In this document: piece after piece, positions 1 through 64,000 of the stretch
How the letters are laid out: every line of letters begins with the position of its first letter
Numbering within the stretch: the first letter of the stretch is position 1
DNA from: a virus
IMG/VR virus record: IMGVR_UViG_3300008267_000023
Coordinates: 19,218-83,217 of that record
Reading direction: 5' to 3' (one strand)
DNA: 64,000 nucleotides
Program-made: the position numbers and the translations under genes
The notes under the pieces: model-generated
What the model was told of the DNA's origin: nothing
Database searches by the model: none
Seen by the model: only the letters and a program-made list of their open reading frames with translations

Positions 1-1
1 G

Positions 2-559
2 AAAGGAAAACTTGTTAGATTATCATCTGGAATATCTAATGAAACAGGTGATTTATCAACAGTACGACAGCAATTACAGTATGCCCAAAAGATGGGGGCA
101 AAGGGAGTTCAATTAATGGGAACAAGTGTAGATAGGGGAGATTTATCTCCATTGAATGCAAAGTTACAAGCATTAGCAAATGAATTTCCTGGATTTGTTC
201 AATTTACTGGTGGGTTCAATGCTGCTGATAAAATTCATCCAGACTATAAAAAGTATAGTCAAAAATTACAGAATATGATGAAAGGTGGAATGGGAGGGGA
301 AGGAGTGGACATGTCTAAATTTGCTCCAGGTGCTCTTTCTAAATTAGAAAATTACCCAGAATATAATGCTCCAGGTTCATCAATTGTTTTAGTTCCTATT
401 GGTGGACAATCTGCACCTTCGGGGTCTAATGCTCCAATGACTGTTACTAGTGCTGGAGGTGGTGGAACTCCTCCCCCAATGATTATGGGAAAATCACAGG
501 CACAGGTGGTAAATAGTTTAATGAAAACTCTTCTTCTCACAAATCTTTCACAAACATAA
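2..559 (+). CDS. C-terminal part of a large baseplate-hub/tape-measure-region virion protein (5' truncated); possible SGNH-like domain
   Basis: Frame is open from base 2; DKIHP motif; G/P-rich low-complexity tail; lies directly upstream of the hub gene. Confidence 0.55.
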   Translation, partial: KGKLVRLSSGISNETGDLSTVRQQLQYAQKMGAKGVQLMGTSVDRGDLSPLNAKLQALANEFPGFVQFTGGFNAADKIHPDYKKYSQKLQNMMKGGMGGEGVDMSKFAPGALSKLENYPEYNAPGSSIVLVPIGGQSAPSGSNAPMTVTSAGGGGTPPPMIMGKSQAQVVNSLMKTLLLTNLSQT

Positions 560-1869
560 TGTCAAATCCATTTATAACAGGTTTAACATATAATTTTGTT
601 GTCATAGAGTCTCTTGACGGCAAGAAAAAAATTGACATTACAAATTCTGTTTTGTTTGCAGATTATTATGAAGATATACTTTCACCTTGTGTCACCATGA
701 GTATGATGATACAGAATTCGACTTCTCTTTTTAATTTTTTACCGATAAGAGGAGGAGAAAGAGTATCATTTAGTGTTCAGACTGGATCTGGTGAATTTAC
801 CTTAGATGAAAAATTTTCTATGTATGTTTTCAAGGTGAGTGATATTATTGCCGAAGACATGAAAGAAATGTTCACATTGCATTTGACTTCAAGAGAAGGA
901 ATCACAAATGAAACGACAAGATGCTTTAAAAAATATGAAGGAAATATCAAAACAACAGTAGAATCTATATTAAAGAATGATTTAAAAAGTGAGAAATATG
1001 AAACTAAGAATATTGAAAGTACATCAAATAGCTATAATTTTATTGGCAACACAAGAAAACCATTTACGGTATTAACTTGGTTGGGACCAAAAGCAATGCC
1101 AAATGCATCTGGTGGTGTTTCTGGAAAAGGAAACAGTGGAGAAGCAAAAGGAACTTCTGGTTATTTGTTCTATGAAAATAAAGAAGGATTCAATTTCAAA
1201 AGTATTGATAGTTTAGTTTCTAGTACTCAAATTGGATCTTCTTCGGCAGATTCTAAAACCATATCAAAGTATGTTTACACTGGAGTAGTCGAAGCAAGTA
1301 AAGTAGAAAATGCATTTATAATTTTAAACTATAATATAGAAAAAAATATTGATTTATTAAAGAGTCTAAGAGTCGGAATGTATTCAAATAAAACATACTT
1401 TTATGATTTTTATACTGGTCATATGGACATTTACACTTATAAACTGAAAGACCAAATCAAAAATACATTAGGAACAGATGATACGATAGCAGTTTCTAAA
1501 GAACTTGGTGATTCGTGGACAAGAATAATGGTCAGAACTTCTGATAGAGGTGTTTTAGATAAAGAAACTGTAGTAAAAGAATCAGGAAGAGATGTTGCGG
1601 ATATGGCAAAATCTGCATCAAGATATAACATTTTATTTACTCAGTCACTAAATATGGTAGTACCATGTAACATTAAACTAAAAGCTGGTGACGTAATTCA
1701 AGCTGAATTTCCTGCAATCGAAGTAACCGATAAAAAACAAGCTGACAAACAACAAAGTGGAAATTATTTAATTAAAGAATTAAGACACCATTTTGAACTG
1801 AATCAAGTAGTGACAAGTTTAAAATTGATTCGTGATAGTTATGGATTATATGGGTCTTCTAACCGATAA
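559..1869 (+). CDS. baseplate hub protein (T4 gp27-like)
   Basis: 436 aa; YYEDILSP, LFYENKEGFNFKSID and SGNYLIKELRHHF motifs; synteny before gp5. Confidence 0.7.
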   Translation: MSNPFITGLTYNFVVIESLDGKKKIDITNSVLFADYYEDILSPCVTMSMMIQNSTSLFNFLPIRGGERVSFSVQTGSGEFTLDEKFSMYVFKVSDIIAEDMKEMFTLHLTSREGITNETTRCFKKYEGNIKTTVESILKNDLKSEKYETKNIESTSNSYNFIGNTRKPFTVLTWLGPKAMPNASGGVSGKGNSGEAKGTSGYLFYENKEGFNFKSIDSLVSSTQIGSSSADSKTISKYVYTGVVEASKVENAFIILNYNIEKNIDLLKSLRVGMYSNKTYFYDFYTGHMDIYTYKLKDQIKNTLGTDDTIAVSKELGDSWTRIMVRTSDRGVLDKETVVKESGRDVADMAKSASRYNILFTQSLNMVVPCNIKLKAGDVIQAEFPAIEVTDKKQADKQQSGNYLIKELRHHFELNQVVTSLKLIRDSYGLYGSSNR

Positions 1870-1874
1870 AAACT

Positions 1875-2084
1875 ATGGAACTTCAACAGACCATCAATGA
1901 TATTTGCGAGGAACTAGAAAGTCCTGCAATAAATAAACAAAGAAAAAGATATTTGGACAATTATCTTTTAGAACTTTTAGAATATCAAAAGCATAATCCA
2001 GACACTCTTGATTGTCCAACTCATCTAGAGTTGTACTGTGATTTAAACCCAGGCGCACCCGAATGCAGAATTTTCGATGATTGA
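1875..2084 (+). CDS. cp12: CP12 Calvin-cycle inhibitor, cyanophage type
   Basis: C-terminal LELYCDLNPGAPECRIFDD is the CP12 signature. Confidence 0.9.
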   Translation: MELQQTINDICEELESPAINKQRKRYLDNYLLELLEYQKHNPDTLDCPTHLELYCDLNPGAPECRIFDD

Positions 2085-4647
2085 AGGATCTTTATTAAAA
2101 TCAAACTATCTTGGAAAAGATGGATTTATTTGGTGGATAGGACAAGTTGCTCCAGCAAAAGTCTGGAGAGATGAGAAATCTTGGCCAGATGCTGGTAAAA
2201 ATAAAAAAGGAGAAAAGAGTGGTAGTTGGGCATATCGTTGTAAGGTAAGAATTATTGGGTATCATCCATTTGATAGAAATGTCCTTCCAGACAACGATTT
2301 GCCTTGGGCACACGTATTAACCACTGGAGCAGAAGGAGCAATTCAAGGAGGTGTTGGACAAACACTGAGATTGACTGGTGGGGAAACTGCCTTTGGTTTC
2401 TTCTTGGATGGTGATGATGGACAACAACCAGTAGTTGTCGGTTGTTTGCATAGAAATGAAAGTGTTGAAAATTTCCCATCAGAATCAATTGCCGATCAAC
2501 TAAGACCCTTTACTGGTCATACTGGACCATTGAGGCAAGGAGCAACGCAGATAAGAAAGCAAAATGATGGTGTTCAAGGTGAACCAAAAACATCAAACTC
2601 AATAACAGATATTGCTTTCTCTAAAGATATTGGTGATTTATCACAAACAACTAGAGAAGAAAATAAATCAGGAGCAGATCAATTTATCCGAGAAGATTAT
2701 GCATCTCAGCAATTTGCTGCAGAGGTTGGTGAAGTTTGTATTGTTAGAGAAAATGGATGTAATGATAATTTAATTGGGAAAATATCAAAAATATTACAAG
2801 AATTTATTCAATTTGTAGGAAGAATACAAGATTTTATTGGAACTTATATTGACCCAATATTAAACGAGTTTGTTGATATAGTTAATGAAATACGAGGATT
2901 TGCTAGAAGAATCGTTGGAGTTGTAAAATTCATAATCAATAATCTTCGTGGTTCAATCATTAAATTGGTAACAAACTTATTTCGTGATTTTATCGCAAAG
3001 GTTCTGCCACTACCACAACACCCACCAGTAGCAGAAGCAACGAAAAATATCATCAATATTATTTTCTGTTTATTTGAAAAATTAATTCCATTAATTATAG
3101 ATTATATTGTTAATCTTTTGACCAATATGATTGGTAAAATAATCAATGCACCATTGTGTGCTGTTGAAGAATTTACTGCAGCAATTCTTGGGAAGTTGAT
3201 GGAATTTATTGAAGACCTTCTTGGTCCAGTCATGTCTGGATTGAATTGGTTAATTGGTGGAATTGGAAAGATAAGTAATGTCTTGGGACAAATCTCATCT
3301 ATTGCACAACAGATTCTTAATTTTATTGGGTGCGATCAATTAAAATGCGAAACTGCCACTCAATGGTGTGCTGATGGTGGAGCATCTAAAAAAGGAAAAG
3401 ATAGTTGGTCTAGAACCCTTAAAAAGTTAAACTTTATGAAAGGAGTTAACCAAAGCATTGATGATGCTATTGGATCTACTTCATTGTTTGGATATACTGG
3501 ACCATCACCATTTAGAGACTGTTCACAAAGAGTAAATAATCCAACAAATCAAATAGACAAAACAAAACTTCCAACAGGAATGGTATACTCTTCATGTATA
3601 CCTCCGACACTTGAAATATTTGGAACAGGAATTAACGCACAAGCAATTCCTATTGTTGGAAATGATGGTAAAATATTGACTGTTGAAATATTAAATTCAG
3701 GAAAGGGTTACACAAAACCACCATCAATTAATGTAATTGATAATACAAATAATGGTTCGGGTGCCCAACTTGAAGCTAAAATTAGAAATGGAAGAATCGA
3801 GTCCATATATGTGGTAAATCCTGGATCTGGTTATTGTTTGCCAGATTATGCAAATACTTTTGTCTCCCCCACTTATTTTGTAACCGCAGATAAATACACA
3901 GTTTTTGAAGGTGAGACAATAAACTTTACAATAATAACTACAAATTTAGCAGATAATACTGAACTGAGTTACGATATTGGTGGAGATGTCACAATTGAAG
4001 ATTTGGAGATTGCTTCATTATCTAATAAAATAAAGATAGTTAATAATACAGCAACGTTATCTGTTAAAGTAAGGCAAGATAGTCAAACAGAACCTGTTGA
4101 AACTTTGATGTTTAATCTTTATGACCCAGATGATGATTTTGTCGCAAAGACAACTATTATAATTGGAAATAGACTTTCTCCGACACTTCCTCCAGCATTA
4201 AATCAACCAAATGAATCTCCACCAGGAACTCTAATTCCTGATGATTTAGGTGGAACTGCTGGTATTGGAACTACTTCATTACCAGGAAATCTAATTCCAT
4301 TCCCTGGAATATCTACCTTTACTGGTATTGGAACCAATGTTGTTGGTGTGATTACAAACTTTGCTATTCCCAATCCAGGGTTTGGATATACCTCTGGTGA
4401 TACTGTTAAATTTGAGAACTGTGTTTTTGGAGTAATTGTCACACCAACTGGAGCAATTGTTGGGTTGAATTCAATTAATTCGTGTAACAGCAACTTTACT
4501 ACAAATCCAGGACCAGCAGAAATTATTACTACTACAGGTGAAGGTGCGACAATATATCCAATAATACAATTCAAACCAACGTTCAATAAGATTACTGTTG
4601 TTAATCAATTTGGTGTTATTAATGTTATTGATTGTATCACTAAATAA
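2077..4647 (+). CDS. gp5: baseplate central spike / hub protein, gp5-like
   Basis: N-terminal GFIWWIGQV...RCKVRIIGYH...LPWA...GFFLDG...PVVVG OB-fold typical of gp5. Confidence 0.85.
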   Translation: MIEGSLLKSNYLGKDGFIWWIGQVAPAKVWRDEKSWPDAGKNKKGEKSGSWAYRCKVRIIGYHPFDRNVLPDNDLPWAHVLTTGAEGAIQGGVGQTLRLTGGETAFGFFLDGDDGQQPVVVGCLHRNESVENFPSESIADQLRPFTGHTGPLRQGATQIRKQNDGVQGEPKTSNSITDIAFSKDIGDLSQTTREENKSGADQFIREDYASQQFAAEVGEVCIVRENGCNDNLIGKISKILQEFIQFVGRIQDFIGTYIDPILNEFVDIVNEIRGFARRIVGVVKFIINNLRGSIIKLVTNLFRDFIAKVLPLPQHPPVAEATKNIINIIFCLFEKLIPLIIDYIVNLLTNMIGKIINAPLCAVEEFTAAILGKLMEFIEDLLGPVMSGLNWLIGGIGKISNVLGQISSIAQQILNFIGCDQLKCETATQWCADGGASKKGKDSWSRTLKKLNFMKGVNQSIDDAIGSTSLFGYTGPSPFRDCSQRVNNPTNQIDKTKLPTGMVYSSCIPPTLEIFGTGINAQAIPIVGNDGKILTVEILNSGKGYTKPPSINVIDNTNNGSGAQLEAKIRNGRIESIYVVNPGSGYCLPDYANTFVSPTYFVTADKYTVFEGETINFTIITTNLADNTELSYDIGGDVTIEDLEIASLSNKIKIVNNTATLSVKVRQDSQTEPVETLMFNLYDPDDDFVAKTTIIIGNRLSPTLPPALNQPNESPPGTLIPDDLGGTAGIGTTSLPGNLIPFPGISTFTGIGTNVVGVITNFAIPNPGFGYTSGDTVKFENCVFGVIVTPTGAIVGLNSINSCNSNFTTNPGPAEIITTTGEGATIYPIIQFKPTFNKITVVNQFGVINVIDCITK

Positions 4648-4667
4648 AAGAAATCTCTTCTTATAAA

Positions 4668-5219
4668 ATGACGGATCAACCAAAAGAGTGGTGGCAACAG
4701 GGATATGGATTTAAAGTTCAAGCAGGAACAAAAATAAATGGAAAGGAAGTTGGTTATGGTGTGATAACCGATGAGCATACTGGATATGCTTATTATAAAA
4801 ATGGTGACAAATGGGATTTGTCTTTGAAAACTTCATTGGAAGTTTGCGGAAAAAAGGTAAATGAAAAAGAACCAGCAAAAATTATCTATGCAAAAAATGG
4901 TGATATCCATTTCGAGGCAGTGAATGGTCAAATTACCTTGAAAGCAAGAAGCATTCGTCTTGTTGCAGAAGACGGTGAGGGAGAAGTTACAATTCAAGCA
5001 GGAAAAGTTGTTGAAATTGATGGTCCAACAAGTAGAATAAAAGGAACAAATATTGATATTCCCGCACAAAACTCTGTTAATATTATGGGTCAATATGTAG
5101 AAACCGCAGCAGGGGTACAAGAATCTAGCTCATCTTTAGTTGATATCTTCCAAGGATCTTTTATTGGACAGATTTTAAATTCACTTGGAAATTTGAAGAA
5201 GTTCTTACAATTACTATAA
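4668..5219 (+). CDS. gp5 C-terminal-like beta-helix spike protein
   Basis: Repeating I-x-A-x-x-G-x-I-x-L beta-helix pattern; follows gp5. Confidence 0.6.
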   Translation: MTDQPKEWWQQGYGFKVQAGTKINGKEVGYGVITDEHTGYAYYKNGDKWDLSLKTSLEVCGKKVNEKEPAKIIYAKNGDIHFEAVNGQITLKARSIRLVAEDGEGEVTIQAGKVVEIDGPTSRIKGTNIDIPAQNSVNIMGQYVETAAGVQESSSSLVDIFQGSFIGQILNSLGNLKKFLQLL

Positions 5220-5223
5220 TACT

Positions 5224-6162
5224 ATGCCAGCACTATCATCTATCTCAACTGTTGGGGATAAACTTATTGTAGGACAAATTGACACTTCATTTTTGACTGC
5301 ATCAACTAGAGTAACACCAGGGACAGCAGTTTTAAATGGACCAGTTTATATTGGTGCCACACCACAGTTTGGTATTGCTCGTGCTACATGCATGATTGGT
5401 CCACCATTGGGCAGTCTTGCTGCACCAGCATCTTTAGAAGTTACTGGAATAACAAATATAATTGGTTCATTAAATGTATTTGCAGTGAGTCTATTTACTG
5501 GAGTTACCACAAAAAATGGACTTACAATTAAAAATGCTTTAAGTTTAAAGAATGGAGTTGACTTAAAAAATTCGTTAAACTTGGGAAATGCACTTACTTT
5601 AAATAATGCTCCTGGAATTTTTCATGGATCTTTGACAGTTAATGGTATAATTGAATGCTTTGATGTTTCTATCCCAGTAACTACTTTATCAGCAACACAT
5701 GCGATTGCAACAAAAGCACTTGCTCTAGCAGGAAAGGGATTTGATATCCCACACCCAACGAAAAAAGATCACAGGTTGAGATATATTTGTCTGGAAGGTC
5801 CAGAAGTTGGGGCATACATTCGAGGAAAATTAGAAAATGGTAATATTATCGAATTGCCAGATTATTGGAGAAATCTTGTTCATCCAGAAACAATTAGTGT
5901 TAACTTAACTCCCATTGGACAATATCAAGAACTATTTGTAGAATCAATTGAATGGGGAACAAGAATTAAAATTAAAAATAATTCTGGGGCATCAATTAAA
6001 TGTTATTATACTGTATTTGCAGAAAGAGTTACGAATGATAAATTACAACCAGAATACAAGGGATTGACACCAGCAGACTATCCAGGAGATAATAGTGAAT
6101 ATGCTTTAGCAGGTTGGGATTATGCAGTCCACAAGGGAGAAAATAAAACACCAGGTTTATGA
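5224..6162 (+). CDS. virion spike-associated protein with C-terminal chaperone-like domain
   Basis: FDIPHPTK...RLRYICLEGPE...IELPDYW...VFAER motif; structural operon. Confidence 0.55.
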   Translation: MPALSSISTVGDKLIVGQIDTSFLTASTRVTPGTAVLNGPVYIGATPQFGIARATCMIGPPLGSLAAPASLEVTGITNIIGSLNVFAVSLFTGVTTKNGLTIKNALSLKNGVDLKNSLNLGNALTLNNAPGIFHGSLTVNGIIECFDVSIPVTTLSATHAIATKALALAGKGFDIPHPTKKDHRLRYICLEGPEVGAYIRGKLENGNIIELPDYWRNLVHPETISVNLTPIGQYQELFVESIEWGTRIKIKNNSGASIKCYYTVFAERVTNDKLQPEYKGLTPADYPGDNSEYALAGWDYAVHKGENKTPGL

Positions 6163-6841
6163 AATATTTCCAACGGTAATTTATCGTGGTGAAATAACAT
6201 GTCATGAAGAATTTAAGAAGCAATATATTACAGAACTATGTGATTACTGGCACTATTCTGAAGAACTTCCACGAGAAGAATTAGAATCACCAGAAAATTC
6301 TGGAAGATATTTTCTTCACCATAATGAAAAGTACAAAGATTTTTTTAAGTGCCTATCCAATAATGTTAGAGAATATCTAAATGTTCTAGATGTTGATGAT
6401 TCACTAATTGATATTCATGTAACAAAGTCTTGGGTGAATATTCACAAAGAGGATCTCCCAAATATAAAGGTACATACTCATAATTGTAGTGATATATCAT
6501 TTTGCTATTATTTAAATTGCAACGAAACCTCAGATAAACTATGTTTTCATCAAACTAAAAATAACAATGAAGTATCTGAGTTTATGTTTCAAACAACAAG
6601 AAGCGGAAAATATAATTTAATAGAAAAATTTAACAAATATAATTGTAATAGTTTTAATGTGACTCCAATAGAAGGAACTGTAGTTCTTTTCCCAAGTTCT
6701 CTAATGCATTCTACTATTCAACTTTTGGAGAGAGAAGGTCAAAGAATTTCAATCTGTGGTGATGTTACGTTAACTGTAAAAGAAAATTATGTAAAATGCG
6801 AGTACAGTAGACTTAATCCTTCTTTGTGGAGATCTTTCTAG
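6122..6841 (+). CDS. 2OG-Fe(II) oxygenase superfamily protein
   Basis: HTH...SFCYY and LFPSSLMHS...RISI double-stranded beta-helix motifs. Confidence 0.8.
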   Translation: MQSTREKIKHQVYEIFPTVIYRGEITCHEEFKKQYITELCDYWHYSEELPREELESPENSGRYFLHHNEKYKDFFKCLSNNVREYLNVLDVDDSLIDIHVTKSWVNIHKEDLPNIKVHTHNCSDISFCYYLNCNETSDKLCFHQTKNNNEVSEFMFQTTRSGKYNLIEKFNKYNCNSFNVTPIEGTVVLFPSSLMHSTIQLLEREGQRISICGDVTLTVKENYVKCEYSRLNPSLWRSF

Positions 6842-6880
6842 TAAAATAAATACTAAAAATGGTGTAAAAGTATCTTTACA

Positions 6881-8566
6881 ATGTCTGAATCAAGAGAAAT
6901 AATTGCAGAATTAAAAGAAGAATTGCAACTCAAAATAAAACAAAGAGAAGGAATTCTTGACAGATTATCATTGGTCGATATTGAAATCGACAAAATGGAT
7001 GATTTAATCATTGGAATTGATAGAGATGCAATCGGAGTAACCAATACTATAAATCAATCAGTAACTCCAGTTAAGACTGCGTATGATGCCAGAATTACTT
7101 CTGGATGCAGAACTGATTTAATATGGGAGGAACTTAGATCCTATGAATCTTGGGTTACGAGTGGTGCAGGAGATGGAGCAGGAATTACTAGAGTAACATT
7201 TACCGAATATCAAGTACAAAAAAATAGTGATGTATATGATTTTAAATCATATCATGGTTTAAAATATTACCAAAAACCATCAAATAAAGATTATGGTTCT
7301 AATTTAATTACCGAATTTGATGGTTATATTGCCATGGGGTCAAGTGTTATTGGTGTCAATAATGCAACTATTCTTCCATCTGTAATTAAAATTGGAGATA
7401 CCTTAAGTGACAATTTAGACAATCCACAAGCATTCACTACTGGGGACCTTCCAGAGGTTGTTGGGTTTGGAACAACCACTGTTGTTGGAATAGTAACAAC
7501 TTTAGTTGGGGGAATATCTACTGGTTCTTACATTTTCTCTAATTTTGGTGCTGGTAGTCTGAGTGGACTAACAACAGGGATGATTTTATTAGCACCAGAA
7601 GTTACAGGAATGACAACAAGTTATGTTGGTGTTTTAACTACAAATGGTTATACTTCAATCGTTGGTTTTGGTAGTACAACTCAAACTATTGAATATTATA
7701 ATGAAGTCGGAATATTGAGTACGTCTACTCTTTTAGTTCCTTCTTTAATTTTAGATAAGCCTGCAACTAATTACTTAGAAGAGGGAACATTTAGAGTTGG
7801 TATACTAACTTCCCTCCCAGCATTTTTTATATCCACTAGTGCATTAGCATCATTTGCAAGTACAACAGTATATGCAATTAGGAACACTCCAGATATTGAT
7901 GCCGATTTTGACTATAAATCAAATCCAAATAGTCCAGAAAAAATCGGAATTATAGATGCATCAACTGTTGGATTTGGACATAGTGTTTTTTATAATGCCT
8001 CAGGGAATCCTGCGGAGACAAAATCATGGAAACCAGAAACTGCAATGGAAAGAATAAAAATTGAAGGTGCTCCTGACATTCCAGCAGTTAAAGAACCAAA
8101 AGTTGGAGCAGGAAGAGCAGATTATTATATTGGAACAAAACAATGGCCAATAATAACAACTTGCACTAGTAGTGGGGGAGAAACCCCAATTATAACTTGC
8201 ACATCTGCATATGCACAATTGGGAACAAAAGTTACTATTGGAGGAACTTCTAATTTAGTATCAATTGGGTATACGGGAATGGCAAATGGAGGACCAGATC
8301 CAAATGGCGGTGCCTGTGCAGCATATGATACGGCAATCACAAATGCAACAAATAATATGAACACTGTAATTTCAGCAAATAGACCGACTGCAGAGAAATT
8401 GGTTTCTATGACAAAACGATTGAGAGAAAGACGTTCAGAAAAAGAATCATATGCTTGGTCTCTTCTTCAAGCAGCATCAAGAACAAGAGAAGAAATTGAA
8501 AAATTAAAATCTCAAATTTCTGAAATGGAAAATTTTGACTTTTCTAAGTACGAAAAGAAAAAATAA
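6881..8566 (+). CDS. virion structural protein
   Basis: Coiled-coil termini with G/T/S-rich core; late-type ATAAATA upstream. Confidence 0.55.
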   Translation: MSESREIIAELKEELQLKIKQREGILDRLSLVDIEIDKMDDLIIGIDRDAIGVTNTINQSVTPVKTAYDARITSGCRTDLIWEELRSYESWVTSGAGDGAGITRVTFTEYQVQKNSDVYDFKSYHGLKYYQKPSNKDYGSNLITEFDGYIAMGSSVIGVNNATILPSVIKIGDTLSDNLDNPQAFTTGDLPEVVGFGTTTVVGIVTTLVGGISTGSYIFSNFGAGSLSGLTTGMILLAPEVTGMTTSYVGVLTTNGYTSIVGFGSTTQTIEYYNEVGILSTSTLLVPSLILDKPATNYLEEGTFRVGILTSLPAFFISTSALASFASTTVYAIRNTPDIDADFDYKSNPNSPEKIGIIDASTVGFGHSVFYNASGNPAETKSWKPETAMERIKIEGAPDIPAVKEPKVGAGRADYYIGTKQWPIITTCTSSGGETPIITCTSAYAQLGTKVTIGGTSNLVSIGYTGMANGGPDPNGGACAAYDTAITNATNNMNTVISANRPTAEKLVSMTKRLRERRSEKESYAWSLLQAASRTREEIEKLKSQISEMENFDFSKYEKKK

Positions 8567-8612
8567 AAAGGGCAACTATATATTATAAGAACAAAAAGTA
8601 TACAAATAACTA

Positions 8613-11600
8613 ATGGCAGACAGATATCCTTTAATTGCCAATCCAACATCTAAACAAATAGAGGAATTGGCAGCTAATGACAATTTAAGTTTGTTGGGAA
8701 ATAGTATTGTAGGTGCTTCCACAATCACTGCCAATCAATTTATTGGAAATTTGGCTGGTTCTGCCACTACTTCTACATTCCTTTTTAGTGGTGCAAATAT
8801 TTTATCTGGAATAATTAGTCCCGATAGATTGAATGGATTTTACCCAATCGGTGTTTCCACTGCTAATGTATTAAATAATGCAACTAATATACTCAGTGGA
8901 ACAGTTCCAAGGGCAAGGTTGGGTGGTGATTATGACATTAATATCACTGGTACTGCTTCTACCTCAACTTCTCTAACAAATGCTTCAAATATAACTGGAG
9001 GCATTGTTCCTGCAGCAAGATTGAGTGGTGTATATAACATTGATATTACAGGAACGGCATATCAGGCAGTTGGTGCTGCTGCATCACTTACTATTTTTGA
9101 GCAAACTGATAACCAAGTACAATTTTTAACATATACGAAAGACTTCAATAAAGATACAAGTGCTTTCGTAAATCCTCTCGGTTTAGTCTATAATCCTGGT
9201 TTAAATTTTGTTGGTATTGGCACTTCTGTACCTACAGCAAATTTAGATGTTCTTGGTACATTGCGTACTGTAGGATTAACAACATCTAATAATTTATTCG
9301 CATTAGTTGCAAGAATCCCTACATTACAGGGAGTTACTTCTATTGATGAAACGACAAAAAATACAATAGAAGTATCCCTCGGTCTTGATGTATTAAATGA
9401 TTTAACAGTTGTTGGATTAAGTACATTTGATGCATTAAGAGTAGTTGGAATAACCACTCTCAACAATGTGTCAGTTACTGGTGTAGCAACTCAAGTTACT
9501 GCTAATATAACTAATTTAAATGCCACAAGAGCAAATATATCTGGTGTAACTACAGTATTTTCGGTTAGTGTTGGGTCAACTCAAATTATTAGCAGTTCCA
9601 GACAACTTCAGAATTTATCTGGAATAGACTCAACTACTGCTGCTTCCTTTAGAGCAGACCTTGGACTAAACGCACTGACTAGCATTAATGTAACTGGATT
9701 GAGTACTTTCCAGGATGTTAATGTTGCTGGAATAACTACATTGAATAATGTCAATGTATCTGGTGCAGCAACATTCCAGACAATAAATGCCACCACTTTC
9801 CTTGGATCTGGTGCTGCACTTTCTGGTATTGTGACAGCAATCATTCCTGGAATTGGGGTTACCATCAATCCAGTAAATGGAAAAGGCAGTGTTAGAATTG
9901 ATGCTTATAAACCAATTGGAAAAACAATCTTTGTTACTCAAAGTGGCAATGATGGAAATAGTGGATTAACAGAAAATGATTCTAAGGCAACCATAAAGGC
10001 AGCAGCAGCAATTGCAATGCCTGGAGATACCATTAAAGTTTTCCCTGGTTATTATGTAGAGAACAACCCAATAGTTCTTTCCAGAAATGTTGCGGTAGAA
10101 GGAACAGAATTAAGAAACTGTTTAGTAAGTCCACTAAATTCAGATAAAGACTTATTCCATGTTAATAATGCAGTTCATATTACCGACTTGAGTTTTGTTG
10201 GTGCTGATTCAACAAATGGTGCTGCTGTTGTTGCATTCCAACCACTAGTCGGAGTATCAAGTAATAGATTCTTTGATGCTGCAAGAATGATTCGAATGAA
10301 TCTTGATTTTATTGCAAATGAAGCAGTTGGTTATTTAACAAGTACCAGTTACAAATCTCCAGCATTCGTTGTTCCAACTGGAAATTCAAAAGATTGCAGT
10401 GATGACATCAAGGATATTTTTAAAGCAATTTGCCATGATATAACTAGAGGTGGAAACTCTAAATGTGTAGGTGCAGGAAAGTCATATTATAGTGAAAACA
10501 CGTTACAGCACATTACTGGAACAGATACAAATGGTTATAGTGTAAAAGAAGCAACTATTGATGCAATTAAGTACGCAGTGGGAATTGCATTTTCTTGTAT
10601 TAATAATGTTTCTTGGAATGGAAACTATCAAAATACATTTACTCAAGTAAAAGATGAAGGCATTCTGCCAGATCCAGTAACAGGTTCAAATAAGAGTATT
10701 GCTTCTTGCTCCAATGTTCTTTCTGCAGTTAATACTTGTGCAGGTATTGTAACGACTATCATTGGAGCAGGTTCATCAATTCTTGGTGTGGGAATCAATA
10801 CCACTTATCCTGGAAACGCAGGTGCTGGAACAACTATTCCAAATCATCCTTCATTCTCTCCTGGTGTTGGACCAATTCTTCAGGGTCCTTATATTAGAAA
10901 CTGTACTAATTTCATACCTAAGAGCATTGGTATGAAGGTCGATGGATTTGCAGCAGAGCCAGGTGATAAAGATGATGTAGGTGTAACAGGTTCAATGTCT
11001 GTTGACTCATATACACAATACAATCAAGGTGGTATTGGAGTATCAATCACAAATGGTGCTTATGCTCAGTTAGTTTCAATCTTTACTATTTGTTGTGATA
11101 CTGCAATCTATACAGAATCTGGTGGTCAATGTGATATTACAAACTCAAACTCATCATTTGGTAATTATGGTTTAGTTTCAATTGGAGTTGGCAATAATAA
11201 CACTAAATCAATCTATACTTTAACTGGAACTGCTTCAACAACAACCACAACTGGTCAAAATGAAGTTACAATATCTGGTATTGGAAGTTATAGACCATAT
11301 GACGGACAAGTTGTTTATTTTGATAAACTTTATTATTCGGTTCAAGAGATTCAAGTTACTGATGGTGGTTCTGGATACACTGCTGTTCCTAGAGTCACAA
11401 TTGATGCACCAACTGGTCCAAATGGAATTACGGCACAAGCATCAGCAACTGTAGAAAATGGTAGAGTTACTACAATTACTGTTGTTACTGCAGGAAGTCA
11501 ATATGATTCCCTGCCAAATGTGACAATTCAATCCCCAGATTCTGGAACTACTGCGACTGCACAGGCTTCAAGAATTGACCCAATTTACTATAGAATTTTG

Positions 11601-11975
11601 GAATCGACTCTTCCATCTGCAGGAGTTTCAACAGTAACTCTTGCACAGAATCTAAATAATACAGTAAGTTTTGGAACAACTGCATATTTCTCTAGAATAA
11701 GTTTACAACTTGCTTCTTCTCATGCATTTGAATTTATTGGTTCAGGTACAGAGATATTAAAAGCAAAACCAGCACTTGGTGGAGTAACAATTCAAGAAAA
11801 TGAGGTTGTTAAACTGAATGGTGGTGATGTTGTTTATACAAGCACCGACCAAGCAGGAAACTTTAGAATTGGTGATGGAGTAACAATCAATCAGGCAACT
11901 GGTGCTGTTTCTGGTAGAGATTTCACAAAAGCATTATTCACAACAATGACCCCATTCATTCTTGCACTCTCATAA
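8613..11975 (+). CDS. tail fibre/spike protein with pectin-lyase-like beta-helix
   Basis: 1120 aa; GNDGNSG...TIKAA...PGDTIKVFPGYY; GPYIRNCTNF; GGIGVSITNGAYAQLVSIFT. Confidence 0.7.
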   Translation: MADRYPLIANPTSKQIEELAANDNLSLLGNSIVGASTITANQFIGNLAGSATTSTFLFSGANILSGIISPDRLNGFYPIGVSTANVLNNATNILSGTVPRARLGGDYDINITGTASTSTSLTNASNITGGIVPAARLSGVYNIDITGTAYQAVGAAASLTIFEQTDNQVQFLTYTKDFNKDTSAFVNPLGLVYNPGLNFVGIGTSVPTANLDVLGTLRTVGLTTSNNLFALVARIPTLQGVTSIDETTKNTIEVSLGLDVLNDLTVVGLSTFDALRVVGITTLNNVSVTGVATQVTANITNLNATRANISGVTTVFSVSVGSTQIISSSRQLQNLSGIDSTTAASFRADLGLNALTSINVTGLSTFQDVNVAGITTLNNVNVSGAATFQTINATTFLGSGAALSGIVTAIIPGIGVTINPVNGKGSVRIDAYKPIGKTIFVTQSGNDGNSGLTENDSKATIKAAAAIAMPGDTIKVFPGYYVENNPIVLSRNVAVEGTELRNCLVSPLNSDKDLFHVNNAVHITDLSFVGADSTNGAAVVAFQPLVGVSSNRFFDAARMIRMNLDFIANEAVGYLTSTSYKSPAFVVPTGNSKDCSDDIKDIFKAICHDITRGGNSKCVGAGKSYYSENTLQHITGTDTNGYSVKEATIDAIKYAVGIAFSCINNVSWNGNYQNTFTQVKDEGILPDPVTGSNKSIASCSNVLSAVNTCAGIVTTIIGAGSSILGVGINTTYPGNAGAGTTIPNHPSFSPGVGPILQGPYIRNCTNFIPKSIGMKVDGFAAEPGDKDDVGVTGSMSVDSYTQYNQGGIGVSITNGAYAQLVSIFTICCDTAIYTESGGQCDITNSNSSFGNYGLVSIGVGNNNTKSIYTLTGTASTTTTTGQNEVTISGIGSYRPYDGQVVYFDKLYYSVQEIQVTDGGSGYTAVPRVTIDAPTGPNGITAQASATVENGRVTTITVVTAGSQYDSLPNVTIQSPDSGTTATAQASRIDPIYYRILESTLPSAGVSTVTLAQNLNNTVSFGTTAYFSRISLQLASSHAFEFIGSGTEILKAKPALGGVTIQENEVVKLNGGDVVYTSTDQAGNFRIGDGVTINQATGAVSGRDFTKALFTTMTPFILALS

Positions 11976-11993
11976 TTAGGAGGAAACTAAAAA

Positions 11994-12350
11994 ATGGCAG
12001 TAGCAGCCGCAGCAGTTAATAATTTTAGAACTGTAACAAAGGTAGTAGGAGTTTCTACAGAAGTAATTTATGAAGCACCAGTTGGATTTGTTGGTGTTAT
12101 TCTTTTGGCACAATGTGCGAATATCAGTGGTTCTGAACAGACTTTAAGTTTATATCACAATAGAACAACTATCGGTTTCGGTACAGTAACAACTGAATTA
12201 CTAAAAGATTATCCTATTCCAGCAAATGATACTGCAAACCTCTTGTCTGGAAAATTAGTTATAGAAACTGGTGATACTCTTTCTATAAGTGGAAGTTCTG
12301 GAACAAATTTGAAATTCCTTTCCAGTATCCTTGAAACATTTAACCAATAA
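11994..12350 (+). CDS. small virion structural protein
   Basis: Beta-rich 118 aa (IYEAP...IPAND...KLVIETGD); strong AGGAGG RBS. Confidence 0.55.
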   Translation: MAVAAAAVNNFRTVTKVVGVSTEVIYEAPVGFVGVILLAQCANISGSEQTLSLYHNRTTIGFGTVTTELLKDYPIPANDTANLLSGKLVIETGDTLSISGSSGTNLKFLSSILETFNQ

Positions 12351-12355
12351 TAAAA

Positions 12356-14722
12356 ATGGCTGAGTATTTAAGTAATAGAGTAAAGAAAAAGTTTGGTACT
12401 GGTGTATCTACAACAAGATACGATTATTTGTCATTAGATCAAGCAGAACCAGATTTAGGTAATCCTTTAGTTGGTCCATCGTCAATTGGTGCAAAACCAT
12501 ATCCAAATGGTGGTGCTTATATACTTGCATCTTTTGCACAGACGGACAAATCTGATAGATATTGGGTTCCCCCATCTGCATTGTCTGGTCTTGGTCTTGG
12601 TGTTATTCCTGGTGCATTTACAATTAGAGATGAGAACGTTTTAGTTGGTGCAGCAAGTAGTTTTACAACTCTGAATTTTATTGGTCCAGGAGTTTCTGTT
12701 GATTTTGTTAGTGGTGATCCATCAGAGCAAACTGGAGTTGCAACAGTAAGAATTACCTCTCCCGCAGCAGGCACTTTAAGAAATATTCAATACCATGGAG
12801 CAGATGATCAATTAGCAGGATCTTCTAACTTTGTATTTGATTATTCAACAAATAGAGTTGGAATTGGTTCAACTCTTCCTGGTGTTGCATTAGATATTGG
12901 ACAAGGTGCAATTAGAGGTACTGGAATCTCAACCTTAACAACTCTATTCTCAAACTCAGTAACTTCAAATACACTCTTAATTAATAGTACAGCATCTTTT
13001 AATACAATATCGATTGGAAGCACCGAAGTAGTTAGTTCCTCCAGACAACTAAGAAATATTGCTTCTCTTGACGCAACTACAACTGCAACTATTGAGGCAG
13101 CAATTGCAAATGCACCAAATGCATTTACCGATTTAACTGTTACTGGGGTATCGACGTTTAATGGTTTGGTAGTTGCAAATGGTGGACTTCAAATTGGTGG
13201 AGGATCGAGTTTAGCTAGTCTTTCTGTAAGTGGAATATCAACATTTGGATATATCCAGGCAACAGGGATTAATGTTAGTGGTGTCACAACAACAAGTTCC
13301 TTGTCTGCAACAAATGCAAATATTTCTGGAATTGCGACAATTGGAATTGCAACAGTAGGCACAATAAATGCTACTAACTCGCAAATTACTTCCATAAAAG
13401 GTGCAGATGCAGCTATTACTGGAATAACTACAACAAATGATTTAAAAGCAAAGTATGCTAATGTTTCTACTGCTGGCACAATAGCAAATTTCTTTGCAAC
13501 AAATGCTACTGTATCTGGATTGACTTCCACTGGAAGTGTTTATACAAATACAGTAACAACAACTTCAAATGTTTCTATTGGTGGAAGTTTAACTGTAGAC
13601 ACTAACACTTTAATAGTAGATTCTGTAGCAAATGGAGTCGGATTAGGCACAACTCCAGGACATAGACTTCATGTTCAAGGTGATTTTAGAGTTAGTGATT
13701 TAGTTTATGTAAGTAATGGGAGAGGAATTACTGGACAAGTTTTAATTTCACAAGGTCCAAATCCTCCAGTATGGGGAGCACCAGATGCAGTTACTGTCGG
13801 TGCTGCACAATCTATCTACTTAACAAACAATAATACAAATTCTACTCACTTTTTAACTTTTTCAGAATCAAGTTCCGAAGTTGGTTATTTGAATGTAGAT
13901 ACTAATGGATTGGTCTATAATCCATCTACAAATAGATTGGGAATTGGAAGTACATCTCCAGCATTTAATGTTGACGTTTTAGGAGATGTAAATTTTACAG
14001 GAACTTTATATCAAAATGGTGAATTATATGTTGCATCAAGATGGGCAATTAATGAATCAAATAGCAATATTTGGAGACTCAGTGGAAATGTAGGTGTTGG
14101 AACTAGTGCATTAAATCATAAATTTACTGTAAAAGGAAATACATTATTAGATGGAATTACTTTTATTAATGATGGTTATCTAAAAGTTGGTGTTATAACT
14201 GCTTCAAATATTCATGTTGGAAGTGCAGGAACAATTGTTTCTGTTTCGGAGACTACCAGAAGAGTTGGATTGGGTACAACAGAACCACGTTCTACTCTTG
14301 AAATTGTCGGTGAAGGAAGAATTAATGGTGTAGCCCATTTTGAGGGATCTATAACTGAAAAAATTACCAATACATTCAATACCAACATCCCTTCAACAAA
14401 TGGTGTGATGACCATTGATGCAAGTGCAGGAACAGTTGTTGTTGGCATTTTAACAGAAGCAGTTTCCACTTGGGCATTTACTGGTGTTAATACAGAAGCA
14501 GCAAAAGCAACAACAGTTACTTTAATTATTGATTCAAACTCACTTTTGGGTTATGGTGAAACATGTATAGTAAATGGAACAAACATTTCAGGTGGGGTTA
14601 GATGGGGTGGTGGTATTGCACCACTACCAACTAACAATGAAGATATCCTAAGTTTCACTATTGCAACTGACTCTACTGGAACCATTCGTGTCTATGGTTC
14701 TTCTGCACTCAACTTTAGTTAA
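12356..14722 (+). CDS. tail fibre protein
   Basis: Repeated GVSTF/GITT and RVGIGSTxP fibre motifs. Confidence 0.7.
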   Translation: MAEYLSNRVKKKFGTGVSTTRYDYLSLDQAEPDLGNPLVGPSSIGAKPYPNGGAYILASFAQTDKSDRYWVPPSALSGLGLGVIPGAFTIRDENVLVGAASSFTTLNFIGPGVSVDFVSGDPSEQTGVATVRITSPAAGTLRNIQYHGADDQLAGSSNFVFDYSTNRVGIGSTLPGVALDIGQGAIRGTGISTLTTLFSNSVTSNTLLINSTASFNTISIGSTEVVSSSRQLRNIASLDATTTATIEAAIANAPNAFTDLTVTGVSTFNGLVVANGGLQIGGGSSLASLSVSGISTFGYIQATGINVSGVTTTSSLSATNANISGIATIGIATVGTINATNSQITSIKGADAAITGITTTNDLKAKYANVSTAGTIANFFATNATVSGLTSTGSVYTNTVTTTSNVSIGGSLTVDTNTLIVDSVANGVGLGTTPGHRLHVQGDFRVSDLVYVSNGRGITGQVLISQGPNPPVWGAPDAVTVGAAQSIYLTNNNTNSTHFLTFSESSSEVGYLNVDTNGLVYNPSTNRLGIGSTSPAFNVDVLGDVNFTGTLYQNGELYVASRWAINESNSNIWRLSGNVGVGTSALNHKFTVKGNTLLDGITFINDGYLKVGVITASNIHVGSAGTIVSVSETTRRVGLGTTEPRSTLEIVGEGRINGVAHFEGSITEKITNTFNTNIPSTNGVMTIDASAGTVVVGILTEAVSTWAFTGVNTEAAKATTVTLIIDSNSLLGYGETCIVNGTNISGGVRWGGGIAPLPTNNEDILSFTIATDSTGTIRVYGSSALNFS

Positions 14723-14737
14723 TATTTTTTATAAATT

Positions 14738-15307
14738 ATGCCTAATTCATTTGGTGTTGCAAAAGCATTTCGTTCTGGTGAATTTCGTGACCCAGGAGTT
14801 AAATATGGTAATTTTTTCGTTTTTAACTACTTGGTCACGACTGGTGCTGACTTAGATATTAGAGCATCACTCTTAGACCCATCTGGAACATCTGCAGTTC
14901 TTGGATGGGGTAGAGATAATGTAATAAGTAAAAATGGAATTACCTTTGCATACTGGGGAGGTGATAATACAGGGGTTGGTGTAGAAGCAATCTATATCGA
15001 TAAAGCAAAGTTTTTACAAGCATTTCCCACAGCAACTTCTTTTACTTTAGATTTGAGATGTTTCTGGAACGCTATTATTGGAAATGAAGTTATTGTTAGC
15101 ATGGATGCATACCAGGGAGGAGCAATGGTATTGAATAACACAACACACACTTTCAGTAATCCAACTGCTACAAATACTTTCCCTTCATCTAAATCAATCA
15201 GAAGAACTATTGAGTTTCAATCATCAAACGTTGATACGGATGGACAAAGACACTCAAGGGTAATTGTTGATTTCACTGCAGAAACCATTACATACTTTGC
15301 CAATTGA
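14738..15307 (+). CDS. hypothetical protein, probably fibre-associated
   Basis: ORF follows the fibre gene; GADLD...WGGDNTGVGVE motif. Confidence 0.5.
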   Translation: MPNSFGVAKAFRSGEFRDPGVKYGNFFVFNYLVTTGADLDIRASLLDPSGTSAVLGWGRDNVISKNGITFAYWGGDNTGVGVEAIYIDKAKFLQAFPTATSFTLDLRCFWNAIIGNEVIVSMDAYQGGAMVLNNTTHTFSNPTATNTFPSSKSIRRTIEFQSSNVDTDGQRHSRVIVDFTAETITYFAN

Positions 15308-15354
15308 TGAACTGTCCATGACCATTTGACAAACCAGTGTTTTAGTGCTATAAT
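15298..15354 (+). promoter_or_regulatory. sigma70-like early promoter with upstream dyad motif
   Basis: TTGACA (15326)-17 bp-TATAAT (15349) with extended TG; upstream GCCAATT..AACTGTCCA. Confidence 0.85.
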
Positions 15355-15380
15355 GTATATGGAATAAGACACTAAATTTA

Positions 15381-15560
15381 ATGATTATCTCTAGAGATGT
15401 TTTGGATGACCTCAGGGGAATGCAAGAAGACATGGCAGAGCATTTTGCCGATGAAAATTTTCCAATTAGTGGGGAAACTTATTGGACTTGCGTTCAGTGT
15501 CTTGCTGAAGCAAAACTTGCTGAACTAAGAGGAGAACTCGTTTATGATAATGAAAATTGA
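15381..15560 (+). CDS. hypothetical protein (59 aa, not in the ORF track)
   Basis: MIISRDVLDDLRGMQED...; first ORF after the promoter. Confidence 0.6.
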   Translation: MIISRDVLDDLRGMQEDMAEHFADENFPISGETYWTCVQCLAEAKLAELRGELVYDNEN

Positions 15561-15750
15561 TTATCACCAATTAAAAGATATTATTGTGAAAACAACTCCC
15601 GAAAACGTTAAAGAAGCAAACGAGGGATTATTCAATTGCACAATGACTTTACCTGCTGCTGCTAAGCATTGTGGAATGACTAAAAAAGAAATGAAACTGA
15701 CGTTCTTTGAATACATAAAGTATCACCCACCAACCTACAGCAATTTTTAA
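15550..15750 (+). CDS. hypothetical protein, HTH-like
   Basis: MTLPAAAKHCGMTKKEM helix-turn-helix-like segment. Confidence 0.55.
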   Translation: MKIDYHQLKDIIVKTTPENVKEANEGLFNCTMTLPAAAKHCGMTKKEMKLTFFEYIKYHPPTYSNF

Positions 15751-15776
15751 ATAAATACATTGTAGTGGGATGTATA

Positions 15777-16040
15777 ATGAAATACAAAATCTCGTCAAAC
15801 TATTGCTACCATGATGGTATAATAGTTGATATGTATTTTATAAATGGAATCCCATTTACGTTTGATGACATTCCAACATTAATGCAAGAAGATCCGTATA
15901 TTCAAGTAGAAGCAGAAGGAAATCTTGATTATACTTCAGAAGATTTGTATATGTGGTCAAACTATCTAATTATGGAAGAATGTCATCCTCTCATGTTTGA
16001 ATTGGATTTAGAAAATCCAGAGGAATTACCTTGTGATTGA
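15777..16040 (+). CDS. hypothetical protein
   Basis: Acidic ORF behind late-type TAAATA. Confidence 0.55.
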   Translation: MKYKISSNYCYHDGIIVDMYFINGIPFTFDDIPTLMQEDPYIQVEAEGNLDYTSEDLYMWSNYLIMEECHPLMFELDLENPEELPCD

Positions 16041-16099
16041 TAATCATAGTGCATTTTTGATAGCTAAATAACTTAAGATTAAGTTACTGTAGTTATAAA

Positions 16100-19000
16100 A
16101 TGCCTCTTTCAAGGTTAGAGAATTTTCTCAAGAATGCTGAAGGTAATATCCTTTATGTAAATCCATCTGATTTTGATGCTACTGATAGTTTTGAGAATCA
16201 AGGTAACTCCTTGTCAAGACCATTCAAGACTATTCAAAGGGCATTAATAGAAGCAGCAAGATTTTCATATCAACAAGGAAAAAATAACGATAGAATTGAT
16301 AGAACAACAATTCTTGTTTATCCAGGAACCCACTATATTGATAATAGACCTGGATATTCAATTGAAGAAATCAATGGAAATGCCGTTTACAAGAAGAGAA
16401 CTGGTCCATCTACTTGGGAAGAAACCACGTTAGACCAATTTGGTCTAACAACAAATTATGATATTTTGGATCCAGGTAATGACCTTTATAAGTATAACTC
16501 AGTACTTGGTGGTGTAATTCTCCCTCGTGGTACTTCCATTATTGGATTAGACCTAAGAAAAACAAAAATTCGTCCTTTGTTCGTTCCAAATCCAAAGGAT
16601 GATAATGTAGATAATACAAGTATTTTCAATGTTACTGGTACTTGCTACTTTACTGCATTCAGTATTTTTGATGCTGATCCAACAAAAACAGTATTCTTAG
16701 ATTATAGTCAAGCAAAAGTAGTTCCTAATTTTTCTCACCACAAATTAGTATCATTTGCTTATGCTGATGGTGTTAATAAGGTAAAACTAGGAAATTACCA
16801 GACTTATATCACCGACCTTGATATGTATTATTACAAGGTCGCAAAGGCATATGGGGATATAACAGGAAGAGGTTTAGTAGATTTCCCAGTAGGAAAAGAT
16901 TTTGAACCTTCTGTTGATGAATTTAGAATCGTTGGTTCTTTAGATCCAAATCCACTTGGTATTTCTAGTATTCGTGCTGGAAATGGTGATGGAACTGGAA
17001 ATCTAAACGTAATCACAGTAACTACTTCGAATAAGCAATCGGGAGAAACAACACCACACAACTTATTTGTTGACAGTCCATTCTTGATTAATGGTGTTAC
17101 AATTGACTCAGAATCTTATAATGGGTCATTTACTGTAAAAGAAGTTGTTGGAATCAATACCTTCACATTTACAACCAATTCTGCCCCAACAGAATATTTA
17201 CCTAATTTAAATGATATTGATACTGCATCACTTACTATTGGATCAGATACGGTAAGTTCTGCATCACCATATATCTTTAACTGTTCATTGCGTTCTGTTT
17301 ATGGAATGTGTGGACTTCATGCAGATGGAAACAGAGCAACAGGATTTAAATCAATTGTTGTTGCACAATATACTGGTGTAGCTCTACAAAAGGATAATAA
17401 TGCATTCATCCTTTATGATAATGGTATTTTCTATGATGAAAATACTCTTCCAGCAAATAGTCTAGAAAAACCATTACATACAAATTCCAGAGCAATCTTC
17501 AAACCATCTTATGAGAATTATCACATAAGAGCATCAAATAACGCATTCATTCAAGCAGTTTCTGTATTTGCTATTGGTTTCTCAAGGCATTTCTTAACAG
17601 AGTCTGGTGCTGACATGTCAATCACCAACTCCAACTCAAACTTTGGTAATACTTCATTAGAATCTATTGGATTTAAACCAGAATCTTTTGATAGAGATGA
17701 TACTGGTTATATTACTCACGTTATACCACCAAGAGAAGTAGTAGTAGAAGAAAATGAAGTTACCTGGTTATCTTTAGATGCAGTAAAGATAATCAATTCT
17801 GTAAGTTCTGATAGACTATACATCTATGGTGCAAATAACTCTGAAATAGTTCCAGCATTCCAAGTAGATGGTTATAGAATTGGAGCAAGAGATGATGATA
17901 AATTATATTTAACTATTACAATAGGAACTGCACAGACTACTTATAGTAGTCCAATATTAATGCCAGTTTCTGGTGGAACTGGATTAACTTCCAAAAAAGA
18001 ATATAAAGTAACTAGAGTTAATGGGCAGAACAATATTGTCAATAATATATTGTCATTTACCACTAATCACCAGTTAATTAATGGTGAAAAAATTAGAATC
18101 TTTAGTGACACTGGACAAACACCAGATGGAATTGAAAATGAGGGAATTTACTATGCAATTACAACGGGTGTTGGTGCAAACCAGATAAAACTGGCACAAT
18201 CACTCAATGATGCCATTGCAAATGTCCCAATTCTTGGACTATCAAATACTGGTGGTGTCCTAAAAGTAGTCAGTAGAGTTTCAGATAAACTTCCAGGAGA
18301 AATTGCTCACCCAATTCAGTTTGATTCTACCGAAACTAACTGGTATGTTACTGGTTCAACATTAGTAGATCAAAATCAAATTTATAATGCAATCGTTGGA
18401 ATTGGAACTTCTGTTATTGGAACTGAGACATCATCTACTTTCATTAAGAGAAGACTAGATAATCGTTCCATTGACGACAAAATCTATAAGCTTCGTTATG
18501 TAATTCCAAAAGAATACGAAAATGCAAAGCAACCAGAAGCAGGTTATGTAATTCAAGAGTCAAAAACTGTTGGTGTAAGTAGTCTTTCATACACTAATGA
18601 TACTCTATTGAGTGCAAAAGATTTAAGAAACGAAAAGGTCATCTCAAATGCTTCTGCTGGTTCAATTATTAATAATAATCAAATAATCACAATAACCTCT
18701 GAACTTCCACATGGTCTATCTGCTGGAGATTCAGTAAAAATTCAGAAAGTACGTAGTATTAATAATTCGGATGCAGCTGGAATTGTTTCAACATACAATG
18801 GTGTTTACACGGTTGATTCTGTATTAAATTCTAAGCAATTCCAATACACAATCAGTGGTGTTTCCACTAATCCTGGAACATTCAGCAACGATATTAATTC
18901 AAGAAACACTAGACAACAAAGAGAAGCACTCCCAGTATTCTCAAGAGATTCTTACAAAAATACCTTCTTCATCTATCGTGTATCTCAAGTAAAGAGACAC

Positions 19001-22000
19001 ATTCCTGGTGCAGATGGTCAGGATGGAATTTATCATTTAATTTGCCTAAGTTCAAATGTTGCACCATCAAGTAATGTAGGTTTCAATCTTGACAAAAAAC
19101 AATTTAATCAAGATGTAAAAAATCTTTATCCACAATTAGATAGGGATAATTTTGACACAAACCCAAAAGCAACAGTAAGTTATGCCGACCTAGAAGTATT
19201 AGGAAAAATTATTACTAGTGATAAGAGAAACTCAATTACACGAGAAGCAGTAAATTTCTTTGCTAAAAATGCTAAAATTGGTTATGGGTTGACAGCAGTT
19301 ACTTTAAGTGGAGTTGGAAATACTACCATAACAGTTAATACTGATGTTCAGCATAACTTAAATTCAATTAAGAGTTTTACTTTTACTCCTGGATCTGGTT
19401 ATCCAGCATCTCAGACATTATATTCTAAGCAACTTTTCCCAATTATTTCAAGTGGAGAAGGTGCTACAGTCAAGGTAACCACTGATCCATCTGGAAACAT
19501 TTCCAATGTTGAACTATTAGATGCTGGATCTGCTTACAGTGTAAATGATACTCTAAGTATCCCAGGAGGAGGAACAGCAAGCGTAGTAACGGTTACTGGA
19601 ATCAACAACAATAATAATACTGTTATTGAATTGAATGGATTCTCATCCGAAGACCTCAATAATGTATTTAAGATACAAACAATTTCAGATGCAAAATCTT
19701 TTGTACTTGCTGCCCCAACTGGTATCAGTACATATGAACCAAACACAAATGGAGAATTGCCTTATGCACTTGTCTCTGGTGAAGCATATGGAATCACATC
19801 ATCAGTTGTAAGTGACATAAGAACAGGAATTGTAACCTATACAACTTCTTCTGCTCACGGATTACTACCTGGAAATAAGGTTAGAATTGTACAAACAGGT
19901 TCTTCTATACTGAATGGTGAATTTGTTGTTCGTGAATCTGTAGGAATTAATACATTTACTATAGTTGCTTATGGTTTAACACAAACGGCATATTCATCAA
20001 CTGGTAGTGCATTAAAGAGAACATTATCACCAAATGCTAGAAATATTGGAAGAGGTGAAGAAAATCTCGGTTCTCGTGCTTCTACAATATACGATAAAAT
20101 TACAGTATACACTGACCAAATTTTTGATGGAAGCAGCAATACAATTAGTTTTGCTGACCCAACACCAGTAAAGAGAGGAGATTACTACACAATTAATTCT
20201 GAAATAATCAGAATTGCAAGTGCCTCAAATCCATTTACTGTTCTTAGAGGACAATTTGGTACGTTTAAGAATACTTCCCCAGTTGGATCTGCTGCAAGAA
20301 AAATAAAACTAATCCCAGCAGAGGTTAGAAGACCGTCATTCATGAGAGCTTCTGGTCATACATTTGAATACCTAGGTTTCGGTCCTGGTAACTATTCAAC
20401 TGGTATGCCACAAAGACAGAACAGAATTCTGTCTGAGGATGAAGTACTAACATCTCAAGCAAAAGAACAAAGAGGTGGTTCAGTAGTTTATACTGGAATG
20501 AACGACCTTGGTGAATTTTTCTCTGGAAGTAAGAAATTAAGTTCTGCAACTGGAGAGGAAAGTGTAATTGAAGCACCAATCTTAACTTATACTGGTGACG
20601 ACTCTCAAGGTGAGTCTGCAACAGTATCAAGTGGAATTTTCGATGAACTTCTTGTTCGACAAAGACTTACTGTTGAGGGTGGTGAAAATAATAACCAAGC
20701 GTCACAATTCTACGGTCCAGTAAACTTCACTCAGAAGGTAACTAACTTATCTGATTTTGGTATTGAGACAAAGAATTTATTACTCAAAGGAACAGCAGCA
20801 CAATCTAAGTTGATTACAGTTGGAATCTCAACTCCAACATCATTAACGATATCCGCACCACGTTCTGGTGATATTTCACTTCTTTCTAATCCTTCTAGTT
20901 ATATTGGTCATGTAAGAGTCAATAATGAATGGAGACCTTTTGGTTTAATTAGTAGACAACCAGATACTCTAGATATCAGAACTGATAGATTACATGTCAA
21001 TACAGTAGGGAATAGTTCATTTGATTTTGAAGTTCGTGGTGAATCAAAAGTACAAAATCTAATAGTTGATGGTCAAGTTGTTTTTACCCAACCACAAAGT
21101 TTGGGTAATGTGACATTCCAGAATGCAACTATTCAAAGAACAGCAATATTCACTGGATTGGGATTAGATCCAATTACTGGACTAACCTCCTCATATACAC
21201 AAGTCCACTTAGCAGGAATTTCACTTCTAAATGACTTAGAAGTTACTGGAATATCCACATTTGCTGGAAGAGTAGATTTTAATTCTAATATTTTTGGTGT
21301 TGGTGCAAAGTTTGGAAATATTCGTATTGGTGTTCGTGATGATAATACCATTGATACTGTTATTGGTGATTTAACAATTGATAGTGATTCTGGTACAACT
21401 AAAATTATCGATAATTTAGTTGTTAATGGCACATCTATTGAATTAAATACTGGAAGTGAAGTATCAATTGGTGGTACTATAACATCAAGACTGAATAATT
21501 CAAGAACATTTGATATTGGTATTGGAAATACGGATGGTGTTACTTCTATTTCACTACATGGTGATGATAGACTGTATGCAAATGGTGGTTTAATTGCTAG
21601 AAAAAATGCAGATCAAAGTTCTGAAATCATTCATAGAGGTGTATCTAAACTATCAATTAATGCATTAGATAGTGGTAGTGAAGTTTCTATTTTAACAGGA
21701 AATACAGAAAGAGTTCTTGTTGGCACCTCTGGAACAGTAACAATTTTCCAAAATAATTCTGGAACTGAACTAAAAGGAAATCATCTTAAGTTGACTCAAG
21801 ATGGTACTGGGGATGTTGCTTTATCTTGGGATATTACAAACAATAATGCAAACCGTCGTTGGTATGCTGGTATTGATGTAAGTGATAATTATTCTTGGAA
21901 ACTTGCAAATCCTGAAGCAACTCTTGCATATGGTTCAGAGAGTTTTGATAATCCATCAGAAACCAAATTAAAGATTTCTGGAAATGGTGATGCCATCATT

Positions 22001-23815
22001 GCAGGAACATTAACACTTGGAGGCAATTCACTTTCAACATTAAGTCAAACCTTTAGTTTGTTGAATAATAATGCAGTAATTGTAAATGCGTTCCAAGCAG
22101 CAACAACATTAAGTATGGGAAGCAATGCTTCAAATGCTACTGTAACTGTAAGAGGAACAACTCAATCTAATAGCACAGGAACTGGTGCTCTTGTTGTTGG
22201 TGGTGGTGTTGGTATTGCAGGAAATCTTTATGTTGGTGGTTACCACGGAAACACTACTATCCAAGGAACATTAAGTGCTACTGGTGACACAACTCTTGGT
22301 GGTAAATTATCATTAGCAAGTCATGCAACTTTTGGTGGAAACTTAAGAGTAGCAGGAATTGCAACAATCACTCAGAACTTATTAGTTGGTGGGGACTTTG
22401 ATTTAACTGGTAATGCTGATTTGGATGGTGACATCTTTGCACGTTCATTTATTAAGAAAAATCCAGGAAGACCAACCAATTTCCTAAGAGCAAATGGAAC
22501 TGATAGTATTTTAACTGGTCAAGATTTTATTGACTCTCTTGGATTTATCCCTGGTGCTCCAATTACAGTATCAACATATCCAGTAGGAAATTCAATCTTA
22601 CTTGATGATATTTCTGGTGCTTTTGATGGAACAACTCTTGTATTTAATTTGACTAGGGATGGTGGTACACCATTTACTCCAGTTGGACCAATTAACTTGA
22701 TTGTTTCTGTTGGTGGTGTAATTCAAAAAGGAAATACTGATTACTTAGTTCCAACAGATGGATCTGGTGCATTCTTACCACAAATTAGATTTACTACTGC
22801 ACCAACTGCAGGACTAAGTTGCTTCATTATTGCTTTGGGTGGACAAGGAGCATTACTTTCTGACCCAGCATGGGATAGAAAAGGACAAATTCCTGTTGGT
22901 GTTCGTGATAATGCTGCTGTTATGCAGGAAGTTGGTGCAGATGGAACAGTATTTACTGCTGATTCTTCATCGCAGACAGGAGTGGCATGGAAGTCAATTC
23001 CTCCAGGTGTTCCTACTGGTTCGGTGTTCTATTTTGCAACTGCATCTGCTCCATCTGGATATCTTGTTTGCGATGGTTCAATTGTTCCTAATGGAAATGG
23101 TACAGTACAAGGTATAACTGCAAACTTTGCTCCACTGTATGCAATGCTGGGAACAACATACGGTGGAGCAGGAAAAATTCCAGATTTAAGAAATTATTTT
23201 GCTGCTGGATCTGGTAGTTCTTATCCAATTGGTTCCACTGGTGGTTCAAATACTGTCACATTAACAACTGCACAACTACCTGGTCACACTCACAGTGGAA
23301 CGACTGCTGCTGATGGTGCTCACTCCCATAGTGGTTCAAGTAGCAGTGCAGGAGATCACTCCCATAGTGGTTCAAGTAGCAGTGCAGGAGATCACTCCCA
23401 TAGTGGTTCAAGTAGTGCAGCAGGTGACCACTCTCACAGTGGTTCTACTAGTTCTGCAGGATCTCACAGCCACAACTATCGAAGAACAGAGACAAATAAT
23501 ACACCTAAACAACCAGGTGGAGGTCCGCAAGCAAACTCAGGTGCTAATGGTGATAGTACTGGTAATGCAGGTGAACACTCTCATGGAATGTCATTGAATC
23601 CAGCAGGTAATCATTCCCATAGTATGTCTTTAAATCCAGGAGGAAGTCACTCTCACAATATGTCTTTAAATCCTGGTGGAACTCACTCCCACTCAATGAA
23701 TATTGATAGTGCTCCAAGTCACACACACAGTTTTACTACAAGTTCTACTGGTGCTGATGGTGCTCATGAAAACAGACCTCCATATGTTGCTCTGCTACCT
23801 GTTATTAAATACTAA
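16100..23815 (+). CDS. giant tail fibre / virion structural protein with tail-collar domain and HxH needle tip
   Basis: 2571 aa; MPLSRLENFL...PFKTIQRAL N-terminus; collar (PTGSVFYFA...GYLVCDG...PDLR); 11 HxH motifs; ENRPPY end. Confidence 0.8.
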   Translation: MPLSRLENFLKNAEGNILYVNPSDFDATDSFENQGNSLSRPFKTIQRALIEAARFSYQQGKNNDRIDRTTILVYPGTHYIDNRPGYSIEEINGNAVYKKRTGPSTWEETTLDQFGLTTNYDILDPGNDLYKYNSVLGGVILPRGTSIIGLDLRKTKIRPLFVPNPKDDNVDNTSIFNVTGTCYFTAFSIFDADPTKTVFLDYSQAKVVPNFSHHKLVSFAYADGVNKVKLGNYQTYITDLDMYYYKVAKAYGDITGRGLVDFPVGKDFEPSVDEFRIVGSLDPNPLGISSIRAGNGDGTGNLNVITVTTSNKQSGETTPHNLFVDSPFLINGVTIDSESYNGSFTVKEVVGINTFTFTTNSAPTEYLPNLNDIDTASLTIGSDTVSSASPYIFNCSLRSVYGMCGLHADGNRATGFKSIVVAQYTGVALQKDNNAFILYDNGIFYDENTLPANSLEKPLHTNSRAIFKPSYENYHIRASNNAFIQAVSVFAIGFSRHFLTESGADMSITNSNSNFGNTSLESIGFKPESFDRDDTGYITHVIPPREVVVEENEVTWLSLDAVKIINSVSSDRLYIYGANNSEIVPAFQVDGYRIGARDDDKLYLTITIGTAQTTYSSPILMPVSGGTGLTSKKEYKVTRVNGQNNIVNNILSFTTNHQLINGEKIRIFSDTGQTPDGIENEGIYYAITTGVGANQIKLAQSLNDAIANVPILGLSNTGGVLKVVSRVSDKLPGEIAHPIQFDSTETNWYVTGSTLVDQNQIYNAIVGIGTSVIGTETSSTFIKRRLDNRSIDDKIYKLRYVIPKEYENAKQPEAGYVIQESKTVGVSSLSYTNDTLLSAKDLRNEKVISNASAGSIINNNQIITITSELPHGLSAGDSVKIQKVRSINNSDAAGIVSTYNGVYTVDSVLNSKQFQYTISGVSTNPGTFSNDINSRNTRQQREALPVFSRDSYKNTFFIYRVSQVKRHIPGADGQDGIYHLICLSSNVAPSSNVGFNLDKKQFNQDVKNLYPQLDRDNFDTNPKATVSYADLEVLGKIITSDKRNSITREAVNFFAKNAKIGYGLTAVTLSGVGNTTITVNTDVQHNLNSIKSFTFTPGSGYPASQTLYSKQLFPIISSGEGATVKVTTDPSGNISNVELLDAGSAYSVNDTLSIPGGGTASVVTVTGINNNNNTVIELNGFSSEDLNNVFKIQTISDAKSFVLAAPTGISTYEPNTNGELPYALVSGEAYGITSSVVSDIRTGIVTYTTSSAHGLLPGNKVRIVQTGSSILNGEFVVRESVGINTFTIVAYGLTQTAYSSTGSALKRTLSPNARNIGRGEENLGSRASTIYDKITVYTDQIFDGSSNTISFADPTPVKRGDYYTINSEIIRIASASNPFTVLRGQFGTFKNTSPVGSAARKIKLIPAEVRRPSFMRASGHTFEYLGFGPGNYSTGMPQRQNRILSEDEVLTSQAKEQRGGSVVYTGMNDLGEFFSGSKKLSSATGEESVIEAPILTYTGDDSQGESATVSSGIFDELLVRQRLTVEGGENNNQASQFYGPVNFTQKVTNLSDFGIETKNLLLKGTAAQSKLITVGISTPTSLTISAPRSGDISLLSNPSSYIGHVRVNNEWRPFGLISRQPDTLDIRTDRLHVNTVGNSSFDFEVRGESKVQNLIVDGQVVFTQPQSLGNVTFQNATIQRTAIFTGLGLDPITGLTSSYTQVHLAGISLLNDLEVTGISTFAGRVDFNSNIFGVGAKFGNIRIGVRDDNTIDTVIGDLTIDSDSGTTKIIDNLVVNGTSIELNTGSEVSIGGTITSRLNNSRTFDIGIGNTDGVTSISLHGDDRLYANGGLIARKNADQSSEIIHRGVSKLSINALDSGSEVSILTGNTERVLVGTSGTVTIFQNNSGTELKGNHLKLTQDGTGDVALSWDITNNNANRRWYAGIDVSDNYSWKLANPEATLAYGSESFDNPSETKLKISGNGDAIIAGTLTLGGNSLSTLSQTFSLLNNNAVIVNAFQAATTLSMGSNASNATVTVRGTTQSNSTGTGALVVGGGVGIAGNLYVGGYHGNTTIQGTLSATGDTTLGGKLSLASHATFGGNLRVAGIATITQNLLVGGDFDLTGNADLDGDIFARSFIKKNPGRPTNFLRANGTDSILTGQDFIDSLGFIPGAPITVSTYPVGNSILLDDISGAFDGTTLVFNLTRDGGTPFTPVGPINLIVSVGGVIQKGNTDYLVPTDGSGAFLPQIRFTTAPTAGLSCFIIALGGQGALLSDPAWDRKGQIPVGVRDNAAVMQEVGADGTVFTADSSSQTGVAWKSIPPGVPTGSVFYFATASAPSGYLVCDGSIVPNGNGTVQGITANFAPLYAMLGTTYGGAGKIPDLRNYFAAGSGSSYPIGSTGGSNTVTLTTAQLPGHTHSGTTAADGAHSHSGSSSSAGDHSHSGSSSSAGDHSHSGSSSAAGDHSHSGSTSSAGSHSHNYRRTETNNTPKQPGGGPQANSGANGDSTGNAGEHSHGMSLNPAGNHSHSMSLNPGGSHSHNMSLNPGGTHSHSMNIDSAPSHTHSFTTSSTGADGAHENRPPYVALLPVIKY
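23321..23464 (+). repeat. in-frame 36-bp tandem repeat x4 (HSHSGSSSSAGD)
   Basis: cactcccatagtggttcaagtagcagtgcaggagat twice exactly, then two degenerate copies. Confidence 0.9.
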
Positions 23816-23847
23816 ATTCAAAATAAATATTTAAAAAGGATTATAAA

Positions 23848-24648
23848 ATGGCAAGAACAGAAGTCGAAATTATTAGAGATGGAAAAATCGTTTCTCAAGA
23901 TTTTTCTTCTGGTTGTATATTGACAGATGCGATTGGAAATCTTCAGGTAACTACTGCTAAACTTGCTGACCGTTCTGTAACAGCACAAAAATTAGATGCT
24001 TCAATCAATTTTTTCCCCAGTGGGGGAATTGTGATGTGGAATGGAACAACATTAAATATCCCTTCTGGATGGGCATTATGTGATGGAACAAATGGAACTC
24101 CAGATTTAAGAGATAGATTTATTGTAGGTGCTGGAAGAAATTATAGTGTAAATGCTATTGGTGGAGCAGACTCTGTATCATTGACAGAATCCCAAATGCC
24201 AACTCACAGTCACTCAATGAGTAGTGCTGGGGATCATGGACACTCTGGTTCAACAAGTGGTGATGGTTCACACTCACATAGTGGAAGTACTGGTGGACAA
24301 AGTGCAAATCACACCCATGGTGGAGTAACAGATGTTAATGGATTTCACCAACATGGTTATGTATTAACTTTACCACAAAGAGGAACTAGTGGAGGTGGTG
24401 CTAGAGATGGAGCAAACCCACAAGGTGGAGCAACAGATGGAAACGGAAATCATCAACATACGTTCAATACTTATGGTGTAAGTAATGACCACTCCCATTC
24501 ATTCAGTGTTAGTGGTGGTGGACACTCTCATAGTGTGTCTATTAATGGTGTTGGTGGACATACACATTCAATAACTAGTGCTGGAAGTGGTGGATCTCAT
24601 GAAAATAGACCACCATATTATGCTCTTTGCTTCATTATGAAAACCTGA
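23848..24648 (+). CDS. short tail fibre / collar protein with HxH needle
   Basis: PSGWALCDGTNGTPDLRDRF collar; 9 HxH motifs; HENRPPYYAL. Confidence 0.8.
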   Translation: MARTEVEIIRDGKIVSQDFSSGCILTDAIGNLQVTTAKLADRSVTAQKLDASINFFPSGGIVMWNGTTLNIPSGWALCDGTNGTPDLRDRFIVGAGRNYSVNAIGGADSVSLTESQMPTHSHSMSSAGDHGHSGSTSGDGSHSHSGSTGGQSANHTHGGVTDVNGFHQHGYVLTLPQRGTSGGGARDGANPQGGATDGNGNHQHTFNTYGVSNDHSHSFSVSGGGHSHSVSINGVGGHTHSITSAGSGGSHENRPPYYALCFIMKT

Positions 24649-24684
24649 TAAATATTTTTGTAGTTATTTTAAATTAATAAACTC

Positions 24685-24861
24685 ATGGATGCGAAAACAA
24701 TGAATGAGACTCTTCTTGCAAAAGCAGAAGAACTTAGAAATGAACTTATTCAACTAGAACAAGATTTTAATTCAAAGAAAGAGCAATATTTAAAAATTCA
24801 AGGAGCATTAGAAGCTCTTTATGAACTAGATAAAGATTCATCTTCAAACGCAACAGAGTGA
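24685..24861 (+). CDS. small coiled-coil protein, possible fibre chaperone
   Basis: 58 aa heptad-rich ORF after the fibre genes. Confidence 0.5.
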   Translation: MDAKTMNETLLAKAEELRNELIQLEQDFNSKKEQYLKIQGALEALYELDKDSSSNATE

Positions 24862-24893
24862 TTTTAATCAAAAATCCACTAGTAAGTCAATAG

Positions 24894-24922
24894 TTGACAA
24901 CCTCAAGATTCAGTGTTATGCT
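24894..24922 (+). promoter_or_regulatory. sigma70-like promoter
   Basis: TTGACA-17 bp-TATGCT. Confidence 0.6.
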
Positions 24923-24928
24923 GTATAA

Positions 24929-25026
24929 GTCTTGAGGTTTCTTTGTAACTTTGAGAAAACAAGACCCGTCTATGGTGGTGGACGGTTTACGCAGTGTCAA
25001 GGGGGGAGTGGTGTCCCCCCTTTTTT
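24929..25026 (+). ncRNA. candidate structured small RNA ending in an intrinsic terminator
   Basis: Stems gtcttg/caagac, aggtt/aactt, ccgtcta/tggacgg; G6-loop-C6-T6 terminator. Confidence 0.4.
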
Positions 25027-25036
25027 CTGCTATGAT
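24978..25036 (+). promoter_or_regulatory. early promoter (dyad motif + extended -10)
   Basis: GGACGGT..CAGTGTC dyad with TGCTATGAT at the conserved 48-bp offset. Confidence 0.65.
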
Positions 25037-25060
25037 GAATGGAGTTCAAAAGCACACCAG

Positions 25061-27244
25061 ATGTCCGTCAACCTAGAAGTTAAAGGTTCTCTTGCCAAAT
25101 GTCTGGCAACTGAGAATCTAATTATTGAACACAAAAAAGTTCCGACTGCAATGTTTGACGTAGACCGTCGTGTGCTGACTCTTCCCACTTGGGATAAAGC
25201 ATCTGCGACTGTCTATGACCTTCTGGTGGGTCACGAAGTCGGACACGCACTGTTTACCGATAATATTGACTGGACGAAAGATTATCCAGAAGTTCCTAGG
25301 GATTTTGTAAACGTTCTTGAGGATGTTCGTGTGGAACGTCTGATGAAGAAAAAGTATCCTGGTCTTTCTCGTACTTTCTATAATGGTTATAATGAACTGA
25401 ACTCTGATGACTTCTTCTCAACTAAAGAAGAGAACCTGGATGAACTGACTTTCATTGACCGAATCAATCTTTACTTCAAGATTGGTGCTTTTCATAACAT
25501 TTGTTTCAATGATGCTGAGGATGAGTTTCTGACTCGTGCTTCTCGGACTGAAACTTTTGATGAAGTGCTGAAACTTGCTCGTGAAATCGTTGAGTTTGTG
25601 AAGTATAAAAAGCAAGAGGTTCAGGCAATGCCTACTCCTGGTGAAGGTGATTCTTCTCAGGGTGCTGGTGAGTCGGTGGATTCTCCTGCCAATTCTTCTC
25701 AAGGAGGAGAAGGTGAAAACGGTCAGAACAAATCTGAACTAGAGCAAGATTCTCAGGGTCAGTCTCAAACTGAAGGTGAATCCTTCGGTGATGATATGAA
25801 TAAGTCTATGGAAGCACCTAATGGTGGTGGTTTCGGTCAGGAAGCAAGTAATCAGCACGGTGAAACCAATAAAGATGAACTGACTTCCAAGACTTCCCGT
25901 TCTTTTGATGAAAAGTCTCAAGACCTTGTGGATAAGTATGCTCAAGAAACTCATTATGTGGAACTTCCCAAAATGAATCTTGATACGATGATTATTCCGA
26001 ATGAGTTTATTCATCGTAAGGCAACTGAGTTTTATACCACTCGTGGTTCTTATTACAAAGAGACTTTTGATTTCACTTGTAAGGAATATAATACCTACAA
26101 GAAGTCTGCTGAAAAGGAAGTTTCTTATCTGGTAAAAGAGTTTGAGTGTAAGAAGTCTGCAGACCAATATGCTCGGTCTAGCACTGCCCGCACGGGTGTT
26201 CTTGACACTTCTAAACTCCACACCTATAAGTTCAACGAAGACCTGTTTAAGAAGGTCTCTGTGGTTCCTGACGGTAAGAATCACGGTCTCATCTTCATTC
26301 TTGACTGGTCTGGTTCGATGAGTGAATTCATCCTGGATGCTTATAAGCAACTGTTGAATCTCATTTGGTTCTGCCGTAAGGTGAATATTCCTTTCGAGGT
26401 GTATGCTTTCACTCTGGATTGTCATTCTTATATGGAACTGCAACCAAATCATCCTCCTGTGTATGAAAAGGTTGCTGGTGTTCTTGCCCCTGAAAACTCT
26501 TTCCGTCTGATGAATTTCTTCACCAGTAAAGTGAACAACCGAGTTCTTGATGAACAACTCAAGAATATCTGGTCTGTTTGCTATGCATATCAGAAACGTG
26601 CTGGTGTTGTTCCTCCTCACCTGGACCTTTCTGGTTCTCCTATTGGTGAAAGTATTATGGCACTTCACTCTGTGATTCCTGATTTTCAAGCAAAGAATAA
26701 ACTTCAGAAGGTGAATGTTATCTTCCTGACTGATGGTGAGGGTTATCAGAATTCTGTGACGATTGCTCGTAAGGGTCGTTATCCCGATTCTCCCGAATAT
26801 ATTGGCAATACAAAGCATTCTCGCACTGCTATTCGTGATAGGAAGACTGGTCGGGTGTATCCTGCTCTGGATTATGATAACTTCCCTCGTTATGCCAAAA
26901 TTCTTTTGCAGACTGTGAAAGATAGGTTCCCAACTGTGAATCTGATTAACTTCCGTATCACTCCTGGTCGTGATTTTTCAACTTGCTATCGTTGGTATGG
27001 AAGTGGGCAAGAGAACTACGAGAAAGTAAAGTCTGATTATCGCAAGAATAGTTGTGTTCAATTCCAAGACACTGGTTTTGATCAATTTAATGTGATTGCT
27101 TCATCTTCCCTTTCCCAAGATGAAGACTTTGTTGTTCCCGAGAATGCAACGAAAGCACAAATTAAAACTGCTTTCACTAAAGTTCTGGGCAAGAAAAAGA
27201 CTAACAAGAAAATTCTTGGTTCTTTTATCAGTCTTGTTGCCTGA
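25061..27244 (+). CDS. zincin-like peptidase + vWA domain protein (CobT-like partner of CobS-like ATPase)
   Basis: HEVGH zinc motif; DWSGSM MIDAS and IFLTDG; start at MSVNLEV. Confidence 0.85.
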   Translation: MSVNLEVKGSLAKCLATENLIIEHKKVPTAMFDVDRRVLTLPTWDKASATVYDLLVGHEVGHALFTDNIDWTKDYPEVPRDFVNVLEDVRVERLMKKKYPGLSRTFYNGYNELNSDDFFSTKEENLDELTFIDRINLYFKIGAFHNICFNDAEDEFLTRASRTETFDEVLKLAREIVEFVKYKKQEVQAMPTPGEGDSSQGAGESVDSPANSSQGGEGENGQNKSELEQDSQGQSQTEGESFGDDMNKSMEAPNGGGFGQEASNQHGETNKDELTSKTSRSFDEKSQDLVDKYAQETHYVELPKMNLDTMIIPNEFIHRKATEFYTTRGSYYKETFDFTCKEYNTYKKSAEKEVSYLVKEFECKKSADQYARSSTARTGVLDTSKLHTYKFNEDLFKKVSVVPDGKNHGLIFILDWSGSMSEFILDAYKQLLNLIWFCRKVNIPFEVYAFTLDCHSYMELQPNHPPVYEKVAGVLAPENSFRLMNFFTSKVNNRVLDEQLKNIWSVCYAYQKRAGVVPPHLDLSGSPIGESIMALHSVIPDFQAKNKLQKVNVIFLTDGEGYQNSVTIARKGRYPDSPEYIGNTKHSRTAIRDRKTGRVYPALDYDNFPRYAKILLQTVKDRFPTVNLINFRITPGRDFSTCYRWYGSGQENYEKVKSDYRKNSCVQFQDTGFDQFNVIASSSLSQDEDFVVPENATKAQIKTAFTKVLGKKKTNKKILGSFISLVA

Positions 27245-27292
27245 CCACCTGGGGGACTGTCCATTGGGCACCCCCCTATACCTTTTATTTCT

Positions 27293-28402
27293 ATGAATTA
27301 TTATACTTATGCTTACTTGAGAGAAAATGGAACCCCTTACTATATTGGTAAGGGGAGTGGTGATAGGTGTTTTATTAAGGGAAAGAATGAAAGAATTAAT
27401 CCCCCAAAAGATAAGTCCAGAATAATATTACTTAAACAAAATTTAACTGAAGATGAAGCATTTAAACACGAAATTTATATGATTTCTATTCTTGGTAGAA
27501 AGGATTTGGGAACTGGTATTCTTCGCAATCTTACTAATGGTGGTGATGGTGTAAGTGGGTATGTTCCTAGTGAAAGTGTTAGGAAAGCAAGAAGAAGACA
27601 CGGAAAAGTAATTGGAAACCAGAACGCACAATTGAAAAGGGGAGTTTGTTCTCTTACGAAAGAACAAAGAGTAAAAAATGGAAATTATGTAAAAGAAAAC
27701 GGACTTGGAATATTTTCACAAACCCCAGAACAAAAAAGAGAAAATGGTAAAAAAGCAGGACAAAAAGCAAAAGAACTTGGACTTGGGGTATGTGGATTTG
27801 GATTTGAGGAAAGAAGTGCTGCTGGAAAAATAGGTGGTGCTAAAAATAGAGATAATAAAACTGGGATTTGTGGATTATCTTATGAAGAAAGGAGTGCTTG
27901 GGGGGATAAATGCAAAGAAGAAGGTATTGGAATATTCTCACCAGAATACTTAAAAGTTCGCAGTCAAATTTTAAGTGAAAGAAATTCTGGTGAAAATAAT
28001 CCTATGTATGGTAAAAAACATTCACCAGAAACAATTGAAAAAATTAGAAAAAAAGCACTAGAGAGAAAACCTAAAAAAATATACAAATTGAAAAATCCAA
28101 AGGGAGAAATAATTACTTTTGAAAATTTTGCAGAATTTTGCCATAAAAATAATTTAAATTCTGGGGGAGTTGCTAATGTTTTGCGGGGAAAATATATACA
28201 ACACAAGGGATGGACTTTACCAGAAACAATTTTAGAGAAAAAAATTTACACGATTAAAAGTCCAGAGGGAGTAATTTATACTTTTGATAATATAAAAGAA
28301 TTTTCAAAAGAGCATAATATTAAATGTGGTCTTGATGCAGTTTTGCGTGGTGTAAGAAAATCTTGTTATGGGTGGACAAAACCACCAGACGGGATATTAT
28401 AA
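27293..28402 (+). mobile_element. free-standing GIY-YIG-type homing endonuclease with NUMOD3
   Basis: YTYAYLRENGTPYYIGKG; LRNLTNGGDG; GENNPMYGKKHSPETIEKI; composition differs from flanking genes. Confidence 0.85.
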
Positions 28403-28404
28403 AA

Positions 28405-28439
28405 ACAGACGTTATCATATAAATAGTGATAACGTCTGT
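28405..28439 (+). promoter_or_regulatory. T4 late promoter TATAAATA in the loop of a perfect 13-bp inverted repeat
   Basis: acagacgttatca-TATAAATAg-tgataacgtctgt. Confidence 0.8.
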
Positions 28440-28448
28440 AATACTAAA

Positions 28449-28895
28449 ATGGAAAAGGAAGAAAAGAACTTTAAAGAAAGGGAAAGGTATAGAAATAAAA
28501 TAAAAGATGAGATATTTAAAGAAAACAAAAGAAAAAAAGATTTAGATTATTATCATAAAAATAAAGAAACAAGGGTTGCTAAACAAATAGAAAGGAGAAA
28601 GGAACTTTTATCTGAAGCAAAATCATTTTTAGGTGGGAAGTGTGTTTGGTGCGGAACAACCGAAAATCTTGAATTTGACCATATTGATGACTCCAAAAAA
28701 GAACATAATGTGGGAAATGCAGTAAGAAATACCAGAGAAGTGTTTTGGAATGAAGTAGGTAAGTGTCAGTTATTGTGTGTAAATTGCCACAATAAAAGAA
28801 CGACTGCACAAAAAAGAGCAAAACAAAAATTATGGTTATCATTACCACTTGAAGAACGAGAAAGATTATTGTCCAATGAACTCCAGGACACCTGA
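28449..28895 (+). mobile_element. HNH homing endonuclease
   Basis: CVWCG...LEFDHID...CQLLCVNCHNKRT. Confidence 0.85.
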
Positions 28896-28942
28896 AGGAC
28901 TGTCCCATAGGGGCAGACGGGGGACCAAAAATGCCCTATAAT
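28886..28942 (+). promoter_or_regulatory. early promoter (dyad motif + -10)
   Basis: GGACACCTGAAGGACTGTCC with TATAAT at the 48-bp offset. Confidence 0.7.
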
Positions 28943-28975
28943 GTAAGGGTAGTCAAGACAGACCAACAAATCATT

Positions 28976-30079
28976 ATGGAAACCGCAATTGAACTGCTGA
29001 AATCTAAATACGGAACAGAGTTCGGAGTAGAGGCAGTTCGTGCTGTTGCTGATGAACTCGGAACCAGTTATGCAACTCTTTCCAAGAAACTTTCTAACTT
29101 TAAGGTTTCCCGAGGGAAGTGGAATCTTGAAATCACTCAAGACAAAATTGATGAACTTGAAGAAACTTACAATGCACCTTCTGTGAATCCTATCTCTACT
29201 GTTGAAAGTGTAAAACAAAACCTTATTCCTGATAAAGATGATACCTTCGTCAGCTTTGGCAACTTTACTGATGTTAAGAAAGTTGTTCAGTCTGGGATTT
29301 TTTATCCTGTATTCATCACTGGTCTCTCTGGTAATGGTAAAACTTTTAGCATTGAGCAATCTTGTGCTCAACTGAAAAGGGAACTCATTCGTGTTAATAT
29401 TACGATTGAGACTGACTCTGATGATTTGCTTGGTGGTTTCCGACTCGTGAACGGGGAAACTGTGTGGCACAATGGTCCCGTTGTTGAAGCAATGGAACGT
29501 GGTTCTATTCTTCTTCTGGATGAGATTGACCTGGCATCTAACAAGATTATGTGTCTGCAATCTGTTCTTGAGGGTAAAGGTGTATTCCTCAAGAAAATTG
29601 GTAAGCACGTTGTGCCCAAAGCAGGTTTCAATGTGATTGCGACTGCTAACACTAAAGGTAAGGGTAGTGATGACGGTCGTTTTATTGGCACCAATGTGCT
29701 CAATGAAGCATTCCTGGAACGATTCCCCATCACCTTCGAGCAAGAGTATCCTACTATCTCTGTTGAGACTAAAATCTTGACTAAAGTTGCAGAATCTCTT
29801 AACATTCCTATGGTTGGTGAGCACACCGATTTTATCAAGCACCTCTGCACCTGGTCTGAGATTATTCGCAAGACCTTCAACGATGGTGGTATTGATGAAG
29901 TTATCAGCACTCGTCGTCTGGTCCATATCATCAAGGCATATTCTATCTTCGGTAAGAAGGACAAAGCAATCAAGGTTTGTCTGAATCGTTTTGATGATGA
30001 AACCAAGTCAACTTTTGTTGAGTTGTATGACAAGATTGATGCTGAATTTAAGCAAACCGAAACGCAGGAGGTGGGGTAA
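28976..30079 (+). CDS. cobS: CobS-like MoxR AAA+ ATPase
   Basis: Walker A GLSGNGKT; Walker B LLLDE; ATANTKGKGSDDGRF; NEAFLERF. Confidence 0.9.
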   Translation: METAIELLKSKYGTEFGVEAVRAVADELGTSYATLSKKLSNFKVSRGKWNLEITQDKIDELEETYNAPSVNPISTVESVKQNLIPDKDDTFVSFGNFTDVKKVVQSGIFYPVFITGLSGNGKTFSIEQSCAQLKRELIRVNITIETDSDDLLGGFRLVNGETVWHNGPVVEAMERGSILLLDEIDLASNKIMCLQSVLEGKGVFLKKIGKHVVPKAGFNVIATANTKGKGSDDGRFIGTNVLNEAFLERFPITFEQEYPTISVETKILTKVAESLNIPMVGEHTDFIKHLCTWSEIIRKTFNDGGIDEVISTRRLVHIIKAYSIFGKKDKAIKVCLNRFDDETKSTFVELYDKIDAEFKQTETQEVG

Positions 30080-30128
30080 ACCCCCTTCCTGACTATATAA
30101 AAACGACCCTTCTACCCTTTTTCTTCCT

Positions 30129-30275
30129 ATGAGTTCCCTTTTCTTCGAGAAAGACGCAGATTCAATTTATGAGGAGTACCAGGTTACTTCTGAGAGTTCT
30201 AATGACCAGCAGCAAGACGAAGAAGAATATAGAGAAGATAAAATGGAACAGATGATTTCCCGACATGGTTACTGA
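30129..30275 (+). CDS. small acidic hypothetical protein
   Basis: 48 aa ORF MSSLFFEKD... Confidence 0.5.
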   Translation: MSSLFFEKDADSIYEEYQVTSESSNDQQQDEEEYREDKMEQMISRHGY

Positions 30276-30285
30276 TGGAGGTTTT

Positions 30286-30426
30286 ATGTTTCAGGAAGTA
30301 GAAAAAAAGGTTAAAAAAGAGCAAATTGAAGAACTTAAGCAGTTTGCCGAATATCTTGGTGTTGACTTTGAAGATTATCTAGAGTATCTTCATCCAGATG
30401 TTGATTTTGATGACTATTCACGGTAA
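30286..30426 (+). CDS. small hypothetical protein
   Basis: 46 aa ORF with GGAGG RBS. Confidence 0.55.
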   Translation: MFQEVEKKVKKEQIEELKQFAEYLGVDFEDYLEYLHPDVDFDDYSR

Positions 30427-30431
30427 TTTTT

Positions 30432-31028
30432 GTGCAAAAAATTATTGAGCATACAAAATTTATTCATGAATATCAAGATATCGCATCTGAGAAAGAATGC
30501 GATGAGATTAGGAATTTAATTTCATCTTCAAAGATTATTGATGAGTGTCTAAGTAATAGTACACCAAGGACAAAGGTGAGAAATAATTCGTGTGTGAGTG
30601 TAACTATGTTGGCACCACAAGATTCTGCCTTAAAAAAAGCAGATGACATGATTCATAGTATTTTTTCAAAGGCTCATCATCACTATGTAACTAATAATAA
30701 AAATTATTTTTCGATTGAAACTGCAGAGCATCTTCATCAATTATCGTGTTCTTATACATATAGAACATATGATGAGAGTGATTACTATGACTGGCACATT
30801 GACAGTTCTCATATGTGCCAATTTGTTTTTTCTTATATTCTTTATTTGAATGATGATTTTTGTGGGGGAGACACTTTGTTTCTTTTTCAGAAATTAAAAG
30901 TAAAACCAAAAACTGGTAGTATGCTTTGTTTTCCTTGTGATTTTCAAACAGTTCATAAGTCAACTCCAATCAAAAAAGGAAAAAAAGATATTATCTGGAC
31001 ATGCATGGAATTTTATCCTAGGAATTGA
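30432..31028 (+). CDS. 2OG-Fe(II) prolyl-hydroxylase-like oxygenase
   Basis: WHID...ILYLND...GGDT...FP...H motif set. Confidence 0.85.
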   Translation: MQKIIEHTKFIHEYQDIASEKECDEIRNLISSSKIIDECLSNSTPRTKVRNNSCVSVTMLAPQDSALKKADDMIHSIFSKAHHHYVTNNKNYFSIETAEHLHQLSCSYTYRTYDESDYYDWHIDSSHMCQFVFSYILYLNDDFCGGDTLFLFQKLKVKPKTGSMLCFPCDFQTVHKSTPIKKGKKDIIWTCMEFYPRN

Positions 31029-31034
31029 TACATT

Positions 31035-31199
31035 ATGGAAGAGCAGATGGATGGTTACATTAGTTCGAATGGTCTTTGGGCTGCTGTACCTTGGGGGAAA
31101 AAATATATCTCCATTTATAACGGAGAACAAATTTGTGTTCATCATACACTAGAAACTGCCAAAAAATTTATCCAAAAACAAAACAGAAACAAAAAATGA
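31035..31199 (+). CDS. hypothetical protein
   Basis: 54 aa MEEQMDGYISSNGLWAAVPWG...; ATGA-coupled to the next ORF. Confidence 0.5.
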   Translation: MEEQMDGYISSNGLWAAVPWGKKYISIYNGEQICVHHTLETAKKFIQKQNRNKK

Positions 31200-31441
31200 T
31201 TACCTTACTTTACAATATACATCAAGAAGATGATAGAGTAACTGTAACCGCAATTGTTGAAGATGCTAGAGTGATTTTTCCTGCAACTAGGTTTGAACCA
31301 GAAGAATATGGCCCTGCATTATGTGAAGCATCTTTTTACCTAGATGAAGAAGAAGTTCTACCAACAGAGGATGAAGAATTGATTAATTATTTGGAAAATT
31401 TGAACTTGGATTGGGAAGTAATTTCTATGGATGATTATTAA
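31196..31441 (+). CDS. hypothetical protein
   Basis: PEEYGPALCEASF motif; acidic. Confidence 0.55.
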   Translation: MITLLYNIHQEDDRVTVTAIVEDARVIFPATRFEPEEYGPALCEASFYLDEEEVLPTEDEELINYLENLNLDWEVISMDDY

Positions 31442-31482
31442 CAAATATTAAGTTTAAATATTATTAGAGCTGAGGTAAAGAA

Positions 31483-31653
31483 ATGGTTGTATTACTTTCC
31501 ACAACCATCATAAGTTGTACACAGGCACTTAATTTAATTAATCGAGTTTCTTCTGTTGTAGGATTGACAGATTTACAAAGAAAGGAAATAGTGTTAGAGT
31601 TGAAAAAGGTAATTCCGTCTTGCCCAGTAAAAATAAACAATAAGGAGAAATAG
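31483..31653 (+). CDS. hypothetical protein
   Basis: 56 aa with GAGGT RBS. Confidence 0.5.
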   Translation: MVVLLSTTIISCTQALNLINRVSSVVGLTDLQRKEIVLELKKVIPSCPVKINNKEK

Positions 31654-31654
31654 T

Positions 31655-31852
31655 ATGGAAAAACCATATTTTATATACGATGCCGAGTCAAAAAAAGATA
31701 AATGGAATCGTGGTTTAGATTTGTTTATTGAGAGTGTTCATAAACCAGATAATGAACTGAGGCAAGCAGCACATGATCAAAAATGTTTTCATGAATTGAT
31801 GGATGTGAGAGAAAACGTTTTAGAGTATCTTAAAACTATTAGATGGGACTGA
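31655..31852 (+). CDS. hypothetical protein
   Basis: AGGAG RBS; tight packing. Confidence 0.6.
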   Translation: MEKPYFIYDAESKKDKWNRGLDLFIESVHKPDNELRQAAHDQKCFHELMDVRENVLEYLKTIRWD

Positions 31853-32424
31853 TGGAAGATTATAACCCTTCATTTGAGATTCTTCATTTTTCTTATCGTC
31901 ATTGGAAATCGTATCACGAAGAGGGATGCTATAATGTAAACCTTGTCTTTCGTGCATCTGATACTGATGACGAGTATTATAGTTCAAAGCAAAGGTTTAT
32001 GCATGAGACTGAAGAATGGCATAAATCTGAAATTGTTCAAGACCTTGAACTGGAACAAAAATATATACACGGTCTTGCGGCAAAGATTAAAAAAACAGGT
32101 AAAGATTTATTTGATGGTTGGAGAGAAGAAAAGGAAAGTGAAGACTTTGATCCAAATGAGTTAGTTGAAATTGATATTGTAAATGAAGAAGGAATAGATA
32201 GGGAAGATGTTTATATTAAAGGATATCAAAGAAACGAATCAATGATGCTTCAATACATTGAAAAATTCAATGTATTTCGTTTTTATGAATTTTTTGAAAT
32301 CAATCCAGCAACAAAAGGAATTATTGGGTATATTGAAGAATTGAGAAAACTAAACAATCCCGATCAGTATCATTCTGGTCAATTCCTAAGAGCAATTAAA
32401 TCTTTAGAAAATTGGTGGGACTAA
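31852..32424 (+). CDS. hypothetical protein
   Basis: TGATG coupling. Confidence 0.55.
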   Translation: MEDYNPSFEILHFSYRHWKSYHEEGCYNVNLVFRASDTDDEYYSSKQRFMHETEEWHKSEIVQDLELEQKYIHGLAAKIKKTGKDLFDGWREEKESEDFDPNELVEIDIVNEEGIDREDVYIKGYQRNESMMLQYIEKFNVFRFYEFFEINPATKGIIGYIEELRKLNNPDQYHSGQFLRAIKSLENWWD

Positions 32425-32664
32425 ATGGAAATCTACTACTTTTGGTTTTTTCTTTTTGCTATAACGGCATATTTTGTTGTAACTGATGAAAGTGTTGCTA
32501 AACTTGTAGATTATGCAACTAAGTTGTTACGATTTCAATATGAAAAAACTAAATGGTGGATACTTCATAATCCAAAAACTCCCTGGGCAAAATATTCAAT
32601 ACATCGTCGTTCGATGAGACTTGCAGAAGAATTACTAAAAGACTTAGAATCAAAATCTAAATAA
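32425..32664 (+). CDS. hypothetical membrane protein
   Basis: N-terminal hydrophobic segment. Confidence 0.55.
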   Translation: MEIYYFWFFLFAITAYFVVTDESVAKLVDYATKLLRFQYEKTKWWILHNPKTPWAKYSIHRRSMRLAEELLKDLESKSK

Positions 32665-32689
32665 AAAAAATATAACAATTTGATTAATT

Positions 32690-33373
32690 ATGGAAATTAC
32701 TAGACAATTTCAATACGATCTTCCCGACGATTATCTATCATATGAAACTACTTTGGGATTAAAAGCTGATTGGACTTATACTGGACCAGATAAAGTTTGG
32801 GTTTTTATAGACAAAAAAACAAATAAATTAATAAGACAGGAGGGTTTTATAGAATACTGTGATGATTTGGACTATGAATTCCAAAAGGTTGCAATGGATA
32901 GACGTGCTGGAATAAGTTCTTATGCAGTATTACTTGAATTTGAAAATGATCCATTACTCACTTCTGCAGTTGTAGTTCCTCCACCAGAAATGAAGGATAT
33001 GGACGTAAAAAATTATTATCATCATGAAACTGGTGAATGGATTTATGCGAGACCAAATCCAACTACACCTTGCCATACGATTGAAATTGGGGATTGTGAA
33101 TATGATTTAGAAAAAAATCAATTCAAAAAACCATATCCTTGGAAGAAACCACATCTGAATAGAGAAGACTATATAATTGGTTATAAAAATCAATTAGAGT
33201 TTCTACAAAAATTAGATACATCAAATTTTACTGAAAAGCAAAAAGAATTATGGGAAAAATTCATGCCAGAGTATGAAAATCTTTTAGTGAAATATGAAAG
33301 ATATTTGGATACTCCTTGGATGATTAGAGGACCAGAGATTCCCATTTACAGTAAAGATTGGGATACTTTGTAA
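32690..33373 (+). CDS. hypothetical protein, possibly fibre-assembly related
   Basis: 227 aa; TAAATA upstream. Confidence 0.5.
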   Translation: MEITRQFQYDLPDDYLSYETTLGLKADWTYTGPDKVWVFIDKKTNKLIRQEGFIEYCDDLDYEFQKVAMDRRAGISSYAVLLEFENDPLLTSAVVVPPPEMKDMDVKNYYHHETGEWIYARPNPTTPCHTIEIGDCEYDLEKNQFKKPYPWKKPHLNREDYIIGYKNQLEFLQKLDTSNFTEKQKELWEKFMPEYENLLVKYERYLDTPWMIRGPEIPIYSKDWDTL

Positions 33374-33403
33374 AAAATAAATAACCATGTTAGAGGATAA
33401 AAC

Positions 33404-33718
33404 ATGCTTTCTACACAATACCGTCTTCGTCTTGAATCAATCTGTGAGAAAATTGCTCTACATGAGGAAGTAAGTCTTGATGATATGATTTGGGCAGAAA
33501 AACTTGCTAAAGCAAATAGAACTGCTGGAACTATTCTACGTCAAGCAAGACGTAAGGCAGAAAATCCAGAGATGAATGAAATGGATGATTTTTTAAATCA
33601 ACTTGATATTGGTGGATTTGGAAATGAAAGACACGGAAAAAGGGGATTTGATAGTATAGATGATATGATAGATTGGTGGACAGAGGATAAACCAGATGAT
33701 TGGAGGCAGAGAGATTAA
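33404..33718 (+). CDS. conserved cyanophage hypothetical protein
   Basis: MLSTQYRLRLE...DDWRQRD; AGGA RBS. Confidence 0.6.
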   Translation: MLSTQYRLRLESICEKIALHEEVSLDDMIWAEKLAKANRTAGTILRQARRKAENPEMNEMDDFLNQLDIGGFGNERHGKRGFDSIDDMIDWWTEDKPDDWRQRD

Positions 33719-33951
33719 TGCAAGCAGTTCTTTATACAGATGGAAGTCAAGAGTGCGAACGCATTCGTATGCTTCTTAAAAGTTTGGGTGGAGAATATTT
33801 AGAGTATCAACTTGGTGTTGATTTTAGTGATAGGCAATTTAGAGCAGAATTTGGAAAAGATGCTGTATATCCTCAGATCACGGTTAATCATGAACATATT
33901 GGTAGTCTAAAAGAAACATTGCAATATTTTAAGGAGAGAAACTTGATTTGA
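33718..33951 (+). CDS. glutaredoxin-like protein
   Basis: SQEC active-site variant; YPQI...HIG thioredoxin-fold motifs. Confidence 0.7.
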   Translation: MQAVLYTDGSQECERIRMLLKSLGGEYLEYQLGVDFSDRQFRAEFGKDAVYPQITVNHEHIGSLKETLQYFKERNLI

Positions 33952-34009
33952 AGTTTCTCTTGACAAATAAAAACCATAGATGTACAGTAAATGTATATAT
34001 TTTTTTATC

Positions 34010-34216
34010 ATGAACTATAAACCTTATACTTTAGAGTGGTCAAGAAAAAGATACTTAAATGAAGCAATTCAAAAGTATTTTGAATCTGGAGTTGATGCCG
34101 AAATTATTGTGGATGATATTATTGATTGTTTAAGTGAAACACTTGCACACCATAATACACAATCAGAAAAGATTCAAATTGTTATGGATTCAATTAATAA
34201 ATTTCGCAATGACTGA
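34010..34216 (+). CDS. hypothetical protein
   Basis: Behind TTGACA-17-TACAGT promoter (33960). Confidence 0.55.
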   Translation: MNYKPYTLEWSRKRYLNEAIQKYFESGVDAEIIVDDIIDCLSETLAHHNTQSEKIQIVMDSINKFRND

Positions 34217-34436
34217 AGATACTTTTGTGCCACCATTTGTTATTGGTGAAAACGTAAAATTTATTGGATGCTCAAAGGAGCAAATCCGTTGGGGAAATAA
34301 TGATGATCCTAATGGTGTTTTGATGGTCGAAAAAATTTATAAAGTGGTTGAAGTGGATATTCATTCTCAACACACAAAAATTTCAGTTCAGGGAGTAATT
34401 GGAAGATTCAATAGTGTATGCTTTGCCAGTGTTTGA
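34209..34436 (+). CDS. hypothetical protein
   Basis: QIRWGNNDDP...FNSVCF. Confidence 0.55.
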   Translation: MTEDTFVPPFVIGENVKFIGCSKEQIRWGNNDDPNGVLMVEKIYKVVEVDIHSQHTKISVQGVIGRFNSVCFASV

Positions 34437-34480
34437 ACTGGCACAGAACCTGTCCCATTGACCTTAACCCGTGCTATAAT
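34424..34480 (+). promoter_or_regulatory. early promoter with perfect dyad
   Basis: TGCCAGT-N6-ACTGGCA; TGCTATAAT at the 48-bp offset. Confidence 0.8.
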
Positions 34481-34510
34481 AAAGAGGAAGAAAAGCAACG
34501 TTCCTTCTTG

Positions 34511-34825
34511 ATGGTTGAGACTCTAATTGCTGGATTGACTTGTGGAATTGCAACTTTTTACGGACTAGGAGACGGATTTCATGGACAAACTACGGCAAAT
34601 GGTGAGCGGTTTGATGCTTATCGTTGGACTGCAGCTCATCCTTATCTACCTATGGGCACACGCATACGGGTGACCAATCAGGATAATCTAAAACAAGTAG
34701 TTGTTCGCATCAATGACCGTGGACCTTATTCACACGCAGACTTAGATTTGAGTTATGCTGCTTTTAGCCATATTGCTTCTCCTCGTAGGGGGAATGCTGT
34801 TGTATGTTTCCGTATTATTGGATAG
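34511..34825 (+). CDS. rlpA: RlpA-like double-psi beta-barrel (lytic transglycosylase-like) protein
   Basis: ATFYG..GFHGQTTANGERFD...TAAH..LPMGT...VRINDRGPY. Confidence 0.85.
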   Translation: MVETLIAGLTCGIATFYGLGDGFHGQTTANGERFDAYRWTAAHPYLPMGTRIRVTNQDNLKQVVVRINDRGPYSHADLDLSYAAFSHIASPRRGNAVVCFRIIG

Positions 34826-34830
34826 AAAAA

Positions 34831-35106
34831 ATGACTGAGAAAAAACCTACTTCTAAGAAAACTACTCCTAAAAAAGCAGCAACACCAAAGAAAAAGCAAA
34901 CACCACAATTAAAAATTACGGAGTCCGATAAGCAGTCATTTCCTTATAATCAGTTCCCTGTAAAGATTATACATAAAGATGGCAAGGATTTATGCGAAAC
35001 AAAAACTTGCTATTTTCAAAGTGAACATTACGCACAAAAGTATATCACTCGATGCAATTTCAAGAAAACAGATTATCAAATCTTCATGAAACCGAAAACC
35101 AAGTGA
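34831..35106 (+). CDS. hypothetical basic protein
   Basis: Lys-rich N-terminus; KTCYFQ motif. Confidence 0.5.
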   Translation: MTEKKPTSKKTTPKKAATPKKKQTPQLKITESDKQSFPYNQFPVKIIHKDGKDLCETKTCYFQSEHYAQKYITRCNFKKTDYQIFMKPKTK

Positions 35107-35333
35107 AAAAAGAAAAAACTCCTTGGAGGTGGTGGGCAAAGGCATTGGGTGAAAAAGCATCCAAATGCGATAAAGAATCTGATAAAATTGCAATGATTAG
35201 AACAATAATTTTTGCTACTTATCTAATTACTAACTGTTTTATTGTTGCTGGTGTAATTCGGCATTGGAATGATGAAACACAAATTATAATTCAAGTTGAA
35301 GGAGTTGACTATGGAACCCAAGTTGTACGATGA
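35103..35333 (+). CDS. hypothetical membrane protein
   Basis: WRWWAKALGEKA...FIVAGVIRHWN. Confidence 0.55.
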   Translation: MKKEKTPWRWWAKALGEKASKCDKESDKIAMIRTIIFATYLITNCFIVAGVIRHWNDETQIIIQVEGVDYGTQVVR

Positions 35334-35517
35334 TTGCTTTTATGTCCAACAAAAAAAGTATGGTCTTTGGTATTCCACTGACAAAGATGGGAACGGACTT
35401 ATCACATCTCTCTCTGAAGAGCAATGTGTATCAGCAACCCGTTTTTACCTTAAAGGACGGCAGGAAGGTTTCATTGAATCCAAAGTTTATGAAGGTGAAG
35501 TAGGAGGAAAACTTTAA
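35311..35517 (+). CDS. hypothetical protein
   Basis: AAGGAG RBS; ends YEGEVGGKL. Confidence 0.55.
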   Translation: MEPKLYDDCFYVQQKKYGLWYSTDKDGNGLITSLSEEQCVSATRFYLKGRQEGFIESKVYEGEVGGKL

Positions 35518-35523
35518 ATTAAA

Positions 35524-36627
35524 ATGAATCTAGAATTAAAAGAAAAAAAGTATAAAATTATAAAAAATTTTATAGACAAACAACGTGCTATTGATTTAGC
35601 AGAGGAGTTCGAAACTTATTGTGAAAAAAATGATGTAGAAGTAGATACTCAAGTAAATAATGCATTATCACATTATAACTATCCGTCATTTTTAGAGTTA
35701 TTGGTGGAAAAAGTAAGTGATGTTTCTTCGTTAGTTGATGAAAATGTTCTTCCGACATATTCTTATTCTAGATTTTATAAAAATAAAAGTGTTTTAGAAC
35801 CACATGTAGATAGAGGTTCTTGTGAAATATCATTGACCGTGCATCTTCATGGTGACAAACCTTGGGAATTTTATATTGTAGACGGTGATAAAAAAGAGTA
35901 TATTTTGCTTGAACCAGGTGACGCAATCTTATACTTGGGAATGGAGATTGTTCATGGTAGAGAACAATATGAAGGAGAAAAATATTTTCAAGTTTTCTTG
36001 CATTATGTAAAATCTAAAGGTCAATATTCAAATCTATACTTTGATAATAAAAAATTTCAAAAATCAAAATTGAGTGAAAGTGATTATATTAAAGTTTACG
36101 ATAATATGATTGATAGTGACTTATGCGATAAATTAATTGAAGAGTTTTCTGATGATGAGTGGGTTCATTCTGGTCTAGGACATGAAGATAATATTGATTT
36201 AAGTATAAGAAATTGCAAATCTGTGCAATTATCATTAAATGAATTTATAGATAGAAATAAAAAAACAAGAAAACTCTTAGATGAAATGATGTTTGAATGT
36301 GCATCTAATGCCATCAAAAAGTACATGGAAGAATTTTCAGATTTAGAAATCAAATCTGATACTGGATACACCATGTTAAAATATGAAGAAGGTGGATTTT
36401 ATATTCAACATACCGATTCATTTAAAGAACAACCAAGAACAATATCTTGTTCATTTATAATAAATGATGATTATGATGGAGGAGAATTTGCATTCTTTGA
36501 TAGGAAATTAAAGTACAAATTAAAAAAGGGTTCTGTTTTGATGTTCCCTTCTAATTTTATGTTTCCTCATGAAATTATGCCAGTAAAAAGTGGCACAAGG
36601 TATTCCGTTATTACTTGGTTTATATAA
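35524..36627 (+). CDS. tandem double-domain 2OG-Fe(II) oxygenase
   Basis: HVDRGSCEIS...HGR and HTD...GGEF...FPHEI..V.SGTRYSVITW. Confidence 0.85.
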   Translation: MNLELKEKKYKIIKNFIDKQRAIDLAEEFETYCEKNDVEVDTQVNNALSHYNYPSFLELLVEKVSDVSSLVDENVLPTYSYSRFYKNKSVLEPHVDRGSCEISLTVHLHGDKPWEFYIVDGDKKEYILLEPGDAILYLGMEIVHGREQYEGEKYFQVFLHYVKSKGQYSNLYFDNKKFQKSKLSESDYIKVYDNMIDSDLCDKLIEEFSDDEWVHSGLGHEDNIDLSIRNCKSVQLSLNEFIDRNKKTRKLLDEMMFECASNAIKKYMEEFSDLEIKSDTGYTMLKYEEGGFYIQHTDSFKEQPRTISCSFIINDDYDGGEFAFFDRKLKYKLKKGSVLMFPSNFMFPHEIMPVKSGTRYSVITWFI

Positions 36628-36864
36628 ATGCAAAAAGAATATCATACTCAAATTGTTATTCTTCTTACAATTTTAATTTTGATTGACATCTCAATCATAG
36701 GTGGTATACTTTGGAAGGGACACGCAAATTTTATTGAAGTTTACAAGCATTTAAAAACATGACACAACGTACTTACACTCAAAAAGATGGAACTATCTGG
36801 GAATGGACTGAAACTCCAGAAGTCGCAAAAGAAATTCAAAATTATTGGAAAGTAGTAAAGCAAA

Positions 36865-37086
36865 ATGAATCCCAAACCCCTAACACCTGAAGAAGTTCAA
36901 AAGGCAGCAGAACAATTCTTTCCATTGTTTGATATTGTTAATCAACGTATGCCATCAGGTTCTAAAACAGAAGACACTCTTAAAGTAATGGAAACAGTTT
37001 GTACGTTAGCACAAAAACTCCGATTAGAAGAAGAGAAAACACAATTTGGTTTTAATAAAAAAACACAAGATTCTGATTCTGAATAA
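36865..37086 (+). CDS. hypothetical protein
   Basis: 73 aa ORF in operon. Confidence 0.55.
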   Translation: MNPKPLTPEEVQKAAEQFFPLFDIVNQRMPSGSKTEDTLKVMETVCTLAQKLRLEEEKTQFGFNKKTQDSDSE

Positions 37087-37100
37087 CCAAAATTTTTATT

Positions 37101-37613
37101 ATGAATATCTTTGCAACTTCTCCTTTTCCTGCTGAGAGTGCCATCTGCCTACCAGATAAACACGTTGTTAAGATGCCCCTTGAGTGCTGTCAAATGCTCT
37201 CCATCGTAGCATCAGATAAATGGGGTCATGGATATGGTCCTCTGTATAAGACTGATAATACTCCATACAAGACGGAAAAAGGTGCATTCCGAAATCATCC
37301 CTGCACTAAATGGGCAACGGAAAATATTCATAATGCATATTGGTTGATTAAGCATGGACTGAACTTGTGCGATGAGTACTGTCTTCGTTATGATAAGACC
37401 CATGCTTGTTACAAAACTTTAGTTGATGCCTATTATTTGTTCCCAAAAGGTAAAATAACTAGTATAACTCCATTTGCGAGGGCAATGCCTGATGAGTATA
37501 AACTTGACACAAGCATTGATACTTTTACTGCTTACAAGATGTATATCGCATCCAAACCTTGGGTTGCATCTAATTATCTTCGTATGCCAGAACGAAAACC
37601 TGATTGGGTATAA
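37101..37613 (+). CDS. pyrimidine-dimer DNA glycosylase (DenV-like) family protein
   Basis: MNIF...DKHVVKMPLE..QMLS...NHPCTKW...MPDEYK...KPDW. Confidence 0.65.
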   Translation: MNIFATSPFPAESAICLPDKHVVKMPLECCQMLSIVASDKWGHGYGPLYKTDNTPYKTEKGAFRNHPCTKWATENIHNAYWLIKHGLNLCDEYCLRYDKTHACYKTLVDAYYLFPKGKITSITPFARAMPDEYKLDTSIDTFTAYKMYIASKPWVASNYLRMPERKPDWV

Positions 37614-37616
37614 AAA

Positions 37617-37946
37617 ATGAAAGAATGGATTAAAAGTCTTTTCGACTATAAATTTACAAATCACGATGAAGAGTCAACAAAGTATTTCATCGATAAGGTT
37701 ACAGGAAGTGAATATAACATTGCTGATTTGATAATTTTACTATCAAATCAGTTGGACGAACTTCAAGAAAAATATAAAGGTCTTCTCAATGATGTCAAGA
37801 GACTAGAAGAAGAGAATGTTGAATTAACAAATTCTTTGTATGAGATTGAAAACAAATTAGAATCTAGGATTGACAAGATTCATCCTGTTGTTTACAATTT
37901 TAATGAAAATAAAAGTCTAGATAAATTTACCCTTGGAGATGCATGA
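37617..37946 (+). CDS. hypothetical coiled-coil protein
   Basis: LEEENVELTNSLYE heptads. Confidence 0.55.
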   Translation: MKEWIKSLFDYKFTNHDEESTKYFIDKVTGSEYNIADLIILLSNQLDELQEKYKGLLNDVKRLEEENVELTNSLYEIENKLESRIDKIHPVVYNFNENKSLDKFTLGDA

Positions 37947-38599
37947 AAATCTTTTTAGATACTGCTGAAGTTGATATGATTCGTCCAGCATACGAAACTG
38001 GACTGATTGATGGTGTAACTACAAATCCTACTTTGATTATGCGAAGTGGAAGAGACCCAGTGGAAGTAATTAAAGAAATTTCTACTACTTTTACTTCTCT
38101 TCAATCTATTTCTGCTGAAGTAGTTGCTGATACTGCTGAAGAGATGTTGGAGCAAGCACAAGCATTTAATGGACTGTGGAACGTTACAATTAAAGTTCCT
38201 TGTACTGTAGAGGGTCTCAAAGCATGTAGACAACTTGCAAGTCAAGGGACACACGTTAATGTCACTTTGATTTTCTCAGTTGCACAAGCAATTCTTGCAG
38301 AAAAAGCAGGTGCAAAATATGTTTCCCCATTTGTGGGAAGGTGGTTGGATAATTCTGTTGATGGTATTGAATTAATTAAGAATATTAGGCAAGCATATAG
38401 TGGTCAAGGTCAACTTTGTCTTACAAATATTCTAGCTGCTTCTCTACGTGATGTGAGGCAGGTCGAAAAATGTGCTATGATGGGAGCAGATGTTGTAACT
38501 ATTCCTCCAACTGTATTCTGGGGAATGTATAAAAATATCATGACTGATAAAGGATTAGAATTATTTCAAAAAGATTGGGAGAAAGTAAATGGTCTATGA
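37943..38599 (+). CDS. talC: transaldolase TalC
   Basis: MKIFLDTA...GVTTNPTL...IKVP (Schiff-base Lys)...YVSPFVGR. Confidence 0.95.
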   Translation: MKIFLDTAEVDMIRPAYETGLIDGVTTNPTLIMRSGRDPVEVIKEISTTFTSLQSISAEVVADTAEEMLEQAQAFNGLWNVTIKVPCTVEGLKACRQLASQGTHVNVTLIFSVAQAILAEKAGAKYVSPFVGRWLDNSVDGIELIKNIRQAYSGQGQLCLTNILAASLRDVRQVEKCAMMGADVVTIPPTVFWGMYKNIMTDKGLELFQKDWEKVNGL

Positions 38600-38789
38600 A
38601 TCTTTGACAGAGTTTGAAAGGGCACTTGCTCGATTTGGAGACAAGGTTCAACTAATTGTTGGACTAGAAATCTCCGATAAAATGAGTCCAGAAACAGCAT
38701 ATCAAGAAATTAAAGATATGTTAAAAGAACTCAAAAAACTTCGAAAAAAAGAAAAAGAAACTTGGGAGAATGAAAATAGGGCAGAGTAA
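38589..38789 (+). CDS. hypothetical protein
   Basis: 66 aa helical ORF. Confidence 0.55.
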   Translation: MVYESLTEFERALARFGDKVQLIVGLEISDKMSPETAYQEIKDMLKELKKLRKKEKETWENENRAE

Positions 38790-38799
38790 TAATTTTACT

Positions 38800-39690
38800 A
38801 TGAATAATCTTAGAATCGCTGGGGCACAAATTCCAGTAAGCACTGATGTTCAATTCAATAAAAAAGAAATCTTAAAATCTATTGATTGGGCTAAAGAAAA
38901 TGAAGTTAATCATTTGCTGACACCCGAAGGTTCTTTATCTGGTTATACTCAAGATTGGATGGACAGATTTGATGAAATTGTGGATGCTGAAAATGAAATT
39001 CAGGTCCACTTATCTGAGTCGGGAGTGTTTTTACATTTGGGCACTTTCTTCAAGCAAGAAGAATTTCTTGGGAATATAAAAAGAAATCAAATTCGTCATT
39101 ATGCTCCTTGGGGTCAGTTTATGGGGGCAACAAATAAAACATATGCTGTTCCAGATATTGAAAGGGTTCTTCCAAGATCAAGACAAGATAATTTGCAATT
39201 TGTTCCTTTATCGGAAGAAAATTTAAATCTTCTTGCAGTTGGGTTAATTTGTAATGATATGTGGGGTGCTTCAGAAGCAGGTGGAGAACCACTAACAACA
39301 CAGATAAAAAAAACAGGACAAGTTAGTTTAATACTACATGCGACTAACGGTAAAAAGTATAGAGATGATGATTATCATTACGATGCTTACAATGCATGGC
39401 ATGATGGTCATTTAAGAATGGCAGCATTTAATACAGTCATTCCTATTTTGACTGTAGATTCTTGTGTTCCTTGGGACTGGAACCCAGAAAGTGATATTCC
39501 TATTGATTTTTATCCAACATCAAGTGAAAGTGGAGTCGTTGATTTTCTTGGATGGAAAACTGATGTGCCAAGAAAAGGTCGTCAATATTTTTATTATGAT
39601 TTAGATGTTTCTTTACCACCATTTGCAAGAATTTACAAACACTTAGATGAGTGTAAAATGAAAGGTAAATATGTGCCAACTTTAGAATAA
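38800..39690 (+). CDS. carbon-nitrogen hydrolase (nitrilase superfamily)
   Basis: TPEGSLSGY, TNK and GLICNDMW give the Glu-Lys-Cys triad. Confidence 0.8.
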   Translation: MNNLRIAGAQIPVSTDVQFNKKEILKSIDWAKENEVNHLLTPEGSLSGYTQDWMDRFDEIVDAENEIQVHLSESGVFLHLGTFFKQEEFLGNIKRNQIRHYAPWGQFMGATNKTYAVPDIERVLPRSRQDNLQFVPLSEENLNLLAVGLICNDMWGASEAGGEPLTTQIKKTGQVSLILHATNGKKYRDDDYHYDAYNAWHDGHLRMAAFNTVIPILTVDSCVPWDWNPESDIPIDFYPTSSESGVVDFLGWKTDVPRKGRQYFYYDLDVSLPPFARIYKHLDECKMKGKYVPTLE

Positions 39691-39834
39691 TTATTATGGA
39701 TTCATTAAAAATAATTCAGAATGAAGATGGTTCATTTTCAATGGAGTGGAATAAAGAAGACCCAAATTGGAAGTGGTTGAATGGGTTGACTTCAAAGGAG
39801 ATTCAAGTTATCATGGAGCAAGCAATCAAAGATT

Positions 39835-40575
39835 ATGGACATGAGTGAATATAAAAAGTATTCTCTTGAGAATCTTGAGAACTGGATGCATGATGCAATG
39901 TCTTGTGCAGAGGCATCACCACAAGAAATCTATGATGTGATTAAAGGTGTTGTTGAGGAAAACTATTATGTCTACAAGAATCAAACATCTCAAGCATATG
40001 AACTTCTTGCTCTTCTGAATGGTAATGGTAAGGGTCATTTAACTTGTGATAAAGACGATTCATCTGAAGAATGTAAGAAATCTTGGACTTCTTTTTGGGA
40101 AGAGAACGATTGCCCAGAAGAATATAGGGAACCAAAGGTAGAGGATATTATGCCACCTTGGGGTCATAGTGATATGGAAGCACTTCGTTACACTGAAGAA
40201 GAACTGAATGGGATGTGCGATAAGGCAGCATCTGATGAAGAAAAATATAAGAGTAATCTAAAGGAAGAAATTTCTAGGAATGATCCAAATCGTATTGATT
40301 ATAAAGATGGACTGATTTATGAGTCACCAGATGATGGAAAAACTGTCTATGCAAGGAAACCTGGAGAAACCGAAAGAACTTTAATTGAACAAGAAAAATC
40401 AAAAAAGTGGATTTTACCAATTGAAAAATATGATGATGATAATTATTATGTTTCTTTTCCTGACGAACTGCTGAAAGCAGCAAATATTAAAGAGGGTGAC
40501 ATCGTAGAATGGGTTGATAATGGAAATAGTACATTTTCATTGAAGAAGGCATCTATAATGCACCATTCTGTATAG
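39835..40575 (+). CDS. hypothetical protein with C-terminal AbrB/MazE-like domain
   Basis: YVSFPDELLKAANIKEGDIVEW; IYESPDDGKTVYAR motif. Confidence 0.55.
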   Translation: MDMSEYKKYSLENLENWMHDAMSCAEASPQEIYDVIKGVVEENYYVYKNQTSQAYELLALLNGNGKGHLTCDKDDSSEECKKSWTSFWEENDCPEEYREPKVEDIMPPWGHSDMEALRYTEEELNGMCDKAASDEEKYKSNLKEEISRNDPNRIDYKDGLIYESPDDGKTVYARKPGETERTLIEQEKSKKWILPIEKYDDDNYYVSFPDELLKAANIKEGDIVEWVDNGNSTFSLKKASIMHHSV

Positions 40576-40635
40576 TTAGTTGACTTTTGACAACTAAATT
40601 TGTTAAAATATTTAAATTTAAAGGAGAATATTAAA

Positions 40636-40890
40636 ATGCTTGATAATTTTGTTGATGATACCCACGCACAAGAATGGTTATCTGAATTTTATGGAAAAAC
40701 AGATGAATATGTTCATTGCTTTAATACTGTTAGAGATAAACTCTTTGCTGAGTTTGATTCAAATACACAAGTAAATGCACATGTAATTCCTGTTATCCGT
40801 GATATTACTAATTTGTTAATTGCTACCACAAATAACAAAATCACTAAAAAATACGAGGGACTTTATCCAGATAATTATGGCACTATCTAA
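40636..40890 (+). CDS. hypothetical protein
   Basis: AAGGAG RBS. Confidence 0.5.
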   Translation: MLDNFVDDTHAQEWLSEFYGKTDEYVHCFNTVRDKLFAEFDSNTQVNAHVIPVIRDITNLLIATTNNKITKKYEGLYPDNYGTI

Positions 40891-41107
40891 ATCCGTTGAA
40901 GATTCACTTAAAGAAGCAGAAGCAAGTTTGCGTAATGCACTTGCTTATGCTGCACGTCAAGAACGTCCAATGGTTTGTAGTGTGATTGCAGACCTGATTA
41001 GTCGAATAGAATCACTCCAAAGCACTGATGCTATTCTTGATAAATTGGAAAATCGTAAACCAGGAGATTCTGGTTTTTTTGGAACTATGTTTGGGAAAAA
41101 TGACTGA
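40877..41107 (+). CDS. conserved cyanophage hypothetical protein
   Basis: MALSKSVEDSL...LRNALAYAARQERP. Confidence 0.6.
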   Translation: MALSKSVEDSLKEAEASLRNALAYAARQERPMVCSVIADLISRIESLQSTDAILDKLENRKPGDSGFFGTMFGKND

Positions 41108-41474
41108 AAAAGAACCAAATGAGTTTGGAAAAGCAATGCAAGAGTGGTGGGACTCCGATGCTTGCAAACAAATGCAGAAAGCAAATGAAGAAGCACGTCA
41201 ACGTGCAATTGGAAAGTATCATATGTTATCTGAAGAAGACAAGATTGATATGGTTGAAGCAATCACCTATATAATGTGCAATACAGAGAAGGAAGGAACA
41301 TCACATCGTGGATTGCAATCAGCACTTGGGATTTATCCTGGAGGCTTTTGGGTAAATTATCTTATGGATGTTCACAATGCTCTCTGGTCATATTATCATG
41401 ATGAAAGACAACAAAAAGAAGTTGAAGAGGACATTGAGCAACTAAAAGAATTTCTAAAAGAAGAGAATGATTAA
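41100..41474 (+). CDS. hypothetical protein
   Basis: Overlap-coupled ORF. Confidence 0.55.
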   Translation: MTEKEPNEFGKAMQEWWDSDACKQMQKANEEARQRAIGKYHMLSEEDKIDMVEAITYIMCNTEKEGTSHRGLQSALGIYPGGFWVNYLMDVHNALWSYYHDERQQKEVEEDIEQLKEFLKEEND

Positions 41475-42132
41475 CTACGATGAAATCTGGAATGATTATC
41501 AAAAAATTATCTTAGATGAATTAAATTTGGATTTAACTTCATCTGATGAATATGAAATCAATAATAATAAAATATTTTCTAATTTATATGGTGGAGAATA
41601 TTTTATTAAATCCAGAGAGACTGTTATCAATACAGGAAGTTCATCAATTTATAATAATATTATCTACCCCAAAACAGGGAAAAACCTCCCTTCTTTCGGG
41701 GTAGATTTAATGGCATTTATGGAAAAGAAAGTTATCATCGTATTTGACTTTCAGCATCCTACAGAGAATTATGATTTCGACCATGAATTAGTTAAAGAAT
41801 TAATGGGAGAGTATAAGTATAATACTAAAGAGATTAGGTTCTTTGAACCAGGAAATCATTTTTCAAATTATATTTTTGTGCGAAAGTGTACTGTACATGA
41901 AGTTGGAAATTATTTAAATGATTTTAGGAAATATATTTCAACTTATAGAAAAATGGTAGAAGATGCAAAACCAAGTGAAACTGAAGAAACACTTTATGCT
42001 GATTTCGATACTTATATGCATAAACTAGATCCAGTTAGTGGATTTATGGAATCTAGATTTGGAAAGGAATTTGCTAAGAATTACGTTGATAATTTTCTTT
42101 TTCCATACGCAAAGTTACAAACCTTTACTTAA
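41467..42132 (+). CDS. pebS: ferredoxin-dependent bilin reductase, phycoerythrobilin synthase
   Basis: YPKTG.NLP.FG.DLM.F..KKVIIVFDFQHP, RFFE.GNHFS and DFDTYM..LDPV match PebS; both catalytic Asp present. Confidence 0.85.
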   Translation: MINYDEIWNDYQKIILDELNLDLTSSDEYEINNNKIFSNLYGGEYFIKSRETVINTGSSSIYNNIIYPKTGKNLPSFGVDLMAFMEKKVIIVFDFQHPTENYDFDHELVKELMGEYKYNTKEIRFFEPGNHFSNYIFVRKCTVHEVGNYLNDFRKYISTYRKMVEDAKPSETEETLYADFDTYMHKLDPVSGFMESRFGKEFAKNYVDNFLFPYAKLQTFT

Positions 42133-42206
42133 ATCTAAAGACAACATTAAGAAAACGGTGATATGCTAGATACTATGTTAGGATATGCTCATCAATTGAG
42201 ACCACT

Positions 42207-42383
42207 ATGACCTATTCAGAAAATTTTAATTCAGAACTTTCTAATGATGAGTGGAGTGAGTTGGTTGCACTTAAAGATGTAATTAACCAAAATCCAGCAG
42301 CAGTGCATCCAGAAAAAATGGAACTTTTTACTGCACTTTTTGTTAAGTCTCTTGAGGGAAAAGGTAATACGACTCCATTATGA
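42207..42383 (+). CDS. hypothetical protein
   Basis: 58 aa: EWSELVALK...PAAVHPEKMELF. Confidence 0.5.
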   Translation: MTYSENFNSELSNDEWSELVALKDVINQNPAAVHPEKMELFTALFVKSLEGKGNTTPL

Positions 42384-42555
42384 CTACTGAAAAAACATCA
42401 GAACAAATTCTAAGGGAATTAGAAGAACTTAGAATACGAGTTGCAATTCTAGAAGAAGATACTAAAGTCCTTCAGTTACAACTTGATTTAACTCAGCAAT
42501 CAATAGACGCAGTGTTTGACCTCTGATAAATACTCAGAGGTCTTTTTGTGTTTAT

Positions 42556-43386
42556 ATGCTTTCTGAAGGTAGAAAAAGAGATGCTGCAGCAAATGCAGTT
42601 TTAGCACTTTCATTTGCTGCAAATGCAGCACAATCTCCTCAATCATTAGTAAGATCTGGACACGATGCTGCTCCAAGTCTTCCTTTAATGGGAGAACTGA
42701 TGAGAAAGAGGAAGGAAGCAAATAGAAATTTGGATAGTCCAAGAGTATCAGAACCAGCACGTAATCGTAAGAGAAAAACATTTAAAGAGTTTGTAGAAGA
42801 AGCAGTAATAATTACTGAAGGAGCACACTTCTCAACTAGAGATGAGTTGATAAAACATCATGGAGGAAAACTACCAGATGGAACCTTTATTAAAAATAGA
42901 GGAACAAAAGAGAATCCTAGGTATGGAATTGCTTCATCTCAAGCTAGAGAAAAGCATAAACAAGACCGTGAAGAAAGAACTAAAAAAGCAACAGGGCAAC
43001 TAACCCCAAGGGAAAAGGCAAAAGTTGAACGTAAACGTAAATTAGCAAGAGAACGTGGAGCAGAACTTCATCACGCAACTGAAATAGAAACTTCTGGTAA
43101 AGAAATGAAGGATATGTCTCCTGGTGATGTGTTGAGATATAAGAAAAAGCAAGCACAAGAGAAGAAGTATCACGGCAATGACCCTAAAAATCTAGTTGTT
43201 GCTGATAAAAGTCCAGTATCAAAGTTTAAACCCCAAAAACCAGGATTTCACCATGGTAAGTTCCATGCATTTGAAAGAGGTAATCGTAGAAAACTAGAAG
43301 ATATTGGTAATGCTATTACTCCTATGAGAGCTTTCACTACTCTTGTGAATAAAGCAAGAAGAAAGACTAGAAGAGGTGAAGATTAA
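42556..43386 (+). CDS. putative internal head protein with HNH-like C-terminal domain
   Basis: Internal KTFKEFVEEA; ELHH...GNDPKNL...HHGKFH; ATAAATA upstream. Confidence 0.55.
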   Translation: MLSEGRKRDAAANAVLALSFAANAAQSPQSLVRSGHDAAPSLPLMGELMRKRKEANRNLDSPRVSEPARNRKRKTFKEFVEEAVIITEGAHFSTRDELIKHHGGKLPDGTFIKNRGTKENPRYGIASSQAREKHKQDREERTKKATGQLTPREKAKVERKRKLARERGAELHHATEIETSGKEMKDMSPGDVLRYKKKQAQEKKYHGNDPKNLVVADKSPVSKFKPQKPGFHHGKFHAFERGNRRKLEDIGNAITPMRAFTTLVNKARRKTRRGED

Positions 43387-43413
43387 ATAAATAAAAGAAA
43401 AGTCATAAAAAAG

Positions 43414-43872
43414 ATGAAGACCTTTAGAGAGTTCCTAGAAGAAGCATACATCTACGAGATGCGTAAAGAGGATGAAGTAAAGGGAGAAAAGAGAACTCCT
43501 CTTTATGTAAGTAAAACTTCTGGAAGAGTTGTGAAGAACCCTGAGACTGGTCGTTCAGAAGTTAAAAAATCAACAAGAACTTCACTATCACCTAGAGCAG
43601 CAATCGGTAGATTGAAGCAGGGTATGAAAGACCCTCTCAACACCTATAGTCAACCAGAAACTTATGGTGCTACTAGACACGCACACGGTGGTGGTGGAAG
43701 TGGAGCAAAGGCACCTGGAAGAAAGAGAGGTGTTGGTAAGTTAGAGCAACAAAAGATTGATAAGGCACAAAGAGAAAGAGGTGAGAGACCATTGGGTTCG
43801 GGTCCATCTCCAGAATATAAAGTTGCATTGAAGAAAGCAAAAAGAGCACGTTCAATGGGTGGTGGGCAATGA
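43414..43872 (+). CDS. putative internal head protein
   Basis: N-terminal MKTFREFLEEA; very basic. Confidence 0.6.
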   Translation: MKTFREFLEEAYIYEMRKEDEVKGEKRTPLYVSKTSGRVVKNPETGRSEVKKSTRTSLSPRAAIGRLKQGMKDPLNTYSQPETYGATRHAHGGGGSGAKAPGRKRGVGKLEQQKIDKAQRERGERPLGSGPSPEYKVALKKAKRARSMGGGQ

Positions 43873-44717
43873 AGACTTTTCGGGAATTTATTTCTGAAGC
43901 AAAGAAGTGTTGGCCTGGATATAAGAAAAAAGGCACACAAAAACTCTTCGGAAAGACTTATAATCGTTGTGTGAAAGAGGATACCGAAGAACTTGAAGAA
44001 AGTTCAACAGGTGAAAGAAGTGGTAGAAGAACACGAGGCAAGGTAACTCTTGCTCGTGGTCGTGGTGCTGATATGAAAAGGCAGGAGAGAACTACTGCTG
44101 CGATTGCAAAGAAAGCAGGTCTCAAAGGAACTGGTAAGTATTCCACCAATGATTTGAGAACTAGACCATATGATTATACAACTTATGATAGTGAAGATAC
44201 TTATGATGATTATGGTAGCACCGAGCAGGACCATTATATCCGCACTCACGCATCAGCAAGATCAGCAGCAAAGGGAGAGAGTTTAATTAAGAAATATAAA
44301 GAGAGAAGAAAAGACCCACAAGGAAACACTAGAGTTAAAACTGCACCTTCAAGTGAGAGTGTGAGAAGAGTGAGAGATTTTAGAAAGCAAATGACTAAAA
44401 CAGGTGCTAATAAGAGAGGTCCAGTTCATACTGTAGATATTATGCATCGTGATAGTGAAGTTGGAAAAGGTGATAAGGACCAACAAATGGAAAGAGGTAG
44501 AAACTTTATCCAAGCACTAAAAGATACTCCAAAGCATCTAAAAGCGGCAGGAGCAAAGAAAGGTGAGGCTGTAATTGGTAAACCAACAGCAGTTATGTCT
44601 GGTGAAGACCAGAAGACTGGAGTAGCAAAGAGAGCAAAACTTTATAAGAAAGTATTTGGTAAGAGAAGCACTAAAAAGTCTGAAAAGACTGGTCTTATGA
44701 CAGGAAAGGTAGACTAA
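43869..44717 (+). CDS. putative internal head protein
   Basis: N-terminal MKTFREFISEA; CWPGY...NRCV motif; basic. Confidence 0.6.
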   Translation: MKTFREFISEAKKCWPGYKKKGTQKLFGKTYNRCVKEDTEELEESSTGERSGRRTRGKVTLARGRGADMKRQERTTAAIAKKAGLKGTGKYSTNDLRTRPYDYTTYDSEDTYDDYGSTEQDHYIRTHASARSAAKGESLIKKYKERRKDPQGNTRVKTAPSSESVRRVRDFRKQMTKTGANKRGPVHTVDIMHRDSEVGKGDKDQQMERGRNFIQALKDTPKHLKAAGAKKGEAVIGKPTAVMSGEDQKTGVAKRAKLYKKVFGKRSTKKSEKTGLMTGKVD

Positions 44718-45337
44718 TGAAATCATTCACTCAATTTCTAGAAGAAGCATATTTCATTCTGGAAAAGAAAAGACAATATGATGATGGGCACGGATTTGAT
44801 AGGTCAAAGCATCCTGATTTAGAAATTGATTATGACCGTCCTAGGGGTAAAGACCAGGACCAAAGCATAAGAGGTTATACAAGAATTCATCATAAACCAA
44901 GTGGTATAACGTATGAGGTAAATCACGATAAGAGACATAGCTCTGATGATGAACATGAGCATATGTATGATGCAAAATTGCAAGGAAAAGCAAGAGAAGC
45001 ACACGGACATAAACCAGAACATAATATCCGTTGGGACCACTCCAAACCTTGGAGAGAACGAGATAAGATGAGCAAAGGTGAAAAAATAAAGGCTGCTAGA
45101 GATGCAAAAAGAGTCTGGGATAAGCACATCAAACATAGAATTCCCAGTGGGCATCTAGTATCCAATGAACCAGATGAAAATTCTGATGATAAGAGAAGAG
45201 ACCCAGATAAAAATACAAGAGCATCCATTTATAAGAAATCTGGATTTGGTAAGGTTAATCGTTGGGGAGTTCAATACTCTACAAAGATTGGAAATAAACT
45301 TCATCCAGTCAATGATGACGATGGTGATGACGATTGA
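44717..45337 (+). CDS. putative internal head protein, possible GNAT-like fold
   Basis: N-terminal MKSFTQFLEEA; RASIYKKSGFG. Confidence 0.55.
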   Translation: MKSFTQFLEEAYFILEKKRQYDDGHGFDRSKHPDLEIDYDRPRGKDQDQSIRGYTRIHHKPSGITYEVNHDKRHSSDDEHEHMYDAKLQGKAREAHGHKPEHNIRWDHSKPWRERDKMSKGEKIKAARDAKRVWDKHIKHRIPSGHLVSNEPDENSDDKRRDPDKNTRASIYKKSGFGKVNRWGVQYSTKIGNKLHPVNDDDGDDD

Positions 45338-45363
45338 AACTAAATAAATAAAAAACTGTAAAT

Positions 45364-46398
45364 ATGGATTCCCAAGACTTACGCAATCTTCACGAAGCAT
45401 ATTCTAATGTTTACGAACAGCAGATTGGTGTCCCTCTAAAGGATGCATCTGACCGTGCTGCAAAGGAACAACTTAAGAAGATGATTCCAAAGGGAGAAAA
45501 AATCCATACTCCTAAAGCAACATTACAAAATGCTGCTTATGAACCAGAAGGTGATGAGATTGAAGAGGATGTAAGAAATAGAGATATAAATGCCAGAGGT
45601 GGGTTTGACCCAAGATTTGACAAAAGACCAACAACTACTGGTAGTGGACAAGTCAGAACTCCTGGTGGACCTGTAAAAACTCCTGGTGGACCTGTAAAAA
45701 CTCCTGGTGGTCCAGTATCAACCCCAAGACCAACAGGACCAGTAGCACAAGCACCAAAACCTGCTGGTGGTATTCTTGGAACATTGGATAAGGCTGCTAG
45801 AGATACTGCAGGCAAAGTTGGTGAAGTAGTTGGTAGAGAAACAGCAAAGAGTGTTCCTGGTGCAAATCTTCCTATTCTTGGTGATGTGATTAAAAATGAA
45901 GGTGGAAGAAGAGGAAGAAATCAAGGACAACAGATGTATGATAAAGCAAAGGAAACTGTCGGTAGTTTTCTGAAGCAAGATTATGAACCAGATTTGTTTG
46001 ATGTTATTCTTGAATATCTGGTTGCAGAAGGATATGCAGATACCAATGAGAATGCATTAGTGATTATGGCAAATATGAGTGAAGAGTGGAGAGAAACTAT
46101 TCTTGAAGCAGAAGTTCTTGCTATGAAAGGTGGAGTTCCTGGTTCAGTAAAGGTTAGACCATCTTTAAGTATTCCTGGAACTAATATTGGTGTTGGTCCA
46201 AATAAACCAGTTCCTGGAACTTTTACAACCACAACTCCAGGTCAGAGAGATAAAATTAAGCAAGGTGATACTCACATTGACCGTGGTGTAGGTGGTATGC
46301 AACCAAGACAAGGTGCAGGTCCAACTGGGCAAGAAAGAAGAAGATATAATACACAAATTGCACAAAGTAGAACTCCTGGAAAACCAATGCCACAGTGA
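45364..46398 (+). CDS. putative internal head protein
   Basis: DLRNLHEAY N-terminus; DLFDVILEYLVAEGYA...MSEEW module; TAAATA upstream. Confidence 0.55.
   Translation: MDSQDLRNLHEAYSNVYEQQIGVPLKDASDRAAKEQLKKMIPKGEKIHTPKATLQNAAYEPEGDEIEEDVRNRDINARGGFDPRFDKRPTTTGSGQVRTPGGPVKTPGGPVKTPGGPVSTPRPTGPVAQAPKPAGGILGTLDKAARDTAGKVGEVVGRETAKSVPGANLPILGDVIKNEGGRRGRNQGQQMYDKAKETVGSFLKQDYEPDLFDVILEYLVAEGYADTNENALVIMANMSEEWRETILEAEVLAMKGGVPGSVKVRPSLSIPGTNIGVGPNKPVPGTFTTTTPGQRDKIKQGDTHIDRGVGGMQPRQGAGPTGQERRRYNTQIAQSRTPGKPMPQ
45658..45720 (+). repeat. in-frame 21-bp tandem repeat x3 (TPGGPVK)
   Basis: actcctggtggacctgtaaaa twice plus a degenerate third copy. Confidence 0.9.
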
Positions 46399-46454
46399 GA
46401 CCACTTCCCAAACTGTCCCCAGACCCCGCAAGGGGTCTTTTTTTGTGCTACAAT
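46399..46454 (+). promoter_or_regulatory. early promoter overlapping an intrinsic terminator
   Basis: GACCACTT..AACTGTCC dyad; agacccc-gcaa-ggggtct-T run; TGCTACAAT. Confidence 0.75.
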
Positions 46455-46475
46455 ATTCTCAATCACAAGACTCCT

Positions 46476-46883
46476 ATGGAACTTACAGTTGTTGCAATCA
46501 AACGTGAAGATGGTTTGTATCACTTTGACCATCCTCATAATGATACAGTTGAAGAACTGCTGATGAATGGAACTGAAGAAGCAATTGATGAGCATTGCTA
46601 CTTCAAGACTGGAAAGTATCCGATTGAGGGTGATGAAGTTGAGATTTCTCTCTTCCTTGAAGAACCTGCTGATTATGATACTTTGCTTGTGAAAGAAGTA
46701 TCTGATGAAGAAGGAACAACTTATACTGATACAACGATGTGTGTTCCTGTTTGGTTGTGCCCTTGGTTGCAAGGATACTTTGGTGATGTTCCTGAAGAAA
46801 TTTACATCAAAGTGCGTCCAATTAACAACGGTCTTGAGAGTTTCGTTGCTGCTACTGGTATGAGAGGTTTTTTGAATAAATAA
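46476..46883 (+). CDS. hypothetical protein
   Basis: WLCPWLQGYFGDVPEEIY motif; first gene after the promoter. Confidence 0.6.
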   Translation: MELTVVAIKREDGLYHFDHPHNDTVEELLMNGTEEAIDEHCYFKTGKYPIEGDEVEISLFLEEPADYDTLLVKEVSDEEGTTYTDTTMCVPVWLCPWLQGYFGDVPEEIYIKVRPINNGLESFVAATGMRGFLNK

Positions 46884-46900
46884 AAGAAAAAAGTAGTCAG

Positions 46901-47059
46901 ATGAAACCAACTCCAAGAGAATTGCAAGAAACTTATAAAACCTATGAAAGTCTTGTGGAGCATTTAATATCAGAGGGTTATGCAGATGATAAAGAATCTG
47001 CAGATAAGATTATTGAAGGTATGAGTCAAACCTGGTATAATCTTATCATCAACGACTGA
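46901..47059 (+). CDS. 52-aa stand-alone copy of the LxxEGYA...MSxxW module
   Basis: LVEHLISEGYADDKESADKIIEGMSQTW; ATAAATA upstream. Confidence 0.65.
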   Translation: MKPTPRELQETYKTYESLVEHLISEGYADDKESADKIIEGMSQTWYNLIIND

Positions 47060-47115
47060 GGACACTTTCGGAACTGTCCACCAGTCTTGCCAGGCACCCC
47101 AAGAGGTGCTATGAT
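47060..47115 (+). promoter_or_regulatory. early promoter
   Basis: GGACACTT..AACTGTCCAC; TTGCCA-17-TATGAT. Confidence 0.8.
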
Positions 47116-47144
47116 TACAAGGTAATCGAGAGGGGAAACCACCA

Positions 47145-47375
47145 ATGTCCTTGATTGAATTCACTAATTCTTCTGCCATCTCCAAGATTTCTTTTAATCA
47201 CGATGATGGGGAGATTGGTGTTGCTTTTACTGCTAATCCTGATAAGTATTACTACTTCCAATGTGAAGACGTAGACAACTTTATTGAAAAGTTGGAAGAA
47301 ACTGTAAATGCAAACGAGAGTCTCGGGAAGTTTATTTCTGGTCTTCGTAAAGATGGGACTTTGATTTCCGTTTGA
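47145..47375 (+). CDS. KTSC-domain protein
   Basis: SSAISKISFN...IGVAF...YYY pattern; adjacent to tRNAs. Confidence 0.6.
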   Translation: MSLIEFTNSSAISKISFNHDDGEIGVAFTANPDKYYYFQCEDVDNFIEKLEETVNANESLGKFISGLRKDGTLISV

Positions 47376-47409
47376 TTACACTGCTATTCGTTATTTGCGA
47401 ATAGCAAAT

Positions 47410-47482
47410 GCTGGTTTAGCAATCTGGCGAATGCAATCGACTCATAATCGATGGGAGGCGAGTTCGATCCTCGCAACCAGCA
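47410..47482 (+). tRNA. tRNA with CAT anticodon (Met or lysidine Ile2)
   Basis: Cloverleaf; atcga-ctCATaa-tcgat. Confidence 0.85.
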
Positions 47483-47483
47483 C

Positions 47484-47512
47484 TTGACAATCTGAGGTTC
47501 CTGCCTTATGAT
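47484..47512 (+). promoter_or_regulatory. sigma70-like promoter
   Basis: TTGACA-17-TATGAT. Confidence 0.7.
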
Positions 47513-47530
47513 TGTCATATAACCAACCAA

Positions 47531-47605
47531 GGGACTGTTGCTTATTGGTTAAAGCCCACTGCTTATAACGGTGTGAACAGAGTTCAATTCTCTGCAGTCC
47601 TACCA
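47531..47605 (+). tRNA. tRNA-Ile(TAT)
   Basis: cactg-ctTATaa-cggtg; encoded CCA. Confidence 0.85.
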
Positions 47606-47621
47606 AAAAAAAAAACTAAAT

Positions 47622-47705
47622 GGGAGCGTGGCGGAATCGGTAGACGCATCTGACTTAAAATCAGCTGGGAGTAGTCCCGTGGGAGTTCAAGTCTCCCCGT
47701 TCCTA
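47622..47705 (+). tRNA. tRNA-Leu(TAA)
   Basis: Long variable arm; ctTAAaa. Confidence 0.9.
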
Positions 47706-47756
47706 CTTGCCCGAAAGGGCAAATCGTACAATCTAACTTATAGAATTATCTAACTT

Positions 47757-48338
47757 ATGATTACGACTGAAAGATTCAAAAAAATCTGTGAAACAGAATT
47801 TGACTGGAACATGATTTTTGGGGCAGTGAAAGATGCCTACAATGATAAAGGATTTAAGAGCAATTCAGATAACTTTTTGCGAGCAAAGGTATTTGAACTT
47901 GCTATTGCTTGCTTCTCCCAAGTTGAATACATTGACGAAGATGGAGTTGACTTTCTCCTGAAAGTTCTTGGAGACTGTATTCGAATTGAAGCAAAGTTCC
48001 TCAAGGGTTTCTTTAAGAAGGACGGAACTTGCAAAGAAGTAAAAATGAAAAATTATCGGGGAGATGTAACTGAGGTTGCTTTTAACCGATATCAAACTGA
48101 AAATAAATTTGATTATGTAATGATTATTGACCGTGATTCATATAAGGTTGCGATTGCTTCCCGTGAAACGGCACAAAAGTATTATGTGAGCAAAGGTGAT
48201 GGAGTGATGGTGCAGTTTCCTATCAATGAACTCAGTGTTCTTGATTTGGATATTGCAAACTTTACTTTCCCAGAATCACCTGATAGACTGTCTGACCTCC
48301 TTCGGGAAACAATGATTAACTGGATTAAAAATAGATGA
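47757..48338 (+). CDS. PD-(D/E)XK nuclease, restriction-endonuclease-like
   Basis: E...DGVDF...IEAK catalytic pattern; ATGA overlap with the MTase. Confidence 0.6.
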   Translation: MITTERFKKICETEFDWNMIFGAVKDAYNDKGFKSNSDNFLRAKVFELAIACFSQVEYIDEDGVDFLLKVLGDCIRIEAKFLKGFFKKDGTCKEVKMKNYRGDVTEVAFNRYQTENKFDYVMIIDRDSYKVAIASRETAQKYYVSKGDGVMVQFPINELSVLDLDIANFTFPESPDRLSDLLRETMINWIKNR

Positions 48339-49174
48339 AACAATTCCCATTAAAGACTATGCTCCGTTACCCTGGAGGCAAGAGTAAAGCACTAAAGACT
48401 CTTGCTCCTTGGTTTCCGAGTGACTTCAAAGAGTTCCGTGAACCATTCTTGGGTGGTGGAAGCATTTCTTTAATGATTTCTCAAAACTACCCAAAGGTTC
48501 CTATTTGGGTGAATGACAAATACTTTTATCTCTATAACTTCTGGGTTCAACTTCGTGATAATGGTCAAACATTATCGGAAAGGTTGAGAGCAATCAAAGA
48601 AGAAGTAAATGGAGATGATGAAGCACATAAAGACTTGTTCAATCGGTATCAGAGTGACATTGAAACTCTTGAACCTTTTGAACAAGCAATTGCTTTTTTC
48701 ATTCTAAACAAGTGTTCTTATTCTGGTTTGACTGAGAATTCTACATTCTCAGTTCAAGCATCACGTTCTAACTTTTCTCTTGTTGGTATTGACAAACTTC
48801 CAAAGTATTCATACATCATTAAAAACTGGAAAATCACAAACATTGATTATGAACCAGTGATGAACGATGCTGGTGATAACGTATTTGTCTTTCTTGACCC
48901 TCCTTACGACATTAAAGATTTCCTTTATGGAACGGGAAGGAAACTACACTCCTCATTCTCACACGAAAGATTTGCGGATGATGTAGATAATTGTCCTCAT
49001 CGTTTTATGATTACTTACAACCTTAATGATTGGTTGTTGAATCGTTATAAAGAGTATAATCTTAACGAGTGGAAACTTAGATACTCTATGGTTCACCGTG
49101 GAGAGAAGGGAACTCAAGACAATGTGAAGACAGAATTGCTAATTACCAATTACCAACAAGATTCGATTATATAA
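48335..49174 (+). CDS. dam: Dam-family DNA adenine methyltransferase
   Basis: LRYPGGKS, EPFLGGGS, FLDPPY, ELLITNY. Confidence 0.92.
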   Translation: MKQFPLKTMLRYPGGKSKALKTLAPWFPSDFKEFREPFLGGGSISLMISQNYPKVPIWVNDKYFYLYNFWVQLRDNGQTLSERLRAIKEEVNGDDEAHKDLFNRYQSDIETLEPFEQAIAFFILNKCSYSGLTENSTFSVQASRSNFSLVGIDKLPKYSYIIKNWKITNIDYEPVMNDAGDNVFVFLDPPYDIKDFLYGTGRKLHSSFSHERFADDVDNCPHRFMITYNLNDWLLNRYKEYNLNEWKLRYSMVHRGEKGTQDNVKTELLITNYQQDSII

Positions 49175-49203
49175 ATAAAATATATAAGAATTATACAAAA
49201 CCA

Positions 49204-49899
49204 ATGGATTATAAGGACCTGCAAAATCTTTCCAACCTAACAAGACAAGTTTTGTCTGAATCAAATCAACCAAAAGAGTCATATTTGGATAAGTGGCCCT
49301 ATACTTCTCCATATCTTGAAGAAGAAGTTATTGATGAAGAGAGAGCAGAGGGTGTAAAACCATATCGTCCAACTATGTCTCAGGCAGAAGTTAGGGCAGA
49401 TGCAAAGAAAGCTCGTGAAAAGCACTTAAAAAGTGCTGAAGGAAAAACTGGTTATGGTCCTGAAGAGAAGTTTAAGGATTGGAAAGATAAAGCAACCCCA
49501 GGTTCAACTCTCAAGAGAAAGGGTGGAGAAGAGGAAACTGTTTCACAAAGAATGGACCGTGAAAAGCCTTATGGTAAGAGAATGACTGGTCCTCTTGCTA
49601 GAGCACAAGGAAGTCGTACTGCTTCTGCTGTAACAAGAACAACCGAGGGTCCAGGAGAACCTCAAGCAGTTACAATGCCTAGAAAAGGTAGAGAAGAAGC
49701 ACCAAAGAAAAAGGCAAAGCCTTCTAGAGAAATTATCCGTAGAGCAAAGACAGAAGAAAGCTTCGATCTTTATGATCTAATTCTTGCACACCTAGTTAGT
49801 GAAGGATTTGCTGAGACTCCAAAAGCAGCAGTTGCAATTATGAGCAACATGAGTGAAGCATGGGTAGACAGCATTGTTGACTACTACATCGAAGGTTGA
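49204..49899 (+). CDS. putative internal head protein
   Basis: TATAAATA late promoter; C-terminal DLYDLILAHLVSEGFA...MSEAW module. Confidence 0.55.
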   Translation: MDYKDLQNLSNLTRQVLSESNQPKESYLDKWPYTSPYLEEEVIDEERAEGVKPYRPTMSQAEVRADAKKAREKHLKSAEGKTGYGPEEKFKDWKDKATPGSTLKRKGGEEETVSQRMDREKPYGKRMTGPLARAQGSRTASAVTRTTEGPGEPQAVTMPRKGREEAPKKKAKPSREIIRRAKTEESFDLYDLILAHLVSEGFAETPKAAVAIMSNMSEAWVDSIVDYYIEG

Positions 49900-49926
49900 C
49901 TTTTTTCTAAAAACCTGGTATAAATA
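49896..49926 (+). promoter_or_regulatory. overlapping sigma70-like and T4 late promoter
   Basis: TTGACT-17-TATAAA, with TATAAATA at 49919. Confidence 0.7.
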
Positions 49927-49945
49927 AAACATACAACATAAAACA

Positions 49946-50047
49946 ATGACTAACCTTCATACACAACCAAAGAGTGATTATAATCCCATTACCTGCTGGT
50001 TTATGGGAGAATCCCTCTTGGTTGCAAATGTGGTAAGTCAAAGTTAA
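49946..50047 (+). CDS. leader peptide (33 aa) of putative tRNA-array attenuator
   Basis: MTNLHTQPKSDYNPITCWFMGESLLVANVVSQS; overlaps alternative RNA stems. Confidence 0.65.
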   Translation: MTNLHTQPKSDYNPITCWFMGESLLVANVVSQS

Positions 50048-50071
50048 CAGAACAAACCATAAAAGCAATCA

Positions 50072-50106
50072 AGAGGGAGAATCCAAAAGGTTCTCCCTCT
50101 TTTTTT
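50072..50106 (+). terminator. intrinsic terminator (attenuator 3:4 hairpin)
   Basis: agagggagaatc-caaaa-ggttctccctct followed by a T run. Confidence 0.85.
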
Positions 50107-50113
50107 ATGCCTT

Positions 50114-50171
50114 GTGCCACTTGTTCAACTGGTCGTATCATTTGCCACTGGGGTCCAAACCCTGGTATATT
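50114..50171 (+). promoter_or_regulatory. early promoter P1 of the tRNA array
   Basis: GTGCCACTT..AACTGGTC; TTGCCA-18-TATATT with extended TG. Confidence 0.7.
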
Positions 50172-50209
50172 ACATGAGTCGGTGGGGGAACGAGACCCCA
50201 AACTGCCAA

Positions 50210-50266
50210 GTCCACTTTCGGAACTGGCACAACCCACTTGCCCCGCAACGGGTTCCGTGGTATTCT
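50210..50266 (+). promoter_or_regulatory. early promoter P2 of the tRNA array
   Basis: GTCCACTT..AACTGGCAC; TTGCCC-17-TATTCT with extended TG. Confidence 0.7.
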
Positions 50267-50272
50267 TAAGGA

Positions 50273-50309
50273 GTGGTTGAGAGACCACCAGCACCTTGAC
50301 AACTGAATA
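50273..50309 (+). promoter_or_regulatory. boxB/boxA-like antitermination signal
   Basis: GAGA-tetraloop hairpin, then GCACCTTGACAACTGAATA resembling cyanobacterial rrn boxA. Confidence 0.55.
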
Positions 50310-50324
50310 ATTACCACATTATAT

Positions 50325-50396
50325 GGGTCTGTAACTCAATGGTAGAGTAACGGGCTTTTAACCTGGAAGTTGTGAGTTCGAGCCTCACCAGACCCA
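50325..50396 (+). tRNA. tRNA-Lys(TTT)
   Basis: Cloverleaf; ctTTTaa. Confidence 0.9.
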
Positions 50397-50434
50397 TTGA
50401 CCGCCGCAGTTCGGTCATTAAATATCAACTGTTC

Positions 50435-50516
50435 GGGTAGGTGTCCGAGTGGTTAATGGAGGCGGACTGTAAATCCGCTGGCTCTGCCTACGGGGGTTCA
50501 AATCCCTCCCTGCCCA
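50435..50516 (+). tRNA. tRNA-Tyr(GTA)
   Basis: gcgga-ctGTAaa-tccgc; long variable arm. Confidence 0.92.
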
Positions 50517-50520
50517 CCTT

Positions 50521-50593
50521 GACCTTGTAACTCAGTGGTTAGAGTGCTACCCTGTCACGGTAGAAGTCGTGGGTTCAAGTCCCATCAAGGTCG
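50521..50593 (+). tRNA. tRNA-Asp(GTC)
   Basis: ctacc-ctGTCac-ggtag. Confidence 0.92.
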
Positions 50594-50594
50594 T

Positions 50595-50753
50595 TGTTAC
50601 ACTGCCGATGGAGTATCCCTCCTTGGTGGTTGTAGCACGTTATCCTGAATGTTGCCAGTTAGGTAAGGAATAACGTAGCGAGAAACTGGAAGAGGGGAGG
50701 AAGTGGAAGCCGTTGATTTTAAATCAACTTAGAGGTGCATTTGCTTCTTCCTC
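50595..50753 (+). ncRNA. structured spacer RNA (hairpin, pseudoknot, long hairpin)
   Basis: Multiple complementary stems, many with G-U pairs. Confidence 0.5.
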
Positions 50754-50758
50754 ATCAA

Positions 50759-50831
50759 GGTCCTATCGTCTAGAGGCCAAGGACATCACTCTTTCACAGT
50801 GAAGACACGGGTTCAAATCCCGTTAGGACTA
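50759..50831 (+). tRNA. tRNA-Glu(TTC)
   Basis: tcact-ctTTCac-agtga. Confidence 0.92.
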
Positions 50832-50835
50832 CCTT

Positions 50836-50909
50836 GGGAACATAGCTCCAACTGGTAGAGCACAGGGCTGAAGACCTTGGTGTTGTCGGTTCAAATCCGA
50901 CTGTTCCCA
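50836..50909 (+). tRNA. tRNA-Phe(GAA)
   Basis: caggg-ctGAAga-ccttg. Confidence 0.9.
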
Positions 50910-50911
50910 CT

Positions 50912-51047
50912 TGGGTTGTTGCCCGATATGAAAAACACTTCTAGTTACTTTAGCGGGTAACAATAGTTGTGAAAAATCGGAATTACCCCTGCCCGTTCTC
51001 TTCGGGATGCGAATTGGGGAAAGGCAAAGGGAAGAGACAACAACCCA
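50912..51047 (+). ncRNA. structured multi-branch spacer RNA
   Basis: 10-bp closing stem tgggttgttg/caacaaccca enclosing two arms. Confidence 0.5.
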
Positions 51048-51051
51048 TATT

Positions 51052-51123
51052 GGAACCGTAGCTCAGTGGTAGAGCACTCGGCTGATAACCGAGCGGTCAC
51101 AAGTTCAAATCTTGTCGGTTCCA
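51052..51123 (+). tRNA. tRNA-Ile(GAT)
   Basis: ctcgg-ctGATaa-ccgag. Confidence 0.92.
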
Positions 51124-51142
51124 TTCCCTTTATGGGAAACTC

Positions 51143-51232
51143 GGAAGTGTGGCAGAGAGGTCTAATGCAGTGGATTGCTAATCCGCCGATGTTCTTTAAG
51201 GGCATCCGTTGGTTCGAATCCAACCACTTCCG
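51143..51232 (+). tRNA. tRNA-Ser(GCT)
   Basis: ttGCTaa; long variable arm. Confidence 0.92.
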
Positions 51233-51235
51233 TTT

Positions 51236-51309
51236 GGCAGTATAGCTCAGTCTGGCAGAGCACGGGTCTCATATGCCTATGGTCGATAGTTCAAATCTAT
51301 CTACTGCCT
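51236..51309 (+). tRNA. tRNA-Met(CAT)
   Basis: Cloverleaf; ctCATat. Confidence 0.85.
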
Positions 51310-51310
51310 T

Positions 51311-51382
51311 GTGTCGTTAGCCTAGTGGTTAAGGCAGTAGTTTGTGGAACTACCTAGATGAGTTCAATTCTCATACGACACC
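51311..51382 (+). tRNA. tRNA-His(GTG)
   Basis: gtagt-ttGTGga-actac; C73. Confidence 0.9.
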
Positions 51383-51384
51383 CC

Positions 51385-51462
51385 GTTTAGGTGGCAGAGT
51401 GGTCAAATGCAACAGTCTGCAAAACTGTAAAACCGTGGGTTCGAATCCCACCCTAAACTCCA
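51385..51462 (+). tRNA. tRNA-Cys(GCA)
   Basis: acagt-ctGCAaa-actgt; U73, encoded CCA. Confidence 0.92.
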
Positions 51463-51463
51463 A

Positions 51464-51535
51464 TCCAGAATCGACTAACTGGCAGGTCACCACCCTTTGA
51501 AGGTGTTCGTCTGGGTTCGAATCCTAGTTCTGGAA
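51464..51535 (+). tRNA. tRNA-Gln(TTG)
   Basis: ctTTGaa; cloverleaf. Confidence 0.88.
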
Positions 51536-51539
51536 CTAT

Positions 51540-51620
51540 GCCCCTGTGGTGAAATGGTAGACACAGTTGACTCAAAATCAACCGCAGAAATGCATGTCGG
51601 TTCGAATCCGACTGGGGGCA
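51540..51620 (+). tRNA. tRNA-Leu(CAA)
   Basis: gttga-ctCAAaa-tcaac. Confidence 0.9.
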
Positions 51621-51625
51621 CCTAA

Positions 51626-51697
51626 GCAGGATTGGTGTAATTGGTAGCACGAGAGTCTCCAAAACTTTTAGTAGAGGTTCAAGTCCTCTATCCTGTG
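51626..51697 (+). tRNA. tRNA-Trp(CCA)
   Basis: agagt-ctCCAaa-acttt. Confidence 0.9.
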
Positions 51698-51700
51698 CTT

Positions 51701-51774
51701 GTTCTCTTAACTCAGTGGAATAGAGTGCTTGGCTACGAACCAAGAAGTCGGAGGTTCAAATCCTCCAGAGAACG
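51701..51774 (+). tRNA. tRNA-Arg(ACG)
   Basis: cttgg-ctACGaa-ccaag. Confidence 0.92.
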
Positions 51775-51775
51775 C

Positions 51776-51804
51776 TTGACAATCTATGCTACATATAGTA
51801 TGAT
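51776..51804 (+). promoter_or_regulatory. internal sigma70-like promoter
   Basis: TTGACA-17-TATGAT. Confidence 0.7.
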
Positions 51805-51813
51805 TGTTATATT

Positions 51814-51898
51814 GGAAAGGTGGTCGAGTGGTTGAAGGCTCTAGTCTTGAAAACTAGCGATGTGAAAGCATCCGTGGGTTCGAATCCCACCCTTTCCG
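51814..51898 (+). tRNA. tRNA-Ser(TGA)
   Basis: ctagt-ctTGAaa-actag. Confidence 0.92.
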
Positions 51899-51918
51899 TT
51901 GCTCCTTGTGAGCAAAAT

Positions 51919-51992
51919 GCCTCCGTAGCTCAGCTGGATAGAGCAACGGTTTTGTAAACCGTAGGTCGTCGGTTCAAGTCCGACCGTGGGCT
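51919..51992 (+). tRNA. tRNA-Thr(TGT)
   Basis: acggt-ttTGTaa-accgt. Confidence 0.92.
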
Positions 51993-52020
51993 TGACAGAA
52001 TTTCAATTCTGTCTTACACT
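51992..52020 (+). promoter_or_regulatory. internal sigma70-like promoter
   Basis: TTGACA-17-TACACT. Confidence 0.6.
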
Positions 52021-52071
52021 TCTTTAGTCCGTGTGAAGGAAGTGAGTTGAGGAAGAAATTCCTCAACATTT

Positions 52072-52146
52072 GCGAAAGTAACTCAACGGTAGAGTCCCTG
52101 CCTTCCAAGCAGGTTGTTGCGAGTTCGAATCTCGTCTTTCGCTCCA
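52072..52146 (+). tRNA. tRNA-Gly(TCC)
   Basis: cctgc-ctTCCaa-gcagg; encoded CCA. Confidence 0.92.
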
Positions 52147-52218
52147 GGGAAATTAACTCAGTGGTAGAGTGGCCTCCTTACAAGTGGTAAGTCACTGGTT
52201 CGAATCCAGTATTTCCCA
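52147..52218 (+). tRNA. tRNA-Val(TAC)
   Basis: ctTACaa; cloverleaf. Confidence 0.9.
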
Positions 52219-52249
52219 TTAACAATATACATATATTGTTAAACAAACT

Positions 52250-52323
52250 CGGGATGTAGCGCAGCTTGGTAGCGCATCTGTTTTGGGAACAGAGGGTCGT
52301 AGGTTCGAATCCTATCATCCCGA
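52250..52323 (+). tRNA. tRNA-Pro(TGG)
   Basis: tctgt-ttTGGga-acaga. Confidence 0.92.
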
Positions 52324-52348
52324 CTTGAAACAATTTTCTTTTAATTAT

Positions 52349-52960
52349 ATGGACACAATTCACTATCTTTATAAAGAAAATTGTTTCAGTCAATCCGAAT
52401 TGGATTTGATTTTTGATGAGTTAAACTTTTTAAATAATCCATTAATTCTTGAGGGTCCAGAAGTAACTGGTTCAGCAGAAAAAAATGGTTCTTTCAAGAA
52501 GAAGAATAAAGGTGTTTGGGTGAGTGATTTTTACACAAATCCACATAAAACATCTTTATGGAGATTAACTAGAAAAGTTTTAGATAATTATATATTAGAT
52601 TATAGTCAATTGCACTATTCAAATAGAGCAGTGCTAAATACAAATTACTCTAAAACATTATTATCTTATTATGAAAATGCAGATTGTTATGAACCACATA
52701 CTGATTCTGCATCAGTAACAGTGTTATTTTGGTTTTTCAAAGAACCAAAGCATTTTGATGGGGGAGACCTCATTCTTAATGATATTGGAAAAACATTTGA
52801 AGTACAAAATAACTCAATGTTGATGTTTCCTTCTTGGGCAAAACATTCTGTTACTGAAGTAAAAATGGATGAAAAGTATTTAAATCAAAAATTGGGTAGA
52901 TACTCAATTACAATGTTTATGCATATTCATCCACATTATGATTATATTTCTAACAAATGA
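52349..52960 (+). CDS. 2OG-Fe(II) oxygenase
   Basis: HTD...FDGGDL...FPSWAKHSV...RYSIT; start at MDTIHY. Confidence 0.85.
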   Translation: MDTIHYLYKENCFSQSELDLIFDELNFLNNPLILEGPEVTGSAEKNGSFKKKNKGVWVSDFYTNPHKTSLWRLTRKVLDNYILDYSQLHYSNRAVLNTNYSKTLLSYYENADCYEPHTDSASVTVLFWFFKEPKHFDGGDLILNDIGKTFEVQNNSMLMFPSWAKHSVTEVKMDEKYLNQKLGRYSITMFMHIHPHYDYISNK

Positions 52961-53124
52961 AAATAAATCTCTGGTACTGTAAAGATATGGGTCAGTGGAG
53001 GTGGTCATTAACTGATGATTCCCGACCAATCGTTAAGCAGGAAACTGGTCAACAACCAGATTTACGAGTTGCAATGAATGACATTGCAAACACTGTTGAA
53101 TATATGCTTTCTAAGGAAAGTTAA
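52957..53124 (+). CDS. hypothetical protein (55 aa)
   Basis: MKINLWYCKDMGQWRWSL...; ATGA overlap. Confidence 0.6.
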   Translation: MKINLWYCKDMGQWRWSLTDDSRPIVKQETGQQPDLRVAMNDIANTVEYMLSKES

Positions 53125-53130
53125 TTTTAT

Positions 53131-53202
53131 TCCCCTATAGCTCAACGGCAGAGCAGAGAGCTGTTAACTCTAAGGTTCCTCGTTCGAATCGAGGTGGGGG
53201 AG
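53131..53202 (+). tRNA. tRNA-Asn(GTT)
   Basis: ctGTTaa; cloverleaf. Confidence 0.9.
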
Positions 53203-53227
53203 TTGGAAGTCCTAGGTCTTCCAAACT

Positions 53228-53328
53228 GAAAATGCTGGACAAACTTCGGGGGTACAAATCCTTGCAAGGTCTCCCTGCCCATTACCTGGTGGTTCCTGAG
53301 AACAGGAAGAATAAGGTCTGGTGTTTTC
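53228..53328 (+). ncRNA. structured spacer RNA, possibly manA-motif related
   Basis: 13-bp closing stem gaaaatgctggac/gtctggtgttttc with internal hairpins. Confidence 0.45.
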
Positions 53329-53331
53329 TTT

Positions 53332-53413
53332 GTCGATGTGGCGGAATTGGTAGACGCGCTGGGTTTAGGTTCCAGTGAAGTAATTCGTGGAGGTTCAAGT
53401 CCTCTCATCGATA
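53332..53413 (+). tRNA. tRNA-Leu(TAG)
   Basis: ctggg-ttTAGgt-tccag. Confidence 0.92.
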
Positions 53414-53445
53414 TTAGGATTTTTATCCTAAATAAAAAAAAAAAC

Positions 53446-53518
53446 GGGGAATTAGCTCAGTTGGTAGAGCAGGGTCTTTGCAAGGCCAAGGTCAGGAGTT
53501 CGAGTCTCCTATTCTCCA
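53446..53518 (+). tRNA. tRNA-Ala(TGC)
   Basis: G3:U70; ttTGCaa. Confidence 0.92.
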
Positions 53519-53540
53519 TTAACCAATTGCGTAGGGAAGT

Positions 53541-53981
53541 ATGGAACTTCAAACGATTGGGTCAAAGGTTTTAAGAGAAAAAGCAAAAAGAGTAGCAAAT
53601 ATTGATGATACCATAAGGTATCTTTGTTTTAATATGGCAAAGACCATGAGAGAGAAAAATGGTATTGGTATTGCTGCTCCTCAAGTTGGTGTAAGTAAAA
53701 GAATTATAATTGTTGATAATAAAGGAAAAGACTGGATTTTAATCAATCCAGAAATAGTATGGAAAAGTGATACCCTTGTTAATTTTGAAGAAGGATGTCT
53801 AAGTGTTCCTGGTGTTTTTGATAATGTGAAAAGACCAGAATCAATAAAGATTAAATATAGAAACGCAAAGGGAAAACCAATCTTCGAAAAAGTAGATGGT
53901 TTATTGTCGAGAATTGTTCAACATGAGATTGACCATTTAGATGGAGTTTTATTTGTTGACTATTTGAAAGAAAAAGAGTAA
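53541..53981 (+). CDS. def: peptide deformylase
   Basis: GIGIAAPQVG, EGCLS, HEIDHLDG. Confidence 0.95.
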   Translation: MELQTIGSKVLREKAKRVANIDDTIRYLCFNMAKTMREKNGIGIAAPQVGVSKRIIIVDNKGKDWILINPEIVWKSDTLVNFEEGCLSVPGVFDNVKRPESIKIKYRNAKGKPIFEKVDGLLSRIVQHEIDHLDGVLFVDYLKEKE

Positions 53982-53990
53982 TATATAAAG

Positions 53991-54226
53991 TGTTCAAGAG
54001 GATGGGAATTCTGATGTTTCGGACTGGGGTTCGATTCCCCACATCTCCATTTCAGGGGGATGTACTGGTTTCGACGGGGCATAAAGGTCTTATCTGTTGA
54101 CGGGACAAACAAACAAACAAACGCAGCGAATAAAATCGTCAAGTTCACTCGTCAGTCTGCACCTGTTGCAGTTTGACTCTAAATGAGTGGAGGGGGTTAT
54201 AAGTTTCCTTCTTACCCAAAACTTAC
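53991..54226 (+). ncRNA. ssrA: circularly permuted (two-piece) tmRNA
   Basis: T-arm + CATCTCCA (54025-54049) precedes GGGGATGTA..GGTTTCGAC (54056); G3:U70; tag ANKIVKFTRQSAPVAV* (54126-54176); downstream pseudoknot. Confidence 0.9.
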
Positions 54227-54228
54227 AT

Positions 54229-54249
54229 AGGGGTGCAATGCCCCTTTTA
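54229..54249 (+). terminator. intrinsic terminator after tmRNA
   Basis: aggggt-gcaat-gcccct followed by Ts. Confidence 0.7.
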
Positions 54250-54288
54250 TTTTATAAATACTCAAGAATTATTCATTTTAGAAAGTTC

Positions 54289-54453
54289 ATGAAGTCACTC
54301 ACATTAACTGTAAACAATATTGCTCCTTTCTTTGTTGCAGCAGTAGTCTCCGCATCGACTGCTTTCATTGGATTTGGTTTTTATCATGGGACCTTCCATA
54401 TGAATGCAAATCAAGCACACTGCCACCAAGATGGAGTTTGTCACAATCACTGA
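54289..54453 (+). CDS. small membrane peptide with His/Cys-rich tail
   Basis: TM segment then HCHQDGVCHNH; TATAAATA at 54253. Confidence 0.6.
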   Translation: MKSLTLTVNNIAPFFVAAVVSASTAFIGFGFYHGTFHMNANQAHCHQDGVCHNH

Positions 54454-54603
54454 GGTAAATTATGAAATTTGTTATCATTGCAATTCTTTCTAGTGTTGTT
54501 TCTATTGTGACATGGGAAAGTTTACATGTTGTTTATCATATTGATGGACCCAAAGAAGAAGTGATTAGTAAAAAAATAAATAATTAAAATTCGAATTAAA
54601 ACA

Positions 54604-54852
54604 ATGGGAAGATTTACTGATTTATTCCAAGAAAATCAACCAGCAGAAGAAGTTTTTGCTCCTGCACCAGTAGCAGAATCAGTAGAGGTATCTGCACCTG
54701 TAGTTGAAGTTACGGAACTCTCTGCACCAGAAGCAGTTGTGGAAGAAAATGAAATTTTCAATCCAAATGCTAGAGACAGAGATGGTGATGGTCTTGTTCA
54801 GGAAGGAACAATTCACGAAAGACCAGTATCAAAGAAAACAAAAAAATACTGA
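54604..54852 (+). CDS. hypothetical acidic protein
   Basis: DRDGDGLVQEGT (DxDxDG loop). Confidence 0.55.
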   Translation: MGRFTDLFQENQPAEEVFAPAPVAESVEVSAPVVEVTELSAPEAVVEENEIFNPNARDRDGDGLVQEGTIHERPVSKKTKKY

Positions 54853-54909
54853 GGACAGTCGGGCAACCGTCCACTGAAGTCCCCAACCCAGTCCGAGTCG
54901 TGCTATGAT
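54853..54909 (+). promoter_or_regulatory. early promoter
   Basis: GGACAGT..AACCGTCCAC; TGCTATGAT at the 48-bp offset. Confidence 0.75.
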
Positions 54910-54931
54910 TACTAGGTAATCAAAGAGGTGC

Positions 54932-55069
54932 ATGACTCGGATTTTTCTTGACGAATCGCAAATTGAAGAACTCGACAACTTTGATATTTACGAAGATTTA
55001 GAAGATATTTTTACTGAAGAACCAGTTGCCGAAGATGACTGGTTTGGTGTTGATGACCCTGAAATCTGA
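54932..55069 (+). CDS. highly acidic 45-aa peptide
   Basis: GAGGTG RBS; 18 D/E and 1 R. Confidence 0.65.
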   Translation: MTRIFLDESQIEELDNFDIYEDLEDIFTEEPVAEDDWFGVDDPEI

Positions 55070-55082
55070 TTTTTAATTTATT

Positions 55083-55493
55083 ATGTCTACTCGTTCACGT
55101 ATCGGCATCGAACTCAAGAACGGTTCTGTGCTTTCTGTGTATCACCACTGGGATGGTTATCCCGAATGGTTGGGTCGCATTCTCAACACTCACTACAACA
55201 CTCGGGAGAAAGTTGCTGAGTTGATTGATGGTGGTGACATGAGTTCCTGCTGGACTGAAGACCGTTGGAATAGTGAGACTAAAGCACAAGAATATGGTCC
55301 TCAATACTACTCTCAACGTGGTCAAGATTGTCCTCCACGGCACGATGAGACTCTGACAGAGTATTTGTCTGATGGTGAGGAATACGCATACCTCTTCAAT
55401 CGCAATGGTGAGTGGGTGTGCTATACTATGAATTGTTATGAACAAAAACTTCCAGAAATTATTGAAATCCCCTCTACTGCTCTTCACGTCTGA
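55083..55493 (+). CDS. conserved phage hypothetical protein
   Basis: MSTRSRIG...YHHWDGYP...EEYAYLF. Confidence 0.7.
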   Translation: MSTRSRIGIELKNGSVLSVYHHWDGYPEWLGRILNTHYNTREKVAELIDGGDMSSCWTEDRWNSETKAQEYGPQYYSQRGQDCPPRHDETLTEYLSDGEEYAYLFNRNGEWVCYTMNCYEQKLPEIIEIPSTALHV

Positions 55494-55496
55494 TTT

Positions 55497-55688
55497 ATGA
55501 AAACTTCTACTGCTCTTGGTCTCACCTTTGGTGTAATTGTTCTTGCTGTTGCTGCTCTATTTTTTGAAGCAGCACTGCTTGGATTGATTTTGTCTTGGTT
55601 TAATGTTTCATTGACCATCTGGCAAAATCTTGCTATCGTATTTCTTGCTAATCTTATTTTCAAACCCACTGGAGGTTCTTCGAAATGA
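55497..55688 (+). CDS. small membrane protein
   Basis: Two hydrophobic segments. Confidence 0.55.
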   Translation: MKTSTALGLTFGVIVLAVAALFFEAALLGLILSWFNVSLTIWQNLAIVFLANLIFKPTGGSSK

Positions 55689-55803
55689 TTACTACACTTA
55701 TGGCAGGATTTGCTTTTGGTTATTGTGTAATGGATATTATCTTAAATTATCGTGCTCGTCGTATTATGGACGAACTTCTTGAATCTACTCTGGAGAATGA
55801 CAA

Positions 55804-56211
55804 ATGAAACAACAAAACGGATTTATTGACCCTGCTATCGTTGCTATTTCTGTTGGTGTGATTGTAATTGGTGGTCTCATCTTTATTGGTGGTCCACAAT
55901 ATAATGTGTGGCAACAATCTCTTGCTGGTAAAGCAGAACTTCAGAAAGCAGAGTATACTCGTCAGGTAGCAGTTCTGGAAGCACAAGCAAAGAAAGATAG
56001 TGCTCAACAACTTGCCGATGCTGAAATCATCCGTGCTACTGGTGTTGCTAAGGCAAACCAAATCATCGGTGATTCACTGAAGGACAACCGTGAGTATCTT
56101 CAGTATCTGTATATCACTGGTATCGAAGATGGTGCCAAGAATGGTAATGTGACCATTTATGTTCCAACTGAAGGTGGTATGCCTGTTCCTACACTTCAAA
56201 TGAATAAGTGA
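55804..56211 (+). CDS. membrane protein with SPFH/band-7-like coiled coil
   Basis: TM + AELQKAE...IRATGVAKAN...YLQYL. Confidence 0.65.
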   Translation: MKQQNGFIDPAIVAISVGVIVIGGLIFIGGPQYNVWQQSLAGKAELQKAEYTRQVAVLEAQAKKDSAQQLADAEIIRATGVAKANQIIGDSLKDNREYLQYLYITGIEDGAKNGNVTIYVPTEGGMPVPTLQMNK

Positions 56212-56376
56212 TGTTGATGATGTCTGAAAATTGGGCAAAAGAATTAACTCACAACCAAGTGATTGACTTTTATTACAGTCAGATTAAAGATTGGTACACT
56301 CCTAAAAATCAAAGTAACATTTTAGTCTATAATAAAGAAGAAAAATTTTATCTATTAGAAGAACCATACGAACAAG

Positions 56377-57075
56377 ATGATTACGAGTAAAAATTTATTT
56401 CCAATAACATGTGTTGATGATTTTTACTCTGACCCAGATAAAATTAGAGACTTTGCTTTATCTTTAGACTATTCAAAGAAAGAGGATGGAAATTATCCAG
56501 GAGAAAGAAGTCAACTAGTTCATAAAATATCACCCCATCTTTTTGATGTTTTATGCAATAAGGTCTTTTCTTTGTTTTTTGATTTTAATTCAAATTATTT
56601 GGATTGGAAAGTTCAATCTTATTTTCAAAAAATTTATCCATTTGAATCTTCAATTGAAGATTCAAATGAAGTAAACTCTGGATGGACACATGTTGACGAT
56701 AATACAATTTTTGCAGGAGTTATCTATTTAAATCCAAATCCAAGTTTAGATTCTGGAACTTCGATATATGAAGCAGATGATATTGATGAAAATGAAATTG
56801 ACTGGAGTGTAAGAAATAATTTTTATAACAAAAAAGGATTGCCTCCAGATGAATATGCTAAAATCAAATCAAAGCACAATTTAAAATTTCATAAGACTGT
56901 AGAATTTAAGAATGTCTACAACAGAATGATTATGTATAGTGGTTCCTATTGGCATAGACATTCTGGTTTTTTGATGAAAAATGAAGATTTTAGATTGACT
57001 CAAGTTTTTTTTGTTACTCACTTAAAGAGTAATTATCCCCCACCTTGTATTAGGTGCCAAAACTACAATTTCTAA
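56377..57075 (+). CDS. 2OG-Fe(II) oxygenase-like protein
   Basis: VDDFYSDPD..R...YPGER; HVD...AGVIYLN...GT; YNRMIMY...H...RLTQVFF. Confidence 0.75.
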   Translation: MITSKNLFPITCVDDFYSDPDKIRDFALSLDYSKKEDGNYPGERSQLVHKISPHLFDVLCNKVFSLFFDFNSNYLDWKVQSYFQKIYPFESSIEDSNEVNSGWTHVDDNTIFAGVIYLNPNPSLDSGTSIYEADDIDENEIDWSVRNNFYNKKGLPPDEYAKIKSKHNLKFHKTVEFKNVYNRMIMYSGSYWHRHSGFLMKNEDFRLTQVFFVTHLKSNYPPPCIRCQNYNF

Positions 57076-57086
57076 GTAATTAAATC

Positions 57087-57287
57087 ATGACAACTAAAAG
57101 AAAATTTGTTTGTGTTCAACCAACTTCTAGTATTGCTCAACTGAGGTTTAATACCGAAATGGACAACTTGCACAGTTGTTATGTTGACATTGAAAGAGAA
57201 AATGTGCTATTTTTGACCTCTGTAAACGGTAAGTATAAGTTTACAGTAAACAAAACTGAAGATAGTAACTGGAAAATTATTAAATGA
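57087..57287 (+). CDS. hypothetical protein
   Basis: 66 aa in operon. Confidence 0.55.
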   Translation: MTTKRKFVCVQPTSSIAQLRFNTEMDNLHSCYVDIERENVLFLTSVNGKYKFTVNKTEDSNWKIIK

Positions 57288-57667
57288 AACATTTTTTTGC
57301 TCTTCTTGTAGTTTTTATGTCTGTGCCAACATTTGCACAGACAGTACCACCTAAACCGAAGGTGTATCGTCCTTTTGTATATGAAACTCCATGTGTTTTG
57401 GAGGCAGGACTTCAGACTTATCCTGATACCTGTAAAGTTGTAGAAACTCGTGAAACTGGTGGTGCTCTTCGCACCCGCAACATCTTTTCCAATAAGTTTG
57501 GGTTGACCATTAAAGGTCGATTTGATAAAGAGAAAGGATATATGACATGGGATAGTCATAACAAATATGAGTATAAGTGGGAATATAAAGTTGGTGGTAA
57601 TCAAGAATCTGGTGCATGGACTTATGTGATGCCTGGGTTCTTACTTCAAAATGTTTCTTGGGATTGA
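57284..57667 (+). CDS. hypothetical secreted protein
   Basis: Signal peptide ending TFA|Q. Confidence 0.55.
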   Translation: MKHFFALLVVFMSVPTFAQTVPPKPKVYRPFVYETPCVLEAGLQTYPDTCKVVETRETGGALRTRNIFSNKFGLTIKGRFDKEKGYMTWDSHNKYEYKWEYKVGGNQESGAWTYVMPGFLLQNVSWD

Positions 57668-57672
57668 TTATT

Positions 57673-57915
57673 ATGTTTATTAAACCTCTTGTTGCTTATC
57701 CACTTCTTATAATTATGGGAATGATTGGATTTAGTATCGGTGGAGTTGTTAGTACAGAAAGTACGACAAACAATACACTCAAATTGTGCAATCAAAAACC
57801 ACATGAGTGTAAGTTCAAATACGATATTTTGATGTATAATGAAACTGGTAGAGTTCCTTATGCTCCACCAAAACCTCAGACTCAACCACAACCCAAACCT
57901 GAAGAGAAGAAATGA
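57673..57915 (+). CDS. hypothetical membrane protein
   Basis: TM; LCNQKPHECKFKYDI. Confidence 0.5.
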   Translation: MFIKPLVAYPLLIIMGMIGFSIGGVVSTESTTNNTLKLCNQKPHECKFKYDILMYNETGRVPYAPPKPQTQPQPKPEEKK

Positions 57916-58154
57916 AACTTCTAGACTTTAAATATATCCAAGACTTTGGACACGAATATTATTTTTGTTTTCTGAAAGGAAAGAATCGGTCATTTCTTCA
58001 AGTCTCTTTGAATTGGAATGACTATGCTGGTTGGCCTTATATTCAAGTTTCTTCTGGATGTGGACGACTTCTTTCTGTTATTCTCTGGGTATACAAGTTT
58101 GGTCTAGATTTTGATGTTGCTGGATATAATTGGCCCTCTAAGTATGACGACTGA
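57912..58154 (+). CDS. hypothetical protein (paralog of 59411-59674)
   Basis: MKLLDF..DFGHEYYF vs MKLFDY..DYGKEWFF. Confidence 0.55.
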   Translation: MKLLDFKYIQDFGHEYYFCFLKGKNRSFLQVSLNWNDYAGWPYIQVSSGCGRLLSVILWVYKFGLDFDVAGYNWPSKYDD

Positions 58155-58345
58155 TGAAACTTTCAGAAAAGGCAAAAATATACTATAATGTTTGGTGCTG
58201 TGCATATCAAAGACGATATGCTGCCAAACTTGCACAAGACTGGCAAAGATATGATGGAGAGCATCAAACACTTTTAATGTGCTTGAATATGAAAGGTGCA
58301 AAGTGGTGTCAGTTTGATTCAGATAAACCTAAGCATTTAACCTAA
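58154..58345 (+). CDS. hypothetical protein
   Basis: TGATG coupling. Confidence 0.5.
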   Translation: MKLSEKAKIYYNVWCCAYQRRYAAKLAQDWQRYDGEHQTLLMCLNMKGAKWCQFDSDKPKHLT

Positions 58346-58432
58346 TGACATTTTCTCCCATAGACGTAGGAATCATTATATTTGTTGTAATGTACATCTG
58401 GTTATGGATTTTTATTTACTCACTTAAAGACA

Positions 58433-58660
58433 ATGACTGAAAAGCAAAAAAACATTATCAAATATACTCTTGGTGGTAGTATTCTATTGAATATGTTTAT
58501 GTGTTTGAATCTTTACCGTCAAATGATAGAACTTCAATATAAGGTAAGTTCTATTGATAGTAATGTGATGTCTGCAGTTCAATCTTTAAGCAAAGACGTT
58601 TGGGATATGAAAAGTTCATCGGCAAATAGTGCTAGTAATTATTCTGGGTATGCTGAGTAA
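58433..58660 (+). CDS. hypothetical membrane protein
   Basis: TM + coiled coil. Confidence 0.5.
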   Translation: MTEKQKNIIKYTLGGSILLNMFMCLNLYRQMIELQYKVSSIDSNVMSAVQSLSKDVWDMKSSSANSASNYSGYAE

Positions 58661-58820
58661 TGAATTTAACTATAATTAATGGCATATTGATGATGTGTTT
58701 AGATGGTTGGTTTGTGTGTGAAAGAAACTATGAACCACCTAAAATGCAATACTATGAACCAGGAAAGTCTTGTTATATTGAAGGAGTATTTTATACATCT
58801 TGTCCTAAGCAGGAATACAA

Positions 58821-58979
58821 ATGAAACCACTACCACCGAAAATTGAACTTGATATAATGTGGACGGTCGCAACGAGCACCAGTTTGGAAACTGGCACAAG
58901 ACCCCACCTGCTCTTTGCCAGGATGCTGTATGATGAGTTCAACGACATTCAACCCCGAGTGAGACTTAGAGATGACTAA
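58821..58979 (+). CDS. hypothetical protein overlapping an early promoter
   Basis: 52 aa with AGGA RBS. Confidence 0.45.
   Translation: MKPLPPKIELDIMWTVATSTSLETGTRPHLLFARMLYDEFNDIQPRVRLRDD
58877..58934 (+). promoter_or_regulatory. early promoter
   Basis: CACCAGTT..AACTGGCAC; TATGAT at a 49-bp offset. Confidence 0.6.
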
Positions 58980-59424
58980 AGTTTATAATCTCACAATTAC
59001 AAAAGAACAAGCATTGGCAATTTCTTTTGCTTGTGATTTACTTCAAAGAGTTGAGTTGGGACAGTGGGAAGAAATTGTGGATTGGTTGCCTCTCAAAAGA
59101 CCAACCGATTACGAGCAACTTCACGCAGATAGACGCACCATCGGCAAGATTCTTGCTCACCATATGATTGATGGAATTGATGGGTATGGAAGTTCATTGG
59201 GTGTTGGGCATCCAGACCTTCCAAAGAACAATGGAGTTCTTTATGACATTCATCAGGTTATTCGGCATAAACTTGCTTGGGAGCAGGCAGTGGAGAATGG
59301 TTTGATTGAGAGTGAAGATTCTCCACGCAAATGGCCCGAGATGATGCAAGTATGCTATGATGACCCTATGAAATGGGGAGACCAACCACTTGCTAAAATG
59401 GAGAGGATTGATGAAACTCTTTGA
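58972..59424 (+). CDS. hypothetical protein
   Basis: 150 aa. Confidence 0.6.
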   Translation: MTKVYNLTITKEQALAISFACDLLQRVELGQWEEIVDWLPLKRPTDYEQLHADRRTIGKILAHHMIDGIDGYGSSLGVGHPDLPKNNGVLYDIHQVIRHKLAWEQAVENGLIESEDSPRKWPEMMQVCYDDPMKWGDQPLAKMERIDETL

Positions 59425-59674
59425 TTATGAAACTTACGAGGACTATGGAAAGGAATGGTTCTTTCAAGTTCTCAAATCTTCCAAGTTTGCTCTGCTTGAT
59501 ATTACAGTGCAGTGGGATGACTATGGAGCAGATGAAATTATCCCAGAAATTTTGTTGACTATTGGCACTCGTCAGTTGTTTGGATTCTTCATCCGATACA
59601 AACGATTTCAATTTGATTTTGACCTAATGACTTCACTTCCACGCAATCTTGACTGGTATCGGAAAAACAAATGA
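59411..59674 (+). CDS. hypothetical protein (paralog of 57912-58154)
   Basis: GAGGA RBS; shared N-terminus. Confidence 0.55.
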   Translation: MKLFDYETYEDYGKEWFFQVLKSSKFALLDITVQWDDYGADEIIPEILLTIGTRQLFGFFIRYKRFQFDFDLMTSLPRNLDWYRKNK

Positions 59675-59922
59675 ACGTCCCACTCAAAGCAATCACAATT
59701 ACCTATAGCAAAACTATTACAGTTGCTCCCACAACTGATATGTTCTTGAACTCGGATGTGGAACCAACACAAGAAGCATTTGAAAGTATGATGCTTACTG
59801 AATTATTTGATTCTATCTTTTATGAGGTAGGAGGTAATGGTTCTCCTATGGATAATACTGATATTCAACGATTTGAAGATGTTTTTATTGACTGGTGGGA
59901 CTGGGATGTAAACGATGACTAA
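59671..59922 (+). CDS. hypothetical protein
   Basis: Coupled ORF. Confidence 0.5.
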   Translation: MNVPLKAITITYSKTITVAPTTDMFLNSDVEPTQEAFESMMLTELFDSIFYEVGGNGSPMDNTDIQRFEDVFIDWWDWDVNDD

Positions 59923-60106
59923 AAGAGCACAAAAACTCCTAGATGCTTCTATGGAACTCACACTGCGACCACAGAAGGATGACCGCAAGAAACTGATTGC
60001 TTTTATCCTAAACGAAGCAGCAGCACGACTTTGCACTGATTGGGGAGAACTTCAAAATCCTGTTGATGTATTGTATGAACTTGCCAATGAGGTAGAAGCA
60101 CTATGA
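59915..60106 (+). CDS. hypothetical protein
   Basis: Coupled ORF. Confidence 0.5.
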   Translation: MTKRAQKLLDASMELTLRPQKDDRKKLIAFILNEAAARLCTDWGELQNPVDVLYELANEVEAL

Positions 60107-60396
60107 CTGACCTTGATGAACTATTTGGACCAGAGAACAAGTTTGTTGTTCCTGTAACCATTCATCTTTCCACAGATGATGAGGTGAGATTGCGAAAGTT
60201 TATCAATCTTCACTTTCTTGGAGATGTTGATGCTAATGAACTTGTAGATGGTTATTATCAAGCAAAGTATCCAGAGAAAGAAACACAAGAATATAAAGAT
60301 GCTACTTGGAAGATTTCTGGTGGTTATACAGTAAATCTTGCTGTTGAGTTTGATACTAATGGAAATCCTACATTTGAAGTTGTGAGTGATGACTGA
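60103..60396 (+). CDS. hypothetical protein
   Basis: Coupled ORF. Confidence 0.5.
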   Translation: MTDLDELFGPENKFVVPVTIHLSTDDEVRLRKFINLHFLGDVDANELVDGYYQAKYPEKETQEYKDATWKISGGYTVNLAVEFDTNGNPTFEVVSDD

Positions 60397-60476
60397 CCCA
60401 GATTATTCACTTCCAGTAGGACTTGGAATTTTCTTTATCATTATTTTCATTATGTTCGCAACAGGAAATCTTAATT

Positions 60477-60662
60477 ATGGTTGAAAAAGTAAAGTTTGTA
60501 ACTATCACCCGAACTATTGATGACCGCAAAGGTATTCATTACCTTGATGCTATTGATGTGAATGGGTATCACTGGACTGCTGAAATGGATGACAAACAAG
60601 AGAAGTGGTTAGTGTATTCTAAACTATGGACTAAAGACCCTCAAATGCCGTATGACATTTGA
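60477..60662 (+). CDS. hypothetical protein
   Basis: IHYLDAIDVNGYHWTAEM. Confidence 0.5.
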   Translation: MVEKVKFVTITRTIDDRKGIHYLDAIDVNGYHWTAEMDDKQEKWLVYSKLWTKDPQMPYDI

Positions 60663-60719
60663 GGACACTTGAAGAACTGGCACAGGAGACCTCCACAAGG
60701 TCTCCTATTGGTCTATAAT
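60663..60719 (+). promoter_or_regulatory. early promoter with stem-loop
   Basis: GGACACTTGAAGAACTGGCAC; ggagacct/aggtctcc hairpin; TATAAT at the 48-bp offset. Confidence 0.8.
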
Positions 60720-60741
60720 AACCTCATAAGCAACCAAACCG

Positions 60742-60918
60742 ATGGACTACGAAACTGAAATCATAGATGGACGCAGAGCAGTTGTCCGTCACATCTTCAA
60801 GGCACACGAAATCCAAGTTGGTTCTCGTTGGGCACGAGCAGATGGTTCCAAAGGTTATGTGACCGTTGAAGGTCTCAATTCTTATGGAGACCGTTATTGC
60901 TTGATTGTGGAGGACTGA
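60742..60918 (+). CDS. hypothetical protein (58 aa)
   Basis: First ORF after the promoter. Confidence 0.5.
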   Translation: MDYETEIIDGRRAVVRHIFKAHEIQVGSRWARADGSKGYVTVEGLNSYGDRYCLIVED

Positions 60919-61142
60919 TGGATAACAAAGACGCAATTGTTTTTAGTGTATTGGTTATTGGTATTTTGAGTCTCTTTGGAGGTGTTATTGGTATGAATTA
61001 CTGGGATGCACAACAAGTTCGTGTGATGTATCAACAAGCATACGCAAAGAATATGGATTGTCGCAGTGATAGCAAAAGGTCTATCTACGAGATAGAGAAA
61101 GTATGCGGTTCTGTTCCTAATTTTGAGGATTATCAGAAATGA
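60918..61142 (+). CDS. hypothetical membrane protein
   Basis: TM segment; GGAGG RBS. Confidence 0.5.
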   Translation: MDNKDAIVFSVLVIGILSLFGGVIGMNYWDAQQVRVMYQQAYAKNMDCRSDSKRSIYEIEKVCGSVPNFEDYQK

Positions 61143-61459
61143 CTAAATGTATTCGTGACGGAAAAGTTGCTGTTCTGTACTCTCCTGGTTATGGAGCAGG
61201 ATGGAGCACTTGGAATGGTGATAAGTATCGTGAGTTTCTTCTTCACGATGAGAAACTTGTTGACCTTGTAGAATTCAACCAACAAGACAAAATTGAAGAG
61301 TATGTGAAATCAGTTTTTCCTGGTGAATATGTCTATTGTGGAGGTGCCGACCAACTACGAGTAGAGTGGGTTTATCCTGGAACTCAATTCCTTATTACAG
61401 ATTACGATGGTTCTGAAAGTATTGAATTTAATTCTGATGGTTATTGGAGTGTTGCCTGA
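61139..61459 (+). CDS. conserved phage hypothetical protein
   Basis: VAVLYSPGYGAGWSTWN...DYDGSE. Confidence 0.7.
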   Translation: MTKCIRDGKVAVLYSPGYGAGWSTWNGDKYREFLLHDEKLVDLVEFNQQDKIEEYVKSVFPGEYVYCGGADQLRVEWVYPGTQFLITDYDGSESIEFNSDGYWSVA

Positions 61460-61671
61460 TGACCGACATAAATCTCTGTAAGGATTGTAAGCATTACAAA
61501 AGAGATTGGGGTGCTCGTATTACTGGATTTGGAGACACATTTGACTTATGCCTTCATCCTCTTGTGACTGAAAATGTTGTGACTGGAAGAAATAATGGTA
61601 AGTATTGTGATCATGTGCGAAAGTATTATGAATGTGGGATGGACGGAAAACTTTTTGAGGCACGGAAATAA
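61459..61671 (+). CDS. Cys-rich hypothetical protein
   Basis: CKDCKH...C..C...CG. Confidence 0.55.
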   Translation: MTDINLCKDCKHYKRDWGARITGFGDTFDLCLHPLVTENVVTGRNNGKYCDHVRKYYECGMDGKLFEARK

Positions 61672-61871
61672 TGAAAGTTTATGATTACCGAATTGTAGAA
61701 GACCTCAATTTGAAAACTTTGAAACCTTATTTTTATATTCAATATTATCATCTTACTGAAAAAAAGTATTATCCCTACTCAGATGATACATTCCAAACTC
61801 TTCAAGAAGCACAAGAAGCAATACGACTACTGAGAAAATACAACGAACCTGTATATCATTATGTGGAGTGA
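61671..61871 (+). CDS. hypothetical protein
   Basis: TAATG coupling. Confidence 0.5.
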   Translation: MKVYDYRIVEDLNLKTLKPYFYIQYYHLTEKKYYPYSDDTFQTLQEAQEAIRLLRKYNEPVYHYVE

Positions 61872-62023
61872 TATGAATTTCTGCGGGGGGCAAAAGATGT
61901 CGGTCATTTGTCTGTTGATAGGGATTTGATTTTGGTGTATAATGAACTGAAAAAACTCTTTGATACTGGAATACGAAACAAAGAACCAGACAATTATCCA
62001 CACTTATACGCACCTGGAACGAA

Positions 62024-62674
62024 ATGACTGATTGGAAACCTGAAAAGAATATCTCATCTCCTTGGGATGTTGATACTTGGGAAAATAACATAGGACAACC
62101 AGTAAAACCTTCTGGGGATAATCTGCCGTATCCTTATACAACTCCACCACTAAAAATAGGACCATCAGGGTATAAACTCAATCCAGAGAAACTTGCGAAA
62201 GCACCTCAACGCATTTGGTCGTATTTCTTTGGTGCTTTTTATTTCACAGAAGAGTTTGAGTATTTTGATATAGTCAAACCATATTTGGATATTCCAGAGC
62301 AACCTAAAACTCTGGATGAAATCTCACAAGAGTTTGATGAGAAGATTGATAAACTGATTGAGAAAACGAAGAGAAACTTTTATGCCTCTAAACTAACTGC
62401 GGAGAGAAACTACGAAAATAAGTTTGATAGAATTATTCAGGACTTTGAGTATGCTAAGGAGCACGGAAGTTTCCCACAAAAACTTACCTATGTTACTACT
62501 GGATTGGGTGTGAATAATTATGTGACTTCTAACTTTGTAATCAAATCTACTTCTATGGGTGTTGGGTATTGGGATGTAAAACCAAACATTCAAATCTGGT
62601 TACAGGTGAAACCAAATTGGTTGGTGCGGAAGTGTGCTAAAATCTTCTTTGATTTTGGGTGGAAAGATGGATGA
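62024..62674 (+). CDS. hypothetical protein
   Basis: 216 aa; KPNWLVR...FGWKD end. Confidence 0.55.
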   Translation: MTDWKPEKNISSPWDVDTWENNIGQPVKPSGDNLPYPYTTPPLKIGPSGYKLNPEKLAKAPQRIWSYFFGAFYFTEEFEYFDIVKPYLDIPEQPKTLDEISQEFDEKIDKLIEKTKRNFYASKLTAERNYENKFDRIIQDFEYAKEHGSFPQKLTYVTTGLGVNNYVTSNFVIKSTSMGVGYWDVKPNIQIWLQVKPNWLVRKCAKIFFDFGWKDG

Positions 62675-62825
62675 GGACTACCAACCAAGAAATCGTGAAA
62701 AATCCAAACAAGCAAAGTATGGTTTGTTCTGGTGTAATTCTTGTGATAGACAACTGGTGCGTGATGGTGTAAAATGCCCTGTATGCGGAACAAAAAACAA
62801 TCCAAAGAAAATTAGATATGACTAA
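62667..62825 (+). CDS. small zinc-ribbon protein
   Basis: CNSCD...CPVCG. Confidence 0.6.
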   Translation: MDEDYQPRNREKSKQAKYGLFWCNSCDRQLVRDGVKCPVCGTKNNPKKIRYD

Positions 62826-63159
62826 TCCTCTCATCGCAAAATATGAAGAACTTTACGGGAAGAAAGAAGAACCAAAAGCAGAACTTGTAAAATTATCACA
62901 AGAACAGAGTGATATTCTGAATAAGTATCTACAAAATACTAATTTTCCTTATGCACCTCCTCAATCAGTAGCAACTTCAAATACTGGTATTACAGCAGTA
63001 AATCCTTCACGAACATTCACATCTTATGAACCAACAGAAGATGCTTTTTTGGAGGTTGCTGGTAAAGTTCAAAAAGGTGATGCAAAAGTTGTGAGTATGC
63101 ATATGAATATGGAACATTTCAGAAAATCATACACCTTTGAGGTTCAGGTGTACACTTGA
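62818..63159 (+). CDS. hypothetical protein
   Basis: 113 aa. Confidence 0.5.
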   Translation: MTNPLIAKYEELYGKKEEPKAELVKLSQEQSDILNKYLQNTNFPYAPPQSVATSNTGITAVNPSRTFTSYEPTEDAFLEVAGKVQKGDAKVVSMHMNMEHFRKSYTFEVQVYT

Positions 63160-63206
63160 AGAACTGGCACACCACTTCCCACAAGGAGGTGGTTTTGCCT
63201 TATAAT
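63148..63206 (+). promoter_or_regulatory. early promoter with stem-loop
   Basis: GTGTACACTTGAAGAACTGGCAC; accacttcc/ggaggtggt hairpin; TATAAT at the 48-bp offset. Confidence 0.8.
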
Positions 63207-63229
63207 ACTCTCATACACACAGACACCTA

Positions 63230-63415
63230 ATGACTAAAGTTGTTTATAATGCCTGCTACGGTGGGTTTGGTCTTTCTAAAGAAGCAGTCCAACGATACTG
63301 GGACATCAAAGGACAACAAGTTTGGATTGAAGATAGTGAGTGGGGATTTAAAGTTTGGTTAGTTCCACCTGAAGAACGACTGAAACCACAAACCACAAAA
63401 GTAATACTCTCATAA
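63230..63415 (+). pseudogene. probably truncated phage hypothetical (KVVYNACYGGFGLS family)
   Basis: ORF runs into a remnant of a promoter-cassette leader at 63401. Confidence 0.45.
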
Positions 63416-63712
63416 GCAACCAACCGATGATTGACCCACAAATCACTGACGAACAAATCAAAAAGATTTTTGAGGACTTCTGTGAGGATGATGAAACTAT
63501 GGACTTTGGAAACTTTCGTATGGCAGTGAGAGTGGTTCAACACACAATCGGACAAAACGCATTGAAATGACTAAACACGAGATTGGGGAAGCAATTGGAT
63601 TTTATATTTTTGTGGGATTGATGGGTTGGGCACTTGTGTCTTTCTTTCCTCTTACTTGGGGACAGGCACTCATAATCTCTTGGATGTATAACAAATTTGT
63701 TGATGAACTGAA

Positions 63713-63988
63713 ATGACACCTCAAATGCTTGATGCCTACACTGATTATCCTATTGGAAAACTTGGTGATACTGAATTTGAAAAGGCACCCATTCGTAAAT
63801 GCACTATTCTCACTTGGGACAGAAGCAAGTATTGTGATGTCCTTGTGTATTTTGTAGATGAGGATGGTGATTTGCGAGGACATATTACTAACTTCAAGCA
63901 GTGGTATTTGTATAAGAACGAAGCACGACTTGATGATGGAGTTCAATTTACTGATGATGAACTGAAAACTCTTCCTTGGACTTATTGA
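63713..63988 (+). CDS. hypothetical protein
   Basis: AYTDYPI..LGD...APIR motif. Confidence 0.55.
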   Translation: MTPQMLDAYTDYPIGKLGDTEFEKAPIRKCTILTWDRSKYCDVLVYFVDEDGDLRGHITNFKQWYLYKNEARLDDGVQFTDDELKTLPWTY

Positions 63989-64000
63989 TGAAACTCTACG

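Follow-up and report, generated by a model that had tools for sequence, protein, structure and literature searches.

Organization of the leader region and its tRNA array

This study analyzed the region preceding the main tRNA array of a freshwater cyanophage, which is represented by a 64,000-nucleotide stretch of viral DNA (hereafter, the window). A preliminary description, made from the letters alone, had reported a 33-codon ORF behind a dual sigma70/late promoter, a strong terminator after the ORF, two promoters past the terminator, and 22 downstream tRNA genes; these and all of its other features were found where it had placed them, and they are listed in Table 1.

Table 1. Features of the leader region and the downstream tRNA array (positions in the window)
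Feature	Position	Strand	Basis or remark
-35-like hexamer TTGACT	49897..49902	+	read in the sequence; 17 nt 5' of TATAAA
T4-type late promoter motif TATAAATA	49920..49927	+	19 nt 5' of the leader ATG
Leader ORF, 33 codons + TAA	49946..50047	+	ATG at 49946, TAA at 50045-50047
Segment 1 (5' strand of fold I)	49947..49979	+	MFE fold; fold I covariation, 81 sequences
Central hairpin, tip of fold I (tcccat/atggga + acc/ggu)	49984..50008	+	MFE fold, covariation
Segment 2	50010..50040	+	3' strand in fold I, 5' strand in the antiterminator
Leader stop codon	50045..50047	+	tip of the antiterminator hairpin
Segment 3 (3' strand of the antiterminator)	50050..50078	+	folding, covariation
Intrinsic terminator	50071..50108	+	stem 50071-50083 / 50089-50101, 5-nt loop, T run
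Two sigma-70-like promoter matches	50114..50171	+	GTGCCA-16-TATCAT and TTGCCA-18-TATATT; consensus only
Hairpin, then CCAGCACCTTGACAA, boxB/boxA-like	50272..50302	+	just 5' of tRNA-Lys; putative
22 tRNA genes	50324..53518	+	downstream unit, putatively regulated

The late promoter motif is of the type used for T4-like cyanophages (PMC3037559). The pattern T-A-T-A-x-A-T was invariant in all 81 aligned homologs (alignment A1), and the motif was present in 17/17 unique loci that were retrieved by a pattern without it. Its distance to the homologous ATG was 19-22 nt in the variants listed, as in a T4-type late unit. On reading of the sequence, TTGACT and TATAAA may constitute a sigma-70-type promoter that overlaps the late one, and the TTGACT hexamer also occurs in W- and B-type relatives.

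The leader ORF, for which the peptide MTNLHTQPKSDYNPITCWFMGESLLVANVVSQS is predicted, was intact in all 85 unique variants, at a length of 28-34 codons. As in trp- and his-type attenuators, a short and apparently translatable ORF stands between the promoter and the tRNA genes. The frame was kept across indels, with gap runs being multiples of three in 5/8 cases inside the ORF versus 3/27 in the flanks. The spacing between the promoter and the ATG is fixed, and an AGG lies 9 nt 5' of the ATG in most families. Frame +1 was likewise open in 52/85 variants; therefore, an open frame by itself is a weak sign of coding.

The tRNA array, which starts 218 nt past the terminator, begins with Lys(UUU)-Tyr-Asp-Glu-Phe-Ile-Ser(GCU)-Met-His-Cys-Gln-Leu-Trp-Arg(ACG), and the core tRNA order is common to the window and its relatives. 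The predicted promoters right after the terminator would give the array its own transcription. The boxB/boxA-like motif was exact in S-PM2, S-CREM1, and 21 viral loci.

By using patterns that contained no tRNA, we retrieved 83 unique variants of the element, including those of S-PM2 and S-CREM1, which retain the promoter, ORF, and terminator. A pattern without the ORF or promoter retrieved 21 loci, all 21 of which have the promoter, ORF, and terminator. A same-strand tRNA was located 51-604 nt (median 124) past the terminator in 82/82 elements with enough downstream DNA, and the first such tRNA was tRNA-Lys(UUU) in 79 of them; opposite-strand tRNAs downstream of the elements numbered 0 of 1222. 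In a blastn search against 50,697 phage records, the S-PM2 query returned only S-PM2 itself, and the window query returned no match. No such leader was found 5' of the second tRNA cluster of S-PM2, 5' of the Met-Ile-Leu cluster of the window, or upstream of the arrays of S-RSM4 and S-SKS1. A cmscan of positions 46000-56000 (E <= 1) returned only tRNAs, tmRNA, and chance matches, and the sole Rfam match on the element was sraL (25.4 bits), which was under the gathering score of 39.

Alternative RNA folds of the leader

The minimum free energy of the folded region was -60.7 kcal/mol (z = -7.5), and none of 200 dinucleotide shuffles was as good. Two mutually exclusive folds were identified, namely fold I, which consists of a whole-ORF hairpin and the terminator, and fold II, which is the antiterminator; both hold long imperfect duplexes of about 30 bp. 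In fold I, the start region is paired, the inner part of segment 1 (49964-49979) pairs with 50010-50024, and the outer part (49947-49955) pairs with 50032-50040. The two pairings proposed earlier, of caaccaaagag (from 49964) with ctcttggttg (from 50015) and of tcccat (from 49984) with atggga (from 50003), were confirmed. The central hairpin may be a pause hairpin, and its counterpart in the alignment (helix 6) was 87% paired, with five pairs altered on both sides.

In fold II, the partner of the 3' third of the ORF comprises the spacer past the stop codon together with 7-9 nt at the start of the terminator 5' arm. The antiterminator 5' strand occupies 50012-50025, 50029-50034, and 50038-50039 within segment 2, in which ccctctt is a copy of the base of the terminator 3' arm, and the last 8 nt of segment 3 (50071-50078) are the base of the terminator 5' arm. 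The 2:3 helix joins 50012-50039 with 50050-50078 at about -30 kcal/mol and carries the stop codon at its tip. It had been described as a 13-bp helix between ccctcttggttgc (50013-50025) and gcaatcaagaggg (50065-50077); these strands are indeed complementary, but the helix is far longer. The terminator has a 13-bp stem (50071-50101) with six G-C pairs and -19.9 kcal/mol, followed by the T run; every relative has a terminator, with energies of -17.8 to -23.2 kcal/mol among eight representatives. The pairings 1:2, 2:3, and 3:4 are mutually exclusive, and 2:3 captures the terminator 5' arm, as in trp- and his-type attenuators.

Covariation was computed on alignment A1 (81 sequences) with slid and shuffled controls. 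The results revealed that 81% of the fold I cells were paired, compared with 42-48% in the controls, and that double-change cells numbered 246 versus 89-137. For fold II, 78% of the cells were paired versus 41-60% in the slid controls, double-change cells numbered 100 versus 11-50, and the score was reached by 0/500 shuffles. Helix 2:3b, which extends onto the terminator arm, was 91% paired in the 81 sequences and exhibited double changes at three pairs, namely 103:174 (UA 54, CG 24), and 105:172 and 107:170 (CG 63, UA 14). In a swap test, cognate strands averaged -29.2 kcal/mol and non-cognate strands -20.3 kcal/mol for 2:3; the corresponding means for 1:2 were -26.0 and -17.0 kcal/mol. Compensation within alignment A1 was evident in L137 (ATGGT:ACCAT to ATGAT:ATCAT) and L122 (ATGGA:TCCAT to ATGGT:ACCAT), and in L074 the hairpin was replaced throughout with the stop codon still at the tip. 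The attenuator anatomy of 1:2, 2:3, and 3:4 pairings that had been proposed for the window is thus conserved, with both alternative folds covarying.

The 5' strand of the 2:3 duplex ended -3 to +4 nt from the stop codon in 82/85 variants, the exceptions being 9 nt (two variants) and 53 nt (one variant), and the distance from the stop codon to the terminator stem was 22-31 nt in 84/85 variants. On geometric grounds, this placement is consistent with a terminating ribosome that blocks the antiterminator.

We further examined the folds by equilibrium folding, in which the full-length RNA favored the terminator (P about 0.97). With masking of a ribosome footprint whose A site lay at about codons 6-18, the window shifted to the antiterminator (P up to 0.93), as did L006 and L009. 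The terminator was kept at every ribosome position in the S-PM2, S-CREM1, L004, L007, L010, and L067 types; the switch expected from masking segment 1 was therefore reproduced in the former group but not in the latter. Truncating the RNA before the 3' arm led to a preference for the antiterminator even without a ribosome. Because several types exhibit no equilibrium switch and the antiterminator forms without a ribosome, the switch must be kinetic, and the result for truncated RNA means that thermodynamics cannot separate the classical logic from a scheme in which absent translation leads to read-through. The antiterminator reaches only the basal 7-9 nt of the 13-bp terminator stem, which counts against an attenuator.

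Metatranscriptome contigs covered the leader in four runs. In one study, the contigs end at 50108, just past the T run, with no coverage up to 50380; in another study, contigs span the terminator. These contigs reveal neither ends nor strand and may include DNA carry-over; hence, they neither prove nor exclude read-through.

Leader composition and the first tRNA block

The preliminary description had viewed the leader as a design in which all codons differ and synonymous codons are diversified. The count itself was correct, with 26 distinct codons among the first 27 and 19/20 amino acids in the window. Against a random-ORF null, the diversity of the whole ORF in the window was only marginal (codons, P = 0.05; amino acids, P = 0.018), and the S-PM2, S-CREM1, L004, L007, and L062 types repeat codons freely, which argues against a conserved design. 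Upstream of the arrays of relatives, the ORF and the covarying stems are therefore kept as anticipated, whereas codon diversity is not. The leaders had a median of 19 amino acids versus a mean of 14.1 in proteome windows. Compared with nucleotide-shuffled ORFs, amino-acid diversity reached P of about 0.02 only in the window, L006, and L067 and was ordinary in S-PM2, S-CREM1, L007, and L062; the excess of distinct codons over shuffled ORFs was not significant in any type except the window (P = 0.05). Rare codons were not enriched, with the CAI of the leader at the 24th percentile and that of the stall window at the 41st. No family exhibited a tandem run of one regulatory codon in segment 1, and the stall windows contain 11-18 different amino acids in 19-22 codons. 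Single codons are weak sensors relative to the codon runs of classical attenuators.

The further claim that the stall window mirrors the first tRNA block was supported. The recall of block amino acids in the stall region of the window was 0.78 versus 0.57 in shuffled ORFs (P = 0.0085), and 10/12 family representatives had P <= 0.013 against nucleotide-shuffled ORFs in statistics that ignore kinship. The first ~20 codons contained about 91% of the first-block amino acids (recall 0.91 for the own block), compared with a recall of 0.87 with permuted blocks and about 0.54 in proteome windows. The Jaccard overlap, also calculated without regard to kinship, was 0.715 for the own block versus 0.656 for permuted blocks. 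In the B family, leader Pro was associated with a block tRNA-Pro (20/2/1/11; Fisher P = 3e-6, kinship ignored). Arg in the stall window was encoded by CGN in 56/56 cases (phage usage, 26%), and internal stall-window Ser was encoded by AGY in 67/78 cases (phage usage, 30%); these are minor families that match the block tRNA-Arg(ACG) and tRNA-Ser(GCU). M, H, and W are gone from the stall window of L007, the block of which is without Met, His, and Trp tRNAs. For six amino acids (Cys, Trp, Phe, Tyr, Thr, and Met), what the leader contains was unlinked to whether the block has the tRNA. Many leader codons are frozen at synonymous sites; hence, a large part of the peptide, CGC and AGY included, could be set by RNA structure alone. 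A crude test that compared the entire leader with every tRNA within 4 kb yielded a trivial effect (0.814 vs 0.799) and was superseded by the stall-window and first-block test. Leaders and arrays are tightly linked.

A candidate attenuator of late transcription

With moderate confidence, we interpret the element as a leader-peptide transcription attenuator that gates late transcription into the main tRNA array and senses decoding by the block tRNAs. The gate would act on polymerases that started at the late promoter or come through from late genes farther upstream. In untranslated RNA, segment 1 would pair onto segment 2 with the start region sequestered, and the terminator would form; it would also form when a ribosome running smoothly to the stop codon covers the antiterminator 5' strand. 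A ribosome delayed at roughly codons 6-18 would mask segment 1 and free segment 2 for pairing with the spacer and with the basal part of the terminator 5' arm, and read-through into tRNA-Lys and the array would follow. Because a single-codon run is absent and most block amino acids are represented by about one codon, slow decoding by that tRNA set is the likely signal. The outcome would be multivalent feedback on tRNA supply late in infection, and the phage probably admits late transcription to its tRNA genes only when ribosomes decode slowly. Since the array has predicted promoters of its own, the attenuator would not be the sole control but would supply additional, conditional late transcription.

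Only tentatively, we propose that the leader gauges the tRNA pool of the phage itself in a multivalent way, with approximately one codon per first-block tRNA, the minor Arg CGN and Ser AGY families included, such that any shortage boosts the array. A shortage could result from late-infection decay, host tRNA down-regulation, or anticodon nucleases; one scarce tRNA would stall the leading ribosome, the terminator would open, and the late promoters would boost the whole array. Such a gauge, if true, would constitute a general and so far unpublished principle of phage tRNA-array regulation.

An attenuator that serves as a plain gauge of translation speed or coupling, with the likeness between leader and block being a by-product of RNA constraints and shared ancestry, is unlikely. 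Stall-sensing leader-ORF attenuators without codon runs exist, such as bmrCD (in the part of PMC4191407 consulted), and a speed gauge would agree with the near-random codon and amino-acid diversity of the whole ORF in most families, the ordinary codon adaptation of the leader, the frozen synonymous sites, and the lack of leader-array covariation for Cys, Trp, Phe, Tyr, Thr, and Met. It would not predict that block amino-acid recall exceeds the shuffled-ORF null in 10/12 representatives, that leader Pro covaries with tRNA-Pro, that Arg and Ser rely wholly or mainly on the minor CGN and AGY families, or that L007 has lost M, H, and W along with the matching tRNAs.

It is quite unlikely that the locus is instead a small late gene that has a late promoter of its own and encodes a microprotein of ~33 residues, in which case a constitutive terminator would insulate the tRNA operon, read-through would be unregulated, and the hairpins would provide mRNA stability or confine translation to a short time window. 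The peptide has conserved motifs (D-[CY]-R..W and [ST]-[PL]-L-x-A; pN/pS 0.29-0.62), and the ORF, where called, is a hypothetical protein (SCREM1_59 and one IMG entry); the pairing of the start region in fold I and the array's own predicted promoters would also suit such a gene. However, Pfam and PHROG searches revealed no family that fits the peptide, its composition resembles that of a random ORF rather than a protein, and the peptides diverge strongly from family to family while the pairings are retained. Moreover, a microprotein leaves unexplained both the stop codon at the tip of the alternative hairpin (82/85 variants) and the covariation of segment 2 with the terminator 5' arm.

A ribosome-independent RNA switch cued by protein, tRNA, or temperature, or a stable small RNA (a ~175-nt late transcript acting in trans or an RNase III-type site between the late mRNA and the tRNA precursor), is very improbable, because although the ~30-bp imperfect duplexes in both folds, the open frame +1 in 52/85 variants, and attenuator RNAs with trans roles such as rnTrpL (in the accessible part of PMC7968998) would accord with it, the indels keep the frame, the ATG-promoter distance is fixed with the AGG in place in most families, the stop codon stays fixed at the tip of the hairpin, and the element yielded no T-box or other accepted Rfam match.

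Relation to known systems

The attenuators of enterobacterial amino-acid operons include trpL, hisL, and pheL and the multivalent thrL and ilvGMEDA leaders. The phage element resembles them in its promoter-proximal short ORF and intrinsic terminator before the putatively regulated genes, its three-way pairing with an antiterminator that uses the terminator 5' arm, its stop codon that would let a terminating ribosome block the antiterminator, and its predicted termination both without translation and with smooth translation. It differs from them in that its output would be tRNA genes rather than biosynthetic enzymes, that it lies behind a late promoter in a T4-like phage setting, that it has single codons for about 12-17 different amino acids and no tandem regulatory codon, that the stop codon forms the tip of its antiterminator, a hairpin of roughly 30 bp, and that the tRNA unit also has its own predicted promoters. 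T-box riboswitches bind uncharged tRNA directly and have no leader ORF; the phage element would share with them an antitermination linked to tRNA state, and the cmscan of 46000-56000 (E <= 1) listed no T-box. We found no published account of trp-operon-style attenuation for tRNA genes, and to our knowledge, the regulation of phage tRNA arrays is almost unknown.

The kinetics of attenuation have been reviewed (PMC1183508, in part). The bmrCD leader of B. subtilis, as described in excerpts of PMC4191407, likewise combines a leader ORF with a terminator and an antiterminator and takes general ribosome slowing, not the lack of a particular amino acid, as its signal. Leaders of this type precede resistance genes, answer ribosome-targeting drugs, and control transporters or rRNA methylases, whereas the output of the phage element would be tRNA, which the composition of its leader appears to mirror. 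Functionally, the closest published parallel is a tRNA operon of Anabaena sp. PCC 7120, the trn L-array, which is silent until translational stress induces it (PMC8421152, PMC10272220). Both are supernumerary tRNA arrays of the cyanobacterial world with expression tied to impaired translation, a link that is predicted for the phage. The trn L-array is controlled by the labile RHH repressor TrcR at promoter direct repeats, whereas the phage element would operate through a leader-ORF RNA switch; the words attenuator, leader, and terminator are absent from PMC8421152.

Phage tRNA arrays are usually framed either as compensating for codon usage or as shielding the phage from host defences that target tRNAs (PMC10264068 and PMC11555353, each in part), and host tRNA supply can decide cyanophage success (excerpts of PMC11726456). 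If the attenuator is true, the phage would measure decoding performance directly and feed back on tRNA synthesis, and a textbook bacterial mechanism would gain a new output (tRNA genes), a T4-like late setting, and a multivalent codon design. The element is present in a cultured pair, S-PM2 and Synechococcus WH7803, which makes the idea open to direct testing; the leader terminator lies at about 108,990 in S-PM2d, and an RNA-seq time course of S-PM2d infection (3, 6, and 9 h) exists (PMC10976474). The small ORFs of the S-PM2d phosphate-stress paper belong to the other tRNA operon and not to the array of the leader. The S-PM2 annotation assigns the region to S-PM2d160, an ORF on the reverse strand whose span includes a tRNA gene; the attenuator reading would correct annotations of this type.

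Architecture of the element in the window

The window derives from an uncultured T4-like cyanomyovirus, as a fragment of its 83-kb IMG/VR record, and freshwater metagenomes contain DNA near-identical to it. The ORF, promoter motifs, complementary segments, terminator and 22 tRNAs of the preliminary description were all found where it had placed them, and its codon count was right, with 26 distinct codons among the first 27 and 19 of the 20 amino acids. Folding of the element's 183-nt stretch yielded -60.7 kcal/mol, which lies at z = -7.5 relative to dinucleotide shuffles.

Positions of the leader element and neighboring features in the window
Feature	Position	Remark
Upstream late ORF, 231 residues	49204-49899	terminal TGA overlaps TTGACT box
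A/T-rich short dyad, GACTTTT...AAAAGTC	49897-49919	also in related loci L009 and L023
TTGACT		17 nt 5' of TATAAA, beside late promoter
Late promoter, TATAAATA	49920-49927	
Leader ORF	49946-50047	33 codons
Terminator	50071-50108	13-bp, T run
Extra nucleotides, about 100	50163-50290	compared with S-PM2; also in L006 and L009
GNRA-capped hairpin, then CCAGCACCTTGA(C/A)AA	50272-50302	right before tRNA-Lys
tRNA genes, 22	tRNA-Lys first, at 50324	3' of terminator
Permuted tmRNA	53960-54267	cyano_tmRNA, 133 bits

A dyad of the type listed adjoins the late promoter in most families, the S-PM2 (L001) version being GAGTTT...AAACTC. Metatranscriptome contigs run unbroken from the upstream 231-residue ORF into the leader; therefore, late transcripts from upstream probably also meet the attenuator.

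Conservation and linkage to the tRNA array

The same arrangement was present in S-PM2 and S-CREM1, ahead of a syntenic Lys-Tyr-Asp-Glu... array. The S-CREM1 annotation lists the leader ORF as hypothetical protein SCREM1_59. In S-PM2, the annotated 118-residue ORF S-PM2d160 (L001 2207-2563, minus strand), most likely a mis-annotation, covers tRNA-Arg(TCT) together with the late promoter and the entire leader.

Related elements were collected with three pattern scans. The first employed only the motif ahead of tRNA-Lys and the tRNA 5' end and identified 21 viral loci (17 unique), all with the late promoter, ORF and terminator; the two other patterns contained no tRNA sequence and enlarged the set to 83 unique elements. 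All 82 elements with enough downstream DNA had a same-strand tRNA 51-604 nt past the terminator (median 124), the first being tRNA-Lys(UUU) in 79. Of 1222 tRNAs, none lay on the opposite strand. By blastn, the element occurred in no isolated phage besides S-PM2 and S-CREM1, and it was absent ahead of the S-RSM4 array, the S-SKS1 array and the second tRNA cluster of S-PM2. Judged from sequence comparison, the family is restricted in distribution.

The leader frame was open in 85/85 variants; frame +1 was likewise open in 52/85, so frame openness alone is weak evidence of translation. Gap runs were multiples of three in 5/8 cases inside the ORF versus 3/27 in the flanks, the three ORF exceptions all lying at the stop-codon end. 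The promoter-to-ATG distance was fixed, and the stop codon lay 22-31 nt 5' of the terminator stem in 84/85 variants. Leader pN/pS was 0.29-0.62 and many codons were invariant, synonymous sites included, which points to strong selection at the RNA level and weak or indistinct selection at the protein level. The leader peptide matched no family in Pfam or PHROG and, where called at all, is labelled hypothetical. In one related locus, L040 (IMGVR_UViG_3300032270_001483, element near 7006), the leader frame is broken past DCRY and extends to 42 codons, which may be a sequencing error or else a frameshift that arose naturally.

Two mutually exclusive folds

All three isolates exhibited the same folding, a long imperfect hairpin over the ORF (fold I, segments 1:2) followed by the terminator. 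An alignment-free duplex search revealed in every family the alternative 2:3 pairing (fold II), in which the last third of the ORF base-pairs with the spacer past the stop codon and with 7-9 nt at the start of the terminator 5' arm, with the leader stop codon at the hairpin tip and duplex energies of -25 to -36 kcal/mol across families. The preliminary description had been correct on the existence of this pairing, but its 13-bp helix was much too small. Swapping strands between families weakened both pairings, from -29.2 (cognate) to -20.3 kcal/mol for 2:3 and from -26.0 to -17.0 kcal/mol for 1:2.

Covariation was scored on a MAFFT alignment of 81 sequences (A1), with slid partners as controls. 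With structures projected from one member (L009) and counts somewhat inflated by the relatedness of the sequences, fold II had 78% paired cells (41-60% slid) and 100 double-change cells (11-50 slid), a score reached by 0/500 shuffles, and fold I had 81% paired cells (42-48% slid) and 246 double-change cells (89-137 slid). Pairing in the decisive helix onto the terminator arm reached 91%, and three of its pairs showed double changes; individual compensations were clear in four members (L137, L122, L031 and L074). Despite this inflation, the individual compensations agreed with both the swap test and the slid controls, supporting both folds. The alignment indicates two sets of pairing constraints on the same nucleotides, as an RNA switch predicts, with both folds under selection; the proposed 1:2 / 2:3 / 3:4 attenuator anatomy was upheld by this covariation of exclusive folds.

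Putative switch mechanism

By analogy, the geometry of the element is that of the trp attenuator. Equilibrium folding of the full-length RNA favored the terminator (P about 0.97). When a ribosome footprint was masked at A-site codons ~6-18, the antiterminator won in the window, with P reaching 0.93, and in related loci L006 and L009; in S-PM2, S-CREM1 and C-type members, it was never favored at equilibrium with the footprint at any position. RNA cut ahead of the 3' arm favored the antiterminator without a ribosome. Given these limits of equilibrium folding, the decision must be kinetic, and folding cannot settle it. A ribosome at the stop codon would occupy the antiterminator's own 5' strand. 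Fold I pairs the start region with codons 29-32, which suggests that ribosome loading would be confined to a short time window. Comparative evidence gives good support to the attenuator architecture; that it depends on the ribosome, and what it senses, is inferred.

Leader codons and the first tRNA block

The median leader (32-33 residues) contained 19 different amino acids, an extreme value beside the mean of 14.1 in real protein windows. The strict design proposed at first, with every codon different, was not conserved: set against shuffled ORFs, whole-ORF diversity in the window was only marginal, with P = 0.018 when amino acids were counted and P = 0.05 when codons were, and it was ordinary in S-PM2, S-CREM1 and related loci L007 and L062. 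Leader codon adaptation was unremarkable. Within the stall window (from leader codon 2 as far as the segment 2 C-run), diversity was high (P 0.0002-0.04) in the W and B families, which have large blocks, and ordinary where blocks were small.

An initial, coarse leader-array comparison revealed almost no effect. The test was repeated with the stall window and the first contiguous tRNA block, using statistics that ignore phylogeny; a mean of 91% of block amino acids were present in their own stall window, versus 87% for permuted blocks and about 54% for proteome windows. Jaccard overlap with own versus permuted blocks was 0.715 versus 0.656 overall and 0.730 versus 0.693 within the B family. Recall exceeded that of nucleotide-shuffled ORFs in 10/12 representatives (P <= 0.013), the window scoring 0.78 versus 0.57 (P = 0.0085), in line with the earlier suggestion that the stall window mirrors the first block. 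In the B family, leader Pro accompanied block tRNA-Pro (20/2/1/11, P = 3e-6), and in L007, with a block of only eight tRNAs, M, H and W had dropped out of the stall window. Stall-window Arg codons were CGN in 56/56 cases (phage usage 26%) and internal Ser codons AGY in 67/78 (phage usage 30%), the families decoded by the block's tRNA-Arg(ACG) and tRNA-Ser(GCU). Three points speak against a tuned design: leader content did not track block tRNA for Cys, Trp, Phe, Tyr, Thr or Met; leader and array are tightly linked, in tests uncorrected for phylogeny; and RNA structure could fix the same codons. The weaker reading, in which a multivalent leader samples the amino acids that the block's tRNAs carry, is moderately supported by these statistics.

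Comparison with known systems

The anatomy has the structural features of leader-peptide attenuators, though no codon run is present, and the multivalent thr and ilvGMEDA leaders are its nearest classical relatives. In signal, it appears nearest to stall-sensing leader ORFs such as bmrCD (PMC4191407). Among published biology, the Anabaena trn array comes nearest: translational stress induces it and the repressor TrcR controls it, and its papers make no mention of an attenuator (PMC8421152, PMC10272220). Full-text literature searches yielded no description of the element and Rfam 15 no model for it. The proposed attenuation is directly testable in S-PM2.

Array-proximal features

The CCAGCACCTTGA(C/A)AA motif was exact in 21 viral loci, S-PM2 and S-CREM1 (L001, L002, L003-L023), and together with its hairpin is reminiscent of boxB/boxA, the antitermination signal of cyanobacterial rrn operons; if it is such a signal, array transcripts could become termination-resistant. 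In S-CREM1 (L002 2395-2445) and C-type relatives (L004, L008, L010 and L018), the terminator loop holds TTGACA or TTGCAA, with TGCTATGAT or TATTGT past the T run at the right spacing, so one stretch of DNA appears to act both as leader terminator and as the -35/-10 of a promoter belonging to the array itself, only some 52-68 nt ahead of tRNA-Lys. The extra nucleotides between terminator and tRNA-Lys in the window look like a tandem second module copy, comprising a GGTAT(A/T)(T/C)T -10-like box and a G+C-rich hairpin. A phage tmRNA of the cyanobacterial permuted type closes the tRNA region, with the tag AANKIVKFTRQSAPVAV (ARAGORN).
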